Assembly (NCBI GenBank): GCA_033345235.1 | Contig: JAWPOC010000016.1 | Span: 69,026-133,025 of the forward strand | Origin: Alphaproteobacteria bacterium | Lineage (GTDB): Bacteria; Pseudomonadota; Alphaproteobacteria; Rs-D84 | Length of the DNA: 64,000 nucleotides | Direction of reading: 5' to 3' | Shown here: positions 1 through 64,000 of the stretch, piece by piece | How positions within the stretch are numbered: the stretch's first letter is position 1 | Layout: each line of letters starts with the position of its first letter | Made by a program: the position numbers and the translations under genes | The notes under the pieces: model-generated | What the model saw: only the letters and a program-made list of their open reading frames with translations | What the model was told of the DNA's origin: nothing | The model's database searches: none

Positions 1-552
1 TTAAATGGTGTGTTCGATAATGAAAGTCCAGAAAACTTTGTCGCAACACAAAATATGTTAGATGCACAAGAATTGGAATTTGAACGTGGTTGGAAAATTA
101 CTTCAGATGAATATGGTATTACAATAACCAGAACTTTGCGCAGTGTTACAGAAAGTTATTTCTTGCCACGCGAAAAAATAAATGGCCCAGAAATTCGTGG
201 CTGGCACAGATTGGATGGCAAATCTGAACTGATGGAAATGTTTAGTAAACCAACAGTGTTGCGCGTAAAATCAAAATCACAGAAAATCTGGGGCGCGTTA
301 ACATTGTTGAATACTGCATTTGAATACGCAAAAACAGGTCTTAAAATCCAACGTTACAAAGGTTTGGGTGAAATGAACGCAGAACAGTTGTGGGAAACAA
401 CGATGGATCCAAATCATCGTTCACTGTTCCAAGTTAAAATTGATGATGCAGCCAAAGCAGACGAAGTTGTGTCAATGCTGATGGGGGATGTGGTTGAACC
501 CAGACGTGACTTTATCGTTGAAAATGCGCTGGATGCAAATTTGGATGTTTAA
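1..552 (+). CDS. gyrB: DNA gyrase subunit B, C-terminal part (5' end lies outside the window)
   Basis: The translation ends ...[67 protein letters not shown], which matches the conserved GyrB C-terminus (E. coli ...[19 protein letters not shown]...LMGDAVEPRRAFIEENAL...). Confidence 0.85.
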
Positions 553-598
553 GTTCGTGGCGCAGAATTTTCTGCGCCATATTTATACAGGAAAAAAT

Positions 599-871
599 AT
601 GTCGTCGATTATAAATTTTGGTATGTCAAAAAAAGAAAAACTAATCCATGAATTGCAAAATCTGGAACAAGAATTGTTGGACTATGGTGATGCAGTTACG
701 GAATCTCAGGTTTGGCATAAAAAAGCCAGAATTGAACAACTGAAACAGAAAATCGCAGAAATTGATGCCAAGAAAAACAAGTTTAATGCTGGCGCGGATA
801 AATTAAAATCAATGATGAATAAAAATAATTCAAATGATATAAATGCCCCTTATTTCGGGGAACGTGAATAA
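599..871 (+). CDS. small hypothetical protein (~90 aa), predicted coiled-coil, K/N-rich
   Basis: ORF with ATG at 599 after a purine-rich stretch. It has no recognisable motif. It sits between gyrB and a glycosylase gene. Confidence 0.3.
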   Translation: MSSIINFGMSKKEKLIHELQNLEQELLDYGDAVTESQVWHKKARIEQLKQKIAEIDAKKNKFNAGADKLKSMMNKNNSNDINAPYFGERE

Positions 872-873
872 TA

Positions 874-1521
874 ATGTTTACATCAAAGTGGTTCTTTTTA
901 TTAGATGAACAGTTGCGGGCAGCAGGCTTGGACAGTGATGCACAAAGTTTCGATGAAATTTTACAAAATTTAAAACAACGAAAAATTTATAATCCTGAAG
1001 AATTTGCATCTCATTGTGTGTATGTTATTTTGGCTGGTGGTTTTTCTCAGAAAACTGCAAAAAAAATACACGAAAAAATAATAACTGTTTTACAAACAAA
1101 AGGTGCAGACTTTGATACTTTGATAAGTATATTTAATAATAAAAATAAAATAAGCGCGATTTGTAAAATTTGGGATAACAGAAATAATTTTTGTGATGGG
1201 TATTATCGTTGTCTGTCTTTGGATGAGAAATTAAATTATCTGCAACGGTTGCCACATATCGGAAAAATAACAGCAAATCATTTAGCGCGAAATCTGGGCG
1301 AAGATGTTGTCAAATATGATATATGGATTCAACGCTTGGGCTGTGTGTTTGCAAAACGTTCGGATTTAGCAGATAAAATAAATAACGCTGTTTTGTGTAC
1401 CGAAATAAAAGATGTGTGTGATAATATGTTTGAACATATGGCCACAGTAACCGGATTACCACGTGGGTATATCGATGTCGTATTGTGGAAAAGTTGCCAA
1501 CAAGGACTAATAAAATTATGA
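874..1521 (+). CDS. HhH-GPD superfamily DNA glycosylase-like protein (MagIII/EndoIII-like, no FeS cysteine cluster seen)
   Basis: A helix-hairpin-helix-like segment [26 protein letters not shown] resembles LPGVGxKTA...D of EndoIII/MagIII. The ~215 aa size fits MagIII. The gene overlaps ung by 4 bp. Confidence 0.4.
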
Positions 1522-2180
1522 ATGTGAAAATAGAACAATCTTGGAAAGATGCGTTAAGTGCAGAATTTGATAAAGAATATTTTATCAAATTAACAGATTT
1601 TGTGCGTTCAGAATATTTGTCTGGCAAGACTATATTTCCGGCGGCTAAAAATATATTTAATGCGTTTAATTTGTGCCCGTTGAATCAAGTCAAAGTTGTA
1701 ATTATTGGCCAAGATCCATATCATGAACCAAATCAAGCGCATGGTCTTTGTTTTTCTGTGTTACCACCAACGCCATTGCCACCATCGCTGCAAAATATAT
1801 ATAAAGAAATAGAATCTGATATTGGGCGAAAATCTGTTACAAATGGTGATTTAACACATTGGGCAAATCAAGGCGTGTTGTTGTTGAATTCTACGTTAAC
1901 AGTACGTGCGCATGCGGCTGCATCGCACAGTGGACGGGGTTGGGAAGAATTTACAGATGCAGTAATACGTATTGTTAGCGGTCGTGAAAATATTGTTTAT
2001 ATGTTGTGGGGATCTTTTGCGCAAAAGAAAGCGGCGTTAGTTGATGAAAATAAAAATCTGGTGTTGAAAAGCGCACATCCATCACCATTGTCCGCATATC
2101 GTGGGTTCTTTGGAAATAAACATTTTAGTCGTGCAAATGAATACTTAGAAAAATGCGGAAAATTGCCAATCGATTGGTAG
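1518..2180 (+). CDS. ung: uracil-DNA glycosylase
   Basis: Carries the Ung family 1 motifs [18 protein letters not shown] and HPSPLS. The N-terminus [22 protein letters not shown] aligns to the E. coli Ung start. Confidence 0.9.
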
Positions 2181-2184
2181 GTTG

Positions 2185-2742
2185 TTAAAAATTAAAACTT
2201 AGACCCAAACCATAAAACGCATAAGAATTATTTTCTGGGGCGGTGTTTCCGTTTGATATATGTTGCATAAATGCTTCGACTGCGGTGCATTCTGATATTC
2301 TGTAACCGGCGCCGACCTTGAATCCGAATAATAGTTTTGAACCAATACGTTCGTTTTGTTGTGCCTGCATACCGACCCCCAGTCCCATAAAAGTATACCA
2401 ATTACAAATATCTGTTAAAATAACGTCTTCGGATAACATCGCAATTGGAATAGTATATTTGTCCCAATGCCAGCCATATTTTTTACCAAATCCCAATGTT
2501 TGAATTACATTCAAGGACTTACGCGCAGGCAGTCTGAAAAATGTTGTTGGTTGAGAATATTGAATCTGCATCATTGTAAAAGGCACCCATTTTGTTGGCG
2601 GAGATAACAGAAACCCATGATCTGTGCCATAACCAAGATTTATTGTTATTTGGTTGTTGTACCCATTAAAAAAAGGGTTTTCTGATGCATAAGCCACAGA
2701 AATAATTGTTGATAATAATATTGCAGATAAAATTTTGTTCAT
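2185..2742 (-). CDS. small outer-membrane beta-barrel protein, possibly a PagL-like lipid A deacylase
   Basis: Signal peptide MNKILSAILLSTIISVAYA. Alternating hydrophobic beta-strand pattern with a C-terminal aromatic (…GLGLSFNF). The HISNG motif near the C-terminus resembles the PagL His/Ser site. Confidence 0.45.
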   Translation of the reverse strand: MNKILSAILLSTIISVAYASENPFFNGYNNQITINLGYGTDHGFLLSPPTKWVPFTMMQIQYSQPTTFFRLPARKSLNVIQTLGFGKKYGWHWDKYTIPIAMLSEDVILTDICNWYTFMGLGVGMQAQQNERIGSKLLFGFKVGAGYRISECTAVEAFMQHISNGNTAPENNSYAFYGLGLSFNF

Positions 2743-2879
2743 ATTTAGTATGATATCATATTGTATACATAGCTTCAATATAATTTATTAAGAATTAAAA
2801 TGGTTATATTTATGAATAAAATCATAAACAATGCTTTTACTTGATTTTTGATTTTTTGCTGTTATAATTCGTGTCGCTT

Positions 2880-2954
2880 GGCAGCGTAGCTCAGTGGTAG
2901 AGCAGAGGAATCATAATCCTTTGGTCGGGGGTCCGAATCCCTCCGCTGCTACCA
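2880..2954 (+). tRNA. tRNA-Met (anticodon CAT; initiator, elongator or Ile-lysidine not distinguished)
   Basis: Cloverleaf: acceptor GGCAGCG/CGCTGCT, D-arm GCTCAGTGGTAGAGC, anticodon stem GAGGA/TCCTT with loop ATCATAA, T-arm GGGGGTCCGAATCCCTC, discriminator A, encoded CCA. Confidence 0.85.
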
Positions 2955-2964
2955 GAATAAACAA

Positions 2965-2988
2965 ACGACCCGATGGGTCGTTTTTTTA
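2965..2988 (+). terminator. rho-independent terminator after tRNA-Met
   Basis: CGACCC-GAT-GGGTCG hairpin followed by a T7 run. Confidence 0.6.
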
Positions 2989-2996
2989 TTCTGTGC

Positions 2997-3141
2997 GTCG
3001 GGGTGGTGATGGACACCCAGATGGGGGTCCGACCCGCAGGCAAAAGGCAGACGGGAGTATGCCGGTCCCCCGAAATTTTAACGAAGGGGGATTTGCCCAG
3101 GGGAATGAAGCGCAGCGGAATCAATCCCTCCGCTGTTACCA
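2997..3141 (+). ncRNA. GC-rich structured element of unknown identity that ends in a tRNA-Met-like acceptor/T-loop 3' end (…TCCGCTGTTACCA)
   Basis: About 65% GC in a ~35% GC genome. Several helices are predictable, e.g. CCCCC-N14-GGGGG and CAGCGGA-ATCAATCCC-TCCGCTG. It lies between two terminators. Confidence 0.3.
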
Positions 3142-3145
3142 GAAT
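3123..3145 (+). repeat. direct repeat of the tRNA-Met 3' end (22/23 nt identical to 2936-2958)
   Basis: AATCCCTCCGCTGTTACCAGAAT versus AATCCCTCCGCTGCTACCAGAAT in the tRNA. The identity extends 4 nt past the CCA. Confidence 0.7.
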
Positions 3146-3172
3146 TTCCCGGTTTTCCGGCCTTTTTTATTT
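3146..3172 (+). terminator. rho-independent terminator
   Basis: CCCGG-TTTT-CCGG followed by CCTTTTTTATTT. Confidence 0.55.
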
Positions 3173-3325
3173 CGTGTTATTTGCCCGAATTTATGCGATT
3201 TTGCGACTTTACGCAGATTGTTTTACATATACTGGACATAATTCCGGACATAGAAAATTGGTGTGCTGTGGAAAGGTGTGGTTTTTCCTGCGCTGGCAAC
3301 CCCGTCTACTGCTACAAACATAGCA

Positions 3326-3805
3326 TCACTTTTCTACACTCAATAACTTTGTTTTGGATTCGTACCAATCTGTCAGACCTTTTATCAAGAAATCTGGACG
3401 TATATCTAGTGATGACAAATCGGCAATATTATGAAATTTAAATTCTAATTTTTCTTCCTTGGATGCGATTGTATCAGGTGTTTCGGCATTAACCGCGAAT
3501 AAAATTGTGTACTCTTGATGACGTGATGATTCAATATCGCCATAAATGTTTTCAAAAAAACCTATTGGTTCACCGATTGAATAAGTAGAACCAATAGTTT
3601 CTTCTTCTAATTCGCGCACCAATGCATTAGTTGCGGTTTCGCCAAATTCAACATGACCGCCAGGTAAAAAATACCAATTTTTACCCTTTACATTAGCCAA
3701 TAATACTTTGTCGCCATTGATAATTACCGCACGAGATAAAATTTCAAATTCTTTATTCATTATATTCTTCCGGCTTTTCATTGTACAAGGAATTGTATCT
3801 TGCAA
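3326..3805 (-). CDS. NUDIX hydrolase
   Basis: Nudix box GGHVEFGETATNALVRELEEETG (GX5EX7REUXEEXGU). Confidence 0.8.
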   Translation of the reverse strand: MQDTIPCTMKSRKNIMNKEFEILSRAVIINGDKVLLANVKGKNWYFLPGGHVEFGETATNALVRELEEETIGSTYSIGEPIGFFENIYGDIESSRHQEYTILFAVNAETPDTIASKEEKLEFKFHNIADLSSLDIRPDFLIKGLTDWYESKTKLLSVEK

Positions 3806-4253
3806 AAGTTAAATTGTCAATTGAACATCAAATTGACTTTTGCTTTTCTTGACTTAAGGACACAAACACAATATAAAACTTTACATATAGAAAAATGATG
3901 TGCTGGTGAAAGTGGCGGATTTCTGCGTCGTTCGTGTGGGAATATACAATCGGCTGCGCTGCTACCAAGACAAACAGCCCCCCGACTTATTAAGTCAGGG
4001 ATAAATAACGATACAAAACCACAGGAATGACATCGGATGACGATGCCATTAGCAATTTTGCACCGACTATAGTAGGCTTGTGACAGCCCCGAACCCATAT
4101 CCCTATGGATTCATTTCATAGTCTATCATTAAAATGAAAGGTTTAAAAGTTTTTTTGGGTGTTCAGATTTAATATAATCGGATTTTTGTATTGTTGACTT
4201 TTTTTTGCGTATTCATAATAATATACCTGTTATATTTTATATAAGGAAAGGTT

Positions 4254-4751
4254 ATGAAAAAGTTATTTGCTTTATTTTTATGTGGTTTGCCAGTCAATTT
4301 GATGGCAAATCCTGCGTGTCCAGTATGTACAATCGCAATCGGGGCAGGGCTGGATATCGCCAGACGTTTGGGCGTTCCAGATAGTGTTGTTGGACTGTGG
4401 GCCGGTGCAATGCTGGCTTTGTTAGGGTACTGGACATTGAAATTTATGGATAAAAAAAGATGGAATTTCTTTGGACGTGATGTGGTTGTTATGCTGGCCT
4501 CAATCGCGATGATTGGATTCGTTTATCTGGGGGTTACACAATATAATCCTGTACAAATTTGCGGCGTTTTCGTGATGGATCCTGTGTTGTTCGGTACAAT
4601 TTGCGGCGCGATTATCTTTATTTTAACATCAAAACTGTATCAATGGATGAAAGAAAAAAATGGTGGACATGCACACTTTCCGTTTGAAAAAGTTGTCTTG
4701 CCAGTTGTCGCGTTGGCTGTTGCCAGTTGGATTATGATGTTGTGTTTTTAA
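4254..4751 (+). CDS. hypothetical integral membrane protein (4 predicted TM helices)
   Basis: Hydrophobic segments. A TTGACT-N17-TAATAA promoter-like sequence lies upstream. Confidence 0.45.
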   Translation: MKKLFALFLCGLPVNLMANPACPVCTIAIGAGLDIARRLGVPDSVVGLWAGAMLALLGYWTLKFMDKKRWNFFGRDVVVMLASIAMIGFVYLGVTQYNPVQICGVFVMDPVLFGTICGAIIFILTSKLYQWMKEKNGGHAHFPFEKVVLPVVALAVASWIMMLCF

Positions 4752-4767
4752 ATTAAAAGGAATATAG

Positions 4768-5319
4768 ATGAAAAAAATAGAAAGTGTTCAAGAATTTGTA
4801 GAAAAATTAGATGCTGCGAAAAAGGTTAATCCAAAGGATTTATCCAGTGACCAAGATTTAACAATCGCAATAATGAACTTGATTTCTATTGAAGAACATT
4901 TAATGTTTTCTGGTGCAAAAACAGGTAAACACGAATTTTATGACTTGATAAACCAAGTTCGTGATATGCGTAAAAATGCGATGCTGAAAATAATCCCTGC
5001 ATACGAAGGCGAAGTTTGGTGCATTTCAAAACATCTGTTGGCTGCATCTATGCGCGTTTTCGAAGTCGGTACAAAAGCACTGGCGTCGGGCGATAAAAAA
5101 ACAGCATATGATTTATTCGATCAATCTTATGAATTATATTGTATGTTTTGGGGCTTGAATATGGGTGTTTTAACCGCAGAAAAAGCAACCTCAAAAAAAG
5201 CAAAAGAAACTAAATCTGCGCAACCTGTCGCCAAAGAAAAATCTGAACCCGCTGCAAAATCTGGAATGTCAAAGTTAAAAAGCTGGGTTAAGAATGCCGT
5301 TAACTGTTGCATAGAGTAA
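4768..5319 (+). CDS. hypothetical protein with a Lys/Ala-rich C-terminal tail
   Basis: ORF with RBS AAAGGAATATAGATG. No recognisable domain. Confidence 0.4.
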   Translation: MKKIESVQEFVEKLDAAKKVNPKDLSSDQDLTIAIMNLISIEEHLMFSGAKTGKHEFYDLINQVRDMRKNAMLKIIPAYEGEVWCISKHLLAASMRVFEVGTKALASGDKKTAYDLFDQSYELYCMFWGLNMGVLTAEKATSKKAKETKSAQPVAKEKSEPAAKSGMSKLKSWVKNAVNCCIE

Positions 5320-5325
5320 AATCAA

Positions 5326-5428
5326 TTATAATAAATTATCTAAAAGCGATGCCGGCAGCTCATGTACGTTTTGTACACTACACTGCCGGCATCACTTTTA
5401 TCTAAATTATTCTAATTGATTTTTTTAT
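5326..5428 (+). repeat. hairpin-loop repeat element, copy A1 (subfamily 1)
   Basis: Hairpin 5341-5400: arm TAAAAGCGATGCCGGCAG, loop CTCATGTACGTTTTGTACACTACA, arm CTGCCGGCATCACTTTTA. Conserved tail TCTAAATTATTCTAATTGATTTTTTTAT. Confidence 0.8.
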
Positions 5429-5435
5429 GGCGGAT

Positions 5436-5538
5436 AATAAATTATCTAAAACCAATACCGGCAGCTCATGTACGTTTTGTACACTACACTGCCGGCATCA
5501 CTTTTATCTAAATTATTCTAATTGATTTTTTTATATGT
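5436..5538 (+). repeat. hairpin-loop repeat element, copy A2 (tandem duplicate of A1 with 3 arm mismatches)
   Basis: Same loop and right arm as A1. The left arm is ACCAATACCGGCAG. Confidence 0.8.
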
Positions 5539-5559
5539 GGTGGAAAGATGGGGGTGAGA

Positions 5560-5633
5560 TGGTGCCCTAAGCAAGAATCGGACTTGCGACTCGTCCTTAC
5601 CAAGGACGTGTTTTACCACTAGACTATTAGGGC
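5560..5633 (-). tRNA. tRNA-Thr (anticodon GGT)
   Basis: Reverse complement GCCCTAA-TA-GTCTAGTGGTAAAAC-A-CGTCC-TTGGTAA-GGACG-…-TCGCAAGTCCGATTCTTGC-TTAGGGC-A-CCA. Confidence 0.85.
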
Positions 5634-5914
5634 AATGACCTGTTGATTATAAGAAACACTTAATAAAATGCAAGAATAAAATATTACGGGCTTTTTTATT
5701 GCAAATGTTTTTTTTCTGGTATAAAATCTTTAGCGTTGTTGTTATTTGATATGATGATGTGACTGACAACCACGGAGTATCTATGACACATAAAAAGTTA
5801 TAAATCAGGGTGGCACCGCGCAAAGATTTTTTATGCGCCCCTGAAGTTTAACAATCTGTGGGTGCCGGTATTCCTTAGATTCTGCGCCCCAAAATAAAAA
5901 AAGGGACCAATAAA

Positions 5915-7684
5915 ATGTTATCTTTGAAATCAAAGTACAGAACACATACGTGTGGCGAATTAAATTCCGAAAATGTCGGTGAAACAGTTGTCTTGTCCGG
6001 ATGGGTACATCGTAAGCGTGATCATGGGGCGCTGTTGTTTGTTGATTTGCGCGATAATTATGGTATTACACAAATCGTTTTTGATGGCGGTGATGAAAAC
6101 CTAGAAAAAGTTAGACCTGAATCTGTTATAAAAGTAACAGGTAATGTTGTCGCACGTGACGCAGCGGCTGTGAATGACAAAATACCAACAGGACACATTG
6201 AAATCCAAGCAACATCTTTTGAAGTTTTAACAAATTCTGATGTTTTGCCTTTCCAAGTATTTGGTGAAGATGAAGTTGGCGAAGAACTGAGATATAAATA
6301 TCGCTTCTTGGATTTACGTCGTGAAAAATTACACAATACTATTTTAATCAGAAATAAAATGATGAAATGGCTGCGTGACAGAATGTGGGATTTGGGATTC
6401 TCGGAATTTCAGACACCAATCTTGACCGCGTCCAGCCCCGAAGGTGCACGTGACTTTATCGTACCAAGTCGTTTACATCATGGAAAATTTTATGCTTTGC
6501 CACAGGCGCCACAGATGTTCAAGCAATTGTTGCAAGTGTCTGGATTTGACCGTTATTTCCAAATCGCGCCTTGTTTTCGTGACGAAGATTTGCGCGCAGA
6601 CAGATTGTTAGAATTTTATCAGTTGGATTTAGAAATGTCTTTTGTGGATTTGCCGGATGTCCAAGCTGTTGGCGAAGCGGTTATGCCGGATTTAGTTCGT
6701 GCGTTCGCACCAGATGCAAATGTTTATCCAGATATTCCACATATCACATTTGATGACGCAATGTTAAAGTATGGTTCTGATAAACCAGATTTGCGTAATC
6801 CAATTATAATACATGATGTAACAGATGTATTCCGCGGTTCGGATTTCGGTATCTTTGCAAATGCAATTGAAAATGGTGCTGTTGTTCGTGCTGTGCCAGC
6901 CCCAAATACAGCAGATAAACCACGTTCTTGGTTCGATAAGTTGGGAGAATATGCAGTCAAAGAATTGGGACTGGGTGGACTGGGATATATTGTTTTTGCA
7001 GATGAAGCAAAAGGCCCTGTGGCAAAAAAACTGGATGCGGAACGTATTGAAAAATTGCACCAAATTGCAGGTGATAACGCATCTTTGTTCTTTGTTTGTG
7101 ACAGTGTTGAACCGGCGTCTAAGGCTGCGGGTAAATTACGTAATAAATTAGGTGCGGATTTAGGTCTGGTTAATCCACGTGACTTTGCGTTCTGTTGGGT
7201 TGAATCTTTCCCATTCTTTGAACCAGATGAAGAACGTGCAGGCGCGCCAAAGTTTACTCATAATCCATTCTCGTTCCCGATGGCAACATTGGAAGAACTG
7301 TCTACGAAAAATCCGTTTGATATCAAGGCAGCACAATTCGATATGGTGTTAAACGGTTTGGAAATTTGCAGTGGTGGATTACGTAACTATAATCCAGATG
7401 TTATGAAAAAATGCTTTGAAATTGCAGGCTATCCAATAGAAGCAGTTGAAAAGAATTTTAGTGGTCTGTACACTGCGTTCCAATATGGCGCGCCACCACA
7501 CGGTGGATGTGCGTTCGGTATCGACAGACTGGTTTCTGAAATCACAGGATTCGGAGACAGTGTGCGTGAAGTTGTGGCGTTCCCTGCAAATCAACGTGGG
7601 CAAGACTTGTTAATGGGCAGCCCGAACGAGGTTACAGAACAACAATTGCGCGATGTTCATATCAATATAAGAAAGAAAAACTAA
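5915..7684 (+). CDS. aspS: aspartate--tRNA ligase
   Basis: Class II aaRS motifs FQIAPCFRDEDLRADR and GGCAFGIDRLV. Anticodon-binding N-terminal domain. 589 aa. Confidence 0.95.
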   Translation: MLSLKSKYRTHTCGELNSENVGETVVLSGWVHRKRDHGALLFVDLRDNYGITQIVFDGGDENLEKVRPESVIKVTGNVVARDAAAVNDKIPTGHIEIQATSFEVLTNSDVLPFQVFGEDEVGEELRYKYRFLDLRREKLHNTILIRNKMMKWLRDRMWDLGFSEFQTPILTASSPEGARDFIVPSRLHHGKFYALPQAPQMFKQLLQVSGFDRYFQIAPCFRDEDLRADRLLEFYQLDLEMSFVDLPDVQAVGEAVMPDLVRAFAPDANVYPDIPHITFDDAMLKYGSDKPDLRNPIIIHDVTDVFRGSDFGIFANAIENGAVVRAVPAPNTADKPRSWFDKLGEYAVKELGLGGLGYIVFADEAKGPVAKKLDAERIEKLHQIAGDNASLFFVCDSVEPASKAAGKLRNKLGADLGLVNPRDFAFCWVESFPFFEPDEERAGAPKFTHNPFSFPMATLEELSTKNPFDIKAAQFDMVLNGLEICSGGLRNYNPDVMKKCFEIAGYPIEAVEKNFSGLYTAFQYGAPPHGGCAFGIDRLVSEITGFGDSVREVVAFPANQRGQDLLMGSPNEVTEQQLRDVHINIRKKN

Positions 7685-7688
7685 ATAA

Positions 7689-7718
7689 AATAAATCCCCC
7701 AATTTTTGGGGGATTTTT
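7689..7718. terminator. bidirectional rho-independent terminator (TCCCCC-N6-GGGGGA type)
   Basis: AAATCCCCCAATTTTTGGGGGATTTTTT. Confidence 0.6.
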
Positions 7719-7792
7719 TATGATTTTATACCTGTTGGAAAAAGTGCTCGTTTATATATAATTTTCTATGAATTAATCCAAAGGAATTTATT

Positions 7793-8143
7793 ATGTATAA
7801 ACGAATTGATGTGTTGACAGAATATTTACAACTTAGTCAATACCAATCAAGTAAATTGAAAACAGACTATGATAAATACAATATATCACGACTGGAAAAA
7901 CGTGGCGGAGTTTTATATGCACCATATGTTATACATGGCTTTTGGAGTAAATTATTTAGCATCTTTTTGGGCAGAAGAGCCGATTTAATCGGGAAAACAA
8001 AAATTGTTTTACGGGCGCAACGTAATATAAAATTTTGCGCAAATGGTTACCACTGTGTCAGAATAGGGTTATATACTTATTATGCAGATGCAGATGGAAA
8101 TGCTGTGTCGCGAAACGAATTTATACGGAATACAAAACATTAA
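7793..8143 (+). CDS. hypothetical protein
   Basis: ORF only. No motif recognised. Confidence 0.3.
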   Translation: MYKRIDVLTEYLQLSQYQSSKLKTDYDKYNISRLEKRGGVLYAPYVIHGFWSKLFSIFLGRRADLIGKTKIVLRAQRNIKFCANGYHCVRIGLYTYYADADGNAVSRNEFIRNTKH

Positions 8144-10614
8144 AACTTGTCGTGTGTTTTAATGAATGCGCGCATATAGCCAATGTCCATATTTTGCATA
8201 ATGTCAGATAAAGAATAATTTCGAACGCCATTTGGCATAATGCTTAACGCGATTGTCACAGGTGTTGGCGCAGTTCCGCGCATGGTTAAGTCAAATTCAG
8301 CAGTCATTGTTCCGTCTGTCAGCGCCAAACCCCCAATCGCATCTGTGTGGCGCATTGATAAAGTTAAAGGTTTTGTTGTAATAAAATTGCCATTGGTATA
8401 TTCGCCAACAACGTGCATCTTTTTTATTTTTGTTTCGCCACCACCCAAAGTGCGCGCCAGTGCATATTCCGCAGTCAGTATAGATAAATCTTCGGCAGAT
8501 GCATAGAAATCATCAAATGACATACCAATCAGATAACCGCTGTTAAAGGTTATGTCTAAATCACCACTTAGGTTATAATATATATCATGGGCAATTTGGC
8601 CATGGGTGTGCAAGTGCGCTTCGGCTGTTATCATTGTATCGCGAATGTTTAAAGGCATATTTGACGATAATAATGTCCCGTTTATCAAGAACTTGTTTAA
8701 TTGTGCAAATATTTCATATGTGTTTTTATCTTTATCAATTGTTGCCAGTAAGTTACCGCGATAAGAATCTGTAATCGAAAATGTTTGTGAGTTTTCTTTT
8801 AATGAATATGTAAAGTTTTTATATTCATTGCCTTTGTATATCAATACATCAGAATACAAAGATATATTTATCGGCAGATTAAATAATGTCATTATTGGCG
8901 CGTTTTTCAAGAATTCCAGTTCAGAAAATCTGTTTACAAAATCTGGATTGATAAATTTATCCAGTGGTAATGTTTTTGTAAATAATGTTATGTTTTTTCC
9001 AGATGCAGAACCTGTAAATTCATGGTCTGATATTTTTATATTTAAATTTGATATTTTATCTTTGTTATAATGACCAGATATAACATATGGCGCATCATTT
9101 ACAAAATCAAGATCGATATTCGGTATCCATGTTTTAAAATTATCGCCAGAAATATAAAAATAATTATCAAGTGTTGCAAATGTCCATCTTTTGCTGTTCG
9201 GAACAAATGTTAACATATTGTCTTGCCATATAAAATTACCGGATTCAGATAACATATATTCAGGTAAAAATGGCAGTTTTATATTTAACCATTTCAAGGT
9301 TTTATTGTCTGCATAATCGTATGTCGGAATTATTTTGTTGCCGTTGATTTCCATTTTGCCACCGACGTTTGCGAACTTAAAGTGTATTGTTCCGTTGTCT
9401 CCAAACATAGATGTCAGTTTTAATATTTCTGAATCTGATAACATTTTTTTATTTGATTGAACGTATATACTAAAAGTTCTGTCGTTTACAGAAATTGTGC
9501 CGGTCATATCTGCGTATGTAAATTTACTGCATGTCCAATTGTCTGGTGTGCCAGAAAATAGGCATGTCGATTTATGTTTGTTAAAAGGCAATGTTAATAA
9601 CAAATTATTTGCGCCATCTTTTGTTATTGTGCCGCCTGTTATAGATATGTCATCCGCAATAACTTTGTTTATTTGAATCTGATTATTACTGCCAATGGCG
9701 TCAATTAATAAATGATGGAATTTATGATTTTGAAAACTGAGATTCCCATAAAAATCAATATTAATTTTTGTTCGATGTAATAAACTGGTTGGGTGTGCCA
9801 AGAATGAAAAATCAAATGTAATATCATCTGAAACTAATTGAATAATACGTTCTCCATTAGGTAACATTTCAATGTTGCCAGATATTGTATTTGTTTTCAA
9901 ATTTGTTATTTTATAACTGTCACCACCATCCCATTCGAAATCAGTCGTTAAATAAACAGTGTGGTCGATTTTTGGTTCTTTTATTCCCAGCCATTCATTG
10001 ATGTTTTTTGTTTTTACAGACATATTGCCGCGTATGCTGCCGTCTGTGTACATTTGACCTGTGATGTTCAAGTTGTTCGTTTTGTTTTTGATATTAAATG
10101 TGCTGCCTATGAACTCTACATCATATTTATGATTCTTGGTGCGAATGGTTCCATGAAATTGCCCGTTAGTAAAATCTGCGCGTACGATATAAAATTTACG
10201 CCCCATAAAATTAATCATACTGTTATATATTTCAATGTTGTGGTTGAACATTGCTGGTTCTAACTTGTTAATATTAATGTTCGCATCATATATAACCACA
10301 GCGTCATTTAATCGCGCGTTTTTTAAGTCAAAGAAATTATGAAATGGTATCGAAAACATAACAGAACCAATAGTGGCATTTGGTATATCAACATCGTGTG
10401 CAACAATTGTTGTGCCACCAATAAGACTGAAATGTATATCGCCTTGTAATTTTAATGGGACGCGTGTTTGCTCAAGTATAGACTGTTCAACAACGTTCTT
10501 GAAAGAATTTAATGTTATCATTGGTGGAATGATAATCACCGTCAGCACAATTGTGCAAATAATAGATACAATTGCCCAAAAAAATCTGCGTTTATACTTA
10601 GGTTTTAATGCCAT
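8140..10614 (-). CDS. AsmA-family outer membrane assembly protein
   Basis: N-terminal TM anchor (FFWAIVSIICTIVLTVIIIPP) followed by a long beta-rich periplasmic region, ~820 aa. Architecture is typical of AsmA/TamB-like proteins. Confidence 0.55.
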   Translation of the reverse strand: MALKPKYKRRFFWAIVSIICTIVLTVIIIPPMITLNSFKNVVEQSILEQTRVPLKLQGDIHFSLIGGTTIVAHDVDIPNATIGSVMFSIPFHNFFDLKNARLNDAVVIYDANININKLEPAMFNHNIEIYNSMINFMGRKFYIVRADFTNGQFHGTIRTKNHKYDVEFIGSTFNIKNKTNNLNITGQMYTDGSIRGNMSVKTKNINEWLGIKEPKIDHTVYLTTDFEWDGGDSYKITNLKTNTISGNIEMLPNGERIIQLVSDDITFDFSFLAHPTSLLHRTKINIDFYGNLSFQNHKFHHLLIDAIGSNNQIQINKVIADDISITGGTITKDGANNLLLTLPFNKHKSTCLFSGTPDNWTCSKFTYADMTGTISVNDRTFSIYVQSNKKMLSDSEILKLTSMFGDNGTIHFKFANVGGKMEINGNKIIPTYDYADNKTLKWLNIKLPFLPEYMLSESGNFIWQDNMLTFVPNSKRWTFATLDNYFYISGDNFKTWIPNIDLDFVNDAPYVISGHYNKDKISNLNIKISDHEFTGSASGKNITLFTKTLPLDKFINPDFVNRFSELEFLKNAPIMTLFNLPINISLYSDVLIYKGNEYKNFTYSLKENSQTFSITDSYRGNLLATIDKDKNTYEIFAQLNKFLINGTLLSSNMPLNIRDTMITAEAHLHTHGQIAHDIYYNLSGDLDITFNSGYLIGMSFDDFYASAEDLSILTAEYALARTLGGGETKIKKMHVVGEYTNGNFITTKPLTLSMRHTDAIGGLALTDGTMTAEFDLTMRGTAPTPVTIALSIMPNGVRNYSLSDIMQNMDIGYMRAFIKTHDKF

Positions 10615-10660
10615 TCTCTCTTTCCTTGTATTTTTATTATAATGGATTACAATCAAGGTT

Positions 10661-12664
10661 GTGAACAAAAAAATGAAACAGGCAGAATTTATTCTTGAAA
10701 GTAACTATGAACCAATGGGCGATCAACCGACCGCTATATCTGAATTGGTGTCAGGTTTAAAACAAGGACAGCAAAATCAAGTTTTGCTGGGGGTGACCGG
10801 TTCTGGAAAGACTTTTACAATGGCAAATGTCATAAAAGAAATGGGACGGCCTGCGCTGATTATGGCACCAAATAAAATATTGGCGGCTCAGTTATATACA
10901 GAAATGAAGTCTTTTTTTCCGCATAATCACGTTGAATATTTTGTTTCTTATTATGATTATTATCAGCCAGAGGCTTATCTGCCGACAACAGATACTTATA
11001 TCGATAAAGATGCGTCAATAAATGAACAGCTGGATCGTATGCGGCACAGTGCAACACGTGCAATGCTGGAAGAACGTGACGTTGTTGTTGTGTCCAGCGT
11101 GTCCGCAATTTATGGTATGGGGTCGCCAGAACAGTACGCAGGTATGCGACTGGTTTTAAATACAGGTAATAATATTTCTATGCGTGATGTAATTCGCGCT
11201 TTGGTTGATATTCAATATAAAAGAAATGATACTGCATTTGCACGTGGTGAATTTCGTGTGCGCGGTGATGTGTTGGATGTTTTTCCATCGCACGCAATGG
11301 ACAGAGCGTGGAAAATTTCTTTTTGGGGTGATGAAATCGAAGAAATTTGGGAATTTGATACTTTGACTGGTGCAAAACTTAAAAAAATAGACAGAATCGC
11401 AATATATCCAAATACTCATTATGCAACACCAATGCCCAGTGTTCTGCAGGCTATTACACAAATAAGACAAGATTTAACAGAAAGGTTGGATTTCTTTCAC
11501 CAAAATATGAAATATATCGAAGAACAGCGTTTGCGTGAAAGGGTGAACTTTGATATTGAAATGATGGAAAGTACAGGTACATGTCGTGGGGTCGAAAATT
11601 ATTCGCGATATTTATCTGGACGTGCACCAGGACAACCACCACCGACTTTGTTCGAATATTTACCAAAAGACGCAATTCTTTTTATTGATGAAAGTCATGT
11701 GACTGTGCCGCAAATCGGTGCTATGAGTCGCGGTGACAGGGCACGTAAAGAAACTTTGTCTCAGTATGGTTTTAGATTGCCCGCGTGTATTGATAACAGG
11801 CCTTTGACATTTGATGAATGGGATATGTTGCGACCCCAGACTATATTCGTATCCGCAACACCCGCAGAATGGGAATTAAACCAAGCAAACGGTATCGTAT
11901 CTGAACAAGTTATCAGACCAACAGGATTATTAGACCCTGTGTGTGAAGTCAGACCAACACAATACCAAGTCGATGATTTGTTGGAACAAGTTAAAAAGGT
12001 TAATGGACGGGTCTTGGTTACAACGCTTACTAAAAAAATGGCCGAACAATTAACAGATTATTTTGTGGAAAATGGTGTTCGTGCAAAATATCTACACAGT
12101 GATATTGAAACGCTGGAACGTATCGAATTGTTGCGTGATTTAAGATTGGGTAAGTTCGATGTATTGGTTGGGATAAATTTACTGCGTGAAGGACTGGATG
12201 TACCAGAATGCGAATTGGTCGCAATTATGGATGCAGATAAAGAAGGATTCTTGCGGTCGGCGCGGTCACTGATTCAAACAATTGGACGTGCCGCGCGTAA
12301 TGCCAATGGGCGTGTTATACTGTATGCAGATAAAGTCACAGATTCTATGCAACAGGCATTAACAGAAACCGCCAGACGACGCGATAAACAAATGAAATAT
12401 AATCAAACGCATAATATTATACCGAAAACTGTGACCAAGGCAATTTTTGCCGAAGTAGGTGATGCACAAGAAAAAACTGATGGCACACGACGCTTTATTT
12501 ATGATAAGTTGGGTGGTGTAATGGATGCAGAATCAATTCGAAAAGAAATTAAAAAACTAACCCAGAAAATGAAGAAGTATGCAGAAGATTTAGAATTTGA
12601 AGAAGCTGCGCGTCTGCGCGATGATATTCATAAACTGGAAGATGATTTGTTATTAGTGGAGTAG
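10661..12664 (+). CDS. uvrB: excinuclease ABC subunit B
   Basis: GDQPTAI, Walker A GVTGSGKT, helicase motifs, and a C-terminal UvrC-interaction coiled-coil. Confidence 0.95.
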
Positions 12665-12669
12665 GGCAA

Positions 12670-13080
12670 ATGCAAGAATTTATTTTAAATAATGTTGATG
12701 AAATGCGCGCTTGGGCGTCTGAATTCGCACGCAGTTTAGTCGCGCCAGCTGTTGTCGCATTACATGGTGATTTGGGAATGGGAAAGTCTGAAATCGCGCG
12801 GGCAATAATAAAGACTCTTCGTGGGGCGGATACTGTTGTCCCCAGCCCAACGTTTACAATTGTTCAATCGTATGACGGAATCTCTCATTTCGATTTGTAT
12901 CGTATAGAAGATGTCTCAGAACTGGCGGAAATTGGTTTGCAGCACGCAATTGATAACGATATAACATTAATTGAGTGGCCTGATATCGCGTCAAACGTTT
13001 TGCCAGAAAATACAATACATATAAGTATCGTTCAATATGGTAATGGACGTAAAATAACGCTGAACACAAAACAGGAATAA
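12670..13080 (+). CDS. tsaE: tRNA threonylcarbamoyladenosine biosynthesis protein TsaE
   Basis: P-loop LHGDLGMGKSEIARAI and the YjeE-family size. Confidence 0.8.
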   Translation: MQEFILNNVDEMRAWASEFARSLVAPAVVALHGDLGMGKSEIARAIIKTLRGADTVVPSPTFTIVQSYDGISHFDLYRIEDVSELAEIGLQHAIDNDITLIEWPDIASNVLPENTIHISIVQYGNGRKITLNTKQE

Positions 13081-13124
13081 ATACGTATAGAATTTATTTG
13101 TTTTTTGCATATAATATGGGTATG

Positions 13125-13222
13125 CGACTTTGCATTGATAAGCGGACTTATACAAGACCCGAACCCACATCCCTAAGGTGCATAGTTTGCAAATTAAAAG
13201 ACGCCATTTTGGCGTTTTTTAA
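13125..13222 (+). ncRNA. candidate small RNA carrying a conserved 21-nt motif (CCCGAACCCACATCCCTAAGG)
   Basis: Possible TGnTATAAT-like promoter at 13106-13115. Hairpin terminator GACGCCATTTTGGCGTTTTTT at 13192-13222. The same 21-nt motif occurs at 4087-4108. Confidence 0.2.
13192..13222. terminator. bidirectional terminator between convergent tsaE and ftsA-rpe
   Basis: AAAAGACGCCATTTTGGCGTTTTTTAATTTT. Confidence 0.6.
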
Positions 13223-15003
13223 TTTTGTGTGTTTTGATGTGGTAACAGACTTTGAACAGCCAATGGAAAATCGTGCGCGCGTGCTAAATATGAACCGCAT
13301 ACCAACATATCTGCACCTGCATCCCAACAAAGCTGCGCAGTTTTATCGTTTATACCACCATCTACAGATATTGTATATTTTAAATTGTATTTTTTACGCG
13401 TGGCATTTAATACAGATATTTTATGCAATGCATCAGGATTAAACGCTTGGCCTGCTGCACCGGGGGTAACAGACATTACCATCACTTCATCAATTTCACG
13501 TAATATGCTTTTTAATATCGATATAGATGATTCTGGGTGCAAGGCAATTCCAACGCGCTTGCCAGATGAATGAACAGTGCGTATCGCAGCGCGCAGACCA
13601 GATGTGTTCGTTGATAAAATAACTGTGTCTGCACCTGAGTTAATCGCATCTTTGGCCCAAATGTTCGGGCTTTCTGTCATTAAATGTACGTGCAAGTGCG
13701 AATTTGTGTGTTGCCGTATAGTTCGTAATTCTTCGATGCTGCCAGATATTCTATCAACATAAAAGCCATCCATAATATCAACGTGTATCATTGATATGTC
13801 GCCAGACTTGAATAGCGTATATGTTTCTGGACGTAACATATTAAAGCATAATGTGCTGGGTAATATAGGTATGAATTTTTTACGGGCTTTCTTTTTTTTG
13901 CGACGGATTTTTGGAAATATATTTAAAAGCGACGCGATTTTCTTTTGTCTGGAAATAAAAGTTTGACGATGTGCCTGCTCATTCATCCAGATGTAATCAG
14001 ATAACGCACGTACAGTTGTGTCAATCGGCATAGTTTCTGTTGTAACAGCAAATGCATTTTCAATAAAGTCACGAACTCCCTCGATTTCTGCGCCACCGCC
14101 AGTCAGGATTATTTTTGTCGGTCTGTATTTTTTAAAGCTGGATTCACATTGGTCTTTGATTTGACTGATTATATCAACCATAATCGGGACAAGTGTTTCG
14201 TTTATATCAGAACGTGAAAAATCATATGCAGTGTCTGCAGGGGTAAATCTGTCCATTTCTTTTGGTATCAAAGATGAAACAGATTTTTTTATTCTTTCGG
14301 CATCTTCAAAACTTAAATCAAATTTTGTGCGGATTTCATTTGTTATATCTGTGCCGCCAGAATTTATTTTCGTGTGCATCACAGGACCACGATCTGTCCA
14401 TATCGATACAGATGTATAGCGTGCACCAAAGTCTATAAACATGGTCGTTTGTTTTTGATGTCTTAGTGATGCATTCAGTATAAAGTGCGGATCATAAAAG
14501 GCATCTGCTTGAATGTGTGCGCCGCGCAAATGTTCATGAATTTTATCCAGACCTGTACCAGAATAGCATATCGCACTGAATACAGATATTAACTGATGAT
14601 CAATAAGACCAGATGGATTTACAATATTGCGAGCATTCGGTGTGTCGTATCGCAGCGGTATTATATGCATCGGAAAATAATTTTCTGGAATATTAATACG
14701 AGATATCTGATTGCGTATGTCATTGGTCGTAATTTTATGTTCCCCAGACCAAACGGTATTCTTGGCGTTCATACTGAACTGAGATGGGCCAAAATCCCCA
14801 GTGATATATGCACTGTCAAAATGGGCGCCAATTTGTTGTTCCAGTTCATCGATAACTGTTTTTATCGCAAAAACCGTATCATAGCTGTCTGATGTAAAAT
14901 ATGCGGATTTTTCAATGTTTGCGTCTTTGATACGATGCGCAATACCGCGCACGCCACTGGTGCCAATATCCAGACATAAAAAAGATGAAACAAACAAGTT
15001 CAT
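13219..15003 (-). CDS. ftsA: FtsA fused in frame to ribulose-phosphate 3-epimerase (single 594-aa ORF)
   Basis: N-terminal actin-like FtsA (DIGTSGVRG, ...ILTGGGAEIEG, amphipathic KKIASLLNIFPKIRRKK). After the KKKKARKK linker comes full Rpe (FIPILPSTL…IHVDIMDGFYV…HLMTESP…VMSVTPGAAGQAF…ISVDGGIN). No stop codon or ATG separates them. An A8 run lies at 13891-13898. Confidence 0.7.
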   Translation of the reverse strand: MNLFVSSFLCLDIGTSGVRGIAHRIKDANIEKSAYFTSDSYDTVFAIKTVIDELEQQIGAHFDSAYITGDFGPSQFSMNAKNTVWSGEHKITTNDIRNQISRINIPENYFPMHIIPLRYDTPNARNIVNPSGLIDHQLISVFSAICYSGTGLDKIHEHLRGAHIQADAFYDPHFILNASLRHQKQTTMFIDFGARYTSVSIWTDRGPVMHTKINSGGTDITNEIRTKFDLSFEDAERIKKSVSSLIPKEMDRFTPADTAYDFSRSDINETLVPIMVDIISQIKDQCESSFKKYRPTKIILTGGGAEIEGVRDFIENAFAVTTETMPIDTTVRALSDYIWMNEQAHRQTFISRQKKIASLLNIFPKIRRKKKKARKKFIPILPSTLCFNMLRPETYTLFKSGDISMIHVDIMDGFYVDRISGSIEELRTIRQHTNSHLHVHLMTESPNIWAKDAINSGADTVILSTNTSGLRAAIRTVHSSGKRVGIALHPESSISILKSILREIDEVMVMSVTPGAAGQAFNPDALHKISVLNATRKKYNLKYTISVDGGINDKTAQLCWDAGADMLVCGSYLARAHDFPLAVQSLLPHQNTQN

Positions 15004-15012
15004 ATTCTGTAT

Positions 15013-15693
15013 TTATTCGATTAATATACGCGCACTGTCACGCATATCAATTGTCTTTATATCTTTGTTTAAAAGATTGTGTTTGTTATTTAAATCAACC
15101 AATGTGTTTACAGCCACAGATGGATTTTGTTCCGGTAACATAATTCTTATTCCGTTGTTCGTATACATATCCCAACGACGGTTTTCAATCCATTCCAAAT
15201 GATTTAAGTGACCAACTAAATTATGTGCTATTTTAGTTATTTCAGAAATATCAGATGGTAATTTCCCGCTGAATACAACGTTGCCAATGTTACGTGTTTC
15301 GGTCGGCTTGTTAACAATCGTGCCATCTGCAGATAATGGATAATAATTTTCCCCATCTGTCCATAATGCCACCGCTTGATATAAAGATACTGTTACAGAA
15401 ATATTCCCATTTGGCATTCTGCGTACAGCGGATTTCTTTATCCCAGGGACATTACTAATACGGGTGTTTATTTCTTCTAAATCAACCAGATATGAATTTG
15501 TGCCAGATGTAATGTTTATCGCAGAAACTAGTCCTGATAAATCTTTGTTTTCTTGGTCGGCCGATATAGATATATTACGAACAAGGGATGATGGTGAATG
15601 GCCAAAGCCTGTTGTTATTATGCGCACAGAAAAATAAATCGCCAGGCACATAGCGATAATAAAACTTAGCCAAAACCATATAGAACGTCTCAT
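15013..15693 (-). CDS. ftsQ: cell division protein FtsQ
   Basis: N-terminal TM plus POTRA-like domain. It sits immediately upstream of ftsA as in dcw clusters. Confidence 0.65.
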   Translation of the reverse strand: MRRSIWFWLSFIIAMCLAIYFSVRIITTGFGHSPSSLVRNISISADQENKDLSGLVSAINITSGTNSYLVDLEEINTRISNVPGIKKSAVRRMPNGNISVTVSLYQAVALWTDGENYYPLSADGTIVNKPTETRNIGNVVFSGKLPSDISEITKIAHNLVGHLNHLEWIENRRWDMYTNNGIRIMLPEQNPSVAVNTLVDLNNKHNLLNKDIKTIDMRDSARILIE

Positions 15694-15732
15694 GAATGCT
15701 ATTATATCATATTTTCATGCGTTACGCAAAAA

Positions 15733-16113
15733 TTACATTGCACGTAATAAATAGCCGCGTCTGAACATACATTTACGGTATGCGCCAACAGATTTTGATG
15801 TCGTATTTCGTGGAACAGACATCAAACTGCGCTGGCCAACGTCGCGATATTCATTAGATTGAAATGTTACCCATAAACCGTCCCAGTCGGGCATCATATC
15901 ATTTTGGTTCGGTAATAATAATTTCGCAATCCGAGAACGTGGTTGATATGGATTCCTGTTGATGCCCAGACAAGCCTTGTGGTCACGAACAAATTGTTCT
16001 GTGGTAACCGCTTCGTTTTCCCAGTTCAGCACAGTCGCGTCATCTATGTTGCCATTGTTGACGGATGCGCACGCGGAAAGTAATAAAAAAAGAGGTAAAA
16101 TTCTTATTCTCAT
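15733..16113 (-). CDS. hypothetical lipoprotein
   Basis: Lipobox LLLSAC. Confidence 0.4.
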   Translation of the reverse strand: MRIRILPLFLLLSACASVNNGNIDDATVLNWENEAVTTEQFVRDHKACLGINRNPYQPRSRIAKLLLPNQNDMMPDWDGLWVTFQSNEYRDVGQRSLMSVPRNTTSKSVGAYRKCMFRRGYLLRAM

Positions 16114-16188
16114 GTTTTATATTATAATTTAATTGCCTTTTGGTGGCAATAGTTTTTATAATGCAAAAAAGAGAGAAAGGATTTTTTT

Positions 16189-16512
16189 ATGGCGCTTAGT
16201 GTCCAAAAATTTATAAAACTGGCAAATTATTATAATCAAACTGTGATGTTGATGTCTGCAATATGTGTGCAAAAAGGTGGAATCGCAATCGAAAATTATG
16301 TCGGGCGTTTCTTTGCTGCAGATGTCTTGCAATACGTTGTCGAATACGGCAGACGTTTAATCGCGCAAAATAAAGGAATGACGCCAGAACTTGTTGCATT
16401 GTTAGACAAATTTGTTGCACAATACGAACGTGTCAAGGATTTGACAACACCATCACAAAAACCAATACACGAAATGTCGTTGGAAGAATTTGAAAAAGTT
16501 ATGAATATTTAA
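16189..16512 (+). CDS. hypothetical protein
   Basis: ORF only. Confidence 0.3.
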   Translation: MALSVQKFIKLANYYNQTVMLMSAICVQKGGIAIENYVGRFFAADVLQYVVEYGRRLIAQNKGMTPELVALLDKFVAQYERVKDLTTPSQKPIHEMSLEEFEKVMNI

Positions 16513-16545
16513 TAAGATGTCATAACGCGGACAAGGAGATTTAAT

Positions 16546-17877
16546 ATGAATTTGTTGAAAAAAAGTCTTTTTACCCTGATGGGTGGAATAATAATGTTGG
16601 GGTGTGCACAACAACAAAATCAACAAAATATGCCTTTGTATGATACTGTTACAGTTGTTGATCAATTGGTAATTGATGATAATTCTGTGCCTATCTTTCC
16701 GAAAAAAGCGGCACTGACAACTGATACTGCCAGACGTTTTTCAATCGAATTGCCAAAACGATGTGAAGTAAATTGGGATAATCAAACAGTTGTGTCTGTA
16801 GTGCCCGAAGAAACTATTGAAATTGTCAGATTGAACAAAGGGGATGCGTTGCCGGAATTGCAAGTCGCTGATTATGATTTTACAGAACTGACTGTTAAAC
16901 AGGCGTTGGATAAATTGTTAATCGGAACAGATATCGCGGTAATCGAAGATGAACCTGTTTATGAAAAAATCTCTGGAACAATATCTGCAGGTAAATTGTC
17001 TGATGCAGTGGATTTAATGACAAAAATGGGGCGTGCATATTATCACTATGATGCGGAAAATGGTGAGTTAAGATTGGCACATTATGGAAAATGGTTGATA
17101 AAAATGCCATATAACCAGACTATTATTATGGCGTTATTAGATGCAATGCATGGTGCAGATGTTCGTAACTTGTTGGTAAATTGGCAAGATAAAACAATCG
17201 TGTTCGAAGGTAATTATCAAACAGAACGAGAAGTAGCAAAAATTATCGCAGATGTATCTGATAAGAAATATATGCTGGCCTGGGATATAGATGTTTATCG
17301 TGTGTATCCACGTACAGATAATCCAATCGTATGGATGAATTTGTTACCCGCGTTCGGAGATAGAAATATAAAAATGTCAATACCTGGGGTTGTTGGACGT
17401 GCGCTGGTTGTGGGACCAGAAATAAACACCAAGACATTGCAAGAATTTTTGGCTCAACAAGCAAATGTTGTTCTGATATCCCAAGGAACTTTTGCGATAC
17501 CAAATGGTTGGCAATCCAGATTTGATATCGGACAATGCAGTAAGGAAGAAAGGTTGGAAACAGATTTAATTATTGGTGCAACTGGTACATATGGGGATTT
17601 CGGTGGTATGGATAAAATAGATGCCAAAATAGTCTTGAGAACAAGCAATGGCGAACTGTCTTCGTTTAATATACCAACCAGCATAGGTGATAACTATGTT
17701 ATTGTCGGTATCCCAACGCATTCATTTGTTACAACGCCTGAAACATTAGTGTCACCATTTGCAGAATTGGTTGTGTTTATGTCGCCTCGTGTGATTTCAA
17801 TTGTTAAACCAGATGCAGATAATGCAGATGATGATTTGTTAATCGGGGATGCGTTGCGTGATTTCTTGAATGAATAA
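16546..17877 (+). CDS. hypothetical lipoprotein (443 aa), co-oriented with and overlapping lolC/E
   Basis: Lipobox IMLGCAQ. The C-terminus …LVVFMSPRVISI is weakly secretin-like. Confidence 0.45.
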   Translation: MNLLKKSLFTLMGGIIMLGCAQQQNQQNMPLYDTVTVVDQLVIDDNSVPIFPKKAALTTDTARRFSIELPKRCEVNWDNQTVVSVVPEETIEIVRLNKGDALPELQVADYDFTELTVKQALDKLLIGTDIAVIEDEPVYEKISGTISAGKLSDAVDLMTKMGRAYYHYDAENGELRLAHYGKWLIKMPYNQTIIMALLDAMHGADVRNLLVNWQDKTIVFEGNYQTEREVAKIIADVSDKKYMLAWDIDVYRVYPRTDNPIVWMNLLPAFGDRNIKMSIPGVVGRALVVGPEINTKTLQEFLAQQANVVLISQGTFAIPNGWQSRFDIGQCSKEERLETDLIIGATGTYGDFGGMDKIDAKIVLRTSNGELSSFNIPTSIGDNYVIVGIPTHSFVTTPETLVSPFAELVVFMSPRVISIVKPDADNADDDLLIGDALRDFLNE

Positions 17878-17893
17878 ACAAGGTAAAATAATA

Positions 17894-19147
17894 ATGTTTT
17901 CTAAACTGGAAAGAAAAATTGCTTTTAGATATATGGGTGCCAAAAAACGTGGCTTTGGTTCTGTTATATCGTGGGTGTCGCTGATTGGTATTATGCTGGG
18001 GGTGGCGACATTAATTGTTGTTATGTCTGTTATGGGCGGTTTTCATGATACTTTGTTGGGGCGTATCGTCGGAATGAACGGACATGTGGTGGTTTATCAT
18101 CAAGATGGTGCAATTGCTGATTTTGATTTCTTAATCGATAAAATGCGCCAAAATAAAGTGGTCGAAGAATATGCTACTGCGATTGTGCCAATTGCCGAAG
18201 GGCAAGTTATGGCAACTGCAAATGGAAATAATACGGGCGCAATGGTACGTGGTATTCGTATGACTGACTTGGTCGAGAAAACAAAAACAGGTACACGTAT
18301 TTACGGGAAAAGTTTATCGGAAATTACAGATGGTGAATTGGTCGCAGGCGCATCTTTGACGCGGGCGTTGCGTGTGACAATGGGTGATAATATTTCGCTG
18401 GTGTCGGCAAATGCTGCAACATCAACGCCATTCGGTTCAATGCCACGAATTATGGCGTATCCAGTGAAAAGTTCGTTCTTTATGGGAATGCATGAATATG
18501 ATTCTGGATATATTTTTATGCCACTGCAGACGGCACAGAAATATTTAAATATTCCAAATTCTGTTACGCATATTGATTTGTTCTTGAAAAATCCCGAAGA
18601 TACAGATGCTGTTGTAAAGGCCTTGGTTAATTTGTTGCCTGATGGATTTGTTGTACGTGATTGGCGTGAATTAAATCGCGGTTTTGTTGGGGCGTTACAG
18701 GTCGAATCAAATGTTATGTTTTTGATTTTATTACTGATAGTCATTGTTGCTGCGTTTAATATAATTTCCAGTTTGGTTATGTTGGTGAAAGATAAAAATA
18801 AAGATATCGCAATTCTGCGGACGTTTGGCGTGTCTCGTAAATCTATGATGAAAATATTTATACTGTCTGGAACCAGTATTGGTGTTATTGGGGCCGCGTT
18901 TGGTACATTCTTTGGTGTGCTGGTTGCGATTTATATTGAACCAATCAGACAATTTTTCCAATGGCTGACAGGACGCGATTTATTCCCATCTGAATTATAT
19001 TATTTGTCTGAATTACCATCAAAGTTGGTAATCAGTGATGTTGCAGGTATTGCTTTGATTGCGATATTGTTGGCATTCTTGGCGACATTGTATCCTGCAT
19101 GGAAGGCGGCAAATACTGATCCGGTCGAAGTGTTGCGAAATGAATAA
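17894..19147 (+). CDS. lolC: lipoprotein-releasing system permease LolC/LolE
   Basis: FtsX-like permease with N-terminal RKIAFRYMGAKKRGFGSVISWVSLIGIMLGVATLIVVMSVMGGF and C-terminal PVEVLRNE, aligning with E. coli LolC/LolE. Confidence 0.8.
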   Translation: MFSKLERKIAFRYMGAKKRGFGSVISWVSLIGIMLGVATLIVVMSVMGGFHDTLLGRIVGMNGHVVVYHQDGAIADFDFLIDKMRQNKVVEEYATAIVPIAEGQVMATANGNNTGAMVRGIRMTDLVEKTKTGTRIYGKSLSEITDGELVAGASLTRALRVTMGDNISLVSANAATSTPFGSMPRIMAYPVKSSFFMGMHEYDSGYIFMPLQTAQKYLNIPNSVTHIDLFLKNPEDTDAVVKALVNLLPDGFVVRDWRELNRGFVGALQVESNVMFLILLLIVIVAAFNIISSLVMLVKDKNKDIAILRTFGVSRKSMMKIFILSGTSIGVIGAAFGTFFGVLVAIYIEPIRQFFQWLTGRDLFPSELYYLSELPSKLVISDVAGIALIAILLAFLATLYPAWKAANTDPVEVLRNE

Positions 19148-19164
19148 TAAAAGGTTGTTGTAAA

Positions 19165-19875
19165 ATGGCGAATATTTTAAGTTCTTTGTCAAAGATAAAA
19201 AAGTCAGATGTTGTGCTGTCTGTGCGCGATATTAAAAAGACTTTTATCGAAGGTGGACAACCGTTACATATTCTGCGCGGCGGCGGATTTGATTTGCATC
19301 GTGGGGAAATAATCGCGATGGTTGGACAATCTGGATCAGGTAAGTCGACATTGTTGCAATGCGTGGGACTGTTGGATAAACCAAGTGGCGGCAGTATTAT
19401 TATTGATGGTCGTCCTGTGCAAAGAATGGATGAAGATACGCGTACTAAAATTAGACGTAAAAAAATTGGATTCGTGTATCAAAAACATAATCTGTTGTCT
19501 GATTTTTCTGCGTTGGAAAATGTTATGCTGCCAATGATGGCAGATGGTGTTGCCGAAGATACTGCGCAAGCGCGCGCAATAAAATTACTAAAAGCTGCAA
19601 ATGTTGTACATCGCGCATCGCATATGCCTGGGGAAATGTCCGGCGGTGAACAGCAAAGAACTGCGGTTGCGCGCGCGTTGGCAAATAATCCTGATATATT
19701 GTTGGCAGATGAACCAACCGGCAGCTTGGATCCACAACATGCAGGGGCGGTCTTTGATTTGTTGTTAAAACTGGTGCGTAATAATAAAATGTCTATGTTG
19801 TTTGTTACGCATGATATGGGATTGGCTGAAAAAGCAGATAGAATTATAACCATTAAAAATGGTATAGTTGAATAA
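19165..19875 (+). CDS. lolD: lipoprotein-releasing system ATP-binding protein LolD
   Basis: ABC ATPase with Walker A GQSGSGKST, signature LSGGEQQR and Walker B ILLADEPTG. Confidence 0.85.
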   Translation: MANILSSLSKIKKSDVVLSVRDIKKTFIEGGQPLHILRGGGFDLHRGEIIAMVGQSGSGKSTLLQCVGLLDKPSGGSIIIDGRPVQRMDEDTRTKIRRKKIGFVYQKHNLLSDFSALENVMLPMMADGVAEDTAQARAIKLLKAANVVHRASHMPGEMSGGEQQRTAVARALANNPDILLADEPTGSLDPQHAGAVFDLLLKLVRNNKMSMLFVTHDMGLAEKADRIITIKNGIVE

Positions 19876-19896
19876 AATAAAAAAAAGGAGAGAAAT

Positions 19897-20754
19897 ATGG
19901 CAAAAAATACACAAGGATGCATCGTTCATACTAAATCACAAAAGTTTTTTGGTGGGTTGGCTTTTGTTATGTTGTTTATTTGTGGTGTTATGGTGGGCGC
20001 AGGTGTTAATGATGGTAAAAGACCTGAAAATATGTCCGTTATTCAAATGACTGAATCACAATGCGGTGATATCGCAAGGCAGATGACAAATACGTCGTTT
20101 GACGCGGCAAAGTTAGCAGAACTGAATAAAATTTATTCTGAAAATTGTGCGGGACGCTTGCAACTAAAACGTGTGCAGCCAAAACCAACCAAAGTAGAAC
20201 CACAACAACCTTGTGAAACTATCGAAGAAGTTTTGTCCGAAAATTTATTGCCCGCGGGTAGTTTTGATTATGATAATCCAGAACATAATTTAGAAATATA
20301 TCGAAAATTAGCTAGCTATGGATGTCCAGAAAATCAGGAAAAATATTATAATGCGATAAGTGCAGAACAGCAAATTATTCGTGCACTAAATCAACAACAA
20401 AAAACAACTTGTGAACAGATAGAAGATTCTTTGATGCCAAGATTACCCTATGGTGGGGCAGAGGCAGGTACAAACCAAAGAATAGAACGTGCGAAAATTT
20501 ATGCAGTCTTAGCAGAACGTGGATGTCCGGAAAATTCTGGGCGTTATGCGGATTTGGCAAAACAAGAACTGGAAATTGCACGCGCATTACAAGATGATGA
20601 ATTTAGCGAAGGCGATACAATCGAAATCGTTGAAACTTATAAACGTTTGAATATGCAGGCGGCGGCCGAAGAAATATTTGAAACAGCAAAAAAGTTAACA
20701 AATCCTGCGATTGATTTTATTTTGGAAGTCGAAAAAATAATAAATGAAAAATAA
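19897..20754 (+). CDS. hypothetical secreted protein with internal Cys-containing repeats
   Basis: TM/signal at residues 20-40. Repeats YGCPENQEKYYNAISAEQQIIRALNQQQ and ERGCPENSGRYADLAKQELEIARALQDDE. Confidence 0.45.
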   Translation: MAKNTQGCIVHTKSQKFFGGLAFVMLFICGVMVGAGVNDGKRPENMSVIQMTESQCGDIARQMTNTSFDAAKLAELNKIYSENCAGRLQLKRVQPKPTKVEPQQPCETIEEVLSENLLPAGSFDYDNPEHNLEIYRKLASYGCPENQEKYYNAISAEQQIIRALNQQQKTTCEQIEDSLMPRLPYGGAEAGTNQRIERAKIYAVLAERGCPENSGRYADLAKQELEIARALQDDEFSEGDTIEIVETYKRLNMQAAAEEIFETAKKLTNPAIDFILEVEKIINEK

Positions 20755-20763
20755 GGTATATTA

Positions 20764-21315
20764 ATGAAAATATTGGTTGCGTTATTTTTAAGTGTGTTGT
20801 CCGTCGGGGCATATGCAAATGATTCAGAAAGTGGCGGGTCTTTGGTTCAAGCAGTCAAAGCACGTTTGACTTGTGAAGATATGTCTGCGCGTTTGAAAGA
20901 ATTGACTGCATTAGAAGATCCACAAGATTATGACTTAGAAGAAATAGAACAATTGAAAGCGGACTATCGACGTAGCTGTGTAAAGATTTCAAAAAAACGC
21001 AGAAGTTCTGTGGCCAAGAATCAGCCTGTTGTCGCCGATGTTACAACAGATGTTGTCGCTGATTCAGCAGAGGTTGCAGAAGAACCTGTGAAAGAAGAAA
21101 TCACAACTGTTACAGAAACGGAAACAGAAGTTGTTGTTTCAGAAGCAGACTTGGTTGCCCAAGAATTAGAAAATCTGGATGCAGGTTTGTGTAATGACGG
21201 CAGTAAACCAAATCAATTTGGTTGCTGTTCAGGTGAAGTTTATAAAGATTTGGGTGATTTTGTGTATGCATGCTGTCCAAAGACAGGTGGCGACTGTTTT
21301 CCGCCGATTAGATAA
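20764..21315 (+). CDS. hypothetical secreted acidic protein with a Cys-rich C-terminus
   Basis: Signal peptide MKILVALFLSVLSVGAYA. C-terminus GLCNDGSKPNQFGCCSGEVYKDLGDFVYACCPKTGGDCFPPIR. Confidence 0.45.
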   Translation: MKILVALFLSVLSVGAYANDSESGGSLVQAVKARLTCEDMSARLKELTALEDPQDYDLEEIEQLKADYRRSCVKISKKRRSSVAKNQPVVADVTTDVVADSAEVAEEPVKEEITTVTETETEVVVSEADLVAQELENLDAGLCNDGSKPNQFGCCSGEVYKDLGDFVYACCPKTGGDCFPPIR

Positions 21316-21340
21316 AAATCCCCAAAATGGGGATTTTTTT
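21312..21340. terminator. bidirectional terminator (TCCCC-N4-GGGGA type)
   Basis: AAAAATCCCCAAAATGGGGATTTTTTT. Confidence 0.6.
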
Positions 21341-21408
21341 GTGACGTCAAATAATTACTTGATTTTGATTTCATTTATTATATAATCACAGGGCTTTGTC
21401 GATTTGTT

Positions 21409-21483
21409 GCGGGCATAGTACAAAGGCTAGTATGCAAGCCTTCCAAGCTTGAAATGCGGGTTCGATTCCCGCTGCCCGCACCA
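21409..21483 (+). tRNA. tRNA-Gly (anticodon TCC)
   Basis: Acceptor GCGGGCA/TGCCCGC, anticodon stem CAAGC/GCTTG with loop CTTCCAA, T-arm GCGGG-TTCGATT-CCCGC, encoded CCA. Confidence 0.8.
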
Positions 21484-21578
21484 GAAATAAAGTGCGCGTA
21501 GTTGAACTGGGTAACCTTGCGACGCAAACATCAATTCGTTGCTAATAACGCAACTCATTGTGTTTTTATACGTTCGGT

Positions 21579-21596
21579 TTCCCGCTGCCCGCACCA
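21579..21596 (+). repeat. direct repeat of the tRNA-Gly 3' end (TTCCCGCTGCCCGCACCA, 18/18 nt)
   Basis: Identical to 21466-21483. Lies 6 nt upstream of tRNA-Tyr. Confidence 0.65.
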
Positions 21597-21602
21597 AGGA
21601 TT

Positions 21603-21689
21603 GGGCGTGCGCCGGAGTTGGAGAGCCGGGGCAGACTGTAAATCTGTTGGCTTAAGCCTGAGTTGGTTCGAATCCAACCACTCCCACCA
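21603..21689 (+). tRNA. tRNA-Tyr (anticodon GTA), long variable arm
   Basis: GGGCGTG-CG-CCGG-…-CCGG-G-GCAGA-CTGTAAA-TCTGT-variable arm-GTTGG-TTCGAAT-CCAAC-CACTCCC-A-CCA. There is one C4:U69 mismatch in the acceptor stem. Confidence 0.75.
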
Positions 21690-21696
21690 GAAATAA

Positions 21697-21730
21697 AAAA
21701 TACCCCGTATGGGGTATTTTTTATTTTGAT
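21697..21730 (+). terminator. rho-independent terminator after tRNA-Tyr
   Basis: ACCCCGTATGGGGT followed by a T-run. Confidence 0.6.
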
Positions 21731-21910
21731 AAAGGCAAGTGGTTGGATGCACCAGAGTGGCAACGGCACGATAAGTGCCGTACGAAAATGAAATTTTCGT
21801 GGGCGATAGCCATGACACGTATGGTGAATACGCAGATAGACAATTAGAAAAATCTTAAAAAATCGCAGGTACAAGATTTTTTTGATTTTTGTTATTGTAT
21901 ATTAAGGCGA

Positions 21911-21925
21911 CAACCACTCCCACCA
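21911..21925 (+). repeat. direct repeat of the tRNA-Tyr 3' end (CAACCACTCCCACCA, 15/15 nt), followed by a terminator at 21931-21955
   Basis: Identical to 21675-21689. The downstream terminator is AACCCACGAAAGTGGGTTTTTTATT. Confidence 0.6.
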
Positions 21926-22014
21926 TTAAAACAACCCACGAAAGTGGGTTTTTTATTTCTGTTGTTGTGGTTATTATGATATAATTCTTTTGTATATTAG
22001 CGTGGGGGTGGGGT

Positions 22015-22371
22015 ATGCAAAAAACAACTAAAAAAGTTCAAAACAAACAGAACAATGAAACAAAACAAAATATAATAGAATTTGTTCGTTGGGTGTTGTT
22101 AGGGCCGGCTGTGTGTGCAGCGTGGTGGAGTGGTTTGGTTATTAGTCTCTTTCTGGAAAGATGGGGTCTATTCTTAGATCTTCTGGATTCTTATCCAATA
22201 GTGTGTTTTTTTATTGTTTTTGTTATTATACCAGTTATAGCAATGTTCTTTGTCGCAAAAGGTATTGCGCCAAAATATAAGAAAATTTCTGGTGTTGTTG
22301 CAGTGGTTGTGTGTGTTTTATGGGACTTGTTTTTATTCTTGAATTTAATGATGTATGGTATTGCAGGTTAA
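22015..22371 (+). CDS. hypothetical small membrane protein
   Basis: K/Q-rich N-terminus followed by 3 hydrophobic helices. Confidence 0.35.
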   Translation: MQKTTKKVQNKQNNETKQNIIEFVRWVLLGPAVCAAWWSGLVISLFLERWGLFLDLLDSYPIVCFFIVFVIIPVIAMFFVAKGIAPKYKKISGVVAVVVCVLWDLFLFLNLMMYGIAG

Positions 22372-22399
22372 AAAAACGCCGCTAAACTGGCGGTGTTTT

Positions 22400-22723
22400 T
22401 TATTTTTTTGTACATAACTTGGCACATTGCTCGTCACATTTTGGGTTTTGTTGTGAAGGTGGAATGTTATCGTTTAATGTGCGTTCGATATAACTTTCTG
22501 TAAAAGAAAATTCTTTGGCAGGTATCATAAAACTATCGCTGTTTTCTGTGTTGTGGCATTTGCACAGTTTTATATATGTTGTTTTTCTTTCAACAAATTG
22601 TCCGTCTTGCTCAGTCGTGGTGACAGTGTGATCATTCCTGACACAGTAACCTGTCATATTATTATTTGTGTTATCGCATCCGCACAAAGCAATGCACAAC
22701 ATCAGAAAAATATATTTTTTCAT
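22400..22723 (-). CDS. hypothetical Cys-rich lipoprotein
   Basis: Lipobox LCGC. Ten Cys in 107 aa. Confidence 0.4.
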   Translation of the reverse strand: MKKYIFLMLCIALCGCDNTNNNMTGYCVRNDHTVTTTEQDGQFVERKTTYIKLCKCHNTENSDSFMIPAKEFSFTESYIERTLNDNIPPSQQNPKCDEQCAKLCTKK

Positions 22724-22737
22724 ATTAAATCCTTTGC

Positions 22738-24345
22738 TTATTCCAGAATTTCGTATTCGTCGATATAAGTGCGACTGACTGTATCAATTGTAACAGGTTT
22801 CCAATCTTTGGATTTTATCGGGGTTGTATCAACGGCCGGTGGAACAGATATCACAGGTATCGTTGCAACAGGAGCAGAATCAAAGTTTTCATCCGCAGCA
22901 ATTGCATCACTGGTATATTTGCCAATAAAGCGTTCCGGTATGTCGATATAGTCATTAGGATTGACTTCTTCGGTTGACATCGGCATCGCAGACGCAGGTT
23001 TTATGTGACGCTGCTCAATATGATATAATGGTGTTTTAAAGTCTTTTGCAGCTGACTTAACTTCGTTTGGAATGCCTGTACCATTTAACTGCATTATGCG
23101 CAGGCCGCGTTCATTATCGCCACTGGGTTTCAAGCGAATAAGACCATCAACACCGATATAACCACTGGGGTCCAGTAAGTATGCAGCATTCGTTTTGTCA
23201 GAATACATCATGCCAATCGCAAGGTTCGCGGCGTCATAACCAAATGTCGCAAATCTGTTTGGTGCGCGACCTGTGATTTGTGAATATGTATTTGCAAATT
23301 CAGAATTCGTAGATGGCAGACCAACAAATTTAGAACCAGACATAGTAAAGTCAGATGTAATATCAGGTGATTCCCACATCGATGTGCCATAAAAACGTGC
23401 ATCACGTGCGCCAACGTTATAATAGCGCAAGAAAGATGCCAATGCCTTGGAATCGTTGCCATTGCCCAAGAATAATATCGCGTCATATGGAACAGTACCA
23501 ACAGTGTCCGTCTTTGATAACTTTTCTAGTTGCGCGTTAAGATTTGATTCTTCGATTGGTGTTAACATCTCATTTGTTAATATGTCAGACAAGATTTTGC
23601 GCGCTTCGGTATGGGCGGCACTGCGTGCAGAATGCATTGCGGCATCTTTGGCGATATTCTTTATTGAATCCGTATCTTGTTCATCGTAATAGAATATGCC
23701 AATCAGTGGTATGTCGTATATAGATGCAGCATTTTTTGCAGTCCCAGCCAACAGACGACCAGATGACGTATCAGGCGCCATAATAATAAAGTTCTTGTTA
23801 TTATCTATCTTCATTTCTTTGACAATTTCTTCGACGCCATTTGTTGGTACCAAGCCAACTGTCATAACACCATTACCAATCGCAGTTACATCAGATGTAA
23901 ATGACAATACAGGCAAATCAGATGGTTTATTCTTGCGCACGATTTTGGTGTCTTCGGCAAACACTGGCCCAATAATAATGTCTGGATTTGTAGACAGTAC
24001 GGTTTTCATTGTTTCTTTTAAATCGCCACTGTTTGAATCATAAAAAGATACAGATAAATTCTGGGGCGCATTTTTTAATACAGCTGTTTCAACAGATGTT
24101 CTGATGGCGTCACCAACAGATTCTGCCTGACCAGATAATGGTACCAATACAGCCATAGAATAAGATGTTTCCGCAATGTTGCCATAGCCATCAGATAAAT
24201 ATCCGTATTTTAACTTTGACGGAGTGCCCACAGCATAAGTGTTATACCCATCCAACCAATCCGCGTCAGATTCAAAAGTTTGAGAGCCACAGCCAGATAA
24301 AATAATCAGGCTAAATAAATAATAGAAAAATTTGTTTATATACAT
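22738..24345 (-). CDS. LpoA-like lipoprotein with a periplasmic-binding-protein type I fold
   Basis: Lipobox LIILSGCGS. PBP type I-like central and C-terminal region. The ORF may start at 24399. Low certainty. Confidence 0.4.
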   Translation of the reverse strand: MYINKFFYYLFSLIILSGCGSQTFESDADWLDGYNTYAVGTPSKLKYGYLSDGYGNIAETSYSMAVLVPLSGQAESVGDAIRTSVETAVLKNAPQNLSVSFYDSNSGDLKETMKTVLSTNPDIIIGPVFAEDTKIVRKNKPSDLPVLSFTSDVTAIGNGVMTVGLVPTNGVEEIVKEMKIDNNKNFIIMAPDTSSGRLLAGTAKNAASIYDIPLIGIFYYDEQDTDSIKNIAKDAAMHSARSAAHTEARKILSDILTNEMLTPIEESNLNAQLEKLSKTDTVGTVPYDAILFLGNGNDSKALASFLRYYNVGARDARFYGTSMWESPDITSDFTMSGSKFVGLPSTNSEFANTYSQITGRAPNRFATFGYDAANLAIGMMYSDKTNAAYLLDPSGYIGVDGLIRLKPSGDNERGLRIMQLNGTGIPNEVKSAAKDFKTPLYHIEQRHIKPASAMPMSTEEVNPNDYIDIPERFIGKYTSDAIAADENFDSAPVATIPVISVPPAVDTTPIKSKDWKPVTIDTVSRTYIDEYEILE

Positions 24346-24393
24346 TGAAAAATCCATTTTATTCTGTATCATTTTACTATAAAAGGAAACAAA

Positions 24394-25194
24394 ATGCAAA
24401 CAGGGCTTTATATAGTTGGAACACCAATTGGAAATTTATCAGATATGTCGCCACGCGCAATCGATGTTTTGAAAAATGTCGATTTGGTCGCAACCGAAGA
24501 TACACGCGTCTTTGGCAAGTTGGCCGCGCACTTTGATATAAAAACAAAACGTGTTTCGTGTCATGAACATAATGAGCGGGATGTTATCCCAGATATTATT
24601 GAAAAGATAAAGTCTGGATTGGCTGTGGCGGTGGTGTCAGACGCAGGTATGCCCGCAATATCAGATCCTGGATTCAGATTAGTGCGCGCAGCAAGAACAG
24701 AAAATCTGCCGGTGTTTGTTGTCCCAGGACCTGTGGCGGCGATTTCCGCGTTGGTTTTGTCCGGATTCCCAACAGATAGATTTACTTTCTGTGGATTTTT
24801 CGATGAAAAAAAACTGCGTGACGATAATAAAATAAGACATACAATTATTTATTATGAAAGCCCAAATAGAATTATGAATACTATTGCCGCTTTGGCGCGG
24901 GTTATGCCAGAACGTCAAATCGCAATTGTGCGTGAAATTACTAAAATTCACGAAGAAACAATTATCGGATATCCGGCTGAATTGATGAATATTGTGCCAC
25001 CACGTGGCGAAATTGTTATCGTTGTCGCACCTGCGCCAGAACATAAAATGTCAGATGCAGAAATTTCAAATATCGTAAATGATATCGCAATGACTTCTAT
25101 GAAATCTGCAGCTGCAGATTTAGCCGCCAGAACAGGTATTTCTAAGAAAGAAGCGTATAAACGTTTGTTGGAAAAAGAGGGTACAGATGATTAA
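24394..25194 (+). CDS. rsmI: 16S rRNA (cytidine1402-2'-O)-methyltransferase
   Basis: Tetrapyrrole-methylase fold. N-terminus LYIVGTPIGNLSDMSPRAIDVLKNVDLVATEDTRV. Confidence 0.85.
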   Translation: MQTGLYIVGTPIGNLSDMSPRAIDVLKNVDLVATEDTRVFGKLAAHFDIKTKRVSCHEHNERDVIPDIIEKIKSGLAVAVVSDAGMPAISDPGFRLVRAARTENLPVFVVPGPVAAISALVLSGFPTDRFTFCGFFDEKKLRDDNKIRHTIIYYESPNRIMNTIAALARVMPERQIAIVREITKIHEETIIGYPAELMNIVPPRGEIVIVVAPAPEHKMSDAEISNIVNDIAMTSMKSAAADLAARTGISKKEAYKRLLEKEGTDD

Positions 25195-25741
25195 GTTTGT
25201 AGGCAGCTTTGATACAGTTAAATCTTTGCCAAATTCAATGTTTCCTGAATATGCTTTTATCGGGCGCAGTAATGTCGGAAAATCATCGCTGATAAATGCT
25301 GTGGTGGGAACAAATATTGCACGTACTTCAAATACCCCCGGGCGTACACAAAGTTTAAATTTATTTAATATAGACGACAGGGTAATGATTGTCGATTTGC
25401 CAGGATATGGTTATGCCAAAGTGTCTAAGACAGATGCAATGCGATGGTTAACAAGACTGGAAGATTATTTGTTAAACAGACGACAATTAAAAAGGCTGTA
25501 TGTTTTGATTGATTCGCGTATCGGTGTGCGTGACGCTGATTTAGATTTGATGGATTTTTGTGATGCAAATGCAATCGCTTATCAGGTCGTTTATACAAAA
25601 AAAGATAAAAAAGTACGCGAAAAAAATCAGCAAGAAATATTGCATACCGCCCATGGTGCAATGATTCCAGAAATTTTATATACGTCCGCAGAAAAAAAGA
25701 CAGGGTTGGAAAATATAAAGGAAACTCTTGGTATCAAATAA
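25187..25741 (+). CDS. engB: ribosome biogenesis GTP-binding protein YihA/EngB
   Basis: G1 FIGRSNVGKSSLINA and G3 DLPGYG. Confidence 0.85.
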   Translation: MIKFVGSFDTVKSLPNSMFPEYAFIGRSNVGKSSLINAVVGTNIARTSNTPGRTQSLNLFNIDDRVMIVDLPGYGYAKVSKTDAMRWLTRLEDYLLNRRQLKRLYVLIDSRIGVRDADLDLMDFCDANAIAYQVVYTKKDKKVREKNQQEILHTAHGAMIPEILYTSAEKKTGLENIKETLGIK

Positions 25742-28238
25742 TAACATATTTTATGCAACTAATCCTGCCAAGATGCTGGATGCACTGTGGAAAATTATTT
25801 CAGAATCCACAGTTGATATGCGCGAAATCTTGATTTTTTTACCCAGCAGGCGCGCAGTTAGAACAGTTGAAAAATTAATCGCTGAAAAATCGGGAGGATG
25901 TGCTTTATTGCCTGATTTAGTACCCTTGGGCGAAGGGGCAGATGATGATTATGATGATATGGAATTGCGGCCTGATATTATTCCTGATGTGGAACGTGTG
26001 GTGGTATTGGCAAAGTTGTTGGCCGCAGATGCAAATGTTGGAAATTTAACAACTGCGTTGCCAATAGCGCATGATTTAGTGCGTATGCAAGATTATTTGG
26101 AAAACGAAGGTGTTGACGCGACAACAATAAACTGGGGCGATTTAGTTGATGAAAAATATGCAAATCATTTTCAAAACAAAGCAAAAATTTTAAATATATT
26201 GTCTGAATTTATGCCACATTATATGCAGGGCAGGTTAACCACAACACAAAATAGAAATAATGATATTCGTGCGTGGATAAAAAAACTGGAACAATATAAG
26301 TTGGTTGTTGTGTGTGGCTCAACAGCCAGTGTGCCAGCAACAGCAGATTTAATGATGGCCGTTGCACGTTTGTCGTATGGTCGAATTATTTTGTCTGGGA
26401 AAATTGATGGGCGTGTGGATGATTTTGAATTAGATACAAATCCGTATAATTCTGAATATAAATTCTTGAAAGGTTTAGGCGTCGCGTTCACAGATGTCTT
26501 GCCGATAGATGTTGGAATGTCCGCAATTGATTTTATGAATTATGCATTCGGAAATGACTGTGGTGGCGCAGATGTAAATACAGATTTATCACATTGCCAT
26601 TTAATAGAATGTCCGCGTGAATCTGTCGAAGCAGCAGCTGTCGCACAAATTGCAAAACGGGCAATTGATGAAAATAAATCAGTGTTAGTTATTACTCCGG
26701 ACGCGGCCGGAAATCAGCGTATACAAACAGAATTGAATGCAATTGGAATAAAAGCAGACTTTTCAGGCGGAATGTCAGGCACAATGACCAATTTTGGTCG
26801 CGCGTTATTAAATTTATTCGATTTATGGATCGATTCAAATAGTTGTGTGTTTGATAAAATATACGCTAAAACAGAGTTCAATTTATTTAATACTGTTGCA
26901 CAAATTATAGATGAATATACAGACTGTTTTTCACCACAATTCGTGTTAGAAGATAATGATACTGTACAAGTTTTAATCGCGATAAAAAATATGTCTGATG
27001 CATTAATGGCGGCAGATGTTCAGTTGTCTTTGTCGCAAGCGCGAACATTTATTGCAGATGCGATGAAGTCTGTGTCTGTACGTGCGCAAATGGATACAAA
27101 TGCACCAGTTGTTGTGTTGGGAACAATTGAATCACGTATGCAAACAGCAGATGTTGTTATCCTGACAGGATTAAACGAAGGTATGTTCCCAGCGCGTGGA
27201 TATGAAAATGCATGGCTGCCTAAAAATATCGCAAAACAAATAGGATTGCCTGCACCAGATAGAAAGGTTTCTTTGCAGGCGTTGGACTTTATGAATTTAT
27301 CATGCGGCAAGGATGTTTACTGGTTGCGCAGCGTTATATCTGGGGGGGTGCAAACAACAGAATCTAGGTTCTTGTCCAGAATTATCGCAAGAAAAGCAGT
27401 TATAGATAAAAATTATGGAAACATCATTTTAAATGATGTTATAGCGCGTGATAATGTGCAAACGCACAGTTTGGATTATTCAGCACCTGTGCCACCAAAT
27501 GATTGGTCGGACGTTTATGTGACAGAGTTAGATTATTTAATTCATAATCCATATGCTTTTTATGTAAAGCATATTTTGAAATTAAAAGTTATGGACGATT
27601 ATTGGGTGCTGCCAGATGCGCGGCATTTTGGAATACTGGTGCATGATGTAATTGAAAACGCCACAGATTGGAACCCAAATGTTTTGGTTGCCCAGATGGA
27701 TGCACGTGCAATGGAATTGCTGGGACGTGGAAATGTGATATTTCATTTCTGGCATAAAAGGTTTTTAGAAATTGCGCCGGTCATCGCAAATGAATTATCT
27801 AAAATTCACAACGGTCGTGCCGAGATTTCCGGAAGTATAAAAATTGCAGGACGAAATGTACGTGCGCGGGCTGACTTGGTTTGGGATGGTGGGGTCTTGG
27901 ATATTAAAACAGGAACTGCGCCAAATAAAAATCAATTAGTACAAGGAAATGCACCGCAATTGCCGTTAGAGGCTTTGATGTTACAAAGTGGCGGATTTAA
28001 AATAAAAACAACAGGTGTGTCTGGTGCGCCAATAATGAAATTTTTACAATTGAAAAACAATGATACGCGTATCATAGAATGTGATTCTGAAACAACCCAG
28101 ATGATGATAAATGGTGCGGTCGCCAAAGTAACAGAATTATTTAATATGTATTCTGCAGGTGCTGCGCCATATGAATATCACGAAACAAGTGATGCAAAAT
28201 ATCGGCAATATGATGACTTAGCCAGAGTAAAAGATTAA
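25728..28238 (+). CDS. AddB-like PD-(D/E)XK nuclease family protein (RecB-like nuclease domain at the C-terminus)
   Basis: C-terminal …DLVWDGGVLDIKTG… resembles the AddB/RecB nuclease motif. No addA-like helicase gene is adjacent. Confidence 0.5.
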   Translation: MVSNNNIFYATNPAKMLDALWKIISESTVDMREILIFLPSRRAVRTVEKLIAEKSGGCALLPDLVPLGEGADDDYDDMELRPDIIPDVERVVVLAKLLAADANVGNLTTALPIAHDLVRMQDYLENEGVDATTINWGDLVDEKYANHFQNKAKILNILSEFMPHYMQGRLTTTQNRNNDIRAWIKKLEQYKLVVVCGSTASVPATADLMMAVARLSYGRIILSGKIDGRVDDFELDTNPYNSEYKFLKGLGVAFTDVLPIDVGMSAIDFMNYAFGNDCGGADVNTDLSHCHLIECPRESVEAAAVAQIAKRAIDENKSVLVITPDAAGNQRIQTELNAIGIKADFSGGMSGTMTNFGRALLNLFDLWIDSNSCVFDKIYAKTEFNLFNTVAQIIDEYTDCFSPQFVLEDNDTVQVLIAIKNMSDALMAADVQLSLSQARTFIADAMKSVSVRAQMDTNAPVVVLGTIESRMQTADVVILTGLNEGMFPARGYENAWLPKNIAKQIGLPAPDRKVSLQALDFMNLSCGKDVYWLRSVISGGVQTTESRFLSRIIARKAVIDKNYGNIILNDVIARDNVQTHSLDYSAPVPPNDWSDVYVTELDYLIHNPYAFYVKHILKLKVMDDYWVLPDARHFGILVHDVIENATDWNPNVLVAQMDARAMELLGRGNVIFHFWHKRFLEIAPVIANELSKIHNGRAEISGSIKIAGRNVRARADLVWDGGVLDIKTGTAPNKNQLVQGNAPQLPLEALMLQSGGFKIKTTGVSGAPIMKFLQLKNNDTRIIECDSETTQMMINGAVAKVTELFNMYSAGAAPYEYHETSDAKYRQYDDLARVKD

Positions 28239-28266
28239 AAAAATTCCCCAAACGGGGAACTTTTTT
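28238..28266. terminator. bidirectional terminator (TCCCC-N4-GGGGA type)
   Basis: AAAAAAATTCCCCAAACGGGGAACTTTTTTT. Confidence 0.6.
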
Positions 28267-29846
28267 TATTCGTGTCTGTCTGGATATTTTCCATCAATCA
28301 GATTTTGACGAATGACATGATGTTTTACCTTTTGTGTGCTGGTCAAAGGTAAATCTTCGGTTGTCATTGCGTAATGGGTAACCCATTTATAGCTGGCAAC
28401 TTTTTTGTTTGCAGCATTAATCTCTTGACCCAGTTTTTCAAGTGTCATACCGTCTTCAACACTGAATACGCCATATGTCACAGTTTTTCCTTTGACAATA
28501 TGTTCAAACACAGCAACGTTTTTGACGCCTGGGATTTTGATATACATACCCTCCAGTTCGTCTGGATAAACGTTTTTACCACTGTCTAAAACAATAACTT
28601 GTTTTTTGCGGCCTGCGAAATGCAATTCGCCATTTTTATCCATAAATACCATATCGCCTGTGTTAAAGAAACCGCGTTCATCGAATACTTCGGCATTAAC
28701 AGCGTCATTGTTTAAATAACCGCCGAATACTTGATGACCACGTAACCACAGAACACCGATGCCATCTTCGTTTTTATCACGAATTTCACATTCGTTATTC
28801 AATGTTGGACCACCAAATGCAAATGGTAAACGTTTCTTGGTTGGTTTGGAAATACAGATTGGGCCAACTGTTTCTGTTAAGCCATAACCTTGGATAAATG
28901 TCAGACCTAAACGTTCATAGAATGTTTCAACTTCGGGTTTGGTTGCTGCACCACCTGCAATCAGTAAACGTGCACGACCGCCGAATACATCCAGAATAGG
29001 TTTTTGTACCTTGCGTACCAAAAATCTAAGACCGATTTTTTCCAATGTTTTGCCGTATTTCAAAATAAATGATACCAACCACCATTTCTTTTGTGATTTG
29101 ATGTTATCAATGATTTTGTTACGGAACACTTCCCACAAGCGTGGAACCGCAGGAATGATTTGTGGGCGGAACTTTTTAAAGTCGGCCATAATTTCTTTTG
29201 GATTAATTGTTGGCTGTAACAAGACGCCCGCACCATAATGCAAAGTTGCTAATATTTCAACTGCAAAACCAAATACGTGATACATTGGTAAAAATCCGTA
29301 TATGTAATCACCTGGTTTAATCCATTTGGCCATTGATTCCAAAGAATTTGTACATTCAACAATGTTAAAGTGTGTTAATGGTACAACTTTTGGTACACCT
29401 GTTGATCCAGATGTAAACGACATTGTCGCAATGTCCAAGGATTCAACCTGGGCAGGTTTTAAATCTGGATTTATTTTGCCGTCTTTTTTGGCTATGTCAT
29501 AAAATTTGAATTTGCTGGTTTTATACACAAAAGATTTTTCTGCGCATACCAGATGACAATTTGTAATCGTTGCCATATTGTCATATTCAAATGGTGTAAG
29601 ATTTGTGTCCAGCAATAACACTGTACCACCCAAGTACCAGATAGCAAACATTGTGATTGGAAATTCTGGGATGTTATGTGACAGAATTCCAACAATGTCA
29701 CCCTTTTTAATACCCGCAGTATGCAATGATGCAGCGCGCGCTTTGACCAAATCTAAAAATTCTTTGTAAGAAACGCCTTCGCGAACCAGATACAAGTTAT
29801 CAGGATATTTTTGCGCAGTACGTTCCAATAATTGATACATATTCAT
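28266..29846 (-). CDS. AMP-dependent synthetase/ligase (long-chain acyl-CoA or acyl-ACP synthetase)
   Basis: AMP-binding motif TSGSTGVPKVV and adenylate-forming-family C-terminal domain. Confidence 0.8.
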   Translation of the reverse strand: MNMYQLLERTAQKYPDNLYLVREGVSYKEFLDLVKARAASLHTAGIKKGDIVGILSHNIPEFPITMFAIWYLGGTVLLLDTNLTPFEYDNMATITNCHLVCAEKSFVYKTSKFKFYDIAKKDGKINPDLKPAQVESLDIATMSFTSGSTGVPKVVPLTHFNIVECTNSLESMAKWIKPGDYIYGFLPMYHVFGFAVEILATLHYGAGVLLQPTINPKEIMADFKKFRPQIIPAVPRLWEVFRNKIIDNIKSQKKWWLVSFILKYGKTLEKIGLRFLVRKVQKPILDVFGGRARLLIAGGAATKPEVETFYERLGLTFIQGYGLTETVGPICISKPTKKRLPFAFGGPTLNNECEIRDKNEDGIGVLWLRGHQVFGGYLNNDAVNAEVFDERGFFNTGDMVFMDKNGELHFAGRKKQVIVLDSGKNVYPDELEGMYIKIPGVKNVAVFEHIVKGKTVTYGVFSVEDGMTLEKLGQEINAANKKVASYKWVTHYAMTTEDLPLTSTQKVKHHVIRQNLIDGKYPDRHE

Positions 29847-29916
29847 TACTTAAATTCCTTGTTGTTTTTATATCGGACTGTGGGTATTATATCTAACAAA
29901 GGATAGGATTGCAAAT

Positions 29917-30687
29917 ATGAAAATACTAACATTAAATATTAACTCTATACGGGCGCATGCGCAAAGTTTTATCGATATTTTGCGGGCTGGCGAATATGAC
30001 ACAATTATGGTTCAGGAATTAAAAGTCGAAAATGCGAACTTTCCGCATATGCTGTTCGATGAATTTGGATATAATGTCAAGGTGTTTGGTCAGAAAAGTT
30101 GGAATGGTGTCGCGACTTTTTCAAAGTGTTCAATCGAAGATGTAACAATGGGAATGCCAACATATTCTGATGTTAATGCACGCTTCTTAGAATGTGTTGT
30201 AGATGGGCGTGTGCGATTGATAAATGTATATATGCCAAACGGCGATATGGTTACATCACCAAAGTTCCCATATAAATTAGAATGGATGAACGCTTTTACA
30301 CAATATATTGCGCAATATCTTGATTCGCCAGAGCCGGTTATTATCGCAGGTGACTTTAATGTCGCAATCCAAGACAGGGATGTATGGAAACCTAAAAATT
30401 ATGAAGGTGTCGCAATTGCTGCCCCAGAAGCACGCGCGATAATGAATAATTGGATTGATTCTGGATGGATTGATGCATGGCGTATGTTGCATCCGGATGA
30501 TGTTGGGTACACATGGTACGGATATCGCGGTCGTGATACAGTTGGAAATAAACAAGGATTGCGATTGGATTATTTCTTGTGCAATAAAGCAGCTGTACAA
30601 ATGGTTAAAAATTGTGAAATTGATATGAACCCAAGGTTGGCTGAAAAACCAACCGACCATTGTGGATTGGTTCTAGAGATAAAATAA
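29917..30687 (+). CDS. xthA: exodeoxyribonuclease III
   Basis: EEP-family AP endonuclease with N-terminal MKILTLNINSIRA and C-terminal SDHCGLVLEI-like motif. Confidence 0.9.
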   Translation: MKILTLNINSIRAHAQSFIDILRAGEYDTIMVQELKVENANFPHMLFDEFGYNVKVFGQKSWNGVATFSKCSIEDVTMGMPTYSDVNARFLECVVDGRVRLINVYMPNGDMVTSPKFPYKLEWMNAFTQYIAQYLDSPEPVIIAGDFNVAIQDRDVWKPKNYEGVAIAAPEARAIMNNWIDSGWIDAWRMLHPDDVGYTWYGYRGRDTVGNKQGLRLDYFLCNKAAVQMVKNCEIDMNPRLAEKPTDHCGLVLEIK

Positions 30688-30707
30688 AAAAAGCCCATGT
30701 GGGCTTT

Positions 30708-32006
30708 TTATTTTCCCAGACATAATTGTCCGAATGTCATGTCCAGTACTTCGTCTGCAGAAATTGTACCTAATATTTTCCCGATGTTGTCTGAACTGCG
30801 TCGGACGTGTTCTGCGAATATATCGTAATTATCGCCCGCGTTCAGTGCGTTTGATAATTCGTTTTTTGCATCTGTTAGTAAGGCTTTTGTGCGCGCGTTT
30901 ATTGATAGCGCAGATTCAGAACCGTCAGTGATAGAATGTATCTTTTTGCGTAGCGCATTCATTAATTCTGGTATTCCATCGCCTGTTTTTGCAGATGTGT
31001 AAATTACATTGTATGTGTCCTGTTTATCAATTGTATCTGATTTGTTTATAACAATAATTTCATTGTCTGATAATGTGTTGTGTGCGGCCGATTCCGGCGT
31101 ATAGACGTGAATTATAATGTCTGAATTTTCTATTTCTGACTTTGTGCGTTCGATACCTATGTTTTCAACTGTATCATCTGTTTCGCGAATGCCGGCTGTG
31201 TCAGACAGGTTTATCATAAATCCATCTATATCAAGCATAGATGATACCACATCACGTGTTGTGCCTGCGACGTCAGATACAATCGCACGATTTGCACCGA
31301 CCAATTGATTAAATATAGAAGATTTACCAACGTTTGTTTCACCAACCAAGGTAACATTTATTCCACCACGTATTGCGCGTGCGGTTTTATATTGGTTTAG
31401 TGCATTTGTGATTTCATTATATAATTTTTGTGTTGTGTTTCGAACTGTGTCGCCAATATTAAGTGGCAGGTCGTCCGGACTGTAATCCAAAATTGCAGCT
31501 GCGTATGCAGAAACCTCTATCATCTGATTACGCCAAGTATTATAAATGTTGCTGTCGTGACCCAACATAGAGCGCAGCGCGTGTTTACGTTGCATATCTG
31601 TTTGTGCGTCCAATAACGCTGCCAGACCATCAATATCTGTTAAGTTCATTTTGTTGTTATAAAATGCGCGCTTGGAAAATTCCCCAGGTGTCGCCATACG
31701 CATATTCAGTGTGGCCAAGTGTTCAAATACTTTATTTATTACTGCGGGTGCGCCATGGGTATGCAATTCAATAACGTCTTCGCCTGTAAAACTGTGTGGG
31801 GCAGGGAAGTAAATTGCCAAACATTGGTCAATAATTTCGCCGTTGTTATCGCGCAGGTTTATAAAATATGTGTGGCGCGGTGTTGGGTCTGATTTGTTTG
31901 CAAAGGTTGAAAATATATCAGATAATTTTTCGCCAGAAATACGAATGACCGCAACGCCTGATTTACCATGACCGCTGGATAATGCAAAAATTGTATCGTT
32001 ATTCAT
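30708..32006 (-). CDS. mnmE: tRNA modification GTPase MnmE
   Basis: G-domain GETNVGKSS and the C-terminal CLGK motif. Confidence 0.9.
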   Translation of the reverse strand: MNNDTIFALSSGHGKSGVAVIRISGEKLSDIFSTFANKSDPTPRHTYFINLRDNNGEIIDQCLAIYFPAPHSFTGEDVIELHTHGAPAVINKVFEHLATLNMRMATPGEFSKRAFYNNKMNLTDIDGLAALLDAQTDMQRKHALRSMLGHDSNIYNTWRNQMIEVSAYAAAILDYSPDDLPLNIGDTVRNTTQKLYNEITNALNQYKTARAIRGGINVTLVGETNVGKSSIFNQLVGANRAIVSDVAGTTRDVVSSMLDIDGFMINLSDTAGIRETDDTVENIGIERTKSEIENSDIIIHVYTPESAAHNTLSDNEIIVINKSDTIDKQDTYNVIYTSAKTGDGIPELMNALRKKIHSITDGSESALSINARTKALLTDAKNELSNALNAGDNYDIFAEHVRRSSDNIGKILGTISADEVLDMTFGQLCLGK

Positions 32007-32009
32007 GCT

Positions 32010-32594
32010 TTATTTCCCCTTGCTGATTTCTTTTAATGCCATTGGAACCAGTTTAGATACGTCTGCACTTGGGTTTTCATTTACCAGTTTTTGTGCCATT
32101 TCAATTATATCTAATCTTTTGTACCCCAATGATTCCAGTGCCATTAACAAGTCAGGTAATGCAGATGACGCATCAGGTGAAATTTGTGTAAAGATACTGG
32201 CCGATGTGCCCCCAAATTTGTTCTTTAATTCAACAATGATTTTTTCTGCCATCTTTTTCCCAACCCCAGGGGCAGTGGCAATTGTTTTTGCGTCGCCCGT
32301 TGCAATGGCTGATATTAATGTGTCTGACTTTATCGTTCCCATTATTGCCAATGCAACCTTTGGTCCAACACCAGATACACCGGTCAGCATATTAAATAAA
32401 TCTTGGGATTGCAGGTTCGAAAAGCCAAACAGGCGAATAGAATCTTCGCGGACAATCGTTTCAATCCACAGTTCAACTGTTGACTTGTGCGTCAGGTATT
32501 CTGCCGTATAAACTTTGTAGCCAACGCCGCCTGTTAATAAAATTACATATCCGTCACCAATATAGTCAACTATGCCTTGCAATTTTCCAATCAT
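32010..32594 (-). CDS. ruvA: Holliday junction ATP-dependent DNA helicase RuvA
   Basis: MIGKLQGIVDYIGDGYVILLTGGVGYKVY and the HhH domain. Confidence 0.9.
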   Translation of the reverse strand: MIGKLQGIVDYIGDGYVILLTGGVGYKVYTAEYLTHKSTVELWIETIVREDSIRLFGFSNLQSQDLFNMLTGVSGVGPKVALAIMGTIKSDTLISAIATGDAKTIATAPGVGKKMAEKIIVELKNKFGGTSASIFTQISPDASSALPDLLMALESLGYKRLDIIEMAQKLVNENPSADVSKLVPMALKEISKGK

Positions 32595-32644
32595 TTGTTA
32601 TCCTTTTGGTGTGATTTTAATCTAAATAAATAAAAAGGTCAAAT

Positions 32645-33361
32645 ATGAGTGGACACAGTAAATGGCATAACATTCAACACAAAAAAGGCGCGGCAGACGC
32701 TGCACGCAGTGGTTTGTTTACAAAATTGGCACGTGAAATTACTATGGCGGCCAAATTAGGCGATAAAAATCCAGATAATAACCCAAGACTTCGCTTGGCA
32801 ATATTGACAGCACGTAAAAATTCAATGCCAAATGATAATATCAAACGCGCAATTGAAAAAGCGTCTGGTGCAAATACAGAAAGCTACGAAGCAGTTAGAT
32901 ACGAAGGTTATGGCCCAGGGGCGGTTCCTGTTATCGTAGAGGCGTTGACTGATAATCCTCGTCGTACTGTGCCAGAAATTCGTAACATCTTTGGTAAAAA
33001 TGGCGGAAATATGGGTGAAGAAGGCTCTGTTGTATTTATGTTTACACGTGCAGGGCAAATTATGTACCCAGCTTCAATCGGTAAAACCGAAGATGAAATG
33101 ATGGAAATTATTATGGAAGCCAATGCAGACAACTTGGAAACATCCGAAGAAGGTTTTATCATCACAACAAAACCAGAAGATTTTGTTAATGCACAAAAAT
33201 ATCTGGCAGATGTTTTAGGTGAACCAGAACAGGCAGAATTGACTTGGTTGCCAAATATGCCAATGGACTTGGATGATGAAGCGTATGCAAAACTAGAAAA
33301 ACTGGTTGATGCATTGGATGCAAATGATGATGTGCAGAAGGTGTTCACAGCCGCTGCATAA
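32645..33361 (+). CDS. YebC/PmpR family DNA-binding transcriptional regulator
   Basis: MSGHSKWHNIQHKKGAADAARS…, the family-typical N-terminus. Confidence 0.9.
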   Translation: MSGHSKWHNIQHKKGAADAARSGLFTKLAREITMAAKLGDKNPDNNPRLRLAILTARKNSMPNDNIKRAIEKASGANTESYEAVRYEGYGPGAVPVIVEALTDNPRRTVPEIRNIFGKNGGNMGEEGSVVFMFTRAGQIMYPASIGKTEDEMMEIIMEANADNLETSEEGFIITTKPEDFVNAQKYLADVLGEPEQAELTWLPNMPMDLDDEAYAKLEKLVDALDANDDVQKVFTAAA

Positions 33362-33376
33362 TAAAAATTAAATCTA

Positions 33377-33481
33377 ATGGCATATCTACGAACAAACCCG
33401 ACATCTCATGTAACTTCTGTACACTACGATGTCGGGTTTGTGCGTATCTATACCATTATCTTTAATTTTTTCGCTAATCAC
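33377..33481 (+). repeat. hairpin-loop repeat element, copy B1 (subfamily 2)
   Basis: Hairpin 33389-33444: arm CGAACAAACCCGACATC, loop TCATGTAACTTCTGTACACTAC, arm GATGTCGGGTTTGTGCG. Tail TATCTATACCATTATCTTTAATTTTTTCGCTAATCAC. Confidence 0.8.
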
Positions 33482-33499
33482 GGGGTGTGTGGATTTAAG

Positions 33500-33594
33500 A
33501 CATCTCATGTAACTTCTGTATACTACGATGTCGGGTTTGTGCGTATCTATACCATTATCTTTAATTTTTTCGCTAATCACGTGCGGGGTGTGTT
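33500..33594 (+). repeat. hairpin-loop repeat element, copy B2 (tandem copy, 5' truncated; left arm reduced to ACATC)
   Basis: Loop TCATGTAACTTCTGTATACTAC, right arm and tail identical to B1. Confidence 0.75.
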
Positions 33595-34308
33595 TTGAGA
33601 TGGTATCTGGAAGATGTTGAAAAAGCAATTCGTGGGGCAACATTAAAAATTGCCCCGGTGGTTGATGGAATTGTTAAGGATTTAAATTTGCCCAAAAATA
33701 CAGATGTTTTTGCGGTTGGTGGGTTTGTGCGTGATGCGGTCTTGGGAAAATTGGTCGGCAAAGAAACAGGATCAAAAGATATTGATTTAATATTATCGCA
33801 AAAACCAGATTTGCAAAATAATCCGAATGTTATTTATGTAAAACAAAATTCTTTTGGTGGAACAAAGTTGGGTTTAAAAAAATTCCCAGAAGTTGATATT
33901 TTTAATAAAGAAATTGATTGGCCTGATATGATTGTTGGTCAGTATTTTGATTTTAATTGTAATTCTATTTTTTATTATAATAAAACACAGCAAATTTTGG
34001 CGGCGGCACCGTTTTACGCTTTTACATCAAATAAAACAATAGAATTGATAAATTATCGTGTGTTAAATGATAAAACAGAAACGTTGTATACGGAACCATC
34101 ACTGGTTTCACGTGCGTTAAAATTTCAAGTTTTGTTTCGTGAAAAATATGGTTTTGAATCCAAATTGTCCACGATGATTATGCATTTGTTGTATGGTATG
34201 AGTGAAAAAACAGAACAAGAAATGTTTAAATATACCCGTCAAAAAATTAAAGATGAAAAATTACAAAAACAGATAATAGAACAGTATTATAAAATCAAAC
34301 AATATTAG
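33595..34308 (+). CDS. short nucleotidyltransferase of the poly(A) polymerase/CCA-adding head-domain family (237 aa)
   Basis: Motif AVGGFVRDAVLGK…DIDLIL matches the class II tRNA nucleotidyltransferase head domain (GGxVRD…DxD). The only available start is TTG at 33595, directly abutting the B2 repeat tail. Confidence 0.35.
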   Translation: MRWYLEDVEKAIRGATLKIAPVVDGIVKDLNLPKNTDVFAVGGFVRDAVLGKLVGKETGSKDIDLILSQKPDLQNNPNVIYVKQNSFGGTKLGLKKFPEVDIFNKEIDWPDMIVGQYFDFNCNSIFYYNKTQQILAAAPFYAFTSNKTIELINYRVLNDKTETLYTEPSLVSRALKFQVLFREKYGFESKLSTMIMHLLYGMSEKTEQEMFKYTRQKIKDEKLQKQIIEQYYKIKQY

Positions 34309-34316
34309 TTTTTATT

Positions 34317-34345
34317 TATAAAAAAATCCCCAATCGGGGATTTTT
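34317..34345. terminator. bidirectional terminator (TCCCC-N4-GGGGA type)
   Basis: AAAAAAATCCCCAATCGGGGATTTTTG. Confidence 0.6.
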
Positions 34346-34366
34346 GAAATGTAGAAATTTGTTTTA

Positions 34367-34792
34367 TTATTTTGCATTTTTCTGTTCGTATAATGCTGCA
34401 AAATCCATTGGTTGTAATGCCAAAGGTGGAAAACCTGATTCTGATGTCAGACGTGTAATCAGTGCGCGAACAGATGGGAATATCAATGTTGGAACGTCGA
34501 TTAACAATGTACGTTTTTTGGTGTCTTCGTTCTTTTCTTCTTCCAATTGAGCCAAGCAAGAATATGTTGATTCAATCAAGAACATTGTTTTTTCGCCTTT
34601 TTCGAACTTTGAATGTACTTTTGTAATCAAGTCGACCATAAACAGGTTGTTTTCTGCACCTTTAACCTGAATGTCAATGTTTATTTCAACCTTTGGTTGA
34701 CCGTCTTCGTTTTTGAAAAATAATTCCGGAACATTTGGACTTTCAAAAGAAATATCTTTCAAGAATTGCGAAATAATTTTAAAGTTTGCCAT
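34367..34792 (-). CDS. secB: protein-export chaperone SecB
   Basis: MANFKIISQFLKDISFESPNVPELFF… typical SecB N-terminus and size. Confidence 0.85.
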   Translation of the reverse strand: MANFKIISQFLKDISFESPNVPELFFKNEDGQPKVEINIDIQVKGAENNLFMVDLITKVHSKFEKGEKTMFLIESTYSCLAQLEEEKNEDTKKRTLLIDVPTLIFPSVRALITRLTSESGFPPLALQPMDFAALYEQKNAK

Positions 34793-34905
34793 TTGTACTT
34801 TCTCCTTAGGATAATGTTTATTGGATGTAAGGTCTGGACTTGCATCCTGCTTTTATGATAATATAGCAATATAAAAATATTTTACAAGTGGGGGGATAAA
34901 TAAAA

Positions 34906-36006
34906 ATGTATTTTTTTGAAAAGTGCAGATTTGGACAGGTTGTTTTGGCGGTTTTTAGCGCCTTTTTGTTGGCGTCTTGTGATTTGTCGACGCCAACTGT
35001 CAGCGGCGATAATTCTGTGATTCCATCTAATTTCAAGCGGGTGTCTTATAATGATTTGCCAGGTTGGCGCGATGATGACGTCAGATATGCGTTGCAGGCC
35101 TTTCGTAATTCATGCAAGGCGAAAATTCAATACACTGGGCGTGTAATCCCAGACAAGCAACTGTTTAATGAAAAATGCCGTACTTTGCCATCCGCATCCG
35201 CAGATGTGGCAACTGTTCGCGCTTGGTTTGAATCTAATTTCCAGCCGTACAAGATTTATAATGATAACGGAACAGACAAAGGAACATATACAGGGTATTA
35301 TTCCCCGATTATACCTGCGTGCCGTACCAAGACTGCACAATGTAACGAACCTTTGCTGGGCTTGCCAAAAGATGGTCGCGCATACAAAGGTGTCGCAAAA
35401 AAAGATATTGTCGAACAGCAAATAGGTCAGGTCTTGTATTGGGCAAATATTGTTGATGTGCAAAACCTGCAAATTCAAGGCAGTGGTAACCTGAGACTGG
35501 AAGACGGTACAGATGTAAAATTGAACTATGCGGGTGTAAATGATATGCCTTTTAAATCAATTGGGGAAGAATTGCGCAATCGTGGTATCAGACCGGCCGG
35601 TGGTTATTCGTCAGAGGCTGTGTGGCAGCACTTGAAAGCAAATCCGGCATTGGCCAAGGATGTGATTTATAAAAATCCACGATATGTTTATTTCTATGAA
35701 TCAACACCACCAGATGTTATTGGCAAGTTGGGTACGCCTTTGTCAAAAATACGCAGTGTCGCAATGGATGATAAATTGTATACATTGGGATTGCCGGTGT
35801 ATGTAAATACGAATTTATCAGATGGTCGCCCGTTCCGCCGATTGATGATTGCCCAAGATACAGGCAGTGCAATTCGTGGTTGGATTCGTGCAGATATCTT
35901 TTTCGGCAAGGGTGATGAAGCATATAAATTTGCCCAAGGACAACATTCCCAAGGTCAAATGTTTATCTTGATGCCAAAAGAATATACTTATGTCAAACCA
36001 CAGTAA
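34906..36006 (+). CDS. mltA: membrane-bound lytic murein transglycosylase A
   Basis: Lipoprotein signal (LLASCD), MltA domain and 3D domain (…AQDTGSAIRG…). Confidence 0.8.
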   Translation: MYFFEKCRFGQVVLAVFSAFLLASCDLSTPTVSGDNSVIPSNFKRVSYNDLPGWRDDDVRYALQAFRNSCKAKIQYTGRVIPDKQLFNEKCRTLPSASADVATVRAWFESNFQPYKIYNDNGTDKGTYTGYYSPIIPACRTKTAQCNEPLLGLPKDGRAYKGVAKKDIVEQQIGQVLYWANIVDVQNLQIQGSGNLRLEDGTDVKLNYAGVNDMPFKSIGEELRNRGIRPAGGYSSEAVWQHLKANPALAKDVIYKNPRYVYFYESTPPDVIGKLGTPLSKIRSVAMDDKLYTLGLPVYVNTNLSDGRPFRRLMIAQDTGSAIRGWIRADIFFGKGDEAYKFAQGQHSQGQMFILMPKEYTYVKPQ

Positions 36007-36319
36007 AGATTTTGAAAAACGAACAGCACGTCCACAAACCTTGGCAGGTGCGCTGGGGGGGATGATGCGTTTGTTTGGTGGTCGTGCATCTGATTCTGAT
36101 TTGGTTGCGCGTTGGGACGAAATTATGGGGACAGATATTGCGTCGGTCGCCAGATTGGTGGCAATCAAACAAAATCGTGACAAGACCTTTAATGTCGTAA
36201 TCAGACCGGCTGTGCCGGCGTACGCGTTACAATTGTCATATCAATCAGATGAAATAATCAAACGTATAAATAAATATTTCGGATATAACGCAGTTGGTAA
36301 AATAAGTTTTAGAAAATAG
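35990..36319 (+). CDS. DUF721/DciA-like small protein
   Basis: 109 aa. Weak similarity to the DUF721 family. Overlaps the mltA stop. Confidence 0.3.
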   Translation: MSNHSKDFEKRTARPQTLAGALGGMMRLFGGRASDSDLVARWDEIMGTDIASVARLVAIKQNRDKTFNVVIRPAVPAYALQLSYQSDEIIKRINKYFGYNAVGKISFRK

Positions 36320-36330
36320 GGAAATATGAT

Positions 36331-36531
36331 ATGAAAATTTTTTTTAAAGCTTTGTATTTTATAGCTTGTGTTTTTTTGTTAAAAATAGGTAATGATTTGT
36401 TCTTTTTAACAGATGTTAATTTATTTTGGGTTTGTTTGTATGTTTTTTTTGTAATTGTGGTATTTTTCCCACTGACGAGTTTAGGGTGGCGATATATACA
36501 TTCAAAAAAGTTTGGTAAGGATAGAAAATGA
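36331..36531 (+). CDS. hypothetical small membrane protein (66 aa)
   Basis: Two hydrophobic helices. Overlaps the ruvC start by 4 bp. Confidence 0.3.
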   Translation: MKIFFKALYFIACVFLLKIGNDLFFLTDVNLFWVCLYVFFVIVVFFPLTSLGWRYIHSKKFGKDRK

Positions 36532-37004
36532 CAAAGCGTGTGTTGGGTATTGATCCAGGGTTATTACATACAGGTTGGGCGGTTGTTGATACGTCTGGTC
36601 AAACACGTAAATATGTTGCTAGTGGTGTTATTTTACCAAATCCAAAAATGGAAATGGCACAACGTTTGGTAACAGTGTTTCGTGAAGTTACAAAAATATG
36701 TGAAACTTTTTCGCCGGATGAATGTAGTATTGAAATAATTTTTGTAAATAAAAATCCAAAAACTACATTGATTTTAGGACAGGCGCGTTCGGCAGCAATT
36801 GTCGCAGTTGCAAATCAAGATATTCCTATATTTGAATACGAACCAAATAAAATAAAAAAAGCACTAACTGGGGCAGGACATGCAGATAAGACGGCTGTTG
36901 ACAAAATGGTGCAAATTTTGTTGCCAAATGCACGTCCGAAAACGGCAGATGAAGCAGATGCAATCGCAATTGCATTGGCGCATACAAATACAATGCGGTT
37001 TTGA
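36528..37004 (+). CDS. ruvC: crossover junction endodeoxyribonuclease RuvC
   Basis: VLGIDPGLLHTGWAVVD, RNase H-like catalytic N-terminus. Confidence 0.9.
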   Translation: MTKRVLGIDPGLLHTGWAVVDTSGQTRKYVASGVILPNPKMEMAQRLVTVFREVTKICETFSPDECSIEIIFVNKNPKTTLILGQARSAAIVAVANQDIPIFEYEPNKIKKALTGAGHADKTAVDKMVQILLPNARPKTADEADAIAIALAHTNTMRF

Positions 37005-37047
37005 AACCGCTAACATTAATTACTTTTTTATGATATAATATACATCC

Positions 37048-38238
37048 ATGGCGAGAGAGAAGTATATTTCAATAGGCAGTAAAGTAAATGGTTTTTCGTT
37101 TGCGAATTTGGGGCTTTTTACCGGATTTGCAGACGGTATTTATAATGCTGTATATTCTTTGGTGATTTTGGAAATATTTCGAAACAGTGCAGTTGTGGGT
37201 ATTTATGTCGCCATTTATTCTGTGTTTTGTTTCTTGGTCGGATTATTTGCAAATGAAATATTTCGTCAGTTTTCCAAGGTACGTGTCTTTTATTTCGCAA
37301 TGCTGATGATTGCGATTTGTTACGCAATGATGAGTTTTTCTATATTGCCACGTACGTTTATTATTTTGGACTATACAACAGGGTTTGCAATAACGTTAAC
37401 AACTGTGTTAATACCGTTGTTTATGTCGGATTTTTCTGAAAAAATTGGTATGGCACGATTAAATGCCAGATATCATTTGTGGTTGAATATAGGCGCGTTC
37501 TTTGCACCAATGGTTGCTGTTTTAATTGCAAACAAATTTGATAACAGGGCCGCATTTATGGGATCCGCGATAATTTATTTCTTGGGCTGGTTTGTATTCC
37601 GATTGTTTAAAATTGTTCAGCAAGATAAAACGGTCAAACCTGTCAGTCCCAGAAAAACAGTGCGGGCGTTGCTGAAAAATACGGCGGAATTCTTTAAAAT
37701 TCCAGGAATGTTACGTGCGTATCTGGTTAATTTCGGATATTATTCTTTGCGTGCATTGCGCGTATTATATGTCCCAATCTTGGTTATTGAAAACGGTTTT
37801 TCAAAAGATACTTTGGGGCTGGTTTTAACGTTGGGAATTATTCCTTATTTGTTGATGAGTGAAATTATGGGGCGCATGGTTCGCAGGTTTGGTAAAACAA
37901 TTTGGTTGATAATCGGGTTTGGGTCATTTGCAATTCTGTCTGCATTTGCAATATTTGTTACAGGGGTTCCGTTGCTGGCTATATTTGTTGCGTGGCAGAT
38001 TTCAGGCGCGTTTATGGAACCTGTGCATGATTTGTTGTTCTTTGATACCGCGTCAACCAAGGCACAACAAACGCGTTTTTATGGCGTGTTCAGAACCAGT
38101 TCAAATCTGCCGAATATTATTGTCCCAACATTAGGGGCGGCGGCAATTACTTTGTTTGGTGCAACAACAGCTGTGTGGACAGTTACTGCCTTTATCGGGG
38201 CGTTTATGCTGCTGATTTTAGTTCAAAGAAAAAAATAA
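37048..38238 (+). CDS. MFS transporter
   Basis: About 12 predicted TM helices, 396 aa. Confidence 0.7.
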
Positions 38239-38302
38239 CAAATTCATTGCTTTTTGCCGGGTTTCTTTGTATGATTTTCCTAAGAAAATAAAGGGGAAGC
38301 AT

Positions 38303-39382
38303 ATGGCGAAAAAAGATGCTGTTAAAGATGCAGGTGCACCTGCAAAAAATCCTGCGCTGGAATCTGCGTTGGCGCAAATCCAAAAACAATTCGGTAAAGA
38401 AGCAATTATGAAAATGGGCGACGGTTCCCAACAAAATATAGAGGCGATTTCATCAGGGTCTTTGGGGTTGGATATCGCGTTGGGTGTCGGTGGTTATCCA
38501 AAGGGACGTATCGTTGAAATCTATGGCCCAGAAAGTTCCGGTAAAACAACACTGGCATTGCATGCGGTCGCGGAATCCCAGAAAAAAGGTGGAACATGTG
38601 CGTATATTGATGCGGAAAATGCGCTGGACCCAAGTTATGCAAAAAAGTTGGGCGTCGATGTCGCAAATTTAATCATTTCTCAACCTGATTCCGGGGAACA
38701 GGCACTGGAAATTGCAGATACATTGATTAAATCTGGTGCAGTTGATGTCGTCGTTATTGACAGTGTGGCGGCATTGGTGCCAAAGGCAGAACTGGAAGGT
38801 AATATCGGTGATTCTTTTGTTGGTACAACAGCCCGATTAATGAGTCAGTCTTTGAAAAAACTGGCGGGTTCTGTATCGCGTAGTAATACTTTGCTGATAT
38901 TTATCAATCAAATTCGTATGAAGATTGGTGTTATGTTCGGTAATCCAGAAACAACGTCCGGGGGAAATGCATTAAAGTTCTATGCGTCTGTGCGTCTGGA
39001 TATCCGCCGTACAGGACAAATCAAAGATAAAGAAAATATCGTTGGAAATGAAACACGTGTAAAGGTTGTAAAGAACAAAGTTGCACCACCTTTCCGTACA
39101 GTTGATTTCAAAATTATGTATGGCGAAGGTATTAGTCGTATCAGTGAAATCTTGGATATGGGTGTGAAATATGACCTGATTGAAAAAGCAGGCAGTTTCT
39201 ATTCTTATAACAGTGAGCGTATGGGACAGGGTGAAGCAAATGCCAGAGCGTGGCTGAAAGACCATGAAGATGTTCAGAAAGAATTGCTGGATAAAATTAT
39301 GGCACGTGCCAGCGGCATCGCCGAAGAAATGACAACGGGCCCAAGTGATGAAGAAAGTTTTTCTGAAAATACAGAAGAATAA
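38303..39382 (+). CDS. recA: recombinase RecA
   Basis: Walker [11 protein letters not shown]1/L2 loops, and near-complete colinearity with RecA. The ORF could start at 38267. Confidence 0.95.
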
Positions 39383-39444
39383 TAAAATAACCCAATCAGA
39401 GTTCTGGTTGGGTTGTTTGTCTGATTTTTAACAAAGGTGTAAAT

Positions 39445-40347
39445 ATGAGTTTTTCTAGATTTATTGCAACAGTGAAAATTGTATTCTTGGGGCATATTTT
39501 AAACTGGCCTTGGCGGTCGCGCATTAAACGACGCAAAGTGCGCAGTGATGTTATTTCAAAAATAATACCAAAATATTTTAAAAGATATTTGCCAGCAGCC
39601 GCGGCGGTTGTTGAAAGAAAAGTCGAAAACAATGATAAAAACGACAAAATTTTTACACTGTGGTTACAGGGTGAAGATAAAGCGCCTCCTTTGGTTCAGG
39701 CGTGTTTTCGCAGTGTGCGTAAAAACTGTAAACAAGAATTGGTTGTGTTGGATGAAAAGACGGTCTTTGATTACATTACTTTGCCAGATGTTATTATGGA
39801 AAAGCGTAAGGCTGGTAAAATCGCGCATGCTCATTTCGCAGATATTTGTCGCGTAGAGTTGTTATATAATCATGGCGGATATTGGCTGGATTCAACAGGA
39901 TTGGCAACCAGTGCAATTCCAGACTGGATTGAAAATGAAGATTTCTTTGTGTATTTGGCCGGACAAAATGTCGGCAGCCCTTATTCTTTTATGCAAAACT
40001 GTTTCATTCGTGCGCGTAAAGGGGCGTATTTGTTAGATGCGTGGCGCGCGATGATTTTAGATTATTGGATGCATGAAAATTCTAACTTTGATTATTTTAT
40101 GCACCAATTACTGTTCAAAGCGTTGGTTACATATGACCCTCGTGCAAAAAAGTACTTTGAAAAAATGCCACACGTTGATCAAGATCCAACGCATATGTTG
40201 TGGTGGGATTATCATAATAAACCTTTTGATAAAAAACAATTTGAACAAGTTACCAGTGGCGCTTTCTTTCAAAAACTGACTTACCGCGGTTCGGAAAAGC
40301 CAGTGCCTGGGACGTATGCAGATGAAATTATCAAAATGTATAAATAA
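39445..40347 (+). CDS. GT32-like (DXD, capsular-polysaccharide-synthesis type) glycosyltransferase
   Basis: Motif FADICRVELLYNHGGYWLDSTG resembles the GT32 sugar-binding region. Confidence 0.5.
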   Translation: MSFSRFIATVKIVFLGHILNWPWRSRIKRRKVRSDVISKIIPKYFKRYLPAAAAVVERKVENNDKNDKIFTLWLQGEDKAPPLVQACFRSVRKNCKQELVVLDEKTVFDYITLPDVIMEKRKAGKIAHAHFADICRVELLYNHGGYWLDSTGLATSAIPDWIENEDFFVYLAGQNVGSPYSFMQNCFIRARKGAYLLDAWRAMILDYWMHENSNFDYFMHQLLFKALVTYDPRAKKYFEKMPHVDQDPTHMLWWDYHNKPFDKKQFEQVTSGAFFQKLTYRGSEKPVPGTYADEIIKMYK

Positions 40348-40361
40348 CAAAAGGATTACAG

Positions 40362-41381
40362 ATGCCCGCAATTTCAATTATTATTCCAATGTATGGTGTT
40401 GAAAAATATTTGCGCAGATGTTTGGATAGTGTACAAAATCAGACTTTTAAAGATTGGCAGGCAATTTGTGTGAATGACGGCAGTCCTGATAAATCTGGCG
40501 AAATCGCACGCGAATACGCTGCACGTGACAAGCGGTTTGTTGTGGTCGATAAAGAAAACGGTGGTTTATCTGATGCGCGTAATGCCGCAATGCCATATGT
40601 CACAGGTGATTATATTTTATATCTGGATAGTGATGATTTTATTCATCCACAAACAATGGAAATTGCGTATTCTTTGGCTTTGCGTGATGGGTCAGATATT
40701 GTGTCTTTTACATACGACAGAATTTATCGCCCCCAATTGATGGTGCGTCATAAATTAGGTTTGGATACAGATAATGTTGTGCCAAGGCGTATGCATAAAA
40801 AATATGACCTTGCAAAAATTAAAACACGTGTCACAGATGATGTATACGAATATGCAACAGAACGCACACATAATAAATTTAATCCAAAACGCAAGTGGCT
40901 AATTAAACACTGTCAGGTTTGGAAAAATTTATATAAACGTGAATTAATCGAAGATATTCCTTTTATCAAGGGAATATTATTCGAAGACTTCCCTTGGTGG
41001 AGTCGCGTTATGTTGCGTAATCCACGTGTTACAATCGCGCCACTGCCGCTGTATTTCTATATTCCAAATTTTGGTGGAATAGTGTTGGGGGCAAAGCAAC
41101 TGCGTATTATGAAAAGTTTGTGCACTGGTATCGAAAGTGCGTATGACGCGTATAAAGAATCTGCAACTGAATATCAGATGAAACGATGGAATGCTGAATT
41201 CAAGTGGTACTTTATCAAATGGGCGTTTAGAAAGATAAAATATTTGGATAATGATGCAGATGTTGCAGATGCTCGCGAATGCTTTAGACATTTAAATGAA
41301 ATAGGCGCGTTGTCTAATCCGCCATATGCGTGGGCAGAAAAAATTCGTGAAAGTATCTTGGATTTTATCAAAGGAAAATAA
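40362..41381 (+). CDS. family 2 glycosyltransferase
   Basis: ISIIIPMYGVEKYLRRCLDSVQNQTFKDWQAICVNDGSPD…LYLDSDD (GT-A fold, DxD). Confidence 0.8.
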   Translation: MPAISIIIPMYGVEKYLRRCLDSVQNQTFKDWQAICVNDGSPDKSGEIAREYAARDKRFVVVDKENGGLSDARNAAMPYVTGDYILYLDSDDFIHPQTMEIAYSLALRDGSDIVSFTYDRIYRPQLMVRHKLGLDTDNVVPRRMHKKYDLAKIKTRVTDDVYEYATERTHNKFNPKRKWLIKHCQVWKNLYKRELIEDIPFIKGILFEDFPWWSRVMLRNPRVTIAPLPLYFYIPNFGGIVLGAKQLRIMKSLCTGIESAYDAYKESATEYQMKRWNAEFKWYFIKWAFRKIKYLDNDADVADARECFRHLNEIGALSNPPYAWAEKIRESILDFIKGK

Positions 41382-41384
41382 CCG

Positions 41385-42401
41385 ATGACTGAAAAAACTA
41401 TTATATCAATAATTATCCCTGTGTATAACGTTGAACGGTTTTTACGCAGATGCTTAGATAGTGTGTTGCGTCAGACTTTTCAATACTGGCAGGCAATATG
41501 TGTTAATGATGGCAGCACAGACGGCAGTCTTGAAATATTACAAGAATACGCTGCAAAAGATTCTAGATTCAAAGTGATAAATAAAAAAAACGGTGGATTG
41601 TCTGATGCGCGTAATACCGGTATGAAATATGCCAAAGGCGAATATGTTTTATTCTTAGACAGTGATGATTTTATTCATGACCAAACGCTGGAATTGATGT
41701 TCGGAACGATAAAACAAAAACGTGCAGATATGGCGTTGTTTGACTTTGATTTGCCTTTTTACAAAGCGTTGCGTGCAAAGTTAGATAAACACAAAGATAT
41801 ATATGATTTAGTTCCAACCAGCAGAAGAAGGGTTTATAAATTTAGCAGATTTTGTAAGTATGTAACGAAAAATATTTTGATGCATTGTACCGAACGTAAT
41901 CGTACTTTGTTTATACGACGCCCTGTACGCAGACATTGTTATCCTGTGTTGGCGTTGTATAGCAAAAATTTAATCCAAGATATTCATTTTATCAAAGGAA
42001 TTATTATCGAAGATTTTCCATGGTGGGTTGCAGTATTGCACAAAAAACCAAAGACTGTTATGACTAAATTGCCACTGTATTTTTATATTCCAAATGCGAC
42101 TTCGATATTAAACAGTTCTAAATCTTTGTTTATGGCAAAGTCAATCGCAACAGGCTTAAAGGCATCGTTTGATTTGTATTCAACTGGTGTAAGTAAGTCA
42201 GAATATAAACATTTTAACTATCATTTCTTGTGGCCTTTTACAATTACAATGATGCGAAAAATTCGGGACTTGGATAATGATGCAGATATTGCAGTCGCAA
42301 AAGAATTTGTTTCCGATTTATATAATCATGGTGTTTTTGATATGCCATGTGGCGCGCGTGCCAGAAAATATAAACGCAAAATTTTAAAATTTATAAGTTA
42401 A
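41385..42401 (+). CDS. family 2 glycosyltransferase (tandem paralog of the preceding gene)
   Basis: ISIIIPVYNVERFLRRCLDSVLRQTFQYWQAICVNDGSTD…LFLDSDD. About 45% identity to the upstream gene over the N-terminal domain. Confidence 0.8.
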   Translation: MTEKTIISIIIPVYNVERFLRRCLDSVLRQTFQYWQAICVNDGSTDGSLEILQEYAAKDSRFKVINKKNGGLSDARNTGMKYAKGEYVLFLDSDDFIHDQTLELMFGTIKQKRADMALFDFDLPFYKALRAKLDKHKDIYDLVPTSRRRVYKFSRFCKYVTKNILMHCTERNRTLFIRRPVRRHCYPVLALYSKNLIQDIHFIKGIIIEDFPWWVAVLHKKPKTVMTKLPLYFYIPNATSILNSSKSLFMAKSIATGLKASFDLYSTGVSKSEYKHFNYHFLWPFTITMMRKIRDLDNDADIAVAKEFVSDLYNHGVFDMPCGARARKYKRKILKFIS

Positions 42402-42428
42402 GAAAAAAAAGACGCAATTGCGTCTTTT

Positions 42429-43274
42429 TTATATGTTTGTTTTTTTGAGACGTTCTGGGATTTTTACGACTATTTTTATCCCAAGCATATTTGGTTTGTT
42501 CCATGCATAAGGAGCGCGAATATATGTCTGAACAAAGCGTGCAATTTTTATCCATTTTTCATTATGTGCAGTGCGTTTTGTTACGTCGTTTATTGTGCCG
42601 TTACCACGACGTTTTAGATGATTAACCCAATCTTCACCACGTTTGGCGGCCTTGGATACTAACATATTCATATCAACTGCACCAAAGTGTAATAAATACA
42701 GGTTTTTATCAATGTGAAAATTTTTGCCTTTGATGCGATGAAAACCACTGCCCCAATTTACAGGTTTATTTATAACAACAGGTTTTGTGTATCGTGTTGA
42801 CATTAATGCAAAATCGCGTTGTGATGAAAATGATTTTGTCGGGTTTAGTTCTTGTTCTGTTAGCATATGTTGACCAACATCCAACCCCAGTCCAGATAAT
42901 GTTGTGTTAAATTTTTTATTGGATAAATATTCATGCAGACTCATTTTTGTTTTTGGGTCGTTTATTAAAAATTCATCACAATCACAACCGATTACAATAT
43001 CGTATGTTTTTAACAGTTCTTTTGCTAATGTAGATATTTTTCCAATTCTGTATTTGTCGCCGGCACTGCGTGACATATCAGAATGTGGTAATTTTGTTAT
43101 GTGGGCTTTGCCTGCATTTTCAGGAATGTTTTGGTCTGTGCCATCTAGATAGATATACAAATTTTCTGTGCCAAATTCATCGCCATAATATTTAATCCAA
43201 CGTGACAGAAAAAAGTCATCGTTTCGTGCCATTGTAATAACAGCGATTTTCTTGTGTGGTTTTTGTTTTTTCAT
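42429..43274 (-). CDS. putative glycosyltransferase (nucleotide-diphospho-sugar transferase-like)
   Basis: …IAVITMARNDDFFLSRWIKYY…IYLDGTDQ… resembles GT-A-like families. Start chosen at the internal Met to avoid a long overlap. Confidence 0.35.
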   Translation of the reverse strand: MKKQKPHKKIAVITMARNDDFFLSRWIKYYGDEFGTENLYIYLDGTDQNIPENAGKAHITKLPHSDMSRSAGDKYRIGKISTLAKELLKTYDIVIGCDCDEFLINDPKTKMSLHEYLSNKKFNTTLSGLGLDVGQHMLTEQELNPTKSFSSQRDFALMSTRYTKPVVINKPVNWGSGFHRIKGKNFHIDKNLYLLHFGAVDMNMLVSKAAKRGEDWVNHLKRRGNGTINDVTKRTAHNEKWIKIARFVQTYIRAPYAWNKPNMLGIKIVVKIPERLKKTNI

Positions 43275-44134
43275 ATTCCCTCGACCAAGATTTTGCGCAA
43301 TGCGTGACGAATATTGCGTAATAATATTTTTATTGGATTTTTTGTTATTAGCCATTTTATGTATTTTACACCGTATTCGTCTGTTGCGGATTTTATAATT
43401 GCAGATTTTAAATCAGGCGTTGTATGATTTAATATATATTTTATCTGACCACCCAATGCACCATGATTGCGAATAAATGCAGATTTTTTCATAAATGGCA
43501 TACCATGTACGAACAATTTCTTTATTCTGTTGTATACGCCACGACCAGATACAGTATATAAACAATCCCAAGTAAATCCGTTTTCAGATATTTGTTTTGA
43601 TAAGCCTTGTTCATATTCGCGTGTAATTGCACCTTTGGATGATAATTTTGTAATATTTATCATGAAACTATCAAACCATTTACTGGTGAATATTTGCGGG
43701 GTGACGCCTATAAACCAAGACTGAATATGTGGGTGTTTGGAATTTGGATTTTTAACAATACCAAACGCGTCATGCCCCATATTTTCCATCGCGTCAAAAT
43801 ATCGTTCCAGTGGATATAATGGGCCGTATACAGAATCATTTACCAGATAAAAATAATCATATGTTGATAAATCTAAATTATCTTTTGCCCAGATATATGC
43901 ACGCTTGTAAGACCCAAAGTCATATTCATTGTGACGTGTGGCAATTGCGTGTTTTGTGATGGATTTTATTTTCTTTAGTTCACTGGTACTGCATTCACAG
44001 TCCATTGATAATACAATGTCACCAAATTTGCTTAGTTTTTTTATATAATATGCCAATGCATCATCCACAGCGCAGGATTTATTATAGCCTGCGAATAGAA
44101 ATAAACGTTTTTTTCTAGGAACTTGGTGTTTCAT
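43271..44134 (-). CDS. putative glycosyltransferase, rhamnan-synthesis-F (RgpF)-like
   Basis: …YFYLVNDSVYGPLYP… resembles the RgpF-family motif. Confidence 0.35.
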   Translation of the reverse strand: MKHQVPRKKRLFLFAGYNKSCAVDDALAYYIKKLSKFGDIVLSMDCECSTSELKKIKSITKHAIATRHNEYDFGSYKRAYIWAKDNLDLSTYDYFYLVNDSVYGPLYPLERYFDAMENMGHDAFGIVKNPNSKHPHIQSWFIGVTPQIFTSKWFDSFMINITKLSSKGAITREYEQGLSKQISENGFTWDCLYTVSGRGVYNRIKKLFVHGMPFMKKSAFIRNHGALGGQIKYILNHTTPDLKSAIIKSATDEYGVKYIKWLITKNPIKILLRNIRHALRKILVEGI

Positions 44135-44189
44135 ATTATATAATTTACATGTTTTATAATCATTTTGCAAGAATCTTGAGGTTGGTAAT

Positions 44190-45386
44190 ATGAAAATGTC
44201 TTGTTATGCAAATAATCGATATAAAAAGAATTTAATGCAAAAAATCGCAAAGATTTCTTGTCGCAATAATATGAAGATAGATGCTGTGCCGCGGGGTGCA
44301 TTTATTGTAAATCCAACAACGGGGGCGTTTGGCGTTTTTGATGATGCGGGAAATTTAATAAAGTCATCGTTACAATATCGTGGAAAAACGGCTCAATTCA
44401 TCCCAAAGTATGTACCAAGTGTCGAATATATGGATTGTGACGCAGTTTTTGTTGGTAATGTATATCCGCACTTTGGACATTTTTTGTTGGAACATCTTAA
44501 TCGTGGGTGGGGAATAGGGCGCATAAAAAGTAAAAAAATTAAATACGTTTTAGTCGATAATAGAAATTTAGGGGCGCGACAATGGATGATTGATTTCTTG
44601 AAATGCGCCGGTGTTAAAGAGTCTGATATATTAATCCTGAATAAGTCGGTGCGGTTTAATACTGTTTATGTGCCATATCAATCTTTGAATATTGTATCTG
44701 GGTGGTATGCGCCAGAATTCAAAGATGTATTTGATATTATGCGCAAAAATACAAAGACTGATACAATATATGACAAGGTTTATGTGTCGCGGGCAAAGTT
44801 GTCTGATGATATGCGCGTCTGGGGCGAAGAACAGGTGCAATCTATATTTGAAAAAAATGGGTTCACAGTTATTTATCCAGAAACATTGCCGCTGGCAGAA
44901 CAGATTGCGATAATCAGCCACTGTAATGTTTTAGCAGGGTGCGCTGGGACAGCGTTACATTTGGCGCTGACGATGAAAGAGGAAACGCGGGTCATTCAAT
45001 TGAATCGTACGTCTGCTGTCAAAGATAACGGTGAAATTCAGTACAGATTATGTAAATTAAAAAATCAAGATTTTGATGTTATCTCTGCATCTGTCGAAGA
45101 GGTGCAATCTACGCATGGGGGGATACATGCGCCACAAATTATTGGTGTGACAAAAGAATTGCAACAATTCTTTGATGATAATAATTTTAAATATGATGAC
45201 GCAGACTTGCAGATGAATGCAGATGTGCTGAATCAATACAAGTTACATTTGTCAGAATTTCAAAAAAATAACGGCGGACAATTATATTTGAAATTTAAAA
45301 AGAAATTTATTAAGTACATTTCTTGTATTGTTCCTGGGCGTATTTTACGTGGTCGGTTTAGAAAATGGTTAAAAGAAAAGATGTAA
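44190..45386 (+). CDS. putative glycosyltransferase (DUF563/GT61-like)
   Basis: …YPHFGHFLLEHLNRGW… resembles the DUF563 core. Confidence 0.35.
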   Translation: MKMSCYANNRYKKNLMQKIAKISCRNNMKIDAVPRGAFIVNPTTGAFGVFDDAGNLIKSSLQYRGKTAQFIPKYVPSVEYMDCDAVFVGNVYPHFGHFLLEHLNRGWGIGRIKSKKIKYVLVDNRNLGARQWMIDFLKCAGVKESDILILNKSVRFNTVYVPYQSLNIVSGWYAPEFKDVFDIMRKNTKTDTIYDKVYVSRAKLSDDMRVWGEEQVQSIFEKNGFTVIYPETLPLAEQIAIISHCNVLAGCAGTALHLALTMKEETRVIQLNRTSAVKDNGEIQYRLCKLKNQDFDVISASVEEVQSTHGGIHAPQIIGVTKELQQFFDDNNFKYDDADLQMNADVLNQYKLHLSEFQKNNGGQLYLKFKKKFIKYISCIVPGRILRGRFRKWLKEKM

Positions 45387-45387
45387 A

Positions 45388-45418
45388 ATTAAAATCCCCC
45401 AATCGGGGGATTTTTTTA
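45388..45418. terminator. bidirectional terminator (TCCCCC-N4-GGGGGA type)
   Basis: AAAATCCCCCAATCGGGGGATTTTTTT. Confidence 0.6.
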
Positions 45419-47248
45419 AGCGTCTGCATTTTTACGTGTCTTTTTACGAATGTTGCTGTCCAGTTCTTTCTTGCGCAGACGAATTGTGTCTGGGGTAACT
45501 TCGACCAATTCGTCATCCAAGATATAAGACAGTGCTTCTTCTAATGATATGCGACGAGGGGGGGCCAAGAATAATTTTTCGTCAGCTGTTACTGAACGCA
45601 TATTCGTAAGTTCTTTACCTTTGATTGGGTTGACTTCTAAATCGTTTTCTTTGCTGTGTTCGCCGATAATCATACCAGAATATACTTCTGTTTGTGGGTC
45701 GATGAACAATGTGCCACGTGGTTGCAAATTGAACAGGGCGTATGTTGCGGCGCTGCCTTTTTCCATAGATACCAAAACACCTGGACGATACTGCATAATT
45801 GGGCCGCGATATGGGCCATATTCTGCAAAGACGCGGTTCATAATGCCTGTGCCGCGGGTGTCTGTGCGGAATTCGGACAGATAACCGATTAATCCACGTG
45901 AAGGTGCAGAAAATACAATACGTGTTTTCCCGCCACCTGATGCTTTCATTTCAGTAATGGTTGCTTTGCGTTTTGTCATCTTTTCAATAACAACACCACT
46001 GAATTCATCGTCTACGTCGATAACAACGTCTTCGATTGGTTCCAGTTTTTCGCCGTTTTCACCATCAATCATTACAACGCGTGGGCGACTGACACTTAAT
46101 TCAAATCCTTCGCGACGCATTGTTTCAATCAAAATCCCCAGTTGTAATTCGCCACGACCAGAAACTTCGAATGCTTCGTTGTTTTCGCTTTGTTCGACTT
46201 TTAATGCGATGTTTGTTTCGGCTTCTTTGAACAGGCGTTCGCCAATCATACGTGATGTCAATTTTTTGCCGGATTTGCCCGCCAATGGCGATGTGTTTAC
46301 AAAGAATGTCATTGTCAGGGTAGGTGGGTCAATTGGCATCGCAGGAATTGGTTCGTTTACACTTGGGTCACATAATGTGTCCGCCACAGTTGCTTTGGAA
46401 AAACCTGCAACGACAACGATGTCGCCAGCAGATGCTGTGTCACGTGATATTTTTTCAACACCACGATGTTCAATAATTTTTGTAATTTTTGCGTTTTCTA
46501 TAAATTCCCCACGCATATTAATTGCTTTGACTGATTGGCCAACGCGAACTGTACCGGATTCAATTTTCCCAGTCAGTATTCGACCAACGTATGGGTCTGC
46601 TTCTAGTGTTGTGGCCAACATTTTAAATGGCGCGTTCAATTGGCAGCGTTCGCCATTACAATCAGGTGCTGGTACGTGATCGACGATTAATTGAAATAAT
46701 GGGGTCAGGTCTTTTCTTTCGTCGTTCAGGTTACGTGCCGCCCAACCGTCACGCCCAACAGAATACAAATATGGGAAATCAAGTTGTGAATCTGTTGCGC
46801 CTAATTTATCAAATAAATCAAATGTTTCTGTCAGTACTTCATCAGGACGGGCGTCATTACGGTCGACTTTGTTAATACATACAATTGGACGCAGCCCCAG
46901 TTTCAAAGCCTTGGATAAAACGAATTTTGTTTGAGGCAGGGGGCCTTCGGCACTGTCAACCAACAAGACAACACCATCAACCATCGACAGAATACGTTCA
47001 ACTTCGCCACCAAAGTCTGCGTGCCCAGGTGTGTCTACGATGTTAATTTTATATTCGCCCCATTGAATAGATGTTGGCTTCGCGGAAATTGTAATCCCGC
47101 GTTCGCGTTCAATATCACCACTGTCCATTACGCGGTCTTCGACTTTTTCATTGGCGCGGAATGTGCCGGCTTGCTTTAACATATTGTCAACCAGTGTAGT
47201 TTTACCATGGTCAACGTGTGCAATAATTGCAATATTGCGAATTTTCAT
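45416..47248 (-). CDS. typA: translational GTPase TypA/BipA
   Basis: [21 protein letters not shown]… and EF-G-like domain order. 610 aa. Confidence 0.95.
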
Positions 47249-47406
47249 GTCTTTACCCCATGTTTTCAGATTTTTCTAGCTTAGGGTATACCCATTTTTT
47301 TACATTTTCAAGAATATATTGTGTCTGGTATTGACATTTTGTTAAATTTGTCTATATTAACTGGAGTGAGTGATATGTGTATAATATGAATCAAGGAGGT
47401 ATAAAT

Positions 47407-47928
47407 ATGACTTACCAAGCTTATACAGAACAAGATATTCGTAACGCGATGGCAGTGGGTTTAGATAGTTTAACAAAATTGGCACGTGTTAGATTAAAAA
47501 CACGTTGGAAACAGATGCCTTTGAATAAACGCTGTGATGCAGCGCGTGCATTGGTTAATATGAATGCCGTAGCAAAAAAACCAGAGGCCTATTTTTCACG
47601 TGCGGCGACACAGCAAGCATGGAATAAACGTGCAAATGAATATGCGCAGGAAAAGAATTTAAAAAATGCCAGTGACGCATATTATATCGTTCAAGATCCA
47701 ACAGGGGTGGTTTGGAATTCTGTAGCAGGTGCATTCTTTGATGGAAATGGCAGTGATTATTATAATTTCTGTGAATTGATTCAAAATTGGGAATATAATA
47801 ACATCAAAGGCTTGTATGCGGATAAAATATTGAATTTGGCCAAAGCGTATAAAAACAAATTGGAACTGGCCAGTGCAAATAATTTTGCGCGTCCGTTTGT
47901 CGAAATAAAACAGGCTTTTCAAAGATAA
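47407..47928 (+). CDS. hypothetical protein, paralog 1 of a tandem pair
   Basis: RBS AAGGAGG 8 nt upstream of the ATG. Shares …ARALVNMNAVAKKPEAYFS…WNKRANEY…NFCELIQNWEY with the next gene. Confidence 0.45.
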   Translation: MTYQAYTEQDIRNAMAVGLDSLTKLARVRLKTRWKQMPLNKRCDAARALVNMNAVAKKPEAYFSRAATQQAWNKRANEYAQEKNLKNASDAYYIVQDPTGVVWNSVAGAFFDGNGSDYYNFCELIQNWEYNNIKGLYADKILNLAKAYKNKLELASANNFARPFVEIKQAFQR

Positions 47929-47941
47929 TAGGTGAAATTAT

Positions 47942-48475
47942 ATGTCGCATAATATCAGATTTGTACATTCGCAAATAGGTAAGGCTTTACAAGCGTTTAA
48001 AAATATCGCACATGCAGATTTGGTAAAATCTTGGGGGCGGTTTTCACAATCAGAACGTTGCCAAATCGCACGTGCGATGTTACTGATGGAAAATGCGGCC
48101 AGAAAGCCTGCAAACTATTTTTCATACGCAAAAACATATGCTACTTGGCAAACCAGAGCAAACAAATTTAAACAAGGCTTTGGTTTAACAGATGATGCGG
48201 TTGCGATGGATGCTGTTACAAATCCAGCCGAAGAATTTTTTGAAAAGGTCAAAATTGTTTGGATGAATCCAGACTTAGCACAGAAATATAAAAAATTCTG
48301 TGAATTGGTATATCTGTGGGAATATGCACGTAAGTCTGAACAATCAAGTGATGTTGTTGAAAAGTATGTAGATGCAATATTGTTTGTTGTGGCTGAGGTA
48401 TGTGCATATCAATTGCAGATACTAAACCAGAAAAATGCGTTCTTTCAAAAAATAAAAATGTATATATGCCGTTAA
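47942..48475 (+). CDS. hypothetical protein, paralog 2 of a tandem pair
   Basis: …ARAMLLMENAARKPANYFS…WQTRANKF…KFCELVYLWEY. Confidence 0.45.
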   Translation: MSHNIRFVHSQIGKALQAFKNIAHADLVKSWGRFSQSERCQIARAMLLMENAARKPANYFSYAKTYATWQTRANKFKQGFGLTDDAVAMDAVTNPAEEFFEKVKIVWMNPDLAQKYKKFCELVYLWEYARKSEQSSDVVEKYVDAILFVVAEVCAYQLQILNQKNAFFQKIKMYICR

Positions 48476-48476
48476 A

Positions 48477-48503
48477 AAAAATCCCCGTTTGGGGATTTTT
48501 TTA
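48477..48503. terminator. bidirectional terminator (TCCCC-N4-GGGGA type), probably the original serS terminator
   Basis: AAAAAAAATCCCCGTTTGGGGATTTTTTT, immediately followed by the displaced 42-bp copy of the serS 3' end. Confidence 0.6.
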
Positions 48504-48507
48504 TTGG

Positions 48508-49050
48508 TGTTTACCGCCGATTTTTGTGCGACCACCCATCAATGGTTGTTAATCCCCTTCGTCTGGCGAAGGGGTGCCCGTTAGGGCGGGGTAGTGGTTT
48601 TTTGTTGTTTCTTCAATTGATGAAATAACTTTATCTATTTGGAATTTTACGTCATGGTCGTCAAAATGTATTACAGACAGACCAAGCGATTTTAAATATT
48701 CATCTCGTTTTTTATCATATGTATATTTATTATCGTGCGAACAACCGTCGATTTCTATGACCAGCTTTAATTTTGGACAGTAAAAATCAACAATATAGTT
48801 CCCTATGATGCGTTGTCTATCAAAATCAAGTCCATTCGTACGTTTGTTTTTTAGTAAGTTCCACAAAAGAACTTCGGATAGGGTAGATTTTTTACGTAAT
48901 TCACGTGCGTTTTTTCGTAAATCTTTATTTGATGGTAATTTTATTGCCATAATTTACCACTACCCCGTCCGCATTCGCGTCCACCCCTTCGCTTAGCGAA
49001 GGGGATTATGTTTACCGCCGATTTTTGTGCGACCACCCATCAATGGTTGT
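48508..49050. mobile_element. small selfish cassette: 42-bp direct repeats (serS 3' end) flanking ~50-bp GC-rich inverted repeats and a DUF559 endonuclease-like gene
   Basis: DR 48508-48549 equals DR 49009-49050 (TGTTTACCGCCGATTTTTGTGCGACCACCCATCAATGGTTGT, 42/42). IR 48551-48598 AATCCCCTTCGTCTGGCGAAGGGGTGCCCGTTAGGGCGGGGTAGTGGT is matched by the reverse complement of 48956-49007. The DUF559 ORF lies between them. Confidence 0.6.
48549..48950 (-). CDS. DUF559 domain protein (Vsr-like/PD-(D/E)XK endonuclease fold)
   Basis: …LRKKSTLSEVLLWNLLKNKRTNGLDFDRQRIIGNYIVDFYCPKLKLVIEIDGCSHD… matches the DUF559 consensus. The last 15 codons are encoded by the left inverted repeat. Confidence 0.75.
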   Translation of the reverse strand: MAIKLPSNKDLRKNARELRKKSTLSEVLLWNLLKNKRTNGLDFDRQRIIGNYIVDFYCPKLKLVIEIDGCSHDNKYTYDKKRDEYLKSLGLSVIHFDDHDVKFQIDKVISSIEETTKNHYPALTGTPSPDEGD

Positions 49051-50282
49051 AACGCTTTTGGAATATTTACAGAACCGTCTGGGTTTTGGTGGTTTTCAAT
49101 AACAGGTACAATTGCACGCGGCAAGGCAATACCTGTATTATTTAATGTCGCACAGAATTGCATGCTGCCATCCGACGCGCGGAAACGTGTGTTTGTTCTG
49201 CGGGCTTGGAATTGACCAATCGATGAACAAGAACCTAGTTCACGATATGTATTTTCGCTGGGGAACCATGCTTCGACGTCATGCATTTTAATCTTGTTAA
49301 AGCCCATGTCGCCAGTGCATGCCATAATCACGCGATATGGTAATTCCAAATCTTCCATAATTTCGCACAAGTTATTTAACAAATGTTCGTGCATTTCATC
49401 AGATTGTTCAGGTGTGCAATATATATACTGTTCAACCTTGTTAAATTGATGTATACGTACAATTCCGCGGGTGTCGCGGCCGGCGGCACCTGCTTCTTTG
49501 CGGAAACATGGGGAATAGCCAGCGTATTTAATTGGTAAATCTTTTTCGTTCAAGACTTCATCACTGTGCAGAGAATTCAAGATAATTTCCGCAGTGCCTG
49601 CCAAACAACGGTCTGTATCAGTCAGCATAAATACATCGTTGTTCATAATAGATAAGTCTTTGCCAGTAAAATGTCCTGCATTAAATATTGTTTGTGGTTT
49701 TGTAATTGATGGGCAATTTACAAATGTAAATCCTTTGCTGATTAATTTTTGAATAACGTATGTTTGTATCGCCAGTTCTAATTCTGCGGCTTCGCCAAAC
49801 AGGGCGTATGTACGTGTGCCGCAAATTGATGCGATTTTTTCTGGCTTCCACCAGCCGTTCATTTCCAATAAATCCCATTGTGGGCGTGGTGTAAAGTCAA
49901 ATTCACGTGGTGTCCCAACGCGGCGGACTTCGACATTTTCAGAATCATCACGACCAATTGGCGTGTCTGCAGATGGAATTTGCGGAACGCTGTGTAATAA
50001 TTCAGACAGTTTTTCTTCTTTGTCGCTAAGTTCTGCCATATCAGCTGCAATTTCCGCATTGATTTCTTTGGATTTTGCAATCAGGGGCGCTTTGTCGGCA
50101 GCAGTTGGTATTTCACGTGTGATTTTATTCTTTTCTGCTGTTTTTGATTGCGTGATTGTTTTAAGTTCACGAACGCGTTTGTCTAGTTCTAAAATTTCGT
50201 CTGTGTAATCTGTATAACCTTTTAATTCACAGGCTTTTTTTACGGCGTCCGGATTTTCGCGAATAAATTTTATATCTAGCAT
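48993..50282 (-). CDS. serS: serine--tRNA ligase
   Basis: N-terminal coiled-coil arm plus class II core. The C-terminus now reads …GGKHNPLR*, where NPLR* is supplied by the cassette inverted repeat. The displaced copy reads …GGKHQ*. Confidence 0.95.
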   Translation of the reverse strand: MLDIKFIRENPDAVKKACELKGYTDYTDEILELDKRVRELKTITQSKTAEKNKITREIPTAADKAPLIAKSKEINAEIAADMAELSDKEEKLSELLHSVPQIPSADTPIGRDDSENVEVRRVGTPREFDFTPRPQWDLLEMNGWWKPEKIASICGTRTYALFGEAAELELAIQTYVIQKLISKGFTFVNCPSITKPQTIFNAGHFTGKDLSIMNNDVFMLTDTDRCLAGTAEIILNSLHSDEVLNEKDLPIKYAGYSPCFRKEAGAAGRDTRGIVRIHQFNKVEQYIYCTPEQSDEMHEHLLNNLCEIMEDLELPYRVIMACTGDMGFNKIKMHDVEAWFPSENTYRELGSCSSIGQFQARRTNTRFRASDGSMQFCATLNNTGIALPRAIVPVIENHQNPDGSVNIPKALQPLMGGRTKIGGKHNPLR

Positions 50283-50531
50283 AATAATGTGTCCTTGTTG
50301 TTTTTTTTATATATACTATAACTAATAATATTTTTTGTAAAGAAAATGCGTGATAAATTATTCCCCAAATGGGGATGATATAGTGCTAAAAAATACAAAA
50401 CTCAATTTCATAACGTACATAATTATAAAATACTTTAAGTTGAAAAGCAACAGAATATAATGTGCTGTTTTTGTTTGCATAAGGTTTATATATTGTGTAT
50501 GCTGAGGCAGAACAAATAGGAAGGTTTTATT

Positions 50532-51431
50532 ATGTATGATATTATTATCTTAGGTTCTGGCCCTGCGGGCTTAACAGCGGCATTGTATGCGGCGCGCGCA
50601 AATAAAAAGACAATTGTGTTGGGTGGAAGTCGTCTGGGTGGCCAGATGGCAGGTATCGCAACATTGGAAAATTATCCGGGCTTTGAAGGCAGTGGTTTAG
50701 AGTTAGCAGAGTTTATGAAAAATCAAGCAGAACACTTTGGCGCGACTGTGAATTTTGTGTCGGCAAAAAATATATCTGGCGACGCAGAAACAGGATTTGT
50801 GGTCTCTGCAGATGACGGTAAAGAATATACAGGGCGTGCAGTAATTATTGCCACAGGTGCGTCACCACGTAAACTGGAAATCGAAGGGGCGCGCGAATTG
50901 ATGGGGCGTGGTGTGTCTTATTGTGCAACGTGTGATGGATTCTTTTACAGTGGTAAAACTGTTATGGTTATGGGCGGCGGAAACAGCGCGCTGAATGATG
51001 CGTTGTATTTGGCTGATTTGGCCAAGACAGTTAAAATTGTTTATCGCAAGGCCGAATTTACGCGGGCAGAGGCTGTATTACGTGAACGTGTCGCAGCACG
51101 TGAAAATATTGAATGCTTGTTCAATACAGATTTGGTAAAAATTGAAGAAAAACCAGATTCAACAGATGGTGAATTGATTGTTACAACAACGACCGGTGAT
51201 AAAATAGTTGTTGACGGTTTGTTTGTCGCAATTGGACACGAAGCCAACACAGATTATTTAACCGAAGATGTTAAACGTGATGCAATGGGGCGTCTTGCAC
51301 CATCTGCATTGCCAGCGGGTATGTTTGTTGCAGGTGATGTGCACAGCGATATCAAAATGCAGATTGCAACAGCTGTTGGTACAGGGTGTACGGCTGGGAT
51401 GGATGCCATCGCATTCCTTAACAAAAATTAA
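50532..51431 (+). CDS. trxB: thioredoxin-disulfide reductase
   Basis: FAD motif GSGPAG, redox-active CATCDGFFY, and NADPH motif GGGNSA. Confidence 0.9.
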   Translation: MYDIIILGSGPAGLTAALYAARANKKTIVLGGSRLGGQMAGIATLENYPGFEGSGLELAEFMKNQAEHFGATVNFVSAKNISGDAETGFVVSADDGKEYTGRAVIIATGASPRKLEIEGARELMGRGVSYCATCDGFFYSGKTVMVMGGGNSALNDALYLADLAKTVKIVYRKAEFTRAEAVLRERVAARENIECLFNTDLVKIEEKPDSTDGELIVTTTTGDKIVVDGLFVAIGHEANTDYLTEDVKRDAMGRLAPSALPAGMFVAGDVHSDIKMQIATAVGTGCTAGMDAIAFLNKN

Positions 51432-51548
51432 ATATAACAATTCATCTGTGGACGGTCCCGATAACTCATGTAACATTTGTACACTACGTTATCGGGACCG
51501 TTCCACATCTAAACTGTTCTATTTAATTTTCCGCTAATCACTACCCAC
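51432..51548 (+). repeat. hairpin-loop repeat element, copy C (subfamily 2)
   Basis: Hairpin 51447-51507: arm TGTGGACGGTCCCGATAAC, loop TCATGTAACATTTGTACACTAC, arm GTTATCGGGACCGTTCCACA. Tail …CTATTTAATTTTCCGCTAATCAC…. Confidence 0.8.
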
Positions 51549-51552
51549 TAGA

Positions 51553-52056
51553 TTATTTTTTACCAAAGTGTTTCTTTAATATATCGTATGCAGCGGAAAT
51601 GCGCGCAAATTCTGTAGCGGCGTTCTTTTTGTCTGTCGCTGTATCCGGATGGTATTGTTTTGCCATCGCGCGGTATTTTGTGCCGACTTCGCGCCACGTG
51701 GCAGATATACCAAGGCCAAATACTTTTAATGCCGATACAACCGTTGTTGGTAATTTATTTTTTGCAGGCATACGATCAAATTTACTGCGGCCATGCAGAA
51801 AGTCATTTAAAAACTGGGTATAATCAGTTGCTTCTTTGTTTGCTGTATCTGTATCTTTTAATGGTGCGCCAAATGTTTGTCGTTCCCAATCGGCTTCGAT
51901 TTCTTCGGGGGACATATCTGCATAAAAATTCCAATTTTTGTTATATTCTGCAGCGTGTTCCTGACAGAAAAACCAATAATCTTTTAAGTCGCGGGATTTT
52001 GGTGCGCGACATGTTCCTGCTTTGGTGCAGCCCGTTTTATCACATTTTTTTATCAT
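51553..52056 (-). CDS. J-domain protein with a Cys-rich N-terminus
   Basis: C-terminal J-domain …YRAMAKQYHPDTATDKKNAATEFARISAAYDIL…. The N-terminus has CxxGC/CxxxC motifs. Confidence 0.6.
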   Translation of the reverse strand: MIKKCDKTGCTKAGTCRAPKSRDLKDYWFFCQEHAAEYNKNWNFYADMSPEEIEADWERQTFGAPLKDTDTANKEATDYTQFLNDFLHGRSKFDRMPAKNKLPTTVVSALKVFGLGISATWREVGTKYRAMAKQYHPDTATDKKNAATEFARISAAYDILKKHFGKK

Positions 52057-52920
52057 TTATCTTGTACCTTTGTTCATCCCAAAAGGATGGTGCTTTTCAA
52101 CTGTTTCTTTTAACTGTTCTGGCATAACGTGCGTGTATATCTGGGTTGTAGATATATCTTCGTGCCCCAACATTGTTTGTATCGCACGCAAGTTCGCACC
52201 GCCAGCCAGTAAGTGTGACGCAAATGAATGACGCAGTACGTGTGGACTGACGCGATTCGGATCAATGCCGGACAGTATAGCACATTTTTTTAAAATTTTG
52301 AAAAAACCATCACGTGTTATGTGACCGGAATTTCCACGTGATGGAAATACGTATTTAGAATCAATGTCACCACGTGCATCCAGCCACTTGTTCAGTGCAT
52401 GTATGGCGGTGGCGTGCATTGGGATTAATCTTTCTTTGGCGCCTTTGCCATGTATTAATAATTTATCCCCCAGTACCCCAGATAATGGTAATTCACATAA
52501 TTCTGATACGCGCAGCCCAGATGCATACAACAATTCAATCATCGCGCGCAGACGAAGTGCTGTTTTTATGTCGCCTGCGGATGATATTAACAGTTCGATT
52601 TCTGTGGGTGATAAAAATTTAGGTAACTTGCGTTCGCGTTTCGGTAATTCCAGATTTTGCGCAGGATTTGTTTCGATTATTTTTTCCAACATCAGAAATT
52701 TATAAAAACCACGTAATGCAGACGCTTTGCGGGCAATAGATGATGGCTTTTCAGATAGTTCTGATAAATATTGTTGTACAGACGCGTTCGTCGCGCTAAT
52801 TAAGCCACCATCAAGCGCAGCGTCTGCTAGAATTAAATCAGACTTGTAGCTGGATAGTGTTCTTTCGCTGCAGCCTTTTTCAGCAGACAGGGCTTCTAAG
52901 AAAATATCTATATAGTTCAC
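52057..52920 (-). CDS. xerD: tyrosine recombinase XerD-type
   Basis: Catalytic motifs …RLRAMIELLYASGLRVSELCEL… and HVLRHSFASHLL…LGHEDISTTQIYTHV. The N-terminus FLEALSAEKGCSERTLSSYKSDL is closer to XerD than to XerC. Confidence 0.75.
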   Translation of the reverse strand: MNYIDIFLEALSAEKGCSERTLSSYKSDLILADAALDGGLISATNASVQQYLSELSEKPSSIARKASALRGFYKFLMLEKIIETNPAQNLELPKRERKLPKFLSPTEIELLISSAGDIKTALRLRAMIELLYASGLRVSELCELPLSGVLGDKLLIHGKGAKERLIPMHATAIHALNKWLDARGDIDSKYVFPSRGNSGHITRDGFFKILKKCAILSGIDPNRVSPHVLRHSFASHLLAGGANLRAIQTMLGHEDISTTQIYTHVMPEQLKETVEKHHPFGMNKGTR

Positions 52921-53069
52921 GGATATACTACGATTTCAGTCATATGTTGTGTTGTTGGAAATGATATAATCATTAATATAATGAATATCGCAATCAAAGC
53001 CCATATCAGGATTGTTTTTGCTTTGGTATTTTTTTTCTTTTTTATTGGCATTGTTTCCCTCATTCTTTT

Positions 53070-54128
53070 TTATATAGTGTCAAAACTGGTAATAAATATT
53101 CCGGCGCCCGCAATAATAATTAATGGTGGGGCAATAATAGATAATATCGGGGGCAGGGTGCCTGTCGCGCCCAATGCGTTAAATAAATTTATCAGAAAGT
53201 AAACAATAAAGCAGGTTATAATACCCAAACTAAATTTAATCCCAAAACTGTAATTGCGGCGTTGTTTGGTCTGAGAAAATGCAATCCCCAACGTCGCCAT
53301 TGATATCATTGTCAGTGGCAAAAATAACAGTGTCCAAAATTGTACACTATGCCCGCGAACAGGTGCGCCAATGTCTTTCATTTTTGTTATGAATTCAGGT
53401 AATTGCCAGAATGATATCTGGTCTGGTTGCAGATATCTGTCCAGTACTGTTTGTGGTGTCAGCATTGTTTTTACGTTCCAATCTGAATTTGTGACAGTGC
53501 CGTCTGGATGCCATATTTGTGCGTCTGTGGCAAATAGACCGTCATCAGATAATGTGACAGACTGGGCGTTAATGCGATTGGTTAATTTGAATGTTGCGTC
53601 TTGGGTATATATTGTCGCATTTTTAAATATTAATGTGTTCGCATTTTTTTGCATGCCTTTGGCGTTCATAGTTATATATTGGTCATCTGTTGATTCGCGT
53701 AACCAAATAGAATTATCAATTAATTGTAAATTATCAGATGTTATATGATCAGAACTAATCCGAACAGAATATGGATTAATAACCGTCGTCGCAAACAAGC
53801 CAATTAAAAATGCGCCAATCAAAAACGGTGTCGTCGATTGAAAAGGTGACAGACCTGCACTGGCAATAATAATGTTTTCTGTGGACTTGGTTAATTTATA
53901 AGCTGTTAACAGCGTGCCCATAAATACAGCCAGCGGCAGAAATAATGGAACGTATTCCAACAAGCGTATCCAAGATTCATAAAGTGCCGCAATTGCAGTC
54001 GGATTAGATGGCAGACGTTCTACAAAAGTTACTGCCAATATTATCCCGCATACAATCAGCATAACAAGACCAACGCCAGAAAAAAATCGGCGTAATAAAA
54101 AACGATTTAAGATATTAAACCTGAACAT
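53070..54128 (-). CDS. LptF/LptG-family LPS export permease
   Basis: YjgP/YjgQ-type N-terminus MFRFNILNRFLLRRFFSGVGLVMLIV, 6 TM helices with a periplasmic beta-jellyroll insert. Confidence 0.7.
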   Translation of the reverse strand: MFRFNILNRFLLRRFFSGVGLVMLIVCGIILAVTFVERLPSNPTAIAALYESWIRLLEYVPLFLPLAVFMGTLLTAYKLTKSTENIIIASAGLSPFQSTTPFLIGAFLIGLFATTVINPYSVRISSDHITSDNLQLIDNSIWLRESTDDQYITMNAKGMQKNANTLIFKNATIYTQDATFKLTNRINAQSVTLSDDGLFATDAQIWHPDGTVTNSDWNVKTMLTPQTVLDRYLQPDQISFWQLPEFITKMKDIGAPVRGHSVQFWTLLFLPLTMISMATLGIAFSQTKQRRNYSFGIKFSLGIITCFIVYFLINLFNALGATGTLPPILSIIAPPLIIIAGAGIFITSFDTI

Positions 54129-54222
54129 AGTAATAAAACTATACCTTGTTCATTTGATAATTGCAAAATTAAAATGAATGCGTATAATTCTGCAAGAATA
54201 AAAATAAATAGGATGTAAAATT

Positions 54223-54693
54223 ATGGAAAAGAAACCAATTTCAAGGGCTGGTTTTGATAACTTGTTGAAAGAACTGAGAGATTTAAAGGAAAATCAAAGA
54301 CCAGAAATTTTAAAAACTGTTCAATGGGCGCGTTCTTTGGGGGATTTGTCTGAGAATGCGGATTACAGCGCGGCCAAAGAAAAACAACGTCAAATCGACA
54401 ACAGAATCAGATTTATCGAAGATGTAATTGAAAATGCCGCGATTATTGATATTGATTCGTTGTCAGGAAACAGGGTGGTTTTTGGTGCGCGTGTTGTCGC
54501 CGAAGACGAAGATGGTAATAAAATGCAATGCAGAATTTTGTCTGATATAGAATCTGATGGCAGAACTGTGATTTCTTGTACTTCGCCTGTGGGGCGCGCA
54601 ATGATTGGCAGATGTGTTGGTGATACATGTATTGTGAAATTGCCCAGCGGTGAAAAAGAATATGAAATTTTATCCGTCAGCTTTAAGGATTAA
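54223..54693 (+). CDS. greA: transcription elongation factor GreA
   Basis: Coiled-coil N-domain with …SENADY… and FKBP-like C-domain. 156 aa. Confidence 0.9.
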   Translation: MEKKPISRAGFDNLLKELRDLKENQRPEILKTVQWARSLGDLSENADYSAAKEKQRQIDNRIRFIEDVIENAAIIDIDSLSGNRVVFGARVVAEDEDGNKMQCRILSDIESDGRTVISCTSPVGRAMIGRCVGDTCIVKLPSGEKEYEILSVSFKD

Positions 54694-54699
54694 TGCGTT

Positions 54700-56445
54700 A
54701 TGACAGTTCGCGTGTTACCAGACTTTTTAATCAATCAAATCGCAGCAGGTGAGGTTGTAGAAAGACCGGCCAGTGTGGTGAAAGAATTGGTTGAAAATGC
54801 GCTGGACGCGGGCTCAACACAAATTGTCATAGATGTTGTTGATGGTGGACGCACAATGATTTGTGTGACAGATAATGGGTCTGGGATGTCACGTGATGAT
54901 TTGGCGCGTGCGATAACACGACATGCAACATCTAAATTGCCAGATGATGATTTGTTAAATATTAACTTTATGGGATTCCGTGGCGAAGCGTTGCCGTCAA
55001 TTGCGTCTGTGTCTGATATGACAATTGATACCTGTAATGGCACAGATGAAAATGGTTGGCAAATTGATTGTACTTCGCATGAAATTAAACCGTCTGATTG
55101 GCAGACAGGAACCAGAATTCGTGTGCAAAATTTATTTGCAAAAACACCTGCACGATTAAAGTTTCTGCGCGGCGACAAGGCGGAACTGATGTCTGTTGTA
55201 GATGTTGTCAAAAGATTGGCAATGGCCAGAACTGATGTCGGGTTTGTACTGAATAACAAGTGGTTCTTTCCAAAAGATGTGTCTTTGTTGGAACGACTGG
55301 AATCTGTTATGGGGCCAGATGTTCGTGGCCGTATGCTGGAAGTTAGCGCAGAATCTATGTCTGGGTCTGGTATGAAATTGTCAGGTTTTATATCGCAGCC
55401 AACGTTACGTCGCGCATCGTCTGTGGATCAATATTTGTTTGTTAATGGACGGCCAGTCAAAGATAAAGTCTTGGTCGGGGCGTTGCGTGCTGCGTATATG
55501 GATGTAATGCATGCACGTGAATTTCCTTTGTGTGCATTGTATTTAACTTTGCCATCTGGGGCGGTTGATGTTAATGTGTCGCCCGCCAAGACCGAAGTGC
55601 ATTTTCTGGAACCAAATCATGTTAGGGCTTTTATTATCAAGACTTTGCGTGACAGATTGTCACAAACAATCGCGCAAAGTGCGCCACTTAGGCCGGTTAC
55701 AGAATTTAAACATAATCATTTTGTTAAACCAAATGTGCCGCCGGTTAAATTTGATTTAGGACAAAATTCTGGAACGCGTATATTTGTAAGTGATGTTTTA
55801 AAACAAGTTACCCCAGAAATGTTCCCAACGCCTTTTGTTGCAGAACCAAAAGATACTTTAAATCAGGTGCAAAGTATTGATTTGCCTTTGGGACGTGTCG
55901 TTGGACAGGTTGCAAACAAATATATAATTGCACAAAAAGATGGTAATATGGTTATTGTTGACCAACATGCAGGTCATGAACGTATAACCTATGAAAAATT
56001 ACGTAATGGAAAAATAAAGTCCCAGCCATTATTAACGCCAATCGTGATAAACCTGCGCGCAGAAGATGTTAATGCGATTATGTCTGTCGCAGATGATTTG
56101 AAAAAGTCAGGTTTGCATATTGATGTTTTTGGTGATGATGCGATTGCTATATTTGAAAAACCGTCTGATTGGGATTTGAAATGGGATGATGTTCTGCATG
56201 CGGTGGCTGATGAAGTGCGGGAAAATGGTTCGTCCAGCCAGTTAAATGAAAAATTGCATTTGAAACTGGCAAATTATGCGTGTCATCATTCTGTGCGCGC
56301 AGGTCAAAAACTGGATTTTGCCCAGATGGATGCGCTGTTGCGCGATATTGAAAATACAGAACGTGCAGGACAATGTAACCATGGGCGTCCTGTGTATAAA
56401 ATTATACCGCTGATAGAAATAGATACTTGGTTTGAAAGATTATAA
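54700..56445 (+). CDS. mutL: DNA mismatch repair protein MutL
   Basis: GHKL ATPase motifs IAAGEVVERPASVVKELVENALDAG, and a C-terminal dimerisation domain. Confidence 0.95.
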   Translation: MTVRVLPDFLINQIAAGEVVERPASVVKELVENALDAGSTQIVIDVVDGGRTMICVTDNGSGMSRDDLARAITRHATSKLPDDDLLNINFMGFRGEALPSIASVSDMTIDTCNGTDENGWQIDCTSHEIKPSDWQTGTRIRVQNLFAKTPARLKFLRGDKAELMSVVDVVKRLAMARTDVGFVLNNKWFFPKDVSLLERLESVMGPDVRGRMLEVSAESMSGSGMKLSGFISQPTLRRASSVDQYLFVNGRPVKDKVLVGALRAAYMDVMHAREFPLCALYLTLPSGAVDVNVSPAKTEVHFLEPNHVRAFIIKTLRDRLSQTIAQSAPLRPVTEFKHNHFVKPNVPPVKFDLGQNSGTRIFVSDVLKQVTPEMFPTPFVAEPKDTLNQVQSIDLPLGRVVGQVANKYIIAQKDGNMVIVDQHAGHERITYEKLRNGKIKSQPLLTPIVINLRAEDVNAIMSVADDLKKSGLHIDVFGDDAIAIFEKPSDWDLKWDDVLHAVADEVRENGSSSQLNEKLHLKLANYACHHSVRAGQKLDFAQMDALLRDIENTERAGQCNHGRPVYKIIPLIEIDTWFERL

Positions 56446-56516
56446 TTTCTGTGATTTTCTCTTTACAATAATGGCTTTTTTTACTACGGTTCTTGTATTA
56501 AACAAGGAGAAATTAT

Positions 56517-56831
56517 ATGGAAAATACAATCGAAGTCGTTGATGCTGTTGCTCAGACAGGTGCGGTGAATGCTCAACAGGGCAGTTTTTGGGGAATGGTT
56601 CTGTATTGTGTTGTTGTTTTGGGAATAATCTATTTCTTGATGGTGCGCCCAAATAAAAAACGTATGGCAGAATATCAAAAGATGTTGGATTCCTTGAAGG
56701 TAGGTAATCGTGTTATGGCTGCAGGTATATACGGCGTGATTAAAAAAATAAATGAAAAAACAATCGAAATGGAAGTCGCAAAAGGCGTTGTTATCGAAGT
56801 TAATAAAAACGCTGTGGCAAGTGTTGAATAA
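56517..56831 (+). CDS. yajC: preprotein translocase subunit YajC
   Basis: Single TM plus …KMLDSLKVGNRVMAAGIYGVI… YajC signature. Sits upstream of secD. Confidence 0.85.
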   Translation: MENTIEVVDAVAQTGAVNAQQGSFWGMVLYCVVVLGIIYFLMVRPNKKRMAEYQKMLDSLKVGNRVMAAGIYGVIKKINEKTIEMEVAKGVVIEVNKNAVASVE

Positions 56832-56840
56832 CTATAAGGA

Positions 56841-58400
56841 TTGGGTATGTTTAAAAAGTTAGCAGTTATTTTTGTTGCTGCGTTCTGTGTTTTGTTGGCT
56901 GTGCCAACAATATCGCCAAAATTGGCACCTTATTTTCCATCTTGGATTCAGCCAGTGTCGCTGGGACTGGATTTAAAGGGTGGGGCACAATTGTTGCTGG
57001 AAGTTGATACGGATACAATGTTCAAAGAAAAAAATGAACAGTTGTATGAAGAAACGCGCAGCGCGTTAATAGACAGAAACAAGGGTGTTATTCGTTTTTC
57101 TAATTTGCGCAATCATGATGGGGTTGTGTCTTTGGTGGTGCGTAATGCAGACGAAGTATCAAATGCCAAAGGGCGTCTGAAGGCGACGTTTGGTAATACT
57201 GTGGATATGTCTTCGGATGGAAAAACAATAAAGTTATCTTATTCTGATGCCCAAAAACAAGAAATGATAAAAGATGCTTTGGCGCGCAGTATCGAAATTG
57301 TACGTCGTCGTATTGATGCGCTGGGAACAAAAGAGCCTTCTATCCAAAGCCAAGGTGGTAAATATATCTTGGTGCAGTTGCCTGGGGTCGATAATCCAGA
57401 ACATATTAAAAACTTAATCGGGCAAACCGCAAAGATGAGTTTCCATTTGGTAAATGAAAACATTACACATGAACAGATGATGTTAGGACGGGCGCCCAGT
57501 GGTACAGAATTTTTGCCTTATATGAATATGCCATGGCAAAGTGTGCCTGTGTATTCCAGAATAGAAGTTTCTGGGGATTCTTTGAAAGATTCTCAGGCTG
57601 ATTTTGACCAAAATAATATGCCCGTTGTGTCAACTGTGTTTGATGCGTCTGGTGCCAGAAAATTTGCAAAATTAACAACAGAACACGTGGGTGAACGTTT
57701 TGCAATTGTCTTGGATGGTCAGGTTTTGTCTGCGCCGGTTATTCGTGAACCAATCCCAGGTGGTCGTGGTCAAATTTCTGGTGGTTTTGCATTACAAGAA
57801 GCAAAAGATTTAGCAGTTCTGTTGCGCAGTGGTGCATTGCCTGCGCCGTTGCAGGTTATCGAAGAACGTACTGTTGGTGCGGGCTTAGGTGCAGATACAA
57901 TTGAAAAAGGTAAATTGGGATCAATTGTTGGTGTGGCGTTTATCTTTATATTCTTGTTCTTTGTATATCGCTTGTTCGGCGTAATCGCAGGTATCGCATT
58001 GATGGTGAATTTGGGAATGATTGTGGGTATAACCGCATTGTTTGGTGCAACATTAACATTGCCAGGTATCGCAGGTATTGTGCTGACGTTGGGAATGGCG
58101 GTTGACGCAAATGTATTGCCGTTCGAACGTATTCGTGACGAAGTAAAAGCAGGTGTTCCAACATTGCGCGCGGTGAATATGGGATTTGATAGATCTTTGA
58201 AGACCGTTATGGACGGAAACTTGACTACACTGATTTGTGCATTGGTTTTGTTCCAGTTCGGTGCAGGCCCAATTCGTGGATTTGCAGTGACTTTGTCGAT
58301 AGGTATATTGACAACGTTGTTTACATGTGTCTGGTTGACCAAGGTCTTGGTTGATTGGTATATGAACGGCAAGAATAAAAAACTTGGTTTTGTTAGATAA
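56841..58400 (+). CDS. secD: protein translocase subunit SecD
   Basis: Large periplasmic P1 domain and 6 TM helices. Located directly upstream of secF. 519 aa. Confidence 0.95.
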   Translation: MGMFKKLAVIFVAAFCVLLAVPTISPKLAPYFPSWIQPVSLGLDLKGGAQLLLEVDTDTMFKEKNEQLYEETRSALIDRNKGVIRFSNLRNHDGVVSLVVRNADEVSNAKGRLKATFGNTVDMSSDGKTIKLSYSDAQKQEMIKDALARSIEIVRRRIDALGTKEPSIQSQGGKYILVQLPGVDNPEHIKNLIGQTAKMSFHLVNENITHEQMMLGRAPSGTEFLPYMNMPWQSVPVYSRIEVSGDSLKDSQADFDQNNMPVVSTVFDASGARKFAKLTTEHVGERFAIVLDGQVLSAPVIREPIPGGRGQISGGFALQEAKDLAVLLRSGALPAPLQVIEERTVGAGLGADTIEKGKLGSIVGVAFIFIFLFFVYRLFGVIAGIALMVNLGMIVGITALFGATLTLPGIAGIVLTLGMAVDANVLPFERIRDEVKAGVPTLRAVNMGFDRSLKTVMDGNLTTLICALVLFQFGAGPIRGFAVTLSIGILTTLFTCVWLTKVLVDWYMNGKNKKLGFVR

Positions 58401-58417
58401 TGTAAAGGGGTGTTAAA

Positions 58418-59281
58418 ATGCAATTACATTTTATGAAATATCGTAAAATTGCGTACTTGGTTTCAGGGGCGTTGATTTTGCTGTCTGTTATATCTTTGCT
58501 GTTTCGTGGATTAAATTATGGAACAGACTTTTCTGGTGGTATATCGATGGAAGTAACACCACTGGAACAAGGGTATACCATTGATCAAATGCGTGACCAG
58601 TTGTCCGAATTTAATCCAGAATTGCAACAGGTTGATGGTAAATCTATTTTAATCCGTTTGGGGTTGCCAAAAGATGCAACTGATGCACAGCAAAATGAAC
58701 GTGTTACTCAAATCAAAGATATTTTGGGAAACAGTGTTGAATATTCACAAGTTCAAATCGTAGGCCCAAAAATCGGTGGCGAATTAGTACGTGGCGGTAT
58801 TCTGGCAATATTGTTCGCGTTTGTAATGATGGCGATATATGTGTGGATTCGTTATCGTGGTGGCTATGCAGTTGGTGCATTTGTGTCTTTGTTCTTGGAC
58901 TTTGTGTTGATGTTCGGGTTCTTTTCAATCACAGGTTTGGAATTTAATCAGACGGCCATTGCTGTTATTTTGACAGGTATTGGGTACTCGATTAATGACA
59001 AGGTTGTAAACTATGACCGTATCGATGAAAATGTAAAGAAATACCACAAAATGCCAATGGCGGACTTGATTGACCTGTCTGTCAGTGAAATGTTCCGTCG
59101 TACAATGTTGACCAGTGTTTCTACATTGTTGGCAATGATTGGTATCTTTATGTTTGGTGGGGCGTTGTTGCGTGACTTTGCGTTGGCGATGGGCTTTTCC
59201 GTTATTATGGGAACGTTTACCAGTATCTTTATCTCGAATATGATACTGTATAACTTTAACTTGCGTGATAGCGATAAATAG
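58418..59281 (+). CDS. secF: protein translocase subunit SecF
   Basis: SecF topology. Follows secD. Confidence 0.9.
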   Translation: MQLHFMKYRKIAYLVSGALILLSVISLLFRGLNYGTDFSGGISMEVTPLEQGYTIDQMRDQLSEFNPELQQVDGKSILIRLGLPKDATDAQQNERVTQIKDILGNSVEYSQVQIVGPKIGGELVRGGILAILFAFVMMAIYVWIRYRGGYAVGAFVSLFLDFVLMFGFFSITGLEFNQTAIAVILTGIGYSINDKVVNYDRIDENVKKYHKMPMADLIDLSVSEMFRRTMLTSVSTLLAMIGIFMFGGALLRDFALAMGFSVIMGTFTSIFISNMILYNFNLRDSDK

Positions 59282-59314
59282 TTAATTTGGCACTGTAATC
59301 TGGGGGGAAATACG

Positions 59315-60814
59315 ATGAAAAAATTTTTAATCTGGACATTTTTAACTTTGGTTGCAGTGCCTTGTTTTGCAAACAGTCTGTTTTTTGAAGATGAGCCTGT
59401 ACAGGATGGTTTGCCCGTATTTACAATGTCTGAGACGTTCGCAGATGTTTATGAAAAGTTAGATGGTGTAAATTGGGGTGGAAAAAATCTGAATCTGGCA
59501 ATTGAAAGTCTGGAAAATATCAATTCTTTGGCGCATATTGCTGCGACTGATGAAAGAATTGTTTTGGTGTGGCGTGATACTATTGTCGGAAATTTTGCCA
59601 GACCAAAAGATAAAGATTGGAACGCGTTTGGCGAAATTACAACAGCGTTGATACTAAAAATGCGCCAGCAAGACCCAAATCTGCGCAGAATGAGCGAAAA
59701 TGACATTTATCAAATTGCAGTGGAAAGTTTAGTGCGCGGTCTGGATGAACATGGTAAGTATGTATTGTCTAAAAATGCACAGATTACAGAAGATGGAAAA
59801 ATATTAACCAGTGTCGGTGTCGAAGGTGCGCGTGATGCACGTGGCTATTTTCGTGTGACTGGGGTTTATAAGGGTTCTCCTGCAGATGGGGCAGGTATAA
59901 AATCAGGTGATTTGATTGTTGAAATAGATGGTATGCCTGTGACAGGTATGTCAGGTGCAGATTTGGCAAGTGTTATGACTGGGTTTAATTCTGGTACAGC
60001 CAAAATAAAACTGTTAACGCCGTCAGGACAGAAAAATGTTGTGTTGCGTCGCGCGTCAATTGCGTTGGCAGATGCAGATGTCGTATATCGTAATGATACA
60101 GAATATAGTGGTATTTTAGAAATTGTTGTTCATAAAATTACAAATGGTGCAGTTGATATTATTAACAGAGCCTTGGCAATGTATCCTGATGTATATGGAA
60201 TAATTTTAGATTTGCGCGCGGCGTCTGGTGATGATGAACGTGCTGTTGCAAAATTAGCAGGATTGTTTATGGGACAGGTGCCTGTTATGCGTGTTGTTGA
60301 AACTGCACGTGAAGAAGTAGAAATAATCCCTGGGGGAAATGCAGTAACAGATGTGCCTGTGGTCGTACTGGTGTCTGATATGACACGTGGTACAGCCGAA
60401 GCATTGGCCGCAGCGTTTTATGAAAATCAGCGCGGTGTTTTGGTCGGAACACCAACCGCAGGACAAGCGCGTATCGCATCACAGATAGATTTAAAAAATG
60501 GCGGAATGTTAGAACTGTTAAACAAGTCCGTTAAAACAGGCAGTGGACGCGCAATTGATAATCGTGGTGTGTTCCCAATTGTATGTTTATCTAATATTCG
60601 GTCAAATCAGCAGCAAAATGCATTCTTTGTAAATGTTGTAAATAATGACTTTAATATGCAAGACTTTAATAAAAAATCAGATGTCAGTGCAGATGATATT
60701 CGGCGTGGGTGTCCAACAATTACCAGTGGTACAGATGAAGATGCAGTGTCATTGGCTGTGGCGGTAAAAATTTTAACTGATAAAAAAGTCTATAATAAAT
60801 TAATAATAGAATAA
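59315..60814 (+). CDS. S41-family C-terminal processing peptidase (PDZ-containing)
   Basis: Signal peptide. PDZ GVYKGSPADGAGIKSGDLIVEIDG. S41-like core …VVVLVSDMTRGTAEALAAAF…. Confidence 0.55.
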   Translation: MKKFLIWTFLTLVAVPCFANSLFFEDEPVQDGLPVFTMSETFADVYEKLDGVNWGGKNLNLAIESLENINSLAHIAATDERIVLVWRDTIVGNFARPKDKDWNAFGEITTALILKMRQQDPNLRRMSENDIYQIAVESLVRGLDEHGKYVLSKNAQITEDGKILTSVGVEGARDARGYFRVTGVYKGSPADGAGIKSGDLIVEIDGMPVTGMSGADLASVMTGFNSGTAKIKLLTPSGQKNVVLRRASIALADADVVYRNDTEYSGILEIVVHKITNGAVDIINRALAMYPDVYGIILDLRAASGDDERAVAKLAGLFMGQVPVMRVVETAREEVEIIPGGNAVTDVPVVVLVSDMTRGTAEALAAAFYENQRGVLVGTPTAGQARIASQIDLKNGGMLELLNKSVKTGSGRAIDNRGVFPIVCLSNIRSNQQQNAFFVNVVNNDFNMQDFNKKSDVSADDIRRGCPTITSGTDEDAVSLAVAVKILTDKKVYNKLIIE

Positions 60815-60833
60815 CAGTACTTGGGGGTGTGTT

Positions 60834-61520
60834 ATGTTTTTGTCGAAAGATAATCAAATGTTATGGCGCAGGGTGCGTTGGGCAGCCTTGATAACAGCAG
60901 TGCTGGTTGCGTTGGGAATTGCGTGGTATGACAGGCCTTTGTTTGTAATGATGCGTTATTTAGACGCTAGAATTTGGGGATTCTTTGATGCTGTTTTTGA
61001 TGCCAAAGTTTGGATTATTTCATCGTTTGTTGTTCTGTTAGCACTGTGTGTTAAAAAACAAATAAAATCAAAAGACTTTTTAAAAGAATGTAAAACAAAG
61101 TTCAATTTAAAATGTTGTGCGTGTGACTTGTTCTCGCAGATAAAAACCAGTCACGCTTTTTTGATTTTTTGTAGTGTTTTATCAGCAGGCATAATCGTTA
61201 AAATACTAAAGATATTTATCGGACGTGCCAGACCTGTGTTTTTCGAAGCTTTGGATATGGTTGGATTTTATCCACCGTCTTTGGATTGGGCGTTTAATTC
61301 TATGCCATCTGGGCATACGACCGTTACATTTGCGGGCTTGGTCATGATTGGTATGTTGGCACCAAAGTACAAGCCTTTGACATGGGGATTGGCGATTGTT
61401 GTTGGACTGTCAAGGGTCGCAATAGGGGCACATTGGCCAACAGATGTTTTGTTGGGGGCTTTTATAGGAATGCTGGTGGCGGATATTGTAAAATATCTAT
61501 TGTTACGTAAATCTAGATAA
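60834..61520 (+). CDS. PAP2-family membrane phosphatase (PgpB/LpxE-like)
   Basis: PAP2 motifs KxxxxxxRP (KIFIGRARP), PSGHT and SRVAIGAHWPTD. Confidence 0.7.
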   Translation: MFLSKDNQMLWRRVRWAALITAVLVALGIAWYDRPLFVMMRYLDARIWGFFDAVFDAKVWIISSFVVLLALCVKKQIKSKDFLKECKTKFNLKCCACDLFSQIKTSHAFLIFCSVLSAGIIVKILKIFIGRARPVFFEALDMVGFYPPSLDWAFNSMPSGHTTVTFAGLVMIGMLAPKYKPLTWGLAIVVGLSRVAIGAHWPTDVLLGAFIGMLVADIVKYLLLRKSR

Positions 61521-61587
61521 ACAAAATAGGCGGGTAATAATAAATCGCCTATTTTTTTTGTGATTTTTATGATAAAATGTCTGTGCT

Positions 61588-63861
61588 ATGACAAGGAAGA
61601 AAAAAACATCAAGAATTTTGCCCGCTGGAATTTCTGGCGCGTTGAACAGTTTGGTTGCCCGTATCTTTGGTGGGTGTGTTTGTGTGCTGGGGGTGTGGGC
61701 GTTGATCGCTTTGTTTATGTATAACCCAAATCTGGATGGGTTCGCTGTCGCCAGTAATTTCGGCAGTCAATCTGCAATGGGAAATGTTGTTGGGGCATTG
61801 CGTTATGCAATTGGGTTTGTGCCAACGTTATTTGTGTTTTTATGTGCTGCCAGATGGGGCGCGTTAAAACTGTTGGGGATGGAAATAGGGGCGTCACCAG
61901 AATATAATTTCTTGCGCGGATTTATCGCTGTTTGTGTCGGGGCAATTGGGTTTGGTTTGCTTGTTCCAATGGGAACGTATGGCGGTATGTTTGGCGCGAT
62001 TGCATATATGGACGTTGTTGGTGTTGTTGGTAAAGTTGCACCGGTCTTGGGTGTTTTATTTGTTGCTGTATTTTTTGTTTTAGCAGGTACTTTGTTACAT
62101 ATCAGTTGGCGTCATTTGCGTTGGGCAATGGGAATAATTATTCGTTGGCTGCGCTGGATTGGCAGTGCATTCCATCTGATTAAACCTGTGGCAGACGCCC
62201 CACAAGAAGATGATGAAGAATACACAGATGATGACACAGAAGACGAAGCCGATGCAGAAGAAGAAAAGCCAGAAAAACCCAAACGTAGTTTACTGGGACG
62301 TCGCGCGTCAAACAAGGCGGCTGTGGTTGCAACTGTGTCTGCGGGGCGTTCACGTCGTGCGGCGGCTGCATATCAATTGCCAGACCCGAAATTCTTGGAA
62401 AAGTCCAGTTTTAGTAAATGTGCCGTAACACCTGATTTGAAACAGAATGCGCGTAATATGGAAACTCATTTTGCGGAATATGGTGTGTATGGGCGCGTTG
62501 TTGGTATAAAGCCTGGGCCAATTGTGACGTTATATGAATTCGAACCAGATACAGGTATGCGTATTGCAAAAATTACAGAAACAGTCAAAGATATGACCCG
62601 CGCAATGGCAACAGAAAATATTCGTATCGCGCATATTCCACGCACGAACTTTGTTGGTGTTGAAATGGTTAATATCAAGCGTCAAACAGTGCGTTTTCGT
62701 GGGCTGGTTGAAAATCCGATTTTCATAGAATCAAAGTACAAAATTCCATTGGCGTTGGGTGTTGATATTGGCGGAAATCCAATGTATTTTGACTTGGCCA
62801 AGATGCCACATATGTTAATCGCAGGGCGTACTGGGTCTGGTAAATCCGTATTTGTACAATCTATTATTACATCGATTGTGTATCACTTTACGCCGGACAA
62901 GTGCAAGTTGATGATTATCGACCCAAAAGGTGTTGACTTTGGGTTCTGGGATGATATTCCACACTTGATTACGCCAATTGTAAAACTGGATCCTGCTGCG
63001 GCGGTAAATGCGCTGAAGTGGGCAGTGCGCGAAATGGAAGAAAGATATAAACAATTACAAGTCTTAAATGCGCGTAATATCGAAAGTTATAATGAAATTG
63101 CGGCGCAAAAACGTGAAAGCGGTGAAAAGATTACAAAACAGGTCGCGGTTGGCACAGACCCAGAAACAGGCGAATTATTATTTGAAACCCAAGAAGTTGA
63201 CTTATCCGATATGTCATACATTGTCATCGTCATAGACGAGGTGGCCGACCTGATGTCTTTGGCGCGCAAAGATGTTGAAGCCTGTGTTCAACGTATTGCG
63301 CAAAAGGCGCGTGCGGCTGGGATTCATCTTGTTATGGCGACCCAGCGTCCAGACGCAACAACAATCACAGGTGTTATCAAGGCAAACTTCCCAACACGTG
63401 TTTCGTTCCAAGCGCGCAGCCGTATTGACAGTGCAACCACACTGGGCGAAGGTGGTGCAGAACAGTTATTGTCTTGTGGCGATATGCTGTTTAGCGAGGC
63501 TGGCCGCGTCCCTGTGCGAATTCATGGCGCATTCATAGACGATGGCGAATTGAACAGAATTGGTGAATTCTTGCGCGCCCAAGGCGAACCAGAATACGCA
63601 GACGGTGTAACGGATTCCGAAGGCGACGGTGGCAGCGATGTTGATGTTTCTGGTATCCCAGGAATGGGTGGTGGTGATAAAGATGGCGACCTGTATGCCC
63701 GCGCCAAAGAGTGTGTTTTACGTGATAAAAAGCCGACAATTTCTTATATTCAGCGTCGTTTACAAATTGGCTATAACAAGGCTGCGGGCTTTATGGAACG
63801 TATGGAAGAAGAGGGTATTGTGTCTGGGCCGGACGCCAATAACAAACGTCACATCCTATAA
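61588..63861 (+). CDS. ftsK: DNA translocase FtsK
   Basis: N-terminal TM region, acidic linker, motor domain with Walker A GRTGSGKS and a C-terminal gamma winged-helix. Confidence 0.95.
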   Translation: MTRKKKTSRILPAGISGALNSLVARIFGGCVCVLGVWALIALFMYNPNLDGFAVASNFGSQSAMGNVVGALRYAIGFVPTLFVFLCAARWGALKLLGMEIGASPEYNFLRGFIAVCVGAIGFGLLVPMGTYGGMFGAIAYMDVVGVVGKVAPVLGVLFVAVFFVLAGTLLHISWRHLRWAMGIIIRWLRWIGSAFHLIKPVADAPQEDDEEYTDDDTEDEADAEEEKPEKPKRSLLGRRASNKAAVVATVSAGRSRRAAAAYQLPDPKFLEKSSFSKCAVTPDLKQNARNMETHFAEYGVYGRVVGIKPGPIVTLYEFEPDTGMRIAKITETVKDMTRAMATENIRIAHIPRTNFVGVEMVNIKRQTVRFRGLVENPIFIESKYKIPLALGVDIGGNPMYFDLAKMPHMLIAGRTGSGKSVFVQSIITSIVYHFTPDKCKLMIIDPKGVDFGFWDDIPHLITPIVKLDPAAAVNALKWAVREMEERYKQLQVLNARNIESYNEIAAQKRESGEKITKQVAVGTDPETGELLFETQEVDLSDMSYIVIVIDEVADLMSLARKDVEACVQRIAQKARAAGIHLVMATQRPDATTITGVIKANFPTRVSFQARSRIDSATTLGEGGAEQLLSCGDMLFSEAGRVPVRIHGAFIDDGELNRIGEFLRAQGEPEYADGVTDSEGDGGSDVDVSGIPGMGGGDKDGDLYARAKECVLRDKKPTISYIQRRLQIGYNKAAGFMERMEEEGIVSGPDANNKRHIL

Positions 63862-63974
63862 ATAAATTATAATAACTTATCTACACGCGGTGCCGGCAGT
63901 TCATGTAGCGTTTGTACACTACACTGCCGGCACTGCGTGTATCTAAATCATTCTAATTTATTTCTGTTTATCGG
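63862..63974 (+). repeat. hairpin-loop repeat element, copy D (subfamily 1)
   Basis: Hairpin 63882-63941: arm TACACGCGGTGCCGGCAG, loop TTCATGTAGCGTTTGTACACTACA, arm CTGCCGGCACTGCGTGTA. Tail TCTAAATCATTCTAATTTATTTCTG. Confidence 0.8.
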
Positions 63975-64000
63975 ATGATAATTCATCTACAAGTGGTGTC
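63975..64000 (+). repeat. start of a further hairpin-loop repeat copy, cut by the window edge
   Basis: ATAATTCATCTACAAGTGGTGTC resembles the 5' flank and left-arm start of copy C (ACAATTCATCTGTGGACGG). Confidence 0.4.

Follow-up and report, generated by a model that had tools for sequence, protein, structure and literature searches.

The window (the whole 64-kb stretch of DNA that was analyzed) contained a tRNA-Met(CAU) gene that was called by ARAGORN and matched the Rfam tRNA model at 66.3 bits, in agreement with an earlier note on this DNA. The gene was 100% identical to the tRNA of loci L010, L013, L015, and L098. The 23-mer AATCCCTCCGCTGCTACCAGAAT at its 3' end recurred downstream with a single mismatch (22/23; C to T at 3136), which bears out the near-perfect copy reported previously, and no further copy was found in the window at ≤3 mismatches (0.00 expected by chance). 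The 11-mer CGCTGCTACCA was likewise present as a third copy, only at 3957-3967 (0.00 expected by chance), where it is part of the same system and forms the tail of a B2-type module that has decayed (Table 1). The segment at 2997-3141 had been described as highly atypical and ~65% GC; it was the GC maximum of the window, but its GC content was 60.0%, compared with a window mean of 38.8%. Windows of 145 nt with ≥58% GC started only at 2921-3016. A repeat that the earlier note did not contain was the 5' strand of the T-arm, GGGGGTCCGA (2927-2936), which recurred inside the element at 3023-3032. The GC-rich element contains both halves of the tRNA T-arm, ~90 nt apart.

The second terminator was present but weaker than had been described, with a 4-bp CCGG/CCGG stem (3149-3152/3157-3160) and a T6 run (3163-3168); it was not called by the terminator scan of the window, and relatives carry a version with a 5-bp stem. 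The layout of the region from 3146 to 3260 matched that of the left ends of integrase islands in L050 and L053. The NUDIX hydrolase gene farther downstream was 99.2% identical to that of L082, but neighboring genes were only 74 to 76% identical. Judging by these sequence identities, it is horizontally exchanged cargo.

Table 1. Features annotated at the tRNA-Met(CAU) locus (positions in the window)
Feature	Positions	Strand	Description	Evidence
Promoter-like site of tRNA gene	2841-2868	+	TTGATT, 16-nt spacer, TATAAT, TG upstream	10/12 matches; consensus match only
tRNA-Met(CAU)	2880-2954	+	Intact, integration target; 3' part from T-loop on lies within left direct repeat	ARAGORN, Rfam
Left direct repeat (attL-like)	2936-2958	+	T-loop 3' part, T-stem 3' strand, acceptor 3' strand, CCA, GAAT	
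Cassette-specific DNA	2955-3122	+	Terminator 1, leader, and GC-rich core; with one repeat copy, the 187-bp insertion	Absent from L010
Terminator 1	2963-2993	+	9-bp stem at 2963-2983, then T-run; travels with cassette on its 5' side	
Candidate -10 box for element	2987-2992	+	TATTCT, weak, no -35, no TG	Read by eye, not called by promoter scan
A-type module	3002-3141	+	~140-nt structured element, presumed sRNA, ends ...GUUACCA	Covariance model R1, 126 bits, full model length
P1, 5' hairpin	3009-3032	+	Leader (A)UGGAC pairs with GUCCGA of T-arm-derived GGGGGTCCGA (3023-3032)	95.5% paired
Core three-way junction	3033-3103	+	P2, P3, P4	
P2	3033-3035/3101-3103 and 3039-3043/3093-3098	+		Double changes present
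P3	3046-3052/3057-3063	+	GNRA loop GGGA	Loop read from alignment; double changes present
P4	3065-3071/3086-3092	+		Three pairs with 8-11 sequences changed on both sides
P5, 3' hairpin	3113-3135	+	CAGCGGA/UCCGCUG; 3' strand is tRNA-derived tail	
Right direct repeat (attR-like)	3123-3145	+	Displaced original tRNA 3' end, now module tail	22/23 identical
Terminator 2 (3148-3172) and TTTACATATACTGGACATAATTCCGGACATAG repeats	3146-3260	+		~95% identical to L010 and L098
B2-type module remnant	3218-3330	+	Strongly decayed; ends in CTGCTACAAAC	
NUDIX hydrolase gene	3326-3805	-	Between two module remnants	Pfam NUDIX, E = 2e-13
Decayed 3' half of B2-type module	3876-3971	+	Tail AATCGGCTGCGCTGCTACCA	Tail matches L016 variant

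Insertion and exchange of the cassette

Comparison with related genomes, which the earlier note had suggested, revealed an empty site at tRNA-Met in a close relative (L010), where terminator 2 directly follows the tRNA and the flank is the same as in the window (collinear alignment). As read from the aligned sequences, the window differs from this site by a clean insertion of 187 bp, composed of a tRNA 3'-end copy, terminator 1, a leader, and the GC-rich core. This insertion regenerates the tRNA, and the original 3' end and downstream DNA have been shifted to the right, where they now serve as the module tail and its terminator. In L098, a B2 cassette was found at the place where the window and L082 carry an A cassette, with collinear flanks, and presence/absence and type swaps fell exactly at repeat borders.

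The cassette-specific DNA was 97% identical to that of L082 (168/168 nt) and 99% identical to that of L013 (over 101 nt), and its nonstructural terminator and leader parts were 97 to 98.5% identical. Identities of flanking genes were 76 to 83% (UDG), 69 to 82% (PagL), 74 to 76% (ORF 4254-4751), and 73 to 77% (AspRS). Because the cassette is far more similar between genomes (97 to 99%) than the surrounding chromosome (69 to 83%), it has been exchanged horizontally. No conserved ORF was found in the 187-bp insert. Protein coding was rejected because the ORFs of 115 to 116 amino acids that cover the element also read across the tRNA or its terminator, and because no reading frame would survive the indels of 4, 10, and 11 nt that distinguish the hairpins of different copies.

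Modules, islands, and recombinases at the tRNA gene

Model and alignment matches place the GC-rich segment, as an intact A-type module, in a conserved family of cassettes whose boundaries are fixed. Searches with nhmmer found type A in 27 loci and type B in 40 loci (53 loci altogether, with 1 to 5 modules each), and the hosts of the family were "Candidatus Enterousia"-like gut and rumen bacteria, which comprise dozens of related species. At loci with mapped tRNA genes, every module was co-oriented with and downstream of the same tRNA. The core types (A1/A2 and B1 to B3) were wholly different in sequence, with only the flanks in common. Full-length A copies with the same boundaries were found in >20 species, and truncated or internally deleted A copies were found in L013, L015, and L033. 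An exact tandem duplication of a 416-bp A+B unit was present in L035, and hybrid modules were present in L047, L052, L053, and L097. A core lies within displaced tRNA 3' halves in L052, L053, and L097; the likeliest origin of these three is a deletion between GGGTCCGA repeats from an arrangement similar to that of L050.

An intron-like insert in a functional tRNA was rejected, as inserts in the T-loop occurred only in 3'-half copies and in no full-length tRNA-Met (36 loci). Interrupted tRNA-Met 5' halves were observed in L039, L014, and L022; a group I intron in these halves was rejected because an Rfam intron match was absent. A dispersed MITE, an IS200/IS605-type element, or an RPE-like palindrome was also rejected, since the cores occurred only beside this tRNA and once in the window; five unrelated cores with the same junctions further disfavored a dispersed MITE or palindromic element.

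P4-type integrase islands (HTH_17, Arm-DNA-bind_3, and Phage_integrase domains) were found at the same tRNA in L050, L053, and L096. Islands at the tRNA-Met site of relatives were 3.4 to 4.5 kb long and encoded an integrase, RhuM, an AAA ATPase, and DUF3800. Sublocation classes for tRNA-gene integration by P4-type tyrosine integrases were reportedly described by K. P. Williams in Nucleic Acids Res in 2002. The repeat of the integrase islands was 45 nt long and started in the anticodon loop, and that of the cassette was 19 to 23 nt long and started in the T-loop; because the repeats differ in length and start, these islands may not be the mobilizers of the cassette. Island-like segments with arm-type repeats started inside the tRNA-derived tails of A modules in L028, L032, L054, and L096, which is consistent with tandem accretion of the locus. 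The sole tyrosine recombinase in the 64 kb was of the XerD type (52057-52920). Neither a recombinase linked to the cassette nor an integron integrase was found in the window, and the best match to the integron integrase model was the XerD-type protein, far below the cutoff.

These arrangements might also have arisen from resident host sRNA genes that were duplicated, lost, and swapped by homologous recombination, unequal crossing-over, and slippage, without site-specific integration. We consider this explanation unlikely. Exact tandem duplications such as that in L035 would agree with it, as would the four hybrid loci, which are expected from deletion between the 8- to 11-nt GGGTCCGA repeats, with L050 resembling a precursor; the lack of a linked recombinase in the window and the suitability of the structure and likely promoters (see below) for functional sRNAs point the same way. 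The co-transferred unit, however, is circularly permuted relative to the RNA, with terminator 1 on the 5' side of the module. This arrangement marks an element that supplies a new tRNA 3' end; an sRNA gene carrying its own terminator would not look like this. Moreover, the right-hand homology is merely 19 to 23 bp, gain, loss, and type swaps coincide exactly with the repeat borders, and a cassette identity of 97 to 99% on ~75 to 80% diverged backgrounds would need frequent transfer between species.

Conserved fold and signals of transcription

A fold was derived with RNAalifold from 19 distinct A copies. Five helices were common to the copies, with 93.0% of cells paired, compared to 85.5% in shuffles and 27 to 45% when the fold was slid. 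Double-change (compensatory) cells numbered 47 versus 14.2 in shuffles (0/500), and base pairs with double changes numbered 12 versus 6.0 in shuffles (1/500). The minimum-free-energy fold of the single sequence was not exceptional (z = -0.98). G.U pairs were conserved at columns 9:30 and 64:92 (17/19 copies each), as were GNRA loops (GGGA/GAAA) and a G.A mismatch in P3. The covariation, conserved G.U pairs, and GNRA loops led to the modules being read as RNA on the tRNA strand, and we infer from these sequence patterns that the core folds as an RNA that is transcribed from this strand. B modules were structured too, with the same 5' hairpin as A modules.

The earlier note had proposed that CAGCGGA (3113-3119) pairs with TCCGCTG (3129-3135) in a 3' microhelix. 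The two strands are complementary, and the helix (P5) has 7 bp in the window copy, but it was paired in 78% of cases across the family, with two rival pairings equally possible. The fold of the tRNA-derived 3' domain was ambiguous, with three candidate foldings. The inner strand followed the host tRNA, with CAGCGGA opposite UCCGCUG in the GCTGC clade and GCGAA opposite UUCGC in the GCCGC clade, and pair 122:136 of P5 changed from G:C to A:U in step with the host tRNA sequence. In A2 copies, P5 was a perfect 7-bp inverted repeat with a 6-nt spacer (GGCGAAG-CAATCC-CTTCGCC).

These data bear on the two readings of the element that the earlier note had put forward. As an att-type footprint of a tRNA-targeting element, the locus retains the integration logic (an empty site in L010, a regenerated tRNA, a displaced old 3' end, and P4-type islands at the same tRNA), but the proposed decay to ~190 bp does not hold for a cassette that is intact, is 97 to 99% identical between genomes with 69 to 83% identical flanks, and has compensatory changes. 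That reading would make the 187 bp a functionless remainder of a larger island after internal deletion. The islands of 3.4 to 4.5 kb that occupy the site in relatives, the truncated or deleted A copies, and the decayed B2 remnants in the window are what such decay might leave. Random decay, however, would not produce fixed ends or covariation; copies of full length with identical boundaries were present in >20 species, the window copy scored 126 bits over the full model length, five helices were kept by compensatory evolution, and a noncoding cassette was 97 to 99% identical across diverged genomes. A functionless remainder is therefore exceedingly improbable and was largely refuted.

For the reading as a tRNA-like, CCA-ending small RNA, covariation, G.U pairs, and GNRA loops give good support to a structured RNA on the tRNA strand, but the fold is not tRNA-like: it has no cloverleaf and no Rfam match to tRNA, tmRNA, or YrlA, and the 5' half of the T-arm is tied up in a new 5' hairpin. 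A tRNA identity was rejected because ARAGORN and Rfam called 2880-2954 alone and the consensus fold has no cloverleaf. A tmRNA was rejected because ARAGORN (standard and permuted) and Rfam were negative in the window and no 5' strand that could pair with the acceptor 3' strand occurred consistently. YrlA (RF02553) was rejected because its single match (16.1 bits versus a cutoff of 69) lay at 2839-2933, over the real tRNA. A hammerhead ribozyme, considered for GAUGAGG...GGUCCGAC in B leaders, was rejected because the core positions were not conserved; many copies had GAUAAGG, and GAC stood in place of GAA after the stem.

Searches against Rfam at the gathering threshold returned only the tRNA in the whole window and nothing in 2997-3145. 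A more permissive run of the Rfam search that the earlier note had proposed, on 2800-4100 at E ≤ 10, returned only the tRNA plus noise, again with no call in 2997-3145, and a search of the B-containing array of L035 at E ≤ 10 returned noise besides the tRNA and no hammerhead match. No blastn match was found in phage and plasmid collections, and viral contigs contained zero exact-pattern matches for the gapped module pattern, the A core motif, or the B core motif. Full-text literature on similar arrays and on Enterousia contained nothing relevant except MAG catalogues.

A canonical promoter was not found by the promoter scan for the A copy in the window, and A-type modules generally had only a degenerate -10 box without the final T. 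Because a canonical promoter is absent and the -10 box is degenerate, the A element may need read-through of a strong terminator. In B modules, a TGGTATAGT box was conserved, and a TATAGT/TATAAT box was found at a fixed distance in 24 of the 31 distinct B contexts (22 of these with TG at -15/-14). Intrinsic terminators follow the modules.

The hairpins might also be DNA, in that they could form a folded single-stranded recombination site for a tyrosine recombinase (compare integron attC and CTX-phage attP), with the cassettes as its substrates. Small units behaving like cassettes at a single site would suit this explanation, and hairpins at both module ends (P1 and P5) include tRNA-derived segments that flank the junction; the inverted repeat in P5 of A2 copies resembles a recombinase core site, and folded single-stranded DNA sites tolerate strand asymmetry (G.T) too. 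We nonetheless regard it as very unlikely, since the GNRA tetraloops, the conserved G.A mismatch, and the multihelix junction, which includes long-range pairs, are features typical of RNA, and the extended -10 box of B modules together with the intrinsic terminators after modules is suggestive of transcription units. Unrelated cores (A1, A2, and B1 to B3) with only the flanks in common would be odd for a site recognized by a protein, and an integron-type integrase was not found nearby.

The cassette as a putative RNA gene and its relation to known systems

We lean, with modest confidence and on comparative sequence evidence, toward the reading that the A-type module is a ~140-nt structured noncoding RNA gene carried on a 187-bp nonautonomous integrative cassette at the 3' end of tRNA-Met(CAU). 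Insertion of the cassette would be the work of a tyrosine integrase that is supplied in trans and acts on the segment from T-loop to CCA. The RNA gene would span the right junction and so be complete in integrated and excised forms alike, and the inner strand of the RNA would have to match the 3' strand of the host tRNA. In an excised circle or a tandem, the core end ...GCGGAATC would join AATCCC...CCAGAAT and then AAACAAACGACCC. Our best guess is that the RNA serves the elements, either as a stable CCA-tailed transcript for the maintenance or regulation of the users of the site or as plain selfish cargo, and that it is not an aminoacylated tRNA mimic. Two further points weigh against the cassette model: a 187-bp circle is very small as a double-stranded recombination substrate, and homologous exchange with the tRNA and the repeat as homology arms could yield the same pattern.

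tRNA genes are classic landing sites of genomic islands, and the short duplicates of tRNA ends are commonly regarded as passive scars. Like a tRNA island of the P4 type, the cassette has a direct repeat from the T-loop past the CCA and an empty site in relatives, uses the same tRNA, and regenerates the tRNA with its own 3' segment and terminator, displacing the original end. Unlike such islands, it is 187 bp long and has no integrase or protein gene, its repeat is unlike that of co-resident islands, and its sole cargo is a conserved structured noncoding element that runs into the right repeat.

CIMEs (cis-mobilizable elements) and tandem accretion at att sites are known from ICESt1-related elements of Streptococcus thermophilus, where CIMEs are kilobase-scale ICE deletion derivatives with protein genes. 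The modules resemble CIMEs in being att flanked, in lacking recombination genes, and in lying in tandem with autonomous elements at one attachment site, in arrays that grow by accretion and in which island-like segments start in the repeat of the previous element. They differ from CIMEs in their size (~180 to 190 bp), in their few conserved structural types, and in the selection on a nucleic acid fold.

Integron cassettes are similar in being small, promoter-poor units at one site that are swapped between genomes, with secondary structure at unit ends that is conserved though the sequence varies. The modules, however, have no IntI, attI, or ORFs, their site is a tRNA gene, and their structure (a multihelix junction with GNRA loops) is the entire cargo and not a simple imperfect hairpin as in attC. 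An integron-like cassette system on a tRNA gene would be a more far-reaching possibility, one that we regard as quite unlikely. Each RNA gene would straddle its own recombination junction; the displaced tRNA 3' end would complete the RNA, whose strands could pair with both halves of the T-arm and acceptor target. The RNA might help choose or protect the attachment site, either as a cofactor in recombination or as a source of safe decoy sites, at which further islands could integrate and spare the essential tRNA.

Among the small RNAs related to tRNA are tmRNA, YrlA (a bacterial Y-RNA-like RNA), and sRNAs from tRNA 3' trailers, such as 3'ETS-leuZ. The module shares with these RNAs a tie to a tRNA, T-arm and acceptor 3' sequence, and an ACCA end, but it has no tRNA-like domain in the supported fold and no tag reading frame, is mobile, occurs in variable copy number, and is set off from the tRNA by a strong terminator.

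At this locus, the DNA between two tRNA-end scars is a conserved, folded, horizontally exchanged noncoding element of ~140 nt that has no Rfam match, and its modules occur in arrays of up to five, with at least five interchangeable core types, in uncultured gut bacteria with reduced genomes. If transcribed, the modules would constitute a new family of RNAs, with a gene structure bound to site-specific integration through the tail of the RNA, a displaced tRNA end. If they also act as secondary attachment sites, as four junctions suggest, an integration hotspot could expand with no danger to the tRNA. In either event, the locus is a compact, testable case of nonautonomous mobile elements with RNA structure as their only cargo.

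Insertion of a cassette at tRNA-Met

The segment that follows tRNA-Met was compositionally atypical, as an earlier note had held, but its GC content was 60.0% (2997-3141; window mean, 38.8%) rather than about 65%. It is the GC maximum of the 64 kb, with 145-nt windows of at least 58% GC starting only at 2921-3016. The near-perfect repeat of the tRNA 3' end reported in that note was recovered, with AATCCCTCCGCTGTTACCAGAAT at the right border matching the left copy at 22 of 23 positions, and this 23-mer had no further match at ≤3 mismatches (none expected by chance). Also borne out were the complementarity of CAGCGGA (3113-3119) to TCCGCTG (3129-3135) and a third copy of the 11-mer CGCTGCTACCA, which recurs solely at 3957-3967. 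The second terminator was present but weak (4-bp stem plus T6, uncalled by the scan); its stem is 5 bp in relatives. Overlooked earlier was a repeat of GGGGGTCCGA, the T-arm 5' strand of the tRNA, at 3023-3032, so that the element carries both T-arm halves, ~90 nt apart. The tRNA itself has the T-loop UCCGAAU (2933-2939), with C at position 55, where U (pseudouridine) is near-universal; the T-loops of relatives L047 and L044 are canonical (UUCGAAU and UUCAAAU, respectively). It is not initiator-like (G1·U72; anticodon stem without GGG/CCC).

A scan of species-representative genomes for the neighboring uracil-DNA glycosylase (UDG) gene yielded ~60 loci in "Candidatus Enterousia" and other alphaproteobacterial metagenome-assembled genomes, with human and animal guts as sources. 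The literature depicts these Enterousia-like hosts solely as uncultured gut bacteria with reduced genomes. An empty site, raised as a possibility in the earlier note, was found at related locus L010, where an identical tRNA leads directly into terminator 2 and the sequence beyond it matches that of the window. Compared to this site, the window contains a clean 187-bp insertion (the cassette) of a tRNA 3'-end copy (T-loop to CCA plus GAAT), terminator 1, a leader, and a GC-rich core; the target was duplicated and the tRNA regenerated. The exact same position holds a type B2 module in L098 and the window's type in L082.

Features of the window around tRNA-Met and identities to related loci
Feature	Position	Strand	Detail
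Promoter-like site of tRNA-Met	2841-2868	+	Promoter scan
tRNA-Met(CAU)	2880-2954	+	ARAGORN and Rfam
Left direct repeat	2936-2958
Cassette	2955-3122		97% to L082 (168/168 nt); 99% to L013 (101 nt, up to truncation)
Terminator 1	2963-2983 (stem)		Strong intrinsic, downstream of tRNA-Met; 9-bp stem, then T-run
Terminator 1 + leader alone			97-98.5% between genomes
Module, type A	3002-3141
P1			Leader UUGGAC paired with GUCCGA; T-arm-derived 5' segment sequestered
P2			Closing helix of three-way junction
P3			GGCAGAC[GGGA]GUAUGCC
P4			Hairpin
P5			3' hairpin; 3' strand is tRNA-derived tail
Alternative 3' fold 1			4-bp stem adjoining ACCA, acceptor-end-like
Alternative 3' fold 2			T-stem rebuilt across insert
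Right direct repeat	3123-3145		Displaced original
Displaced 3' end, terminator 2, flank	3123-3260		~95% to L010 and L098
Terminator 2	3148-3172
More strongly decayed module copy	3218-3330
NUDIX hydrolase gene	3326-3805	-	159 aa; 99.2% to L082
Decayed B2-type module	3876-3971		Tail is third 11-mer copy
ORF	4254-4751		74-76% between genomes
UDG			76-83% between genomes
PagL-like gene			69-82% between genomes
AspRS			73-77% between genomes
XerD-type recombinase	52057-52920	-	NCBIfam tyrosine recombinase, 303.6 bits; XerD equivalog, 295 bits

A family of folded modules

Iterated nhmmer searches found type A core homologs in 27 loci and type B in 40 (53 loci altogether), with 1 to 5 modules stacked per locus. 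At loci with mapped tRNA genes, all modules were downstream of and co-oriented with the same tRNA-Met; several species had no module at this site. The fixed junctions, ...GGTCCGA on one side and AATCCC... on the other, enclose at least five cores that are unrelated to one another (A1, A2, B1, B2, and B3), combined with three kinds of 5' flank (A leader, B leader, and genuine displaced tRNA 3' half). The gapped DNA pattern GGTCCGA-N68-96-AATCCCTYCGCYGCTACCA retrieved 27 more contigs with modules from metagenomes of the rumen and gut but had no match among viral contigs, and phage and plasmid collections contained no match to the module.

Several further arrangements were observed. In L035 (1749-2427, minus strand), a 416-bp A+B unit is exactly duplicated in tandem, which places five module matches behind one tRNA, so local duplication also enlarges arrays. 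A GC-rich linker, TCCGTCTTCGCTTCGCTCCGTCGCGATTGGTACAATCGGGCGGGGCGATGTGATTTTAATCACGCGA, recurs directly after ...CTACCA in L051, L055, L090, L091, L102, L104, and L111, where it replaces the terminator after a tRNA or module and can be continued by a B leader; this linker may represent an additional type of module. A long element resembling a hairpin, TATTATGACCTGGGTCCCG...CCACGGGATGA, comes after the terminator at some loci (~110-190 nt and 290-390 nt past the tRNA start in L012 and L016). In L014 (from 2009), L022 (minus strand, near the contig end), and L039 (from 11395), tRNA-Met 5' halves run into unrelated sequence past the anticodon loop, and the contigs end 130-260 nt beyond. In L039, a second, truncated tRNA begins ~170 nt downstream, and Rfam gave no group I intron match in the interrupted tRNA.

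An alignment of 19 distinct A copies gave a consensus fold of five helices (P1 to P5). Its cells were 93.0% paired, compared to 85.5% in shuffles and 27-45% with partners slid. Changes on both sides of a pair occurred in 47 cells (14.2 in shuffles; 0/500) and at 12 pairs (6.0 in shuffles; 1/500), and three P4 pairs had both sides changed in 8-11 sequences. The P3 loop is GGGA in the window and L044 and GAAA in L043, with a G·A mismatch common to all three. The core fold is solid and maintained by selection. Conserved G·U pairs (columns 9:30 and 64:92; 17/19 sequences each) would be A·C on the opposite strand, which marks the plus strand as the structured one. The module is folded, and the nucleic acid is most probably an RNA on the strand of the tRNA. 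B modules also fold, sharing the invariant 5' hairpin GGACC/GGUCC with A and showing coordinated switches (AU to CG, CG to UA, and GC to UA). A TATAGT/TATAAT box was located at a fixed distance upstream in 24 of 31 distinct B contexts, 22 of these 24 with TG at -15/-14; the window A copy had a weak promoter candidate only. With a covariance model derived from the A alignment, the window copy scored 126 bits across the full length, and no second copy was found within the 64 kb.

The tRNA likeness in one reading of the earlier note was not borne out by this fold, which is not tRNA-like and locks the T-arm 5' half in P1. The proposed acceptor-stem-like microhelix (P5) has 7 bp in the window copy but is only 78% paired family-wide. 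One P5 pair changes from G:C to A:U along with the host tRNA sequence (CAGCGGA/UCCGCUG versus GCGAA/UUCGC). Two mutually exclusive alternatives are each ~90% pairable, with little independent covariation, and P5 is one of three candidate pairings for the 3' domain. No Rfam family matched the module, which lacks all the features that define a tRNA, tmRNA, YrlA, hammerhead ribozyme, or integron.

Exchange and probable accretion at the locus

The cassette was exchanged between genomes. Terminator 1 and the leader, which are nonstructural, were conserved like the core, which argues for recent transfer over purifying selection alone. The NUDIX gene, a tiny horizontally exchanged cargo whose neighbors are 74-76% identical to relatives, is flanked by the two decayed modules; recent exchanges have made a mosaic of the whole region past tRNA-Met. 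Terminator 1 moves with the module on its 5' side, so that, compared with the presumed RNA, the mobile unit is circularly permuted, as expected of an element that brings a new 3' end for the tRNA, together with a terminator, while the old ones are kept at the right border.

Islands of 3.4-4.5 kb were found at the same tRNA-Met in L050, L052, L053, L054, and L096, with a P4-type tyrosine integrase (HTH_17, Arm-DNA-bind_3, and Phage_integrase) in L050, L053, and L096. In L050 and L053, an N-terminal excisionase-like HTH_17 is fused to the integrase. Further cargo, among the L050, L052, L053, and L054 islands, included RhuM, an AAA_15/AAA_21 ATPase, and DUF3800, families frequent in phage defense islands. 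The right ends of islands are displaced tRNA 3' halves beginning in the anticodon loop, and the known islands' repeat differs from that of the cassette. In the window, terminator 2 and the TTTACATATACTGGACATAATTCCGGACATAG repeats are laid out like the left ends of the islands in L050 and L053. In L028, L032, L054, and L096, segments that resemble islands and bear arm-type repeats start within the tRNA-derived tail of an A module (a full RhuM island in L054); these tails are used as junctions and appear to be secondary attachment sites. The locus is an integration hotspot that appears to enlarge by accretion.

Proposed mobility of the cassette

No recombinase linked to the cassette was found; searches of the 64 kb gave a single tyrosine recombinase, which is of XerD type and probably a housekeeping enzyme. 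Homologous exchange could imitate site-specific movement. As proposed here, a tyrosine integrase supplied in trans would move the cassette by acting on the T-loop-to-CCA segment. The fold would be that of a ~140-nt plus-strand RNA whose gene straddles the right junction and is therefore complete whether integrated or excised, which would account for the inner strand covarying with the host tRNA. An element-serving or selfish RNA is favored over an aminoacylatable tRNA mimic.

The cassette shares its integration logic with tRNA-targeting islands and has the att repeats and empty site of tRNA-targeting integrative elements but not their integrase. Module stacking resembles CIME accretion and, more loosely, integron cassettes; the ends of the RNA-like cargo are tRNA derived. 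Collectively, the cassette is predicted to be a nonautonomous, att-flanked element whose sole cargo is a new family of structured, presumably RNA, modules.

Follow-up and report, generated by a model that had tools for sequence, protein, structure and literature searches.

The closest described counterparts of the repeats reported here are REP, BIME and REPIN sequences, abundant intergenic palindromes that lie mostly downstream of coding regions, between unidirectional as well as convergent genes and also inside operons, that form clusters and arrays, that include subfamilies with complementary changes in their stems, and that carry a GTAG/CTAC tetranucleotide beside the hairpin (PMC3733652). 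All of these properties are shared by our repeats. Their design is nevertheless the reverse of that of classical REPs, with a fixed tip and swappable stems: REPs measure 20–40 bp and have a conserved stem of 6–13 bp with a short or variable loop, whereas here a tip of 22–24 nt is conserved and the stems of 17–19 bp are interchangeable and fall into about 20 unrelated classes. The tetranucleotide of REPs is found at the outer end of the palindrome, while CTAC lies inside the loop of a ~106-nt hairpin in our case, and REP arrays are inverted dimers, whereas the arrays described here run head-to-tail. An earlier sequence-only reading of this DNA had set the repeats apart from REPs altogether, which holds for the design of stem and tip but not for their genomic behaviour, which is REP-like, nor for the CTAC/GTAG of the loop, which stands beside a mini-hairpin.

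Long imperfect palindromes of ~100–150 bp that occur in many copies and mosaic subtypes are known as Correia elements in Neisseria and as ERIC/IRU in enterobacteria; they are co-transcribed with their neighbours, and their RNA hairpins affect termination, processing and mRNA stability. Our family has no sequence relation to them, shows no TA-type target duplication, and is stricter in several respects (a stop codon in or touching the stem, an orientation of 103 to 6, a conserved tip and cassette-like arms). Palindromic repeats also persist in reduced alphaproteobacterial genomes as Rickettsia palindromic elements (RPE), but these often lie in frame within genes and are unrelated in sequence, whereas the present elements are strictly extragenic at stop codons. 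Measured against MITEs, the outer stems act as inverted repeats and no duplication is seen in comparison with orthologous sites that bear a terminator; the searches found no empty sites, no larger element with these ends, and no plasmid, phage or viral copies.

Bidirectional intrinsic terminators share the position, the orientation and the succession of A tract, GC hairpin and T tract, and are interchangeable with the element at orthologous sites, but the element is four times longer, carries a conserved tip and mismatch boxes, is repeated and recombining, and is present inside the rpsM-rpsK gene pair. Moreover, an AU-rich mismatched stem of ~24 nt is inserted between the GC-rich arm and the terminal T run, whereas the U run of an intrinsic terminator directly follows the GC hairpin; in some arm classes, a T run also comes after the GC arm itself. 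Integron attC sites are likewise structure-defined hairpins with strand-specific unpaired features, occur in arrays and are oriented relative to replication. Their outer R/L boxes are conserved and their centre is variable, the reverse of the conserved centre seen here, and they flank ORF cassettes and need an adjacent IntI, neither of which was observed at these elements. CRISPR arrays consist of identical short repeats with unique spacers of similar length, whereas the units of this family are palindromes of 76–106 nt; the earlier exclusion of both CRISPR repeats and attC sites was therefore justified, given also that the attC architecture is reversed and that no integrase lies beside the arrays. 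The feature is real and clade-wide, a new member of the repetitive extragenic palindromes or transcribed MITE-like hairpins that stands out by its conserved tip on cassette-like stems, its strict stop-codon placement and its double polarity. No published description of the hairpin family was found.

Hairpin units in the window

In the window (the whole stretch of 64 kb that was analysed) the pattern TCATGTA-N5-TGTACACTAC, allowing ≤ 3 mismatches, gave six matches, all on the + strand, at positions 5360, 5466, 33406, 33505 (the variant TGTATACTAC), 51466 and 63901, that is, at four sites (A to D). The mean number of matches in shuffled windows was 0.17 and none of 100 shuffles reached six; together with a seventh unit that begins at 63977 and ends at the window edge, these matches bear out the motif copies first noticed from the sequence alone at four + strand sites. 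Every motif forms the tip of a hairpin of ~106 nt. Full units measure 104–108 nt (5319–5422, 33363–33470, 51424–51530 and 63860–63963), with fold energies of -41 to -48 kcal/mol (z = -9 to -12 vs. shuffles), so what had been called a ~100-bp repeat is indeed a repeat, but one made of a single hairpin of ~104–108 nt, with the flanks quoted separately being part of the structure. A covariance model scored at every window position found no copies beyond the known ones, and its scores were ~50 bits higher on the + strand than on the - strand, which makes the element clearly polar.

At site A, the full hairpin A1 (5319..5422, + strand) has an outer stem in which AAATCAATTA (5319–5328) pairs with TAATTGATTT (5413–5422), followed inwards by ATCT boxes (5338–5341 and 5400–5403), arms (5342–5359 and 5382–5399) and the tip (5360–5381). 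Its stem is touched by the stop codon (5317–5319) of the upstream ORF (4768..5319, + strand), which encodes a protein of 183 aa without a Pfam family. The tandem follow-on unit A2 (5434..5528, + strand; arms 5448–5465 and 5488–5505, tip 5466–5487) has a shortened left flank (GATAATAAATTATCTA) without the outermost stem. At site B, the full hairpin B1 (33363..33470, + strand; arms 33388–33405 and 33428–33445, tip 33406–33427) begins 1 nt past the stop codon (33359–33361) of yebC (32645..33361, + strand; YebC/TACO1 family by Pfam), has flanks of type 2 (AATCTAATGGCATATCTA / TATCTATACCATTATCTTT) and two ATCT/ATCT boxes. A linker composed of CGCTAATCAC and a G/T-rich stretch (33472..33498, + strand), of a class that follows many copies in other species, separates it from the 5'-truncated follow-on unit B2 (33499..33570, + strand), in which the right arm and right flank are full and the tip (33505–33526) has one change (TGTATACTAC). 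Since the left arm of B2 is only 6 nt long (GACATC), it is no full hairpin, and the description of the copies as hairpins applies to the full units.

Unit C (51424..51530, + strand; arms 51448–51465 and 51488–51506, tip 51466–51487) is a full hairpin that holds within its outer stem the stop codon (51429–51431) of trxB (50532..51431, + strand), assigned by Pfam to a thioredoxin-reductase-like flavoprotein, TrxB, and is followed by the tail CCGCTAATCAC at 51531–51541. At site D, the first two outer-stem bases of the full hairpin D1 (63860..63963, + strand; arms 63883–63900 and 63923–63940, tip 63901–63922) are overlapped by the stop codon (63859–63861) of ftsK (61588..63861, + strand; FtsK by Pfam). 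The follow-on unit D2 (63977..64000, + strand) comprises, up to the window end, a left flank shortened to GATAATTCATCTA and the first bases of an arm, and the D1-D2 junction, TTTATCGGAT(G)ATAATTCATCTA, is also found in L044 and L118. The arm sequences quoted by the sequence-only reading are correct, are complementary and differ between sites, but they are not wholly different between loci, as the arms of A and D are related and have TGCCGGCAG in common. With four sites and 6–7 units per 64 kb, extrapolation from the window would give ~50–60 sites and ~100 units per genome.

Architecture of the hairpin

The anatomy was derived from an alignment of 47 full copies. From the outside to the tip, the hairpin consists of an AT-rich outer stem, a middle stem, one or two ATCT/ATCT boxes, a GC-rich arm and the tip. 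The outer stem is A-rich on the left and T-rich on the right, with AAATAAATTA/TAATTTATTT covarying with AAATTAAAT/ATTTAATTT, while the middle stem exists in a few versions (type 1, ATAATAATTC/AATCATTCT; type 2, CTAATGGCAT/ATACCATTAT). The symmetric mismatch of 5'-ATCT opposite 5'-ATCT is almost invariant (TC faces TC in 106/112 copies), and type 2 units have a second such box 12 bp farther out. The GC-rich arm of 17–19 bp ends in a closing pair that is C-G (81) or T-A (24), and the tip comprises TCA facing CTAC in an internal loop, then the mini-stem TGTA/TACA and a loop of 7 nt; with the closing pair, these parts form an apical module of 24 nt, Y-TCATGTA-RCKTY-TGTACACTAC-R. Pairing was found in 90.9% of alignment cells, compared with 35–43% when the partners were slid by 1–3 columns, and 31 of the 43 pairs show changes on both sides; the mini-stem is invariant and is therefore neither supported nor refuted by covariation.

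As an ascertainment check, conservation was recalculated on 110 copies whose retrieval was independent of their own loop or had been made via protein identity. Most loop positions are conserved to at least 95% in this unbiased set, the ATCT boxes are as conserved as the loop, and the "N5" is in fact constrained to R-C-K-T-Y, with GCGTY and ACTTY as main versions and a Y-R closing pair, so the loop conservation claimed from the window alone is no artefact of how the copies were gathered. Conservation at the single positions of CTAC (GTAG on the - strand) is 78–97%; the tetranucleotide borders the TGTA/TACA mini-hairpin and is contained in the large hairpin's loop. On either strand, a long hairpin is preceded by an A tract and followed by a T tract, the T run coming after the outer stem and, in some arm classes, also after the GC arm itself (TTTTATCT). 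A known RNA family was rejected, as Rfam gave no match: only tRNAs passed the gathering threshold in the window, and a permissive scan of site B returned only chance matches far below the threshold.

Distribution of the family

An exact-pattern scan of one genome per species retrieved at least 120 stretches. Among the matches listed, 105 stretches carry hairpins of the family described above (family 1), six carry hairpins of families 2 and 3 (L035, L036, L080, L104, L106 and L110, two of which also have family 1), and 11 are chance matches in unrelated phyla without a hairpin; the genome-wide search for further copies proposed earlier thus led well beyond the loci of the window. Families 2 and 3 are long hairpins with unrelated flanks and the same tip, and the tip, present on three hairpin families, is therefore the deepest conserved module. 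A profile search located at least 190 units in 887 kb of sequence from 105 loci, 112 of them full length (among the matches listed).

The hosts are MAGs labelled as Candidatus Enterousia, uncultured Alphaproteobacteria or Rickettsiales, recovered from animal and human guts, and the hairpin family is clade-wide in Candidatus Enterousia. Enterousia belongs to the order Rs-D84 and has genomes of ~0.75–1.0 Mb (PMC12306168). These are among the smallest genomes in the animal gut and, as extrapolated from the window, they would hold ~1% of their DNA in one repeat family. Relatives were also sought by a metagenome scan with the FtsK C-terminus, which found sequences of at most 82% identity: the 80 FtsK loci from other metagenomes (264 kb) contained no copies, including those of nine relatives at 58–82% FtsK identity. 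Viral contigs gave one chance match without a hairpin and plasmid and phage collections gave none, and a phage or plasmid origin was accordingly rejected.

Placement at gene ends

At 103/112 full copies (among the matches listed), a co-oriented ORF of at least 60 aa has its stop codon abutting or inside the left outer stem, and the TAA of AAATAAAT or AAATTAAAT is often that stop codon. The + strand placement right after stop codons that had been pointed out for the window is correct, and the position after a co-oriented stop codon recurs in this family-wide count. A convergent gene on the right is also abutted in 19 of the 103, while only 6/112 full copies abut a convergent gene alone; three of these six (L024, L117 and L014) look like ordinary units with the tip alone inverted, and in L024 and L117 the inversion of the tip relative to the flanks was directly observed. 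A convergent ORF end lies within 300 nt of about half of the sites, and an element between convergent genes spans the gap from stop to stop. The orthologous gene ends of element-free species have an ordinary intrinsic terminator at the same spot (e.g., TAA-AAATCCCGCCATTTGGCGGGATTTTT), and ordinary terminators of the window also touch stop codons (21313, 28238, 45390 and 48475). Between rpsM and rpsK, an element is present in 5/7 species, which argues against a fully efficient terminator there.

Upstream of the elements lie housekeeping genes of various kinds: Pfam identified YebC, TrxB and FtsK, and EF-P, S13, S11, an aldolase and SecB were recognised by eye from translations. The family occupies the terminator place at many housekeeping genes (EF-P, S13, S11, TrxB, FtsK and SecB). 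As no common theme connects them, a functional regulon was rejected. A DNA uptake sequence was also rejected, by inference from the fixed orientation, the position at a hairpin tip and the low density.

Because the elements abut stop codons, are replaced by ordinary terminators at orthologous gene ends, and present an A tract, a hairpin and a T tract on both strands, we favour, with about even confidence, the reading that they are clade-specific REP/MITE-like palindromic repeats in terminator position that end the transcript as a 3' hairpin, with a tip that is read by a putative factor. The unit would be transcribed as the end of the upstream mRNA, where the 3' hairpin would terminate or attenuate transcription and protect the message; between convergent genes it would act in both directions, and the apical module together with the ATCT boxes would be the sequence-specific recognition site of a putative clade-conserved factor. 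In E. coli, REPs within ~15 nt of the stop codon reportedly stall ribosomes and trigger trans-translation, which is possibly relevant as the stop codon here often lies inside the stem. Structured mRNAs that contain REPs are substrates of RNase R and PNPase (PMC12320835). There is, on the other side, no sign of selection on pairing in the sense RNA, which counts against a terminator hairpin, and the stronger antisense fold and a strand bias beyond gene co-orientation (see below) are hints in the same direction. The copies between rpsM and rpsK and the weak stem of ~24 nt before the T run are awkward for this reading as well.

Exchange and turnover of units

The threshold used divides the arms into about 20 classes, the commonest with 28 copies in 27 loci. 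Arm classes recur across loci and species, each with class-specific fixed mismatches, and different classes are found at orthologous sites of different species. Strains in which the flanking YebC, TrxB or 183-aa protein is identical (100%) differ in arm class, flank type and unit number. The yebC site has five or more arm classes and both flank types among its strains; some carry one or two units, others only remnants, and in some the element is missing altogether. At the trxB site, L133 equals the window up to AAAAATTAAAT and from TTTAATTTTCCGCTAATCAC on and is wholly different in between; the cassette has been cleanly exchanged between breakpoints that lie in the outermost stems. Behind the 183-aa gene, one more unit, newly added next to the stop codon, is present in L139 and L140, and in L139, which reads farther, the older unit is displaced downstream with its left flank shortened. 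Chimeras that combine the left arm of one class with the right arm of another were found in L004, L016, L023 and L037.

Arrays contain 2–5 units, which are palindromic and 76–106 nt long, and the sequence between tips is itself repeated elsewhere. Tandem follow-on units keep the right side intact and have a variably truncated left side, and their linkers are of a few types that are themselves small hairpins (CTAATCAC...GTGATTAG or CCCC-(T)GCAA-GGGG). Stop-proximal units have at least 16/19 Watson-Crick arm pairs in 70/109 cases, whereas 29/30 truncated follow-on units have 13 or fewer; arms that are complementary in the former and not in the latter suggest that hairpin integrity matters at the first position. 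Within classes there is some stepwise compensation, e.g., ...CAAC/GTTG... vs. ...CAAT/ATTG..., with C·A intermediates such as A1. As the arm classes are shared and swapped whole, the "covariation" is mostly module exchange rather than stepwise compensation. Covariation had been taken as an argument for selection on a folded RNA or single-stranded DNA structure, but the ~20 recurring arm classes and the exchange of whole palindromic cassettes do not allow the complementary arms to be read as a record of many independent compensatory changes selected in RNA. Nor are there two subfamilies, as had been suggested, since flank type, arm class and tail are freely recombining modules.

The diversity of the family is thus kept by frequent exchange between copies: arm or flank cassettes are swapped whole in place, and while older units decay downstream, new ones are added at the stop-codon end. 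RuvA, RuvC and an AddB-like nuclease are encoded near elements, and homologous exchange is therefore available. The repeats break metagenome assemblies; they are also a sensitive lineage marker, and their variation between strains with identical flanking proteins could make them useful for strain typing. A covariance model (R1) now exists for their annotation.

Possible mobility and a putative tip reader

That the elements are non-autonomous single-stranded-DNA mobile elements of the REP/RAYT or IS200/IS605 kind is a possibility that we take seriously without expecting it to hold. A HUH (Y1) endonuclease would then read the imperfect hairpin on the lagging-strand template and cut the tip beside CTAC/GTAG, and the terminator position would mark places that tolerate or profit from an insertion. 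The lagging-strand template is the substrate of Y1 transposases (PMC6006769), and the loop-sense strand, taken here as this template, is the G-rich strand throughout the window and in 73/79 loci (among the matches listed). The conserved strand-specific irregularities (TC/TC boxes, C·A mismatches and the asymmetric TCA/CTAC internal loop) point towards such an enzyme, as does the CTAC (GTAG on the other strand) directly beside a mini-hairpin, found also in GTAG-tagged REPs (PMC3733652). Mobility is further suggested by the four chimeras, which are joined at the loop, by loops inverted with respect to their flanks (L024, L117, one unit of L108 and probably L014), by tandem arrays with an intact right and a variably truncated left side, and by the rapid turnover at strain level.

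Against mobility, tblastn with IS608 TnpA and E. coli RAYT sequences, a weak test that covered ~2% of sites, detected no Y1/RAYT homologue below E = 0.5 in ~1 Mb around elements. Swap breakpoints lie in the conserved flanks, as homologous exchange predicts, and not at the tip; the loci contain no target duplication, no fixed target word and no empty outer hairpins, and no loop is interrupted by a larger insertion. Copies are almost absent after lagging-strand genes in any orientation, which purely replication-guided insertion would not predict, and the conserved part is the loop here but the stem in REPs. Mobility and the favoured repeat-terminator reading need not exclude each other, REPs being a precedent for coexisting mobile-element and transcript roles (PMC3733652).

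A more doubtful proposal is that a dedicated clade-specific protein docks onto the tip together with the ATCT boxes; it could be an RNA-binding factor of mRNA 3' ends or a hairpin-specific nuclease or recombinase. A specific tip reader, as well as an active exchange process, is suggested by the strict orientation that the elements keep towards the gene and towards replication. An RNA-binding factor could mark the 3' ends of ~50–100 mRNAs in each genome and would be a bacterial parallel to SLBP at the histone stem-loop, whereas a nuclease or recombinase could shuffle "terminator cassettes" between gene ends. If such a protein exists, hairpins in terminator position would be a managed, exchangeable system and not passive repeats. 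The candidates named by the sequence-only reading (a structured 3'-UTR or terminator-associated sRNA family, a MITE recognised as a hairpin by a HUH/RAYT-type transposase, or a protein-binding hairpin regulon) were reasonable ones.

Strand asymmetry

In the arms, read on the sense strand, G·T (93) and C·A (80) mispairs are similarly frequent, and cells of the outer stem that lack a Watson-Crick pair are nearly all C·A/A·C (161) or T·C/C·T (139), with just 18 G·T. This bias towards C·A and T·C mismatches gives the antisense strand the more stable fold: as RNA, it folds better in 108/112 copies (mean -49.7 vs. -38.9 kcal/mol), and in families 2 and 3 the antisense strand is likewise the better folder. 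An excess of G·U as a sign of a sense RNA was not found, the apparent excess of G·T in follow-on units being due to chance from the G/T-rich composition of the linkers; with the antisense fold being the better one, this further weakens the covariation argument for selection on RNA.

The G-rich strand, with which the loop-sense strand coincides, is presumably the leading strand, and the units follow genes of this strand in sense orientation. Within the loci, an element of their own was found at 0/223 opposite-strand gene ends vs. 10/355 same-strand gene ends (P = 0.008). A strand bias relative to GC skew that exceeds gene co-orientation may reflect a replication-linked constraint at the DNA level; alternatively, the genes that host elements may be highly expressed ones, which tend to lie on that strand.

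A structure selected on the antisense (-) strand, as RNA or DNA, is unlikely to be the explanation. The hairpin would then mainly serve to halt transcription that enters the gene from its 3' side, either as a polar terminator or as a structured antisense element; in a variant, the weakly folding strand would be kept on the lagging-strand template for replication safety. The mean advantage of 10.8 kcal/mol of the - strand fold is what this would predict, and on that strand nearly all irregularities turn, by our own reading, into well-known stable types of non-canonical pairing: tandem G·A (5'-AGAU/AGAU), wobbles of G·U, and a GUA/GA loop that adjoins the mini-stem and GTAG. About half of the sites also face a convergent ORF end. 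Yet 84/112 copies have no abutting - strand gene and hence no obvious source of a - transcript, no promoter evidence was found at the elements, and the pattern would equally arise if selection acted to weaken the sense hairpin, since no mismatches destabilise more than those containing C.

Very improbable is a site-specific cassette system like integron attC sites or neisserial dRS3/NIME arrays, in which the tips would be crossover sites and each tip-to-tip unit a cassette: the array unit (tip, right arm, right flank, linker, short left arm) and the chimeric arms joined at the tip would fit it, but first units are almost always self-complementary and not chimeric, the flanks contain the swap breakpoints observed, inspection of the tip sequence shows no paired half-sites to which a recombinase could bind, the units carry no ORFs, and no dedicated recombinase gene lies next to the arrays, the sole integrase-family ORF noted (two genes from the trxB site) looking like a housekeeping Xer. 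The direct ATCT boxes had prompted the idea of nested insertions into hairpin loops that duplicate ATCT, which was rejected as the loci contain no empty outer hairpins. That a larger IS had used the loop as its target, or left it as a scar, was rejected too, as no large loop insertion exists and the odd loops are small slips or point variants.

A DUF559 nuclease gene was considered as a partner and rejected, being present in only three Enterousia loci (the window, L057 and L128) and not adjacent to the elements. It lies beside serS in the window and at the yebC site in L128. One match to the loop pattern, inside a DUF559 gene of Bacteroidota (L033), is coding sequence and was taken as chance.

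Conservation and orientation of the hairpin tip

Related MAGs contain two more families of long hairpins in which the 22-nt tip of the element sits on unrelated flanks, namely family 2 (loci L036, L080, L104, and L110; flanks ATCGGTTCGCGTTGCG...CGCAGTCGGCACAAT) and family 3 (L035 and L106; flanks AAAATGATTTCTATGGG...CTCTCATATAAATCATTTT), while the locus L047 holds a chimera of family 1, to which the window copies belong, and family 2, with the junction located at the tip. In addition, some units show an inversion of the 22-nt tip alone, between otherwise normal flanks (L024, ~3515–3536; L117, ~5755–5776; L108, 5095–5116), as expected of recombination between inverted arms. Such units are rare (~3 of the 112 full-length family-1 copies), and this low frequency suggests that the orientation of the tip is maintained.

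The hairpin repeats break up short-read assemblies of this lineage. Many MAG contigs terminate inside an element (L013, L021, L026, L031, L042, L054, and L059), and a scaffold gap of Ns lies within a tandem pair of units at 2090–2190 of L137.

Replication strand and ordinary terminators

The GC skew of the + strand is above zero in all 8-kb blocks of the window (1–64000; 0.07–0.24), and it stays positive in blocks with mostly − strand genes. Given this uniformly positive skew, the entire window seems to lie on a single replichore, with + as the leading strand. Five ordinary terminators in the window (21313–21340, 28238–28265, 34316–34345, 45390–45417, and 48475–48502) share a stereotyped form, i.e., an A run, CCCC, 4 nt, GGGG, and a T run. 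For most of those checked, a stop codon is found at their start or a few bases from it, which indicates a tight packing of 3′ ends in this genome.

Neighboring genes and other duplications

An exact direct repeat of 42 nt occurs at 48508–48549 and 49009–49050, at a spacing of 501 nt. Between its two copies lies a gene of the − strand (48549–48950) encoding a 133-aa DUF559 protein (Vsr-like endonuclease fold), and the seryl-tRNA synthetase gene (48993–50282, − strand) has one of these copies as its 3′ end. The DUF559 gene together with the repeats looks like a small cassette that was inserted into the gene end, duplicating that end. L057 has a DUF559 gene with 93% identity to it, and in strain L128 a relative (56%) directly follows yebC, the place occupied by the hairpin element in other strains.

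Two genes away from the trxB element is a gene (52057–52920, − strand; Pfam assignment via the strain locus L132) for a XerC/D-type tyrosine recombinase. This enzyme probably serves as the housekeeping dif recombinase, and its gene showed no connection to the hairpin repeats.

The 3′ end of tRNA-Met (2880–2954), at 2936–2958, recurs 187 nt downstream at 3123–3145 with 22 of 23 bases matching, and resembles the att-site duplicate of an integrated element. Two adjacent paralogous genes (40362–41381, 339 aa; 41385–42401, 338 aa), with a DNA identity of 76–78% over long stretches, are a tandem duplication.

Follow-up and report, generated by a model that had tools for sequence, protein, structure and literature searches.

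Introduction

Metabolic enzymes such as UgtP, GdhZ and KidO moonlight as regulators of cell division. The same has been described for Escherichia coli OpgH (PMC3723540) and for QueE (PMC11142719), and in Bacillus subtilis pyruvate and glycolysis have been linked to division (PMC4030479). Here, we analyse a locus in a 64-kb stretch of DNA (64,000 nucleotides; the window) in which one ORF combines an FtsA-type division protein with ribulose-phosphate 3-epimerase (Rpe). The organisms that carry this gene are gut Alphaproteobacteria belonging to Candidatus Enterousia and the order Rs-D84. Although both proteins are textbook, we found no earlier description of the natural, lineage-wide covalent FtsA-Rpe fusion predicted here, and full-text searches of PMC and bioRxiv returned no relevant papers on fusions between FtsA and Rpe, on any natural fusion of FtsA or on Rpe in the context of division.

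An ORF with FtsA-like and Rpe halves

As the sequence-only reading had proposed, a single minus-strand ORF encodes a protein of 594 aa whose halves match FtsA-type and Rpe families, respectively (Table 1). From the N-terminus, it specifies an FtsA-like actin fold, an amphipathic helix, a polybasic linker and a complete Rpe TIM barrel, with ...IFPKIRRKKKKARKK followed by FIPILPSTLCF at the junction. The AF2 model of the whole protein has a mean pLDDT of 79 and leaves the relative orientation of the domains without confidence (pTM 0.55); Foldseek searches with this model lead to FtsA for the N-terminal half and to Rpe for the C-terminal half.

Table 1. Coordinates of the ftsA::rpe gene, its parts and neighbouring features in the window.
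Feature	Position	Strand	Evidence or remark
Single ORF ftsA::rpe, 594 codons plus stop	13219..15003	-	stop at 13219-13221
FtsA-like actin-fold core, residues 1-341	13981..15003	-	PF14450, PDB and Foldseek matches
Amphipathic helix region, residues 343-366	13906..13977	-	AF2 helices, hydrophobic moment
Polybasic linker RRKKKKARKK, residues 367-376	13876..13905	-	contains the A8 run
Rpe TIM barrel, residues 377-594	13222..13875	-	PF00834, NF004076, 2fli
ftsQ	15013..15693	-	PF03799, E 1.4e-11; 9 nt upstream of the fusion
126-aa lipobox ORF upstream of ftsQ	15733..16113	-	no Pfam match
tsaE, convergent downstream neighbour	12670..13080	+	
Bidirectional terminator-like hairpin between the fusion gene and tsaE	13191..13225	.	

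The N-terminal half matches the FtsA/PilM/MreB actin-fold families. It scores above the cut-off of the FtsA Pfam model PF14450 (39.5 versus 31.8 bits) and below those of TIGR01174 (79.4 versus 175.85 bits) and NF007009 (28.9 versus 409); its SHS2/1C Pfam match is weak (E 0.0085). Judged by TIGR01174 and the SHS2 match, the FtsA half is divergent. In the PDB, the sequence matches FtsA (7q6f, E 5e-11), and Foldseek ranks FtsA structures first (3wt0, 7q6f and 1e4g; TMt 0.64-0.69), with PilM behind (0.50-0.63). The top 14 Foldseek PDB matches of the AF2 model are all FtsA, over 354-388 aligned columns, and the model has the FtsA-type arrangement of domains 1A, 1C, 2A and 2B within an actin-like fold. 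The nucleotide-binding motifs are present as D12-x-G14-T15, D191-x-G193 and G302-G303-G304. D12, G14, D191, G193, G302 and G303 are unchanged in 81/81 Enterousia-type genes; T15 and G304 are found in the window protein, and T15 is invariant across an alignment of 23 sequences. In some deep fused lineages, these motifs are eroded.

PilM_2 scores slightly above the FtsA Pfam model (42.6 versus 39.5 bits), which, together with the low TIGR01174 score and the lack of a nearby ftsZ, would fit a different actin-fold protein, either PilM-like or a new paralogue, in which case the link to cell division would be spurious. We consider this improbable, given that the best PDB matches by sequence as well as by structure are FtsA, that the gene lies immediately downstream of ftsQ in 80/80 genomes, that the protein has an amphipathic helix resembling the membrane-targeting sequence (MTS) of E. 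coli FtsA, and that no pilN/O/P/Q-like genes are adjacent.

As the sequence-only reading had held, the FtsA part is complete and includes an amphipathic helix. AF2 predicts helices at residues 343-360 and 362-366, in a region with the clade consensus RW..R.NW.GKIF.RK. On average, the highest hydrophobic moment of any 14-mer in this region is 0.63; the E. coli FtsA MTS reaches 0.57, and the 95th percentile among all 14-mers of these proteins is 0.53. The predicted helix is therefore likely the FtsA membrane-targeting sequence, placed internally instead of at the C-terminus. The linker that follows has low model confidence (pLDDT below 50 for residues 367-374) and a net charge of +4 to +10 in 81/81 genes. 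Its sequence is poorly conserved, with K, R, Q, P and H replacing one another freely, while its length is nearly fixed: 74/81 genes have 44 residues from S335 to P379, and the 23-sequence alignment has zero indels at the junction.

The C-terminal half is matched by PF00834 (Ribul_P_3_epim; 146 bits versus a cut-off of 21.1, residues 390-573) and by NF004076 (174.4 versus 165 bits), and falls below the trusted cut-off of TIGR01163 (148.7 versus 212.6). Its PDB match is 2fli, both by sequence (E 2.5e-35) and by Foldseek (TMt 0.88, rmsd 2.3). Since residues 4-7 of PDB Rpe chains align onto query residues 374-377, the barrel is complete except for the initiator Met. The only in-frame ATG, GTG or TTG codons within residues 330-400 are those of M340 and M389. 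Neither makes a credible internal start: M340 lacks conservation, M389 falls within the beta1/loop segment of the barrel, and neither is preceded by a Shine-Dalgarno-like sequence. Rpe thus begins at beta1 with no usable in-frame start codon at the junction, in agreement with the sequence-only reading.

Residues H407, D409, H440 and D548 align with the metal-binding and catalytic motifs of 2FLI, 1RPX and 3CT7, and this H/D/H/D tetrad is unchanged in 81/81 genes. Two motifs that are otherwise conserved in Rpe carry replacements invariant in the clade, namely YVDR for FVPN and S-T-N for H-x-E on beta4. Ru5P/Xu5P epimerase activity is the prediction for the Rpe half, whose substrate specificity these changes could affect; most likely, this half would still interconvert ribulose-5-phosphate and xylulose-5-phosphate. 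Enterousia genomes are reported to possess the non-oxidative steps of the pentose-phosphate pathway other than transaldolase (PMC12306168). A second ftsA-like or rpe copy was not found in the approximately 1.5 Mb of the window and related loci, and the fused Rpe may be the only one in the cell. Among stand-alone Rpe representatives, identity reaches only 34-39% for the nearest ones, which include one from Aerococcus; in the PDB, the best match comes from Streptococcus pyogenes. Such values give too weak a basis for claiming transfer of the Rpe moiety from Firmicutes.

The gene neighbourhood

The gene directly upstream is ftsQ, as had been noted from the window. The same adjacency is found in 80/80 related loci, with gaps of 5-96 nt and even where the other flanks are rearranged, and the two genes are probably co-transcribed. 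An ORF with a lipobox precedes ftsQ and is present at the same position in approximately 48/80 loci (74-92% identity), making it a possible first gene of the operon. A promoter-like site (16149->16121) matches 11/12 positions. At the other end, the gene is separated from tsaE by a terminator-like hairpin (Table 1). The terminator scan gave no site near the FtsA/Rpe junction; the nearest on the minus strand, at 14239-14227, is within the FtsA part.

No ftsZ was detected by tblastn with E. coli FtsZ as query, either in the window or in 87 loci (approximately 1.5 Mb; ±10 kb around all related loci), so that the missing ftsZ downstream of ftsA, remarked on earlier for the window, holds for the related loci as well. 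By Pfam annotation, the rest of the window contains housekeeping genes only; apart from ftsK and xerC/D, it shows no genes for division, and none for the pentose-phosphate pathway.

Conservation of the fusion and the A8 run

Relatives of the protein are encoded in 258 GTDB species genomes of Candidatus Enterousia and the order Rs-D84. More than 120 protein clusters (at 90% identity) of 584-596 aa, from many independent contigs, carry both FtsA-type and Rpe Pfam domains and are 68-99% identical to the window protein over 98-100% coverage. We inspected the loci of 80 of the 258 matched species genomes (motif and A-run counts refer to 81 genes), and in 80/80 the gene is one stop-to-stop ORF of 589-607 aa. 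When 1.84 billion representatives were searched exhaustively, approximately 20 clusters with a full-length fusion emerged, the most distant at 28-31% identity. By these comparisons, the in-frame fusion is old, vertically inherited and typical of Candidatus Enterousia and the wider Rs-D84.

Three explanations had been offered for the joined ORF in the sequence-only reading: a true fusion protein, a homopolymer error that hides an ftsA stop, or programmed transcriptional slippage. The last two rest on a run of eight A's (A8) at the junction. The run exists, although it had been placed one base off, at 13891-13898; it occupies ORF nucleotides 1105-1112, i.e., 13892-13899 of the plus strand. The predicted effects of changing its length are correct: one added A yields ...KIRRKKKESP with a stop at codon 375, and one deleted A gives a stop 37 codons on.

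With nine A's, therefore, ftsA would have a plausible C-terminus ending in ...KKKESP and rpe would be a separate or broken gene, and homopolymers are error-prone on some sequencing platforms. We give such an error practically no credence. Three independent assemblies of the same species, from other samples and each differing from the window by 5-8 nt within the gene, all have A8. The frame is kept in 80/80 other species, most of them without any long A run; relatives whose longest run here is only 2-5 bases have the identical frame. Moreover, Rpe has no start codon at any frame-compatible position, and omega for the Rpe part is 0.04, indicating that this part is translated in the present frame.

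Long A/T runs are known to cause slippage in E. coli and in AT-rich endosymbionts, with transcriptional slippage on poly-A tracts in Buchnera and Blochmannia. In the present gene, A8 sits exactly at the domain boundary and one extra A leads to a stop four codons later, so that A9 transcripts could provide free FtsA beside the fusion as a selected two-product route, whether by transcriptional or translational slippage. As a designed feature this is very improbable. Across the tail and linker of the 81 genes, the longest stretch of A's varies between 2 and 8 bases; it is at most five in 43/81, A8 occurs in 5/81 and A9 or longer in 0/81, so that no slippery homopolymer is conserved at the site. 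The free exchange of linker residues among K, R, Q, P and H speaks against such a signal, too, and, with eight A's, the run does not exceed the length needed for efficient slippage. With 14 runs of A8 or T8 in the window, the A8 run is ordinary for this genome; as the sequence reads, it is simply the Lys codons AAA AAA AAG AAA of the linker in a genome of 38% GC. Because the A run is not conserved and three assemblies read A8, we reject both sequencing error and programmed slippage. The first of the three explanations, a true fusion, is strongly supported by the same single ORF across relatives, with or without an A run. We conclude that ftsA::rpe is, with high confidence, a genuine conserved single-chain fusion, produced neither by error nor by slippage.

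Omega values over 30 pairs (approximately 0.05 for FtsA, 0.10 for the tail and approximately 0.04 for Rpe) indicate that both halves are under strong purifying selection. Selection is far more relaxed in a sister lineage with 25.5% GC (P0133/P0286), with omega values of 0.37 for the FtsA part and 0.20 for the Rpe part. This lineage has the same synteny and an intact ORF of 589-590 aa, and has lost H407, D409 and D548 as well as the FtsA D-x-G-T, D-x-G and GGG motifs. The intact ORF despite these losses hints at a structural role of the fusion, an argument that concerns one pair of sequences. The lineage is a natural experiment on what stays essential after both catalytic sites have been lost.

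Possible coupling of the two halves

We infer that one polypeptide of approximately 66 kDa would be translated from the ftsA start codon, and that both halves would be active. The FtsA half would work with FtsQ in division at the membrane. Since the amphipathic helix and the polybasic stretch directly precede the barrel, they would keep the Rpe half at the membrane's inner face, beside FtsA. The barrel may, more speculatively, also have a structural part, such as bringing membrane-bound FtsA into oligomers or setting its spacing; this is suggested by a linker of fixed length, by how old the fusion is and by the retention of the ORF in a lineage where both active sites are eroded.

Whether the two halves are functionally coupled is close to an even call, and we lean slightly towards caution. 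The fusion could also be real without any coupling, as a neutral by-product of genome shrinkage, perhaps through loss of a stop codon and the intergenic spacer, with FtsA and Rpe keeping their separate usual jobs. This alternative, which contests the coupling and not the reality of the fusion, has a considerable chance of being right, if less than an even one. Enterousia genomes are smaller than 1 Mb and tightly packed (PMC12306168), and neutral fixation of fusions is possible as genomes shrink; each half keeps its own active-site motifs in Enterousia, and the linker sequence is poorly conserved. A neutral by-product accounts less readily for the persistence of the fusion to approximately 28% identity, the almost invariant linker length, and an ftsQ-fusion unit that stays intact while the flanks rearrange. 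The lineage without the catalytic residues of both halves retains a full-length ORF under purifying selection, and tethering to a membrane helix would relocate Rpe whatever the origin of the fusion.

A more far-reaching proposal is that the barrel is an integral, selected divisome module in Rs-D84: held at the membrane by the internal amphipathic helix of FtsA, it would oligomerise or space FtsA, possibly sense pentose phosphates and couple division to pentose-phosphate status, and it would have become a pseudo-enzyme scaffold in very AT-rich sublineages. We regard this as unlikely in its full form; if true, a core division protein would for the first time be known to be linked covalently, and throughout a lineage, to an enzyme of central metabolism.

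Independently of this proposal, the predicted fusion has consequences for annotation. Where shown, NCBI and JGI names are mostly "ribulose-phosphate 3-epimerase", with "hypothetical protein" in two NCBI MAG records. Because the fused protein is named as Rpe, FtsA is invisible in hundreds of Enterousia and Rs-D84 genomes, and genome reconstructions could wrongly report it as missing. In Rosetta-stone fashion, the fusion hints that the division machinery can have a pentose-phosphate enzyme working next to it at the membrane. It also suggests that the FtsA membrane helix can function, or at least persist, internally before a large domain, which is relevant to the orientation of FtsA at the membrane.

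Comparison with known systems

Like canonical FtsA from E. coli, Thermotoga maritima, Staphylococcus aureus and V. maritimus (PDB 7q6d, 1e4g, 3wqt and 7q6f), the fused protein has an actin fold with FtsA-type domains, the phosphate-1, phosphate-2 and adenosine motifs, a basic amphipathic helix after the core, and a gene directly after ftsQ. It differs in its shorter and very divergent core (approximately 341 aa, 14-19% identical to solved FtsA structures), in its internal membrane helix followed by a 218-residue enzyme domain, and in the lack of ftsZ after the gene. With canonical Rpe (S. pyogenes 2FLI, potato 1RPX and human 3OVP) it shares a complete (beta/alpha)8 barrel (TMt 0.88), the His, Asp, His and Asp residues, the Met cushion and the phosphate-binding Gly motifs, whereas it lacks its own start codon, is fused to FtsA, and has YVDR for FVPN and S-T-N for H-x-E. 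The locus resembles the slippage sites of Buchnera and Blochmannia in that the genome is reduced and AT-rich and the A run falls within coding sequence. Unlike at those sites, the genomic frame is intact, the run is short (8) and not conserved, and slippage is not needed to make the protein.

As with OpgH, QueE and other moonlighting enzymes, an enzyme of central metabolism would be physically associated with the division machinery, and the fusion adds a covalent case to these known links between metabolism and division. The moonlighting enzymes are separate proteins that bind FtsZ conditionally; in the predicted fusion, by contrast, the enzyme is permanently and covalently joined to FtsA, and a regulatory role is only conjectured.

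One reading frame joins FtsA to ribulose-phosphate 3-epimerase

The best-supported reading of ftsA::rpe is that its product is a genuine, ancient fusion protein. The minus-strand ORF, encoding 594 aa, was found just as the sequence-only reading had described it. Residues ~40-340 match the FtsA/PilM/MreB-type actin fold in Pfam and NCBIfam (PF14450, 39.5 bits, above cut-off; TIGR01174, 79 bits, under cut-off), and residues ~380-590 match ribulose-phosphate 3-epimerase (Rpe; PF00834, 146 bits; NF004076, 174 bits, above cut-off), with the junction running from ...NIFPKIRRKKKKARKK directly into FIPILPSTLCF. In the AF2 model (mean pLDDT 79), the actin fold is followed by helices at 343-360 and 362-366, then by disorder over 367-374 and a TIM barrel, whose first predicted strand is 380-383. 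In Foldseek, the top-ranked PDB structures for the N half were FtsA (3wt0, 7q6f and 1e4g, TMt 0.64-0.69), with PilM behind, and the C half matched Rpe 2fli (TMt 0.88, rmsd 2.3). Since the alignment of solved Rpe chains begins at their residues 4-7, which fall on query residues 374-377, the barrel is complete but has no initiator. Consistent with the earlier proposal that Rpe lacks its own start, the only in-frame start-type codons near the junction are M340, which is not conserved, and M389, which is already part of the barrel.

Searching 5.8 billion protein clusters recovered over 120 with lengths of 584-596 aa (68-99% identity, 98-100% coverage), all with both the FtsA-type and Rpe Pfam domains and from many independent contigs and sources; no junction indels occur in a 23-sequence alignment. 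Relatives are encoded at 258 loci in GTDB species genomes, and each of the 80 loci inspected carries just one stop-to-stop ORF, 589-607 aa long. A true fusion, one of three explanations offered initially, is strongly supported by these clusters and loci. To see how deep the fusion reaches, 1.84 billion representatives were scanned exhaustively with HMMER: ~20 clusters are fused and full-length, with identities as low as 28-31%, and some of them come from "Rickettsiales bacterium" MAGs; beyond these lie ordinary stand-alone Rpe proteins (~210-230 aa, 31-41% identity). The related loci belong to MAGs recovered from the gut of ruminants, chickens, horses and humans, under the names Candidatus Enterousia, "Alphaproteobacteria bacterium" or "uncultured Rickettsiales bacterium"; Enterousia falls within GTDB order Rs-D84, and the GC content of the window is 36-43%. 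Enterousia genomes are below 1 Mb; the metabolism is reported to be fermentative and, transaldolase excepted, to include the non-oxidative pentose-phosphate steps (PMC12306168).

Both halves are under purifying selection

In all 81 genes, the FtsA nucleotide-binding positions checked (D12, G14, D191, G193, G302 and G303) and the Rpe metal/catalytic tetrad (H407, D409, H440 and D548) are invariant, so that the active-site motifs are intact within this genus. Over 30 gene pairs restricted to unsaturated dS, FtsA has a median omega (the selection ratio) of 0.05, the tail 0.10 and Rpe 0.04. These low values and the invariant motif residues indicate that both halves are translated in frame and constrained. 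FVPN and the beta4 H-x-E, conserved in solved Rpe and AlsE structures, are replaced throughout the clade by YVDR and S-T-N (residues 414-418 and 464-466; window 13222-13875, minus strand), suggesting that the substrate pocket or specificity of the fused Rpe may differ from that of standard Rpe.

The A8 run encodes lysines of a polybasic linker

The eight-A run at the junction exists, at plus-strand 13892-13899, one base from where it had been placed. As stated originally, inserting one A gives ...KKKESP and a stop, and deleting one gives a stop 37 codons on. Three further assemblies of the species, made independently from different samples, differ at 5-8 nt inside the fusion gene yet all read A8, ruling out an assembly or homopolymer error. 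Programmed slippage, the remaining proposal, is rejected, being neither conserved nor required: across the tail and linker, the longest stretch of A's ranges from 2 to 8 among the 81 genes, being 8 in only five, at most 5 in 43 and 9 in none; linker residues vary freely (K, R, Q, P, H), with only positive charge (+4 to +10) and length kept; and A8 is ordinary here, as the window holds 14 A8 or T8 runs. The A8 run is simply a set of Lys codons within the polybasic linker.

The helix region preceding the linker has the clade consensus RW..R.NW.GKIF.RK, similar to the E. coli FtsA membrane-targeting sequence, GSWIKRLNSWLRKEF. For the top-scoring 14-mer of this region, the hydrophobic moment is 0.63 on average, versus 0.57 for the E. 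coli sequence and a 95th percentile of 0.53 for 14-mers from these proteins. On this likeness, the FtsA membrane helix appears to be kept, but internally, followed by 10 basic residues and the Rpe barrel.

Gene neighbourhood

The adjacency of ftsQ and ftsA noted before is general: ftsQ lies 9 nt upstream of the fusion in the window and 5-96 nt upstream in 80/80 related loci, while the other flanks of the pair are rearranged in many. Downstream is convergent tsaE. The reported absence of ftsZ after ftsA was borne out, with no ftsZ, and no second ftsA-like or rpe gene, in the window or 87 loci (~1.5 Mb total). XerC/D-type recombinase, FtsK, MltA and LppC/LpoA-like genes indicate that late-division and peptidoglycan functions are encoded, though the window lacks ftsZ.

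Features of the window and of two related loci
Feature	Position	Strand	Remark
AsmA-like gene	8140-10668	-	divergent from uvrB
uvrB	10661-12664	+	
Terminator-like hairpin	13191-13225	both	bidirectional; between fusion ORF and tsaE
ftsA::rpe	13219-15003	-	
ftsQ	15013-15693		
126-aa lipobox ORF	15733-16113	-	MRIRILPLFLLLSAC...; no Pfam match; just upstream of ftsQ
Promoter-like site	16149->16121		11/12 positions matched; near lipobox ORF
MacB/FtsX-type permease	17870-19147	+	
ABC ATPase	19165-19875	+	follows permease
LppC/LpoA-like lipoprotein	22738-24399	-	
MltA	34906-36006	+	
XerC/D-type recombinase	52057-52920	-	
FtsK	61588-63861	+	
Fused gene, 25.5% GC lineage	L081 10001-11770		
Fused gene, 25.5% GC lineage	L083 5001-6773		

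The lipobox ORF occupies the same position in ~48/80 related loci (74-92% identity) and is better conserved than FtsQ (51-72%); possibly its product is an overlooked lipoprotein of the envelope or of division, transcribed together with ftsQ-ftsA::rpe. Nearby, within a three-gene stretch at window 16546-19875 (plus strand), a 443-aa lipoprotein-like ORF without Pfam match overlaps the start of the permease; in most related loci this ORF, the permease and the ABC ATPase likewise stand next to the division genes. The starts listed for the AsmA-like gene and uvrB, which lie on opposite strands, share 8 nt (10661-10668); either packing is extreme here or the mechanically called starts (TTG, GTG) are misplaced. 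Six glycosyltransferase/capsule-synthesis-type genes (Caps_synth, GT2 twice, GT2_4, RgpF and GT61; 39445-45386) sit in an otherwise minimal genome.

Degenerate and deep lineages

The fused proteins P0133 and P0286, from 25.5% GC genomes of a sister lineage, share the window's gene order (lipoprotein, ftsQ, fusion, tsaE, uvrB, asmA). Both have lost the FtsA DxGT, DxG and GGG motifs and, in Rpe, H407 (Y), D409 (T), D548 (C) and the phosphate-binding GQ. Omega is 0.37 for FtsA and 0.20 for Rpe (dS ~0.4-0.5). That both ORFs are intact (589-590 aa) despite these losses argues, thinly, from one sequence pair under relaxed constraint, for a function apart from the two catalytic ones. In other deep lineages the FtsA ATP motifs are eroded and the Rpe tetrad is kept (16 of 18 in an alignment of the window protein with 17 representatives). 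Several distant fused homologues (P0141, P0147, P0148, P0126 and P0131) have substitutions at the FtsA phosphate-binding Asp residues (D12Y, D191N/H, G14N) and an intact Rpe tetrad, making the enzyme half the better-preserved part.

Possible function

A full-text search of PMC and bioRxiv yielded no account of FtsA fused to Rpe. Where source names are shown, databases mostly call it "ribulose-phosphate 3-epimerase" (NCBI, JGI), and two NCBI MAG records have 'hypothetical protein'; Rpe-only names conceal FtsA, which annotation-based surveys would count as missing from these genomes. We infer that the FtsA half would act with FtsQ at the membrane, tethering a presumably active epimerase beside it. 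More speculatively, the barrel might also be structural, oligomerising or spacing FtsA, or might couple pentose-phosphate status to division. The chief alternative still in play is that the fusion is neutral, the halves having no functional coupling. The significance would be much greater if complete genomes lack ftsZ or the barrel modulates FtsA. Moonlighting enzymes, among them OpgH, QueE and the pyruvate link, are the nearest analogues (PMC3723540, PMC11142719, PMC4030479).

Follow-up and report, generated by a model that had tools for sequence, protein, structure and literature searches.

The DNA analysed here, referred to as the window, is a stretch of 64,000 nucleotides from an uncultured gut alphaproteobacterium (Candidatus Enterousia) and contains four tRNA genes. 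The genes for tRNA-Gly(UCC) (21409-21483, plus strand) and tRNA-Tyr(GUA) (21603-21689, plus strand), the latter encoding a class II tRNA with a C4·U69 mismatch, were called by both ARAGORN and Rfam. They share an operon whose sole promoter is a sigma-70-like sequence on the plus strand (TTGATT-16-TATAAT, 21359-21386), which is kept in the related loci L010 and L011. Between the two genes lies element A (21484-21596, plus strand), a rod-like structured module of 113 nt, followed by the 6-nt spacer AGGATT (21597-21602), which is identical to the Gly-Tyr separator in loci lacking element A. On the same strand, tRNA-Tyr is followed by intrinsic terminator 1 (21691-21726), detected as an inverted repeat that forms a perfect 16-bp hairpin with a T run, then by element T2 (21734-21925), a structured RNA of ~190 nt, and by intrinsic terminator 2 (21933-21956). 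The sequence of terminator 1 differs among strains through compensatory changes.

A comparable arrangement is present at tRNA-Met(CAU) (2880-2954, plus strand; ARAGORN and Rfam). Its promoter (TTGATT-16-TATAAT) lies at 2841-2868 and a terminator at 2963-2983, behind which element M (2993-3141, all on the plus strand) carries a copy of the tRNA-Met sequence from the T arm to the CCA end. An exact-protein look-up next to tRNA-Met led to a different genomic context, without tRNAs. The fourth tRNA gene, tRNA-Thr (5560-5633, minus strand), has no 3'-end copy; downstream of it lies a tandem repeat of 2 x 106 nt.

The first-pass annotation had reported that three of the four tRNAs are followed by a duplicate of their own 3' end, and the repeats were recovered in each case. 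The last 18 nt of tRNA-Gly, TTCCCGCTGCCCGCACCA, recur exactly at 21579-21596 (plus strand), 6 nt upstream of tRNA-Tyr, and the likeness is longer than had been noted: with a single small indel, it spans ~25 nt and reaches the T loop. The last 15 nt of tRNA-Tyr, CAACCACTCCCACCA, recur exactly at 21911-21925 (plus strand). At tRNA-Met, positions 2936-2958 are found again at 3123-3145 (plus strand) with 22/23 identity, a tRNA-end copy together with GAAT that is followed by a weak terminator (~3148-3169), and a second repeat, GGGGGTCCGA (2927-2936), occurs again at 3023-3032. The intervals between tRNA and copy measure 95 (Gly), 221 (Tyr) and 168 nt (Met). Exact matches of this kind are expected 2e-10 (Gly), 3e-8 (Tyr) and 1e-6 (Met) times per 400 nt, and matches of at least 12 nt were absent from all 20000 dinucleotide shuffles. 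The tail copies are real and far above chance; a chance origin is ruled out by these values. The order of tRNA, spacer, repeat and terminator, described earlier as invariable, holds for tRNA-Tyr and tRNA-Met, whereas the copy of tRNA-Gly is followed by tRNA-Tyr.

Modelling shows that the modules fold on the tRNA-sense strand, with predicted multi-helix structures. In element A (fold z-score -3.5), the 5' strand of helix P1, GUGCGCG (21492-21498, plus strand), base-pairs in tRNA register with the acceptor 3' strand of the copy, and the exact 18-nt copy provides the 3' strands of P2 and P1 and a free ACCA. The element was found in 9 loci. Its alignment, comprising only 6 distinct sequences, contains 32 pairs that are 96.8% paired, including 2 compensatory pairs. 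Within P1 (columns 10-17 with 104-111 of alignment A3), 8/8 pairs are formed in L029 and L023 and 6 in the window, where the top of the mimicked acceptor is imperfect, with a C:C mismatch and a bulge. The copy agrees with the local variant for two tRNA-Gly 3' ends, and in the same two relatives tRNA-Gly and its copy co-vary. Other Gly-Tyr loci are empty: tRNA-Gly, a spacer of 6-7 nt and tRNA-Tyr follow one another, and element A is missing. Nor could the spacer containing element A be recognised as a decayed tRNA, since it went unmatched by the Rfam tRNA model even at E<=10.

Element T2 (fold z-score -5.9) is predicted to form a three-way junction composed of a closing helix (P1), a variable domain (P2) and a long AU-rich hairpin (P3). 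The 5' strand of P1, AGUGGUUG (21738-21745, plus strand), was identified by inverted-repeat and covariation analysis; its 3' strand (21911-21918) is the first part of the exact 15-nt tRNA-Tyr copy, whose remainder forms a free CCCACCA tail. Covariation analysis yielded 32 pairs in 5 helices, of which 15 were compensatory (96.5% paired); 0/500 shuffles matched the observed values, and slid controls reached 33-49%. Helix 1 (columns 16-23 with 201-208) contributed 3 compensatory pairs and was 95% paired. The AU-rich 3' part of T2 was examined as a candidate promoter and rejected: the scan gave none, and the region makes up one side of a hairpin that covaries. Relatives also carry a related family, T1, whose five-helix body has 38 pairs, 19 of them compensatory. 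G·U pairs are frequent on the tRNA-sense strand in both T2 and T1, and positions 1-3 of the mimic stem are unpaired in the T2 of the window and in many T1 units. Element M corresponds to a tRNA-Met T arm that is interrupted after the T-loop residue A58 by a 90-nt insert (3033-3122), and the 30 nt at its end comprise an acceptor-like hairpin of 8 bp and, behind it, UACCA. Only 2 alleles of M were available, the second, in L139, sharing the 5' part and differing in the 3' part. Homology of M to T1 or T2 was considered and rejected, since they share short motifs only and neither nhmmer profiles nor the T1 covariance model gave a significant score.

None of the modules had a match in Rfam. Within the window, ARAGORN and Rfam found nothing tRNA- or tmRNA-like beyond the four tRNAs and thus no further cloverleaf; the T1 arm that matches an anticodon arm has a 4-nt loop. 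A tmRNA or two-piece tmRNA was likewise rejected, neither program detecting one, and a short Ala-initiated tag-like frame in T2 is not conserved. No dispersed copies of modules B and T1 were detected in the 64-kb window, and in marine Thr-Tyr-Gly-Thr loci only T-loop likeness to neighbouring tRNA genes was seen.

The conservation of the modules was assessed with 59 related Gly-Tyr loci obtained from a metagenome scan, 51 of which had enough downstream sequence. Coverage was the window itself and flanks of about 10 kb at the related loci. The host clade of the modules is gut Alphaproteobacteria, Candidatus Enterousia and relatives. A copy of the local tRNA end lies within 420 nt of tRNA-Tyr (<=2 mismatches) in 27/51 loci, and across five tRNA-Tyr variants the copy is identical to the local variant of the tRNA; in several relatives (L087, L101, L119, L106 and L120) it is longer, at 19-20 nt. 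Some relatives have empty tRNA-Tyr sites, in which the CCA runs straight into the common downstream sequence, and others carry tandem arrays of T1 and T2 behind tRNA-Tyr (L127, L053, L076, L101) or fused alleles. In five loci (L010, L084, L077, L014, L112) the copy has decayed and the body is retained; because bodies persist in this way, the CCA end can be dispensed with. Compared with L010, a locus from another species (LppC 74% identical at the nucleotide level), element A of the window is 95.8% and T2 93.5-95% identical, whereas the non-coding neighbours are far less conserved (leader 72%; terminators 72-85%, with terminator 1 at 72.5%; downstream sequence 49%). An identical pattern was obtained for L002 and L011. 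T2 identity declines together with LolD identity and thus tracks the divergence of the hosts, which points to vertical inheritance. At the level of sequence, these comparisons show the modules to be old, vertically inherited and, as judged from their divergence, under purifying selection.

Taken together, the copies are probably the 3' termini of conserved, structured, tRNA-derived RNA modules that are arranged head to tail behind their parent tRNA genes. Of the readings raised earlier, a class of CCA-tailed RNAs is the one favoured by the evidence and has a precedent in E. coli RtT; the spacers hold conserved folded elements whose bodies are better conserved than their neutral flanks and contain compensatory pairs. 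The closing helix is built from the 5' strand and the copied 3' strand of T stem and acceptor, and the terminal CCA remains single-stranded, so that the structure mimics the top half of a tRNA. The modules lie in the spacers of tRNA operons and lack promoters of their own, with one promoter each for the Gly-Tyr and the Met operon. Most likely they are RNAs of tRNA origin, transcribed together with the tRNAs and processed alike.

In the mechanism that we propose, the modules would be transcribed from the tRNA promoter, A as part of the Gly-Tyr precursor, and T2 and M by read-through past the first terminator. RNase P, a tRNA maturation enzyme, would cut the 5' side, and 3' exonucleases would trim the transcript until halted at the CCA of the mimic helix. 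By analogy to rtT of the E. coli tyrT operon, the outcome would be stable CCA-tailed small RNAs. The levels of the T2 and M RNAs may be low, since good terminators lie upstream and a promoter is lacking. Because the tRNA end and its copies constitute short direct repeats, slippage and unequal exchange would be favoured, and we propose these events as the source of the empty sites, tandem arrays and fused alleles and of the ongoing identity of copy and tRNA. Tyrosine-integrase islands may in addition use the same tRNA-end sequence as a secondary site of attachment. Copying templated by a tRNA end, another process suggested in the first-pass annotation, is a possible origin of the inverted tRNA-end copy that opens each unit.

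The strongest competitor, although unlikely, holds that the units are cis-acting parts of tRNA transcripts and not independent small RNAs. The inverted 5' copy would then pair with the 3' portion of the tRNA across the terminator in read-through transcripts and mark, cleave (e.g. through RNase III) or refold precursors, with the downstream copy competing as a switch. A hint of such a role comes from the 5' strand, for which the upstream tRNA end is usually a better partner than the unit's own copy, the duplex being more stable in 8/9 T2 and 7/10 T1 units. In the window, the 5' strand of T2 together with 21746-21748 is complementary to 11 nt in the 3' region of tRNA-Tyr, giving a perfect 11-bp match of 21672-21682 with 21738-21748, and in L084, L014 and L077 complementarity of the 5' strand to the tRNA end persists over 13-14 nt although the unit's own copy has decayed. 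The absence of promoters from the units and the filing of RtT as cis-regulatory by Rfam point in the same direction. A switch, however, would need less than the conserved P2 and P3 domains of T2 and the T1 body with its five helices, and at element A there is no terminator for a duplex to span. Competition by a strand located behind the terminator is also doubtful, because the tRNA, a very stable structure, will have folded beforehand.

A wider and rather speculative extension regards the units as a general class of tRNA 'shadow' RNAs that are made and matured by the tRNA machinery. Their ends would be kept identical to the parent because they are handled like that tRNA (perhaps aminoacylated or CCA-repaired) or pair with it; acting as decoys or as sensors, they would engage tRNA-binding enzymes, toxins or integrases, and they would spread as cassettes via the shared end by recombination, RtT being one degenerate member.

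It is improbable that the copies are displaced tRNA fragments (attR) of islands that have since been deleted almost entirely, or that an integrase supplied in trans moves the units as miniature non-autonomous cassettes. Islands are classically recognised by a directly repeated tRNA 3' end (Islander, PMC4383910), and such a displaced fragment does lie downstream of the tRNAs in the window. The insertions are precise with respect to the empty sites, and units occur in tandem. The repeat often starts in the T loop, a known sublocation of integrase crossover. In some relatives (L130, L062, L083, L045), tyrosine integrases or island remnants are found precisely where copies of the tRNA-Tyr 3' end lie: a 501-aa PF00589 integrase follows immediately after tRNA-Tyr in L130 and L062, with fragments in L083, L045 and L025, and L045 carries two island remnants behind its T array, both ending in ...CATACTCCCACCA. 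A restriction-modification island is located behind tRNA-Met and M in L139. Against these points, the 95- and 221-nt spacers of the window hold no coding remnant, and neither an integrase gene or pseudogene nor foreign cargo was found between tRNA and copy in the window. The proposed search for integrase pseudogenes, performed by tblastn with the integrase of the clade, produced no match there. The bodies are conserved well above their neutral flanks, diverge in step with the host and contain abundant compensatory pairs, so the intervening DNA is neither foreign nor neutral. A complementary, co-varying 5' strand is present, which a scar would lack, and the genuine island ends of L045 bear a different arm sequence. 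The element cores are missing from IMG/VR, as assessed for carriage on phages or mobile contigs: the core of A had 0 matches, a 22-mer of T2 had 2, of which the one inspected (L248) was not T2, and a T1 motif had 98 chance-level matches, none upheld by the model.

The earlier proposal of serial integration scars in a decaying genome therefore finds no support in the conserved bodies, the compensatory changes, the complementary 5' strand or the search for integrase homologues, and the integration-scar reading of the window's copies is largely refuted. As the copies belong to elements that are old, vertically inherited and under selection, they are unlikely to be decaying scars. Nor did the two Cys-rich proteins encoded upstream (19897-21315) prove to be island cargo; the order LolD-p285-p183-tRNA-Gly-tRNA-Tyr is kept across the clade, which marks the genes as resident. 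Least plausible is the notion that the units are non-functional, decaying tandem tRNA duplicates (pseudo-tRNAs) whose 3' ends stay alike through occasional gene conversion: their derivation from tRNAs is clear (M contains both halves of the tRNA-Met T arm, T1 has five arms in the layout of a class II tRNA, and the 5' part of element A looks like an acceptor and D arm) and certain copies have decayed, but pseudogenes would not hold bodies at 94-99% identity next to leaders and terminators at 72-85%, nor would they be expected to show compensatory instead of disruptive changes over the divergence sampled.

With the copies read as the CCA ends of resident RNA modules, sequence-unrelated and independent modules in uncultured gut Alphaproteobacteria share the design of RtT. 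That this design recurs behind three tRNAs, with covariation, selection and a copy that tracks its tRNA, suggests that the design itself is selected, and comparative material is gained for working out why. Rfam would gain no fewer than three candidate RNA families (A, T1 and T2). Direct repeats of tRNA ends are routinely taken as island boundaries, and caution in annotation is advisable: here they appear to belong to resident RNA elements that have been exploited secondarily by integrases.

Several known systems resemble the modules in part. RNase P, the CCA-adding enzyme and certain aminoacyl-tRNA synthetases identify a tRNA by its acceptor/T-stem helix ending in NCCA. The modules share such a coaxial acceptor/T-stem-like helix ending in NCCA with tRNA-like domains (tmRNA, viral tRNA-like structures, minihelices); they differ in being often mismatched at the top of the stem and in having no reading frame. 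The spacer RNA 3'ETS-leuZ is not known to carry a copy of a tRNA end or to mimic an acceptor stem, and it base-pairs with sRNAs on Hfq. Spacer RNAs of this type (2015) are made only inside a tRNA precursor, as internal or 3' external spacers, and freed by tRNA processing, a route that the modules would share. Island att sites (Islander, PMC4383910) are similar in that a direct repeat of the tRNA end lies 3' of an intact gene, in forming tandem arrays and in that a PF00589 integrase uses identical ends in relatives. The modules differ from them in that a conserved, folded element of 95-220 nt with a complementary strand takes the place of an integrase and cargo.

The closest counterpart is RtT. 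The repeats of E. coli tyrT and the rtT RNA were described between the 1970s and 1991 and seemed an enterobacterial oddity; to our knowledge, the function of rtT RNA is still unclear. In the E. coli reference, tyrV is followed by units of ~178 nt, each ending with the last 19 nt of tRNA-Tyr, and the annotated ncRNA rttR terminates at the CCA of a unit. The RF00391 consensus has a like closing helix and a free CCACCA, and rtT is reported to arise by processing of the tyrT transcript (bioRxiv 10.1101/2024.07.17.603846). As in RtT (RF00391; rttR), units are arranged head to tail directly behind tRNA-Tyr (T2 of the window and the arrays of relatives), each closes with a copied tRNA end including the CCA (~19 nt in E. 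coli, 15 nt in T2 of the window), the 5' strand pairs with the T-loop, T-stem and acceptor 3' part of the copy while the CCA tail remains unpaired, and the T arm of the tRNA is split after ...YCGA by an insert. RtT and T1 also have a common order of motifs (GGUUCGA ... CGAA ... CGCAG ... GAGnnAAUCC). Homology of T1 with RtT was nevertheless not demonstrable, the T1 covariance model scoring RtT at 7.1-7.6 bits (E 3-4), and none of the four families was matched by RF00391 (gathering threshold, 45 bits), whether at E<=10 on the window or at E<=1-10 on T1/T2 loci. Further differences are that each unit here has its own terminator, though A runs into tRNA-Tyr, and that the host is an uncultured alphaproteobacterium instead of an enterobacterium. 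The units described here stand behind three tRNAs (Gly, Tyr and Met), comprise at least three or four body families (A, T1, T2 and M) and occur as polymorphic cassettes alongside empty sites.

ARAGORN and Rfam placed four tRNA genes in the window: tRNA-Met (2880-2954, plus strand), tRNA-Thr (5560-5633, minus strand), tRNA-Gly (21409-21483, plus strand) and tRNA-Tyr (21603-21689, plus strand). The 3'-end duplicates that the first-pass annotation had described behind three of them were borne out. An exact copy of the final 18 nt of tRNA-Gly lies at 21579-21596 and ends 6 nt upstream of tRNA-Tyr. Positions 21911-21925 duplicate the final 15 nt of tRNA-Tyr, again exactly, with an intrinsic terminator on either side, and the tRNA-Met region 2936-2958 matches 3123-3145 at 22 of 23 nt; GGGGGTCCGA, the 5' strand of the tRNA-Met T stem plus half of the T loop, is found again at 3023-3032. 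Chance expectations within 400 nt are 2e-10 (Gly), 3e-8 (Tyr) and 1e-6 (Met), and 0 of 20,000 dinucleotide shuffles gave a match of at least 12 nt. No 3'-end copy was found downstream of tRNA-Thr. Directly downstream of that gene (minus-strand context) lies a 106-nt tandem repeat (2.0 copies, units 97% identical, 5328-5534), each unit of which carries a GC hairpin (GCCGGCAG...CTGCCGGC) and a T run without a tRNA-end copy; it may represent a further kind of tRNA-linked module.

Related loci (L-numbers) were collected by searching metagenome contigs for the 5' half of the window tRNA-Tyr. This yielded 120 loci, 59 of which share the Gly-Tyr order of the window, the remainder being mostly marine Thr-Tyr-Gly-Thr-Trp operons. 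The Rfam tRNA model gives the clade tRNA-Tyr, whose acceptor stem has a C4.U69 mismatch, a score of only 39 bits; the 5' half of this tRNA is nonetheless identical in more than 120 metagenome contigs, marine ones among them. From its flanking proteins (LolCDE, RsmI, EngB, AddB, UvrB) and from look-ups, the window was assigned to an uncultured gut alphaproteobacterium, and LppC is 74-76% identical to that of MAGs labelled Candidatus Enterousia sp. Elsewhere in the window, a 594-aa ORF (13219-15003, minus strand) joins an FtsA/PilM/MreB-like actin-fold N-terminal part to a C-terminal ribulose-phosphate 3-epimerase domain, a fusion likewise called in L001. A pair of small genes (165 and 183 aa, 4254-5319) is sequence-identical in other strains (L134, L135) in another neighbourhood, without tRNA-Thr or AspRS downstream and with extra HSP70-like and 262-aa genes upstream.

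The copies close longer conserved elements, of which four families were recognised: A (113 nt, behind tRNA-Gly, nine loci; 21484-21596 in the window), T2 (140-200 nt, behind tRNA-Tyr and a terminator, the window type; 21734-21925), T1 (about 145 nt, in the same position, 34 profile matches) and M (about 150 nt, behind tRNA-Met; 2993-3141), which has two alleles (window and L139). Units also occur in tandem, as T1-T2 (L127), T2-T1 (L053, L076) or T1-T1 (L101). Gly-Tyr spacer lengths in the 59 loci span 6 to 172 nt; ten loci have nothing but AGGATT, GGGATT or GTGATT (6-7 nt), exactly the sequence found behind the window's Gly copy. Similarly, several loci with empty Tyr sites carry AAAGATACACCGCAC... 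directly after the CCA of tRNA-Tyr, and filled loci carry it after the CCA of the last copy. Both intervals are cassettes with exact empty sites. Other Gly-Tyr spacers are occupied by the small conserved modules B (L030, L112, L102, L051, L053) and C (L101, L083, L077, L045, L076, L118, L074, L110, L078). Module B (CACTTCGCCAAGGCTTCGTGTGGCAGGCCAC) always begins directly behind a CCA end, namely that of tRNA-Gly, element A or a decayed M copy, and is inverted once (L087). No additional copies of elements or modules were found elsewhere in the 64-kb window, and none matched a family in Rfam 15.

Two loci (L002, L004) have flanks identical to the window, yet their Gly-Tyr spacer is wholly unlike that of the window and the first half of their Tyr-downstream region differs too; both alleles are seen in further species (window type in L010, the other in L011). 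This alternative allele combines a module-B-type spacer with a T1/T2 fusion, in which T1 is cut off at GAGGGAAT and joined (at GAAT) to the 3' half of T2, and which is a deletion derivative. Two alleles of the full spacer set (L002 2294-2725, L004 and L011 vs window 21484-21925) are thus present within one species and again in others. At tRNA-Met, L139 (4438-4640) differs from the window (2955-3330) in the 3' half of M, where its Met copy has decayed (CGCTGCTAtCC) and a module-B-like piece comes next.

By folding and covariation, the elements are structured RNAs of the tRNA-sense strand, on which G.U pairs are frequent. For T2 (RNAalifold, 10 sequences), 32 pairs in five helices were obtained, with 15 compensatory pairs and 96.5% of cells paired; 0 of 500 shuffles equalled these values, and slid controls gave 33-49% paired cells and 1-3 covarying pairs. 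The predicted layout is a three-way junction comprising P1 (5' strand 21738-21745 with the tRNA-end copy at 21911-21918), P2 (a variable-hairpin domain closed by CACCA:UGGUG, 21750-21754 with 21822-21826) and P3 (a long AU-rich hairpin, 21840-21854 with 21884-21898). A manual T1 structure (10 sequences) has 38 pairs in nine helices, 19 of them compensatory, with 89% paired (slid controls 30-40%), and its five arms recall a class II tRNA with a tetraloop on the anticodon arm. Element A (6 sequences) has 32 pairs (96.8% paired, two compensatory); its closing helix, which keeps the tRNA register, leaves ACCA unpaired and forms 8/8 pairs in L023 and L029, and the window version has six pairs, a C:C mismatch and a bulge. 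In M, the two halves of the tRNA-Met T arm are both present, separated by a 90-nt insert that comes after T-loop A58, and the element finishes with an 8-bp acceptor-like hairpin and then UACCA.

Segment identities were computed for two species pairs, window vs L010 (LppC 74% nt) and L002 vs L011. They were, respectively, 100% and 100% for the tRNAs, 95.8% (A) and 98.8% for the Gly-Tyr spacer, 93.5% (T2) and 97.7% for the T body, 72% and 78% for the leader, 72.5% and 87% for terminator 1, 85% and 93% for terminator 2, and 49% and 69% for the next 60 nt; the promoter, compared in the first pair only, was 87% identical. One recent transfer would be expected to leave a block of uniform identity; the mosaic seen here indicates that the elements are under purifying selection. 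The identity of T2 to the window drops with host divergence (95% at 88% LolD identity, 72-80% at 75-81%), so T2 is ancient and vertically inherited.

The clade tRNA-Tyr has five 3'-end variants (...CAACCACUCCC, CAGCCACUCCC, CACCCACUCCC, CACCCGCACCC, CACCCGCUCCC) and tRNA-Gly two (CGCUGCCCGC, CUCUGCUCGC), and for all seven the downstream copy equals the local tRNA variant. Given vertical inheritance of T2, this matching reflects concerted evolution, which may arise by slippage or conversion between short direct repeats or by selection. The 5' strand varies along with the copy, preserving pairing. Every unit opens with an inverted copy of the 3' end of the preceding tRNA or unit, with a terminator hairpin in between (T2 in the window, 21672-21682 vs 21738-21748; equivalent junctions in related loci). 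This strand pairs better with the upstream tRNA 3' end, including T-loop AAUCC, than with its own copy in 8/9 T2 and 7/10 T1 units, and in L084, L014 and L077, where the own copy has decayed, it remains a perfect complement of the tRNA end.

One sigma-70-like promoter was identified per operon (Gly-Tyr, 21359-21386; tRNA-Met, 2841-2868; both plus strand), and none was found for the elements themselves in either. A must therefore be transcribed within the Gly-Tyr precursor, and production of T2 and M RNA depends entirely on transcription continuing past the first terminator. The elements would then be processed to CCA-ended RNAs. Among the explanations offered initially, a class of CCA-tailed RNAs is the best supported, with processing to CCA ends a presumed step.

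The proposal that the copies are integration scars does rest on real cases in the clade. Directly behind tRNA-Tyr, L130 (1073-2575) and L062 (7036-8538) encode an intact tyrosine integrase (PF00589, 501 aa), and integrase fragments occur in L083, L045 and L025. L045 (8996-13775) carries two tandem island remnants with an integrase pseudogene after its T array, each ending in ...GCAAG|CATACTCCCACCA, and about 160 nt (copy, terminator and T1 variant) are duplicated at both ends. In L139 (4942-6663), a restriction-modification island (Dam-like MTase, N6_N4 MTase, PDDEXK) lies behind tRNA-Met/M in place of the Nudix gene of the window. For the window copies themselves the proposal is not supported: island arm sequences are unlike T bodies, no homologue of the clade integrase was found in the window, element cores were not found in IMG/VR, and the elements are selected and vertically inherited. 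The copies are thus taken to act as secondary attachment sites and not to be scars themselves. The suggestion that the two Cys-rich genes upstream of tRNA-Gly are island cargo is not supported either: both are fast-evolving and belong to a LolD-p285-p183-tRNA-Gly synteny kept clade-wide.

Relevant comparison classes are the att signature of islands at tRNA genes for the copies (PMC4383910) and the spacer-derived RNA 3'ETS-leuZ for the elements. The closest design is that of the RtT repeats. Downstream of tyrV in E. coli K-12 lie units of about 178 nt that all terminate with AATCCTTCCCCCACCACCA, identical to the final 19 nt of tRNA-Tyr; the CCA of the first AATCCTTCCCCCACCACCA is also where the annotated ncRNA rttR stops, and rtT has been described as processed from the tyrT transcript (bioRxiv 10.1101/2024.07.17.603846). 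RF00391 matches four E. coli units at 133-137 bits, and the consensus of this family contains a closing helix, GGGGAAGG(A)U : A(U)CCUUCCC, that leaves CCACCACCA unpaired, plus an inner helix using the GGUUCGA motif. Profile tests of RtT against T1 gave no demonstrable homology; RtT shares with T1 and M the T-arm split (...YCGA / insert / AAUCC...CCA) and the motif order. The elements, absent from Rfam and unrelated to RtT in sequence, are an RtT-like design that is modular, polymorphic and placed behind three different tRNAs.
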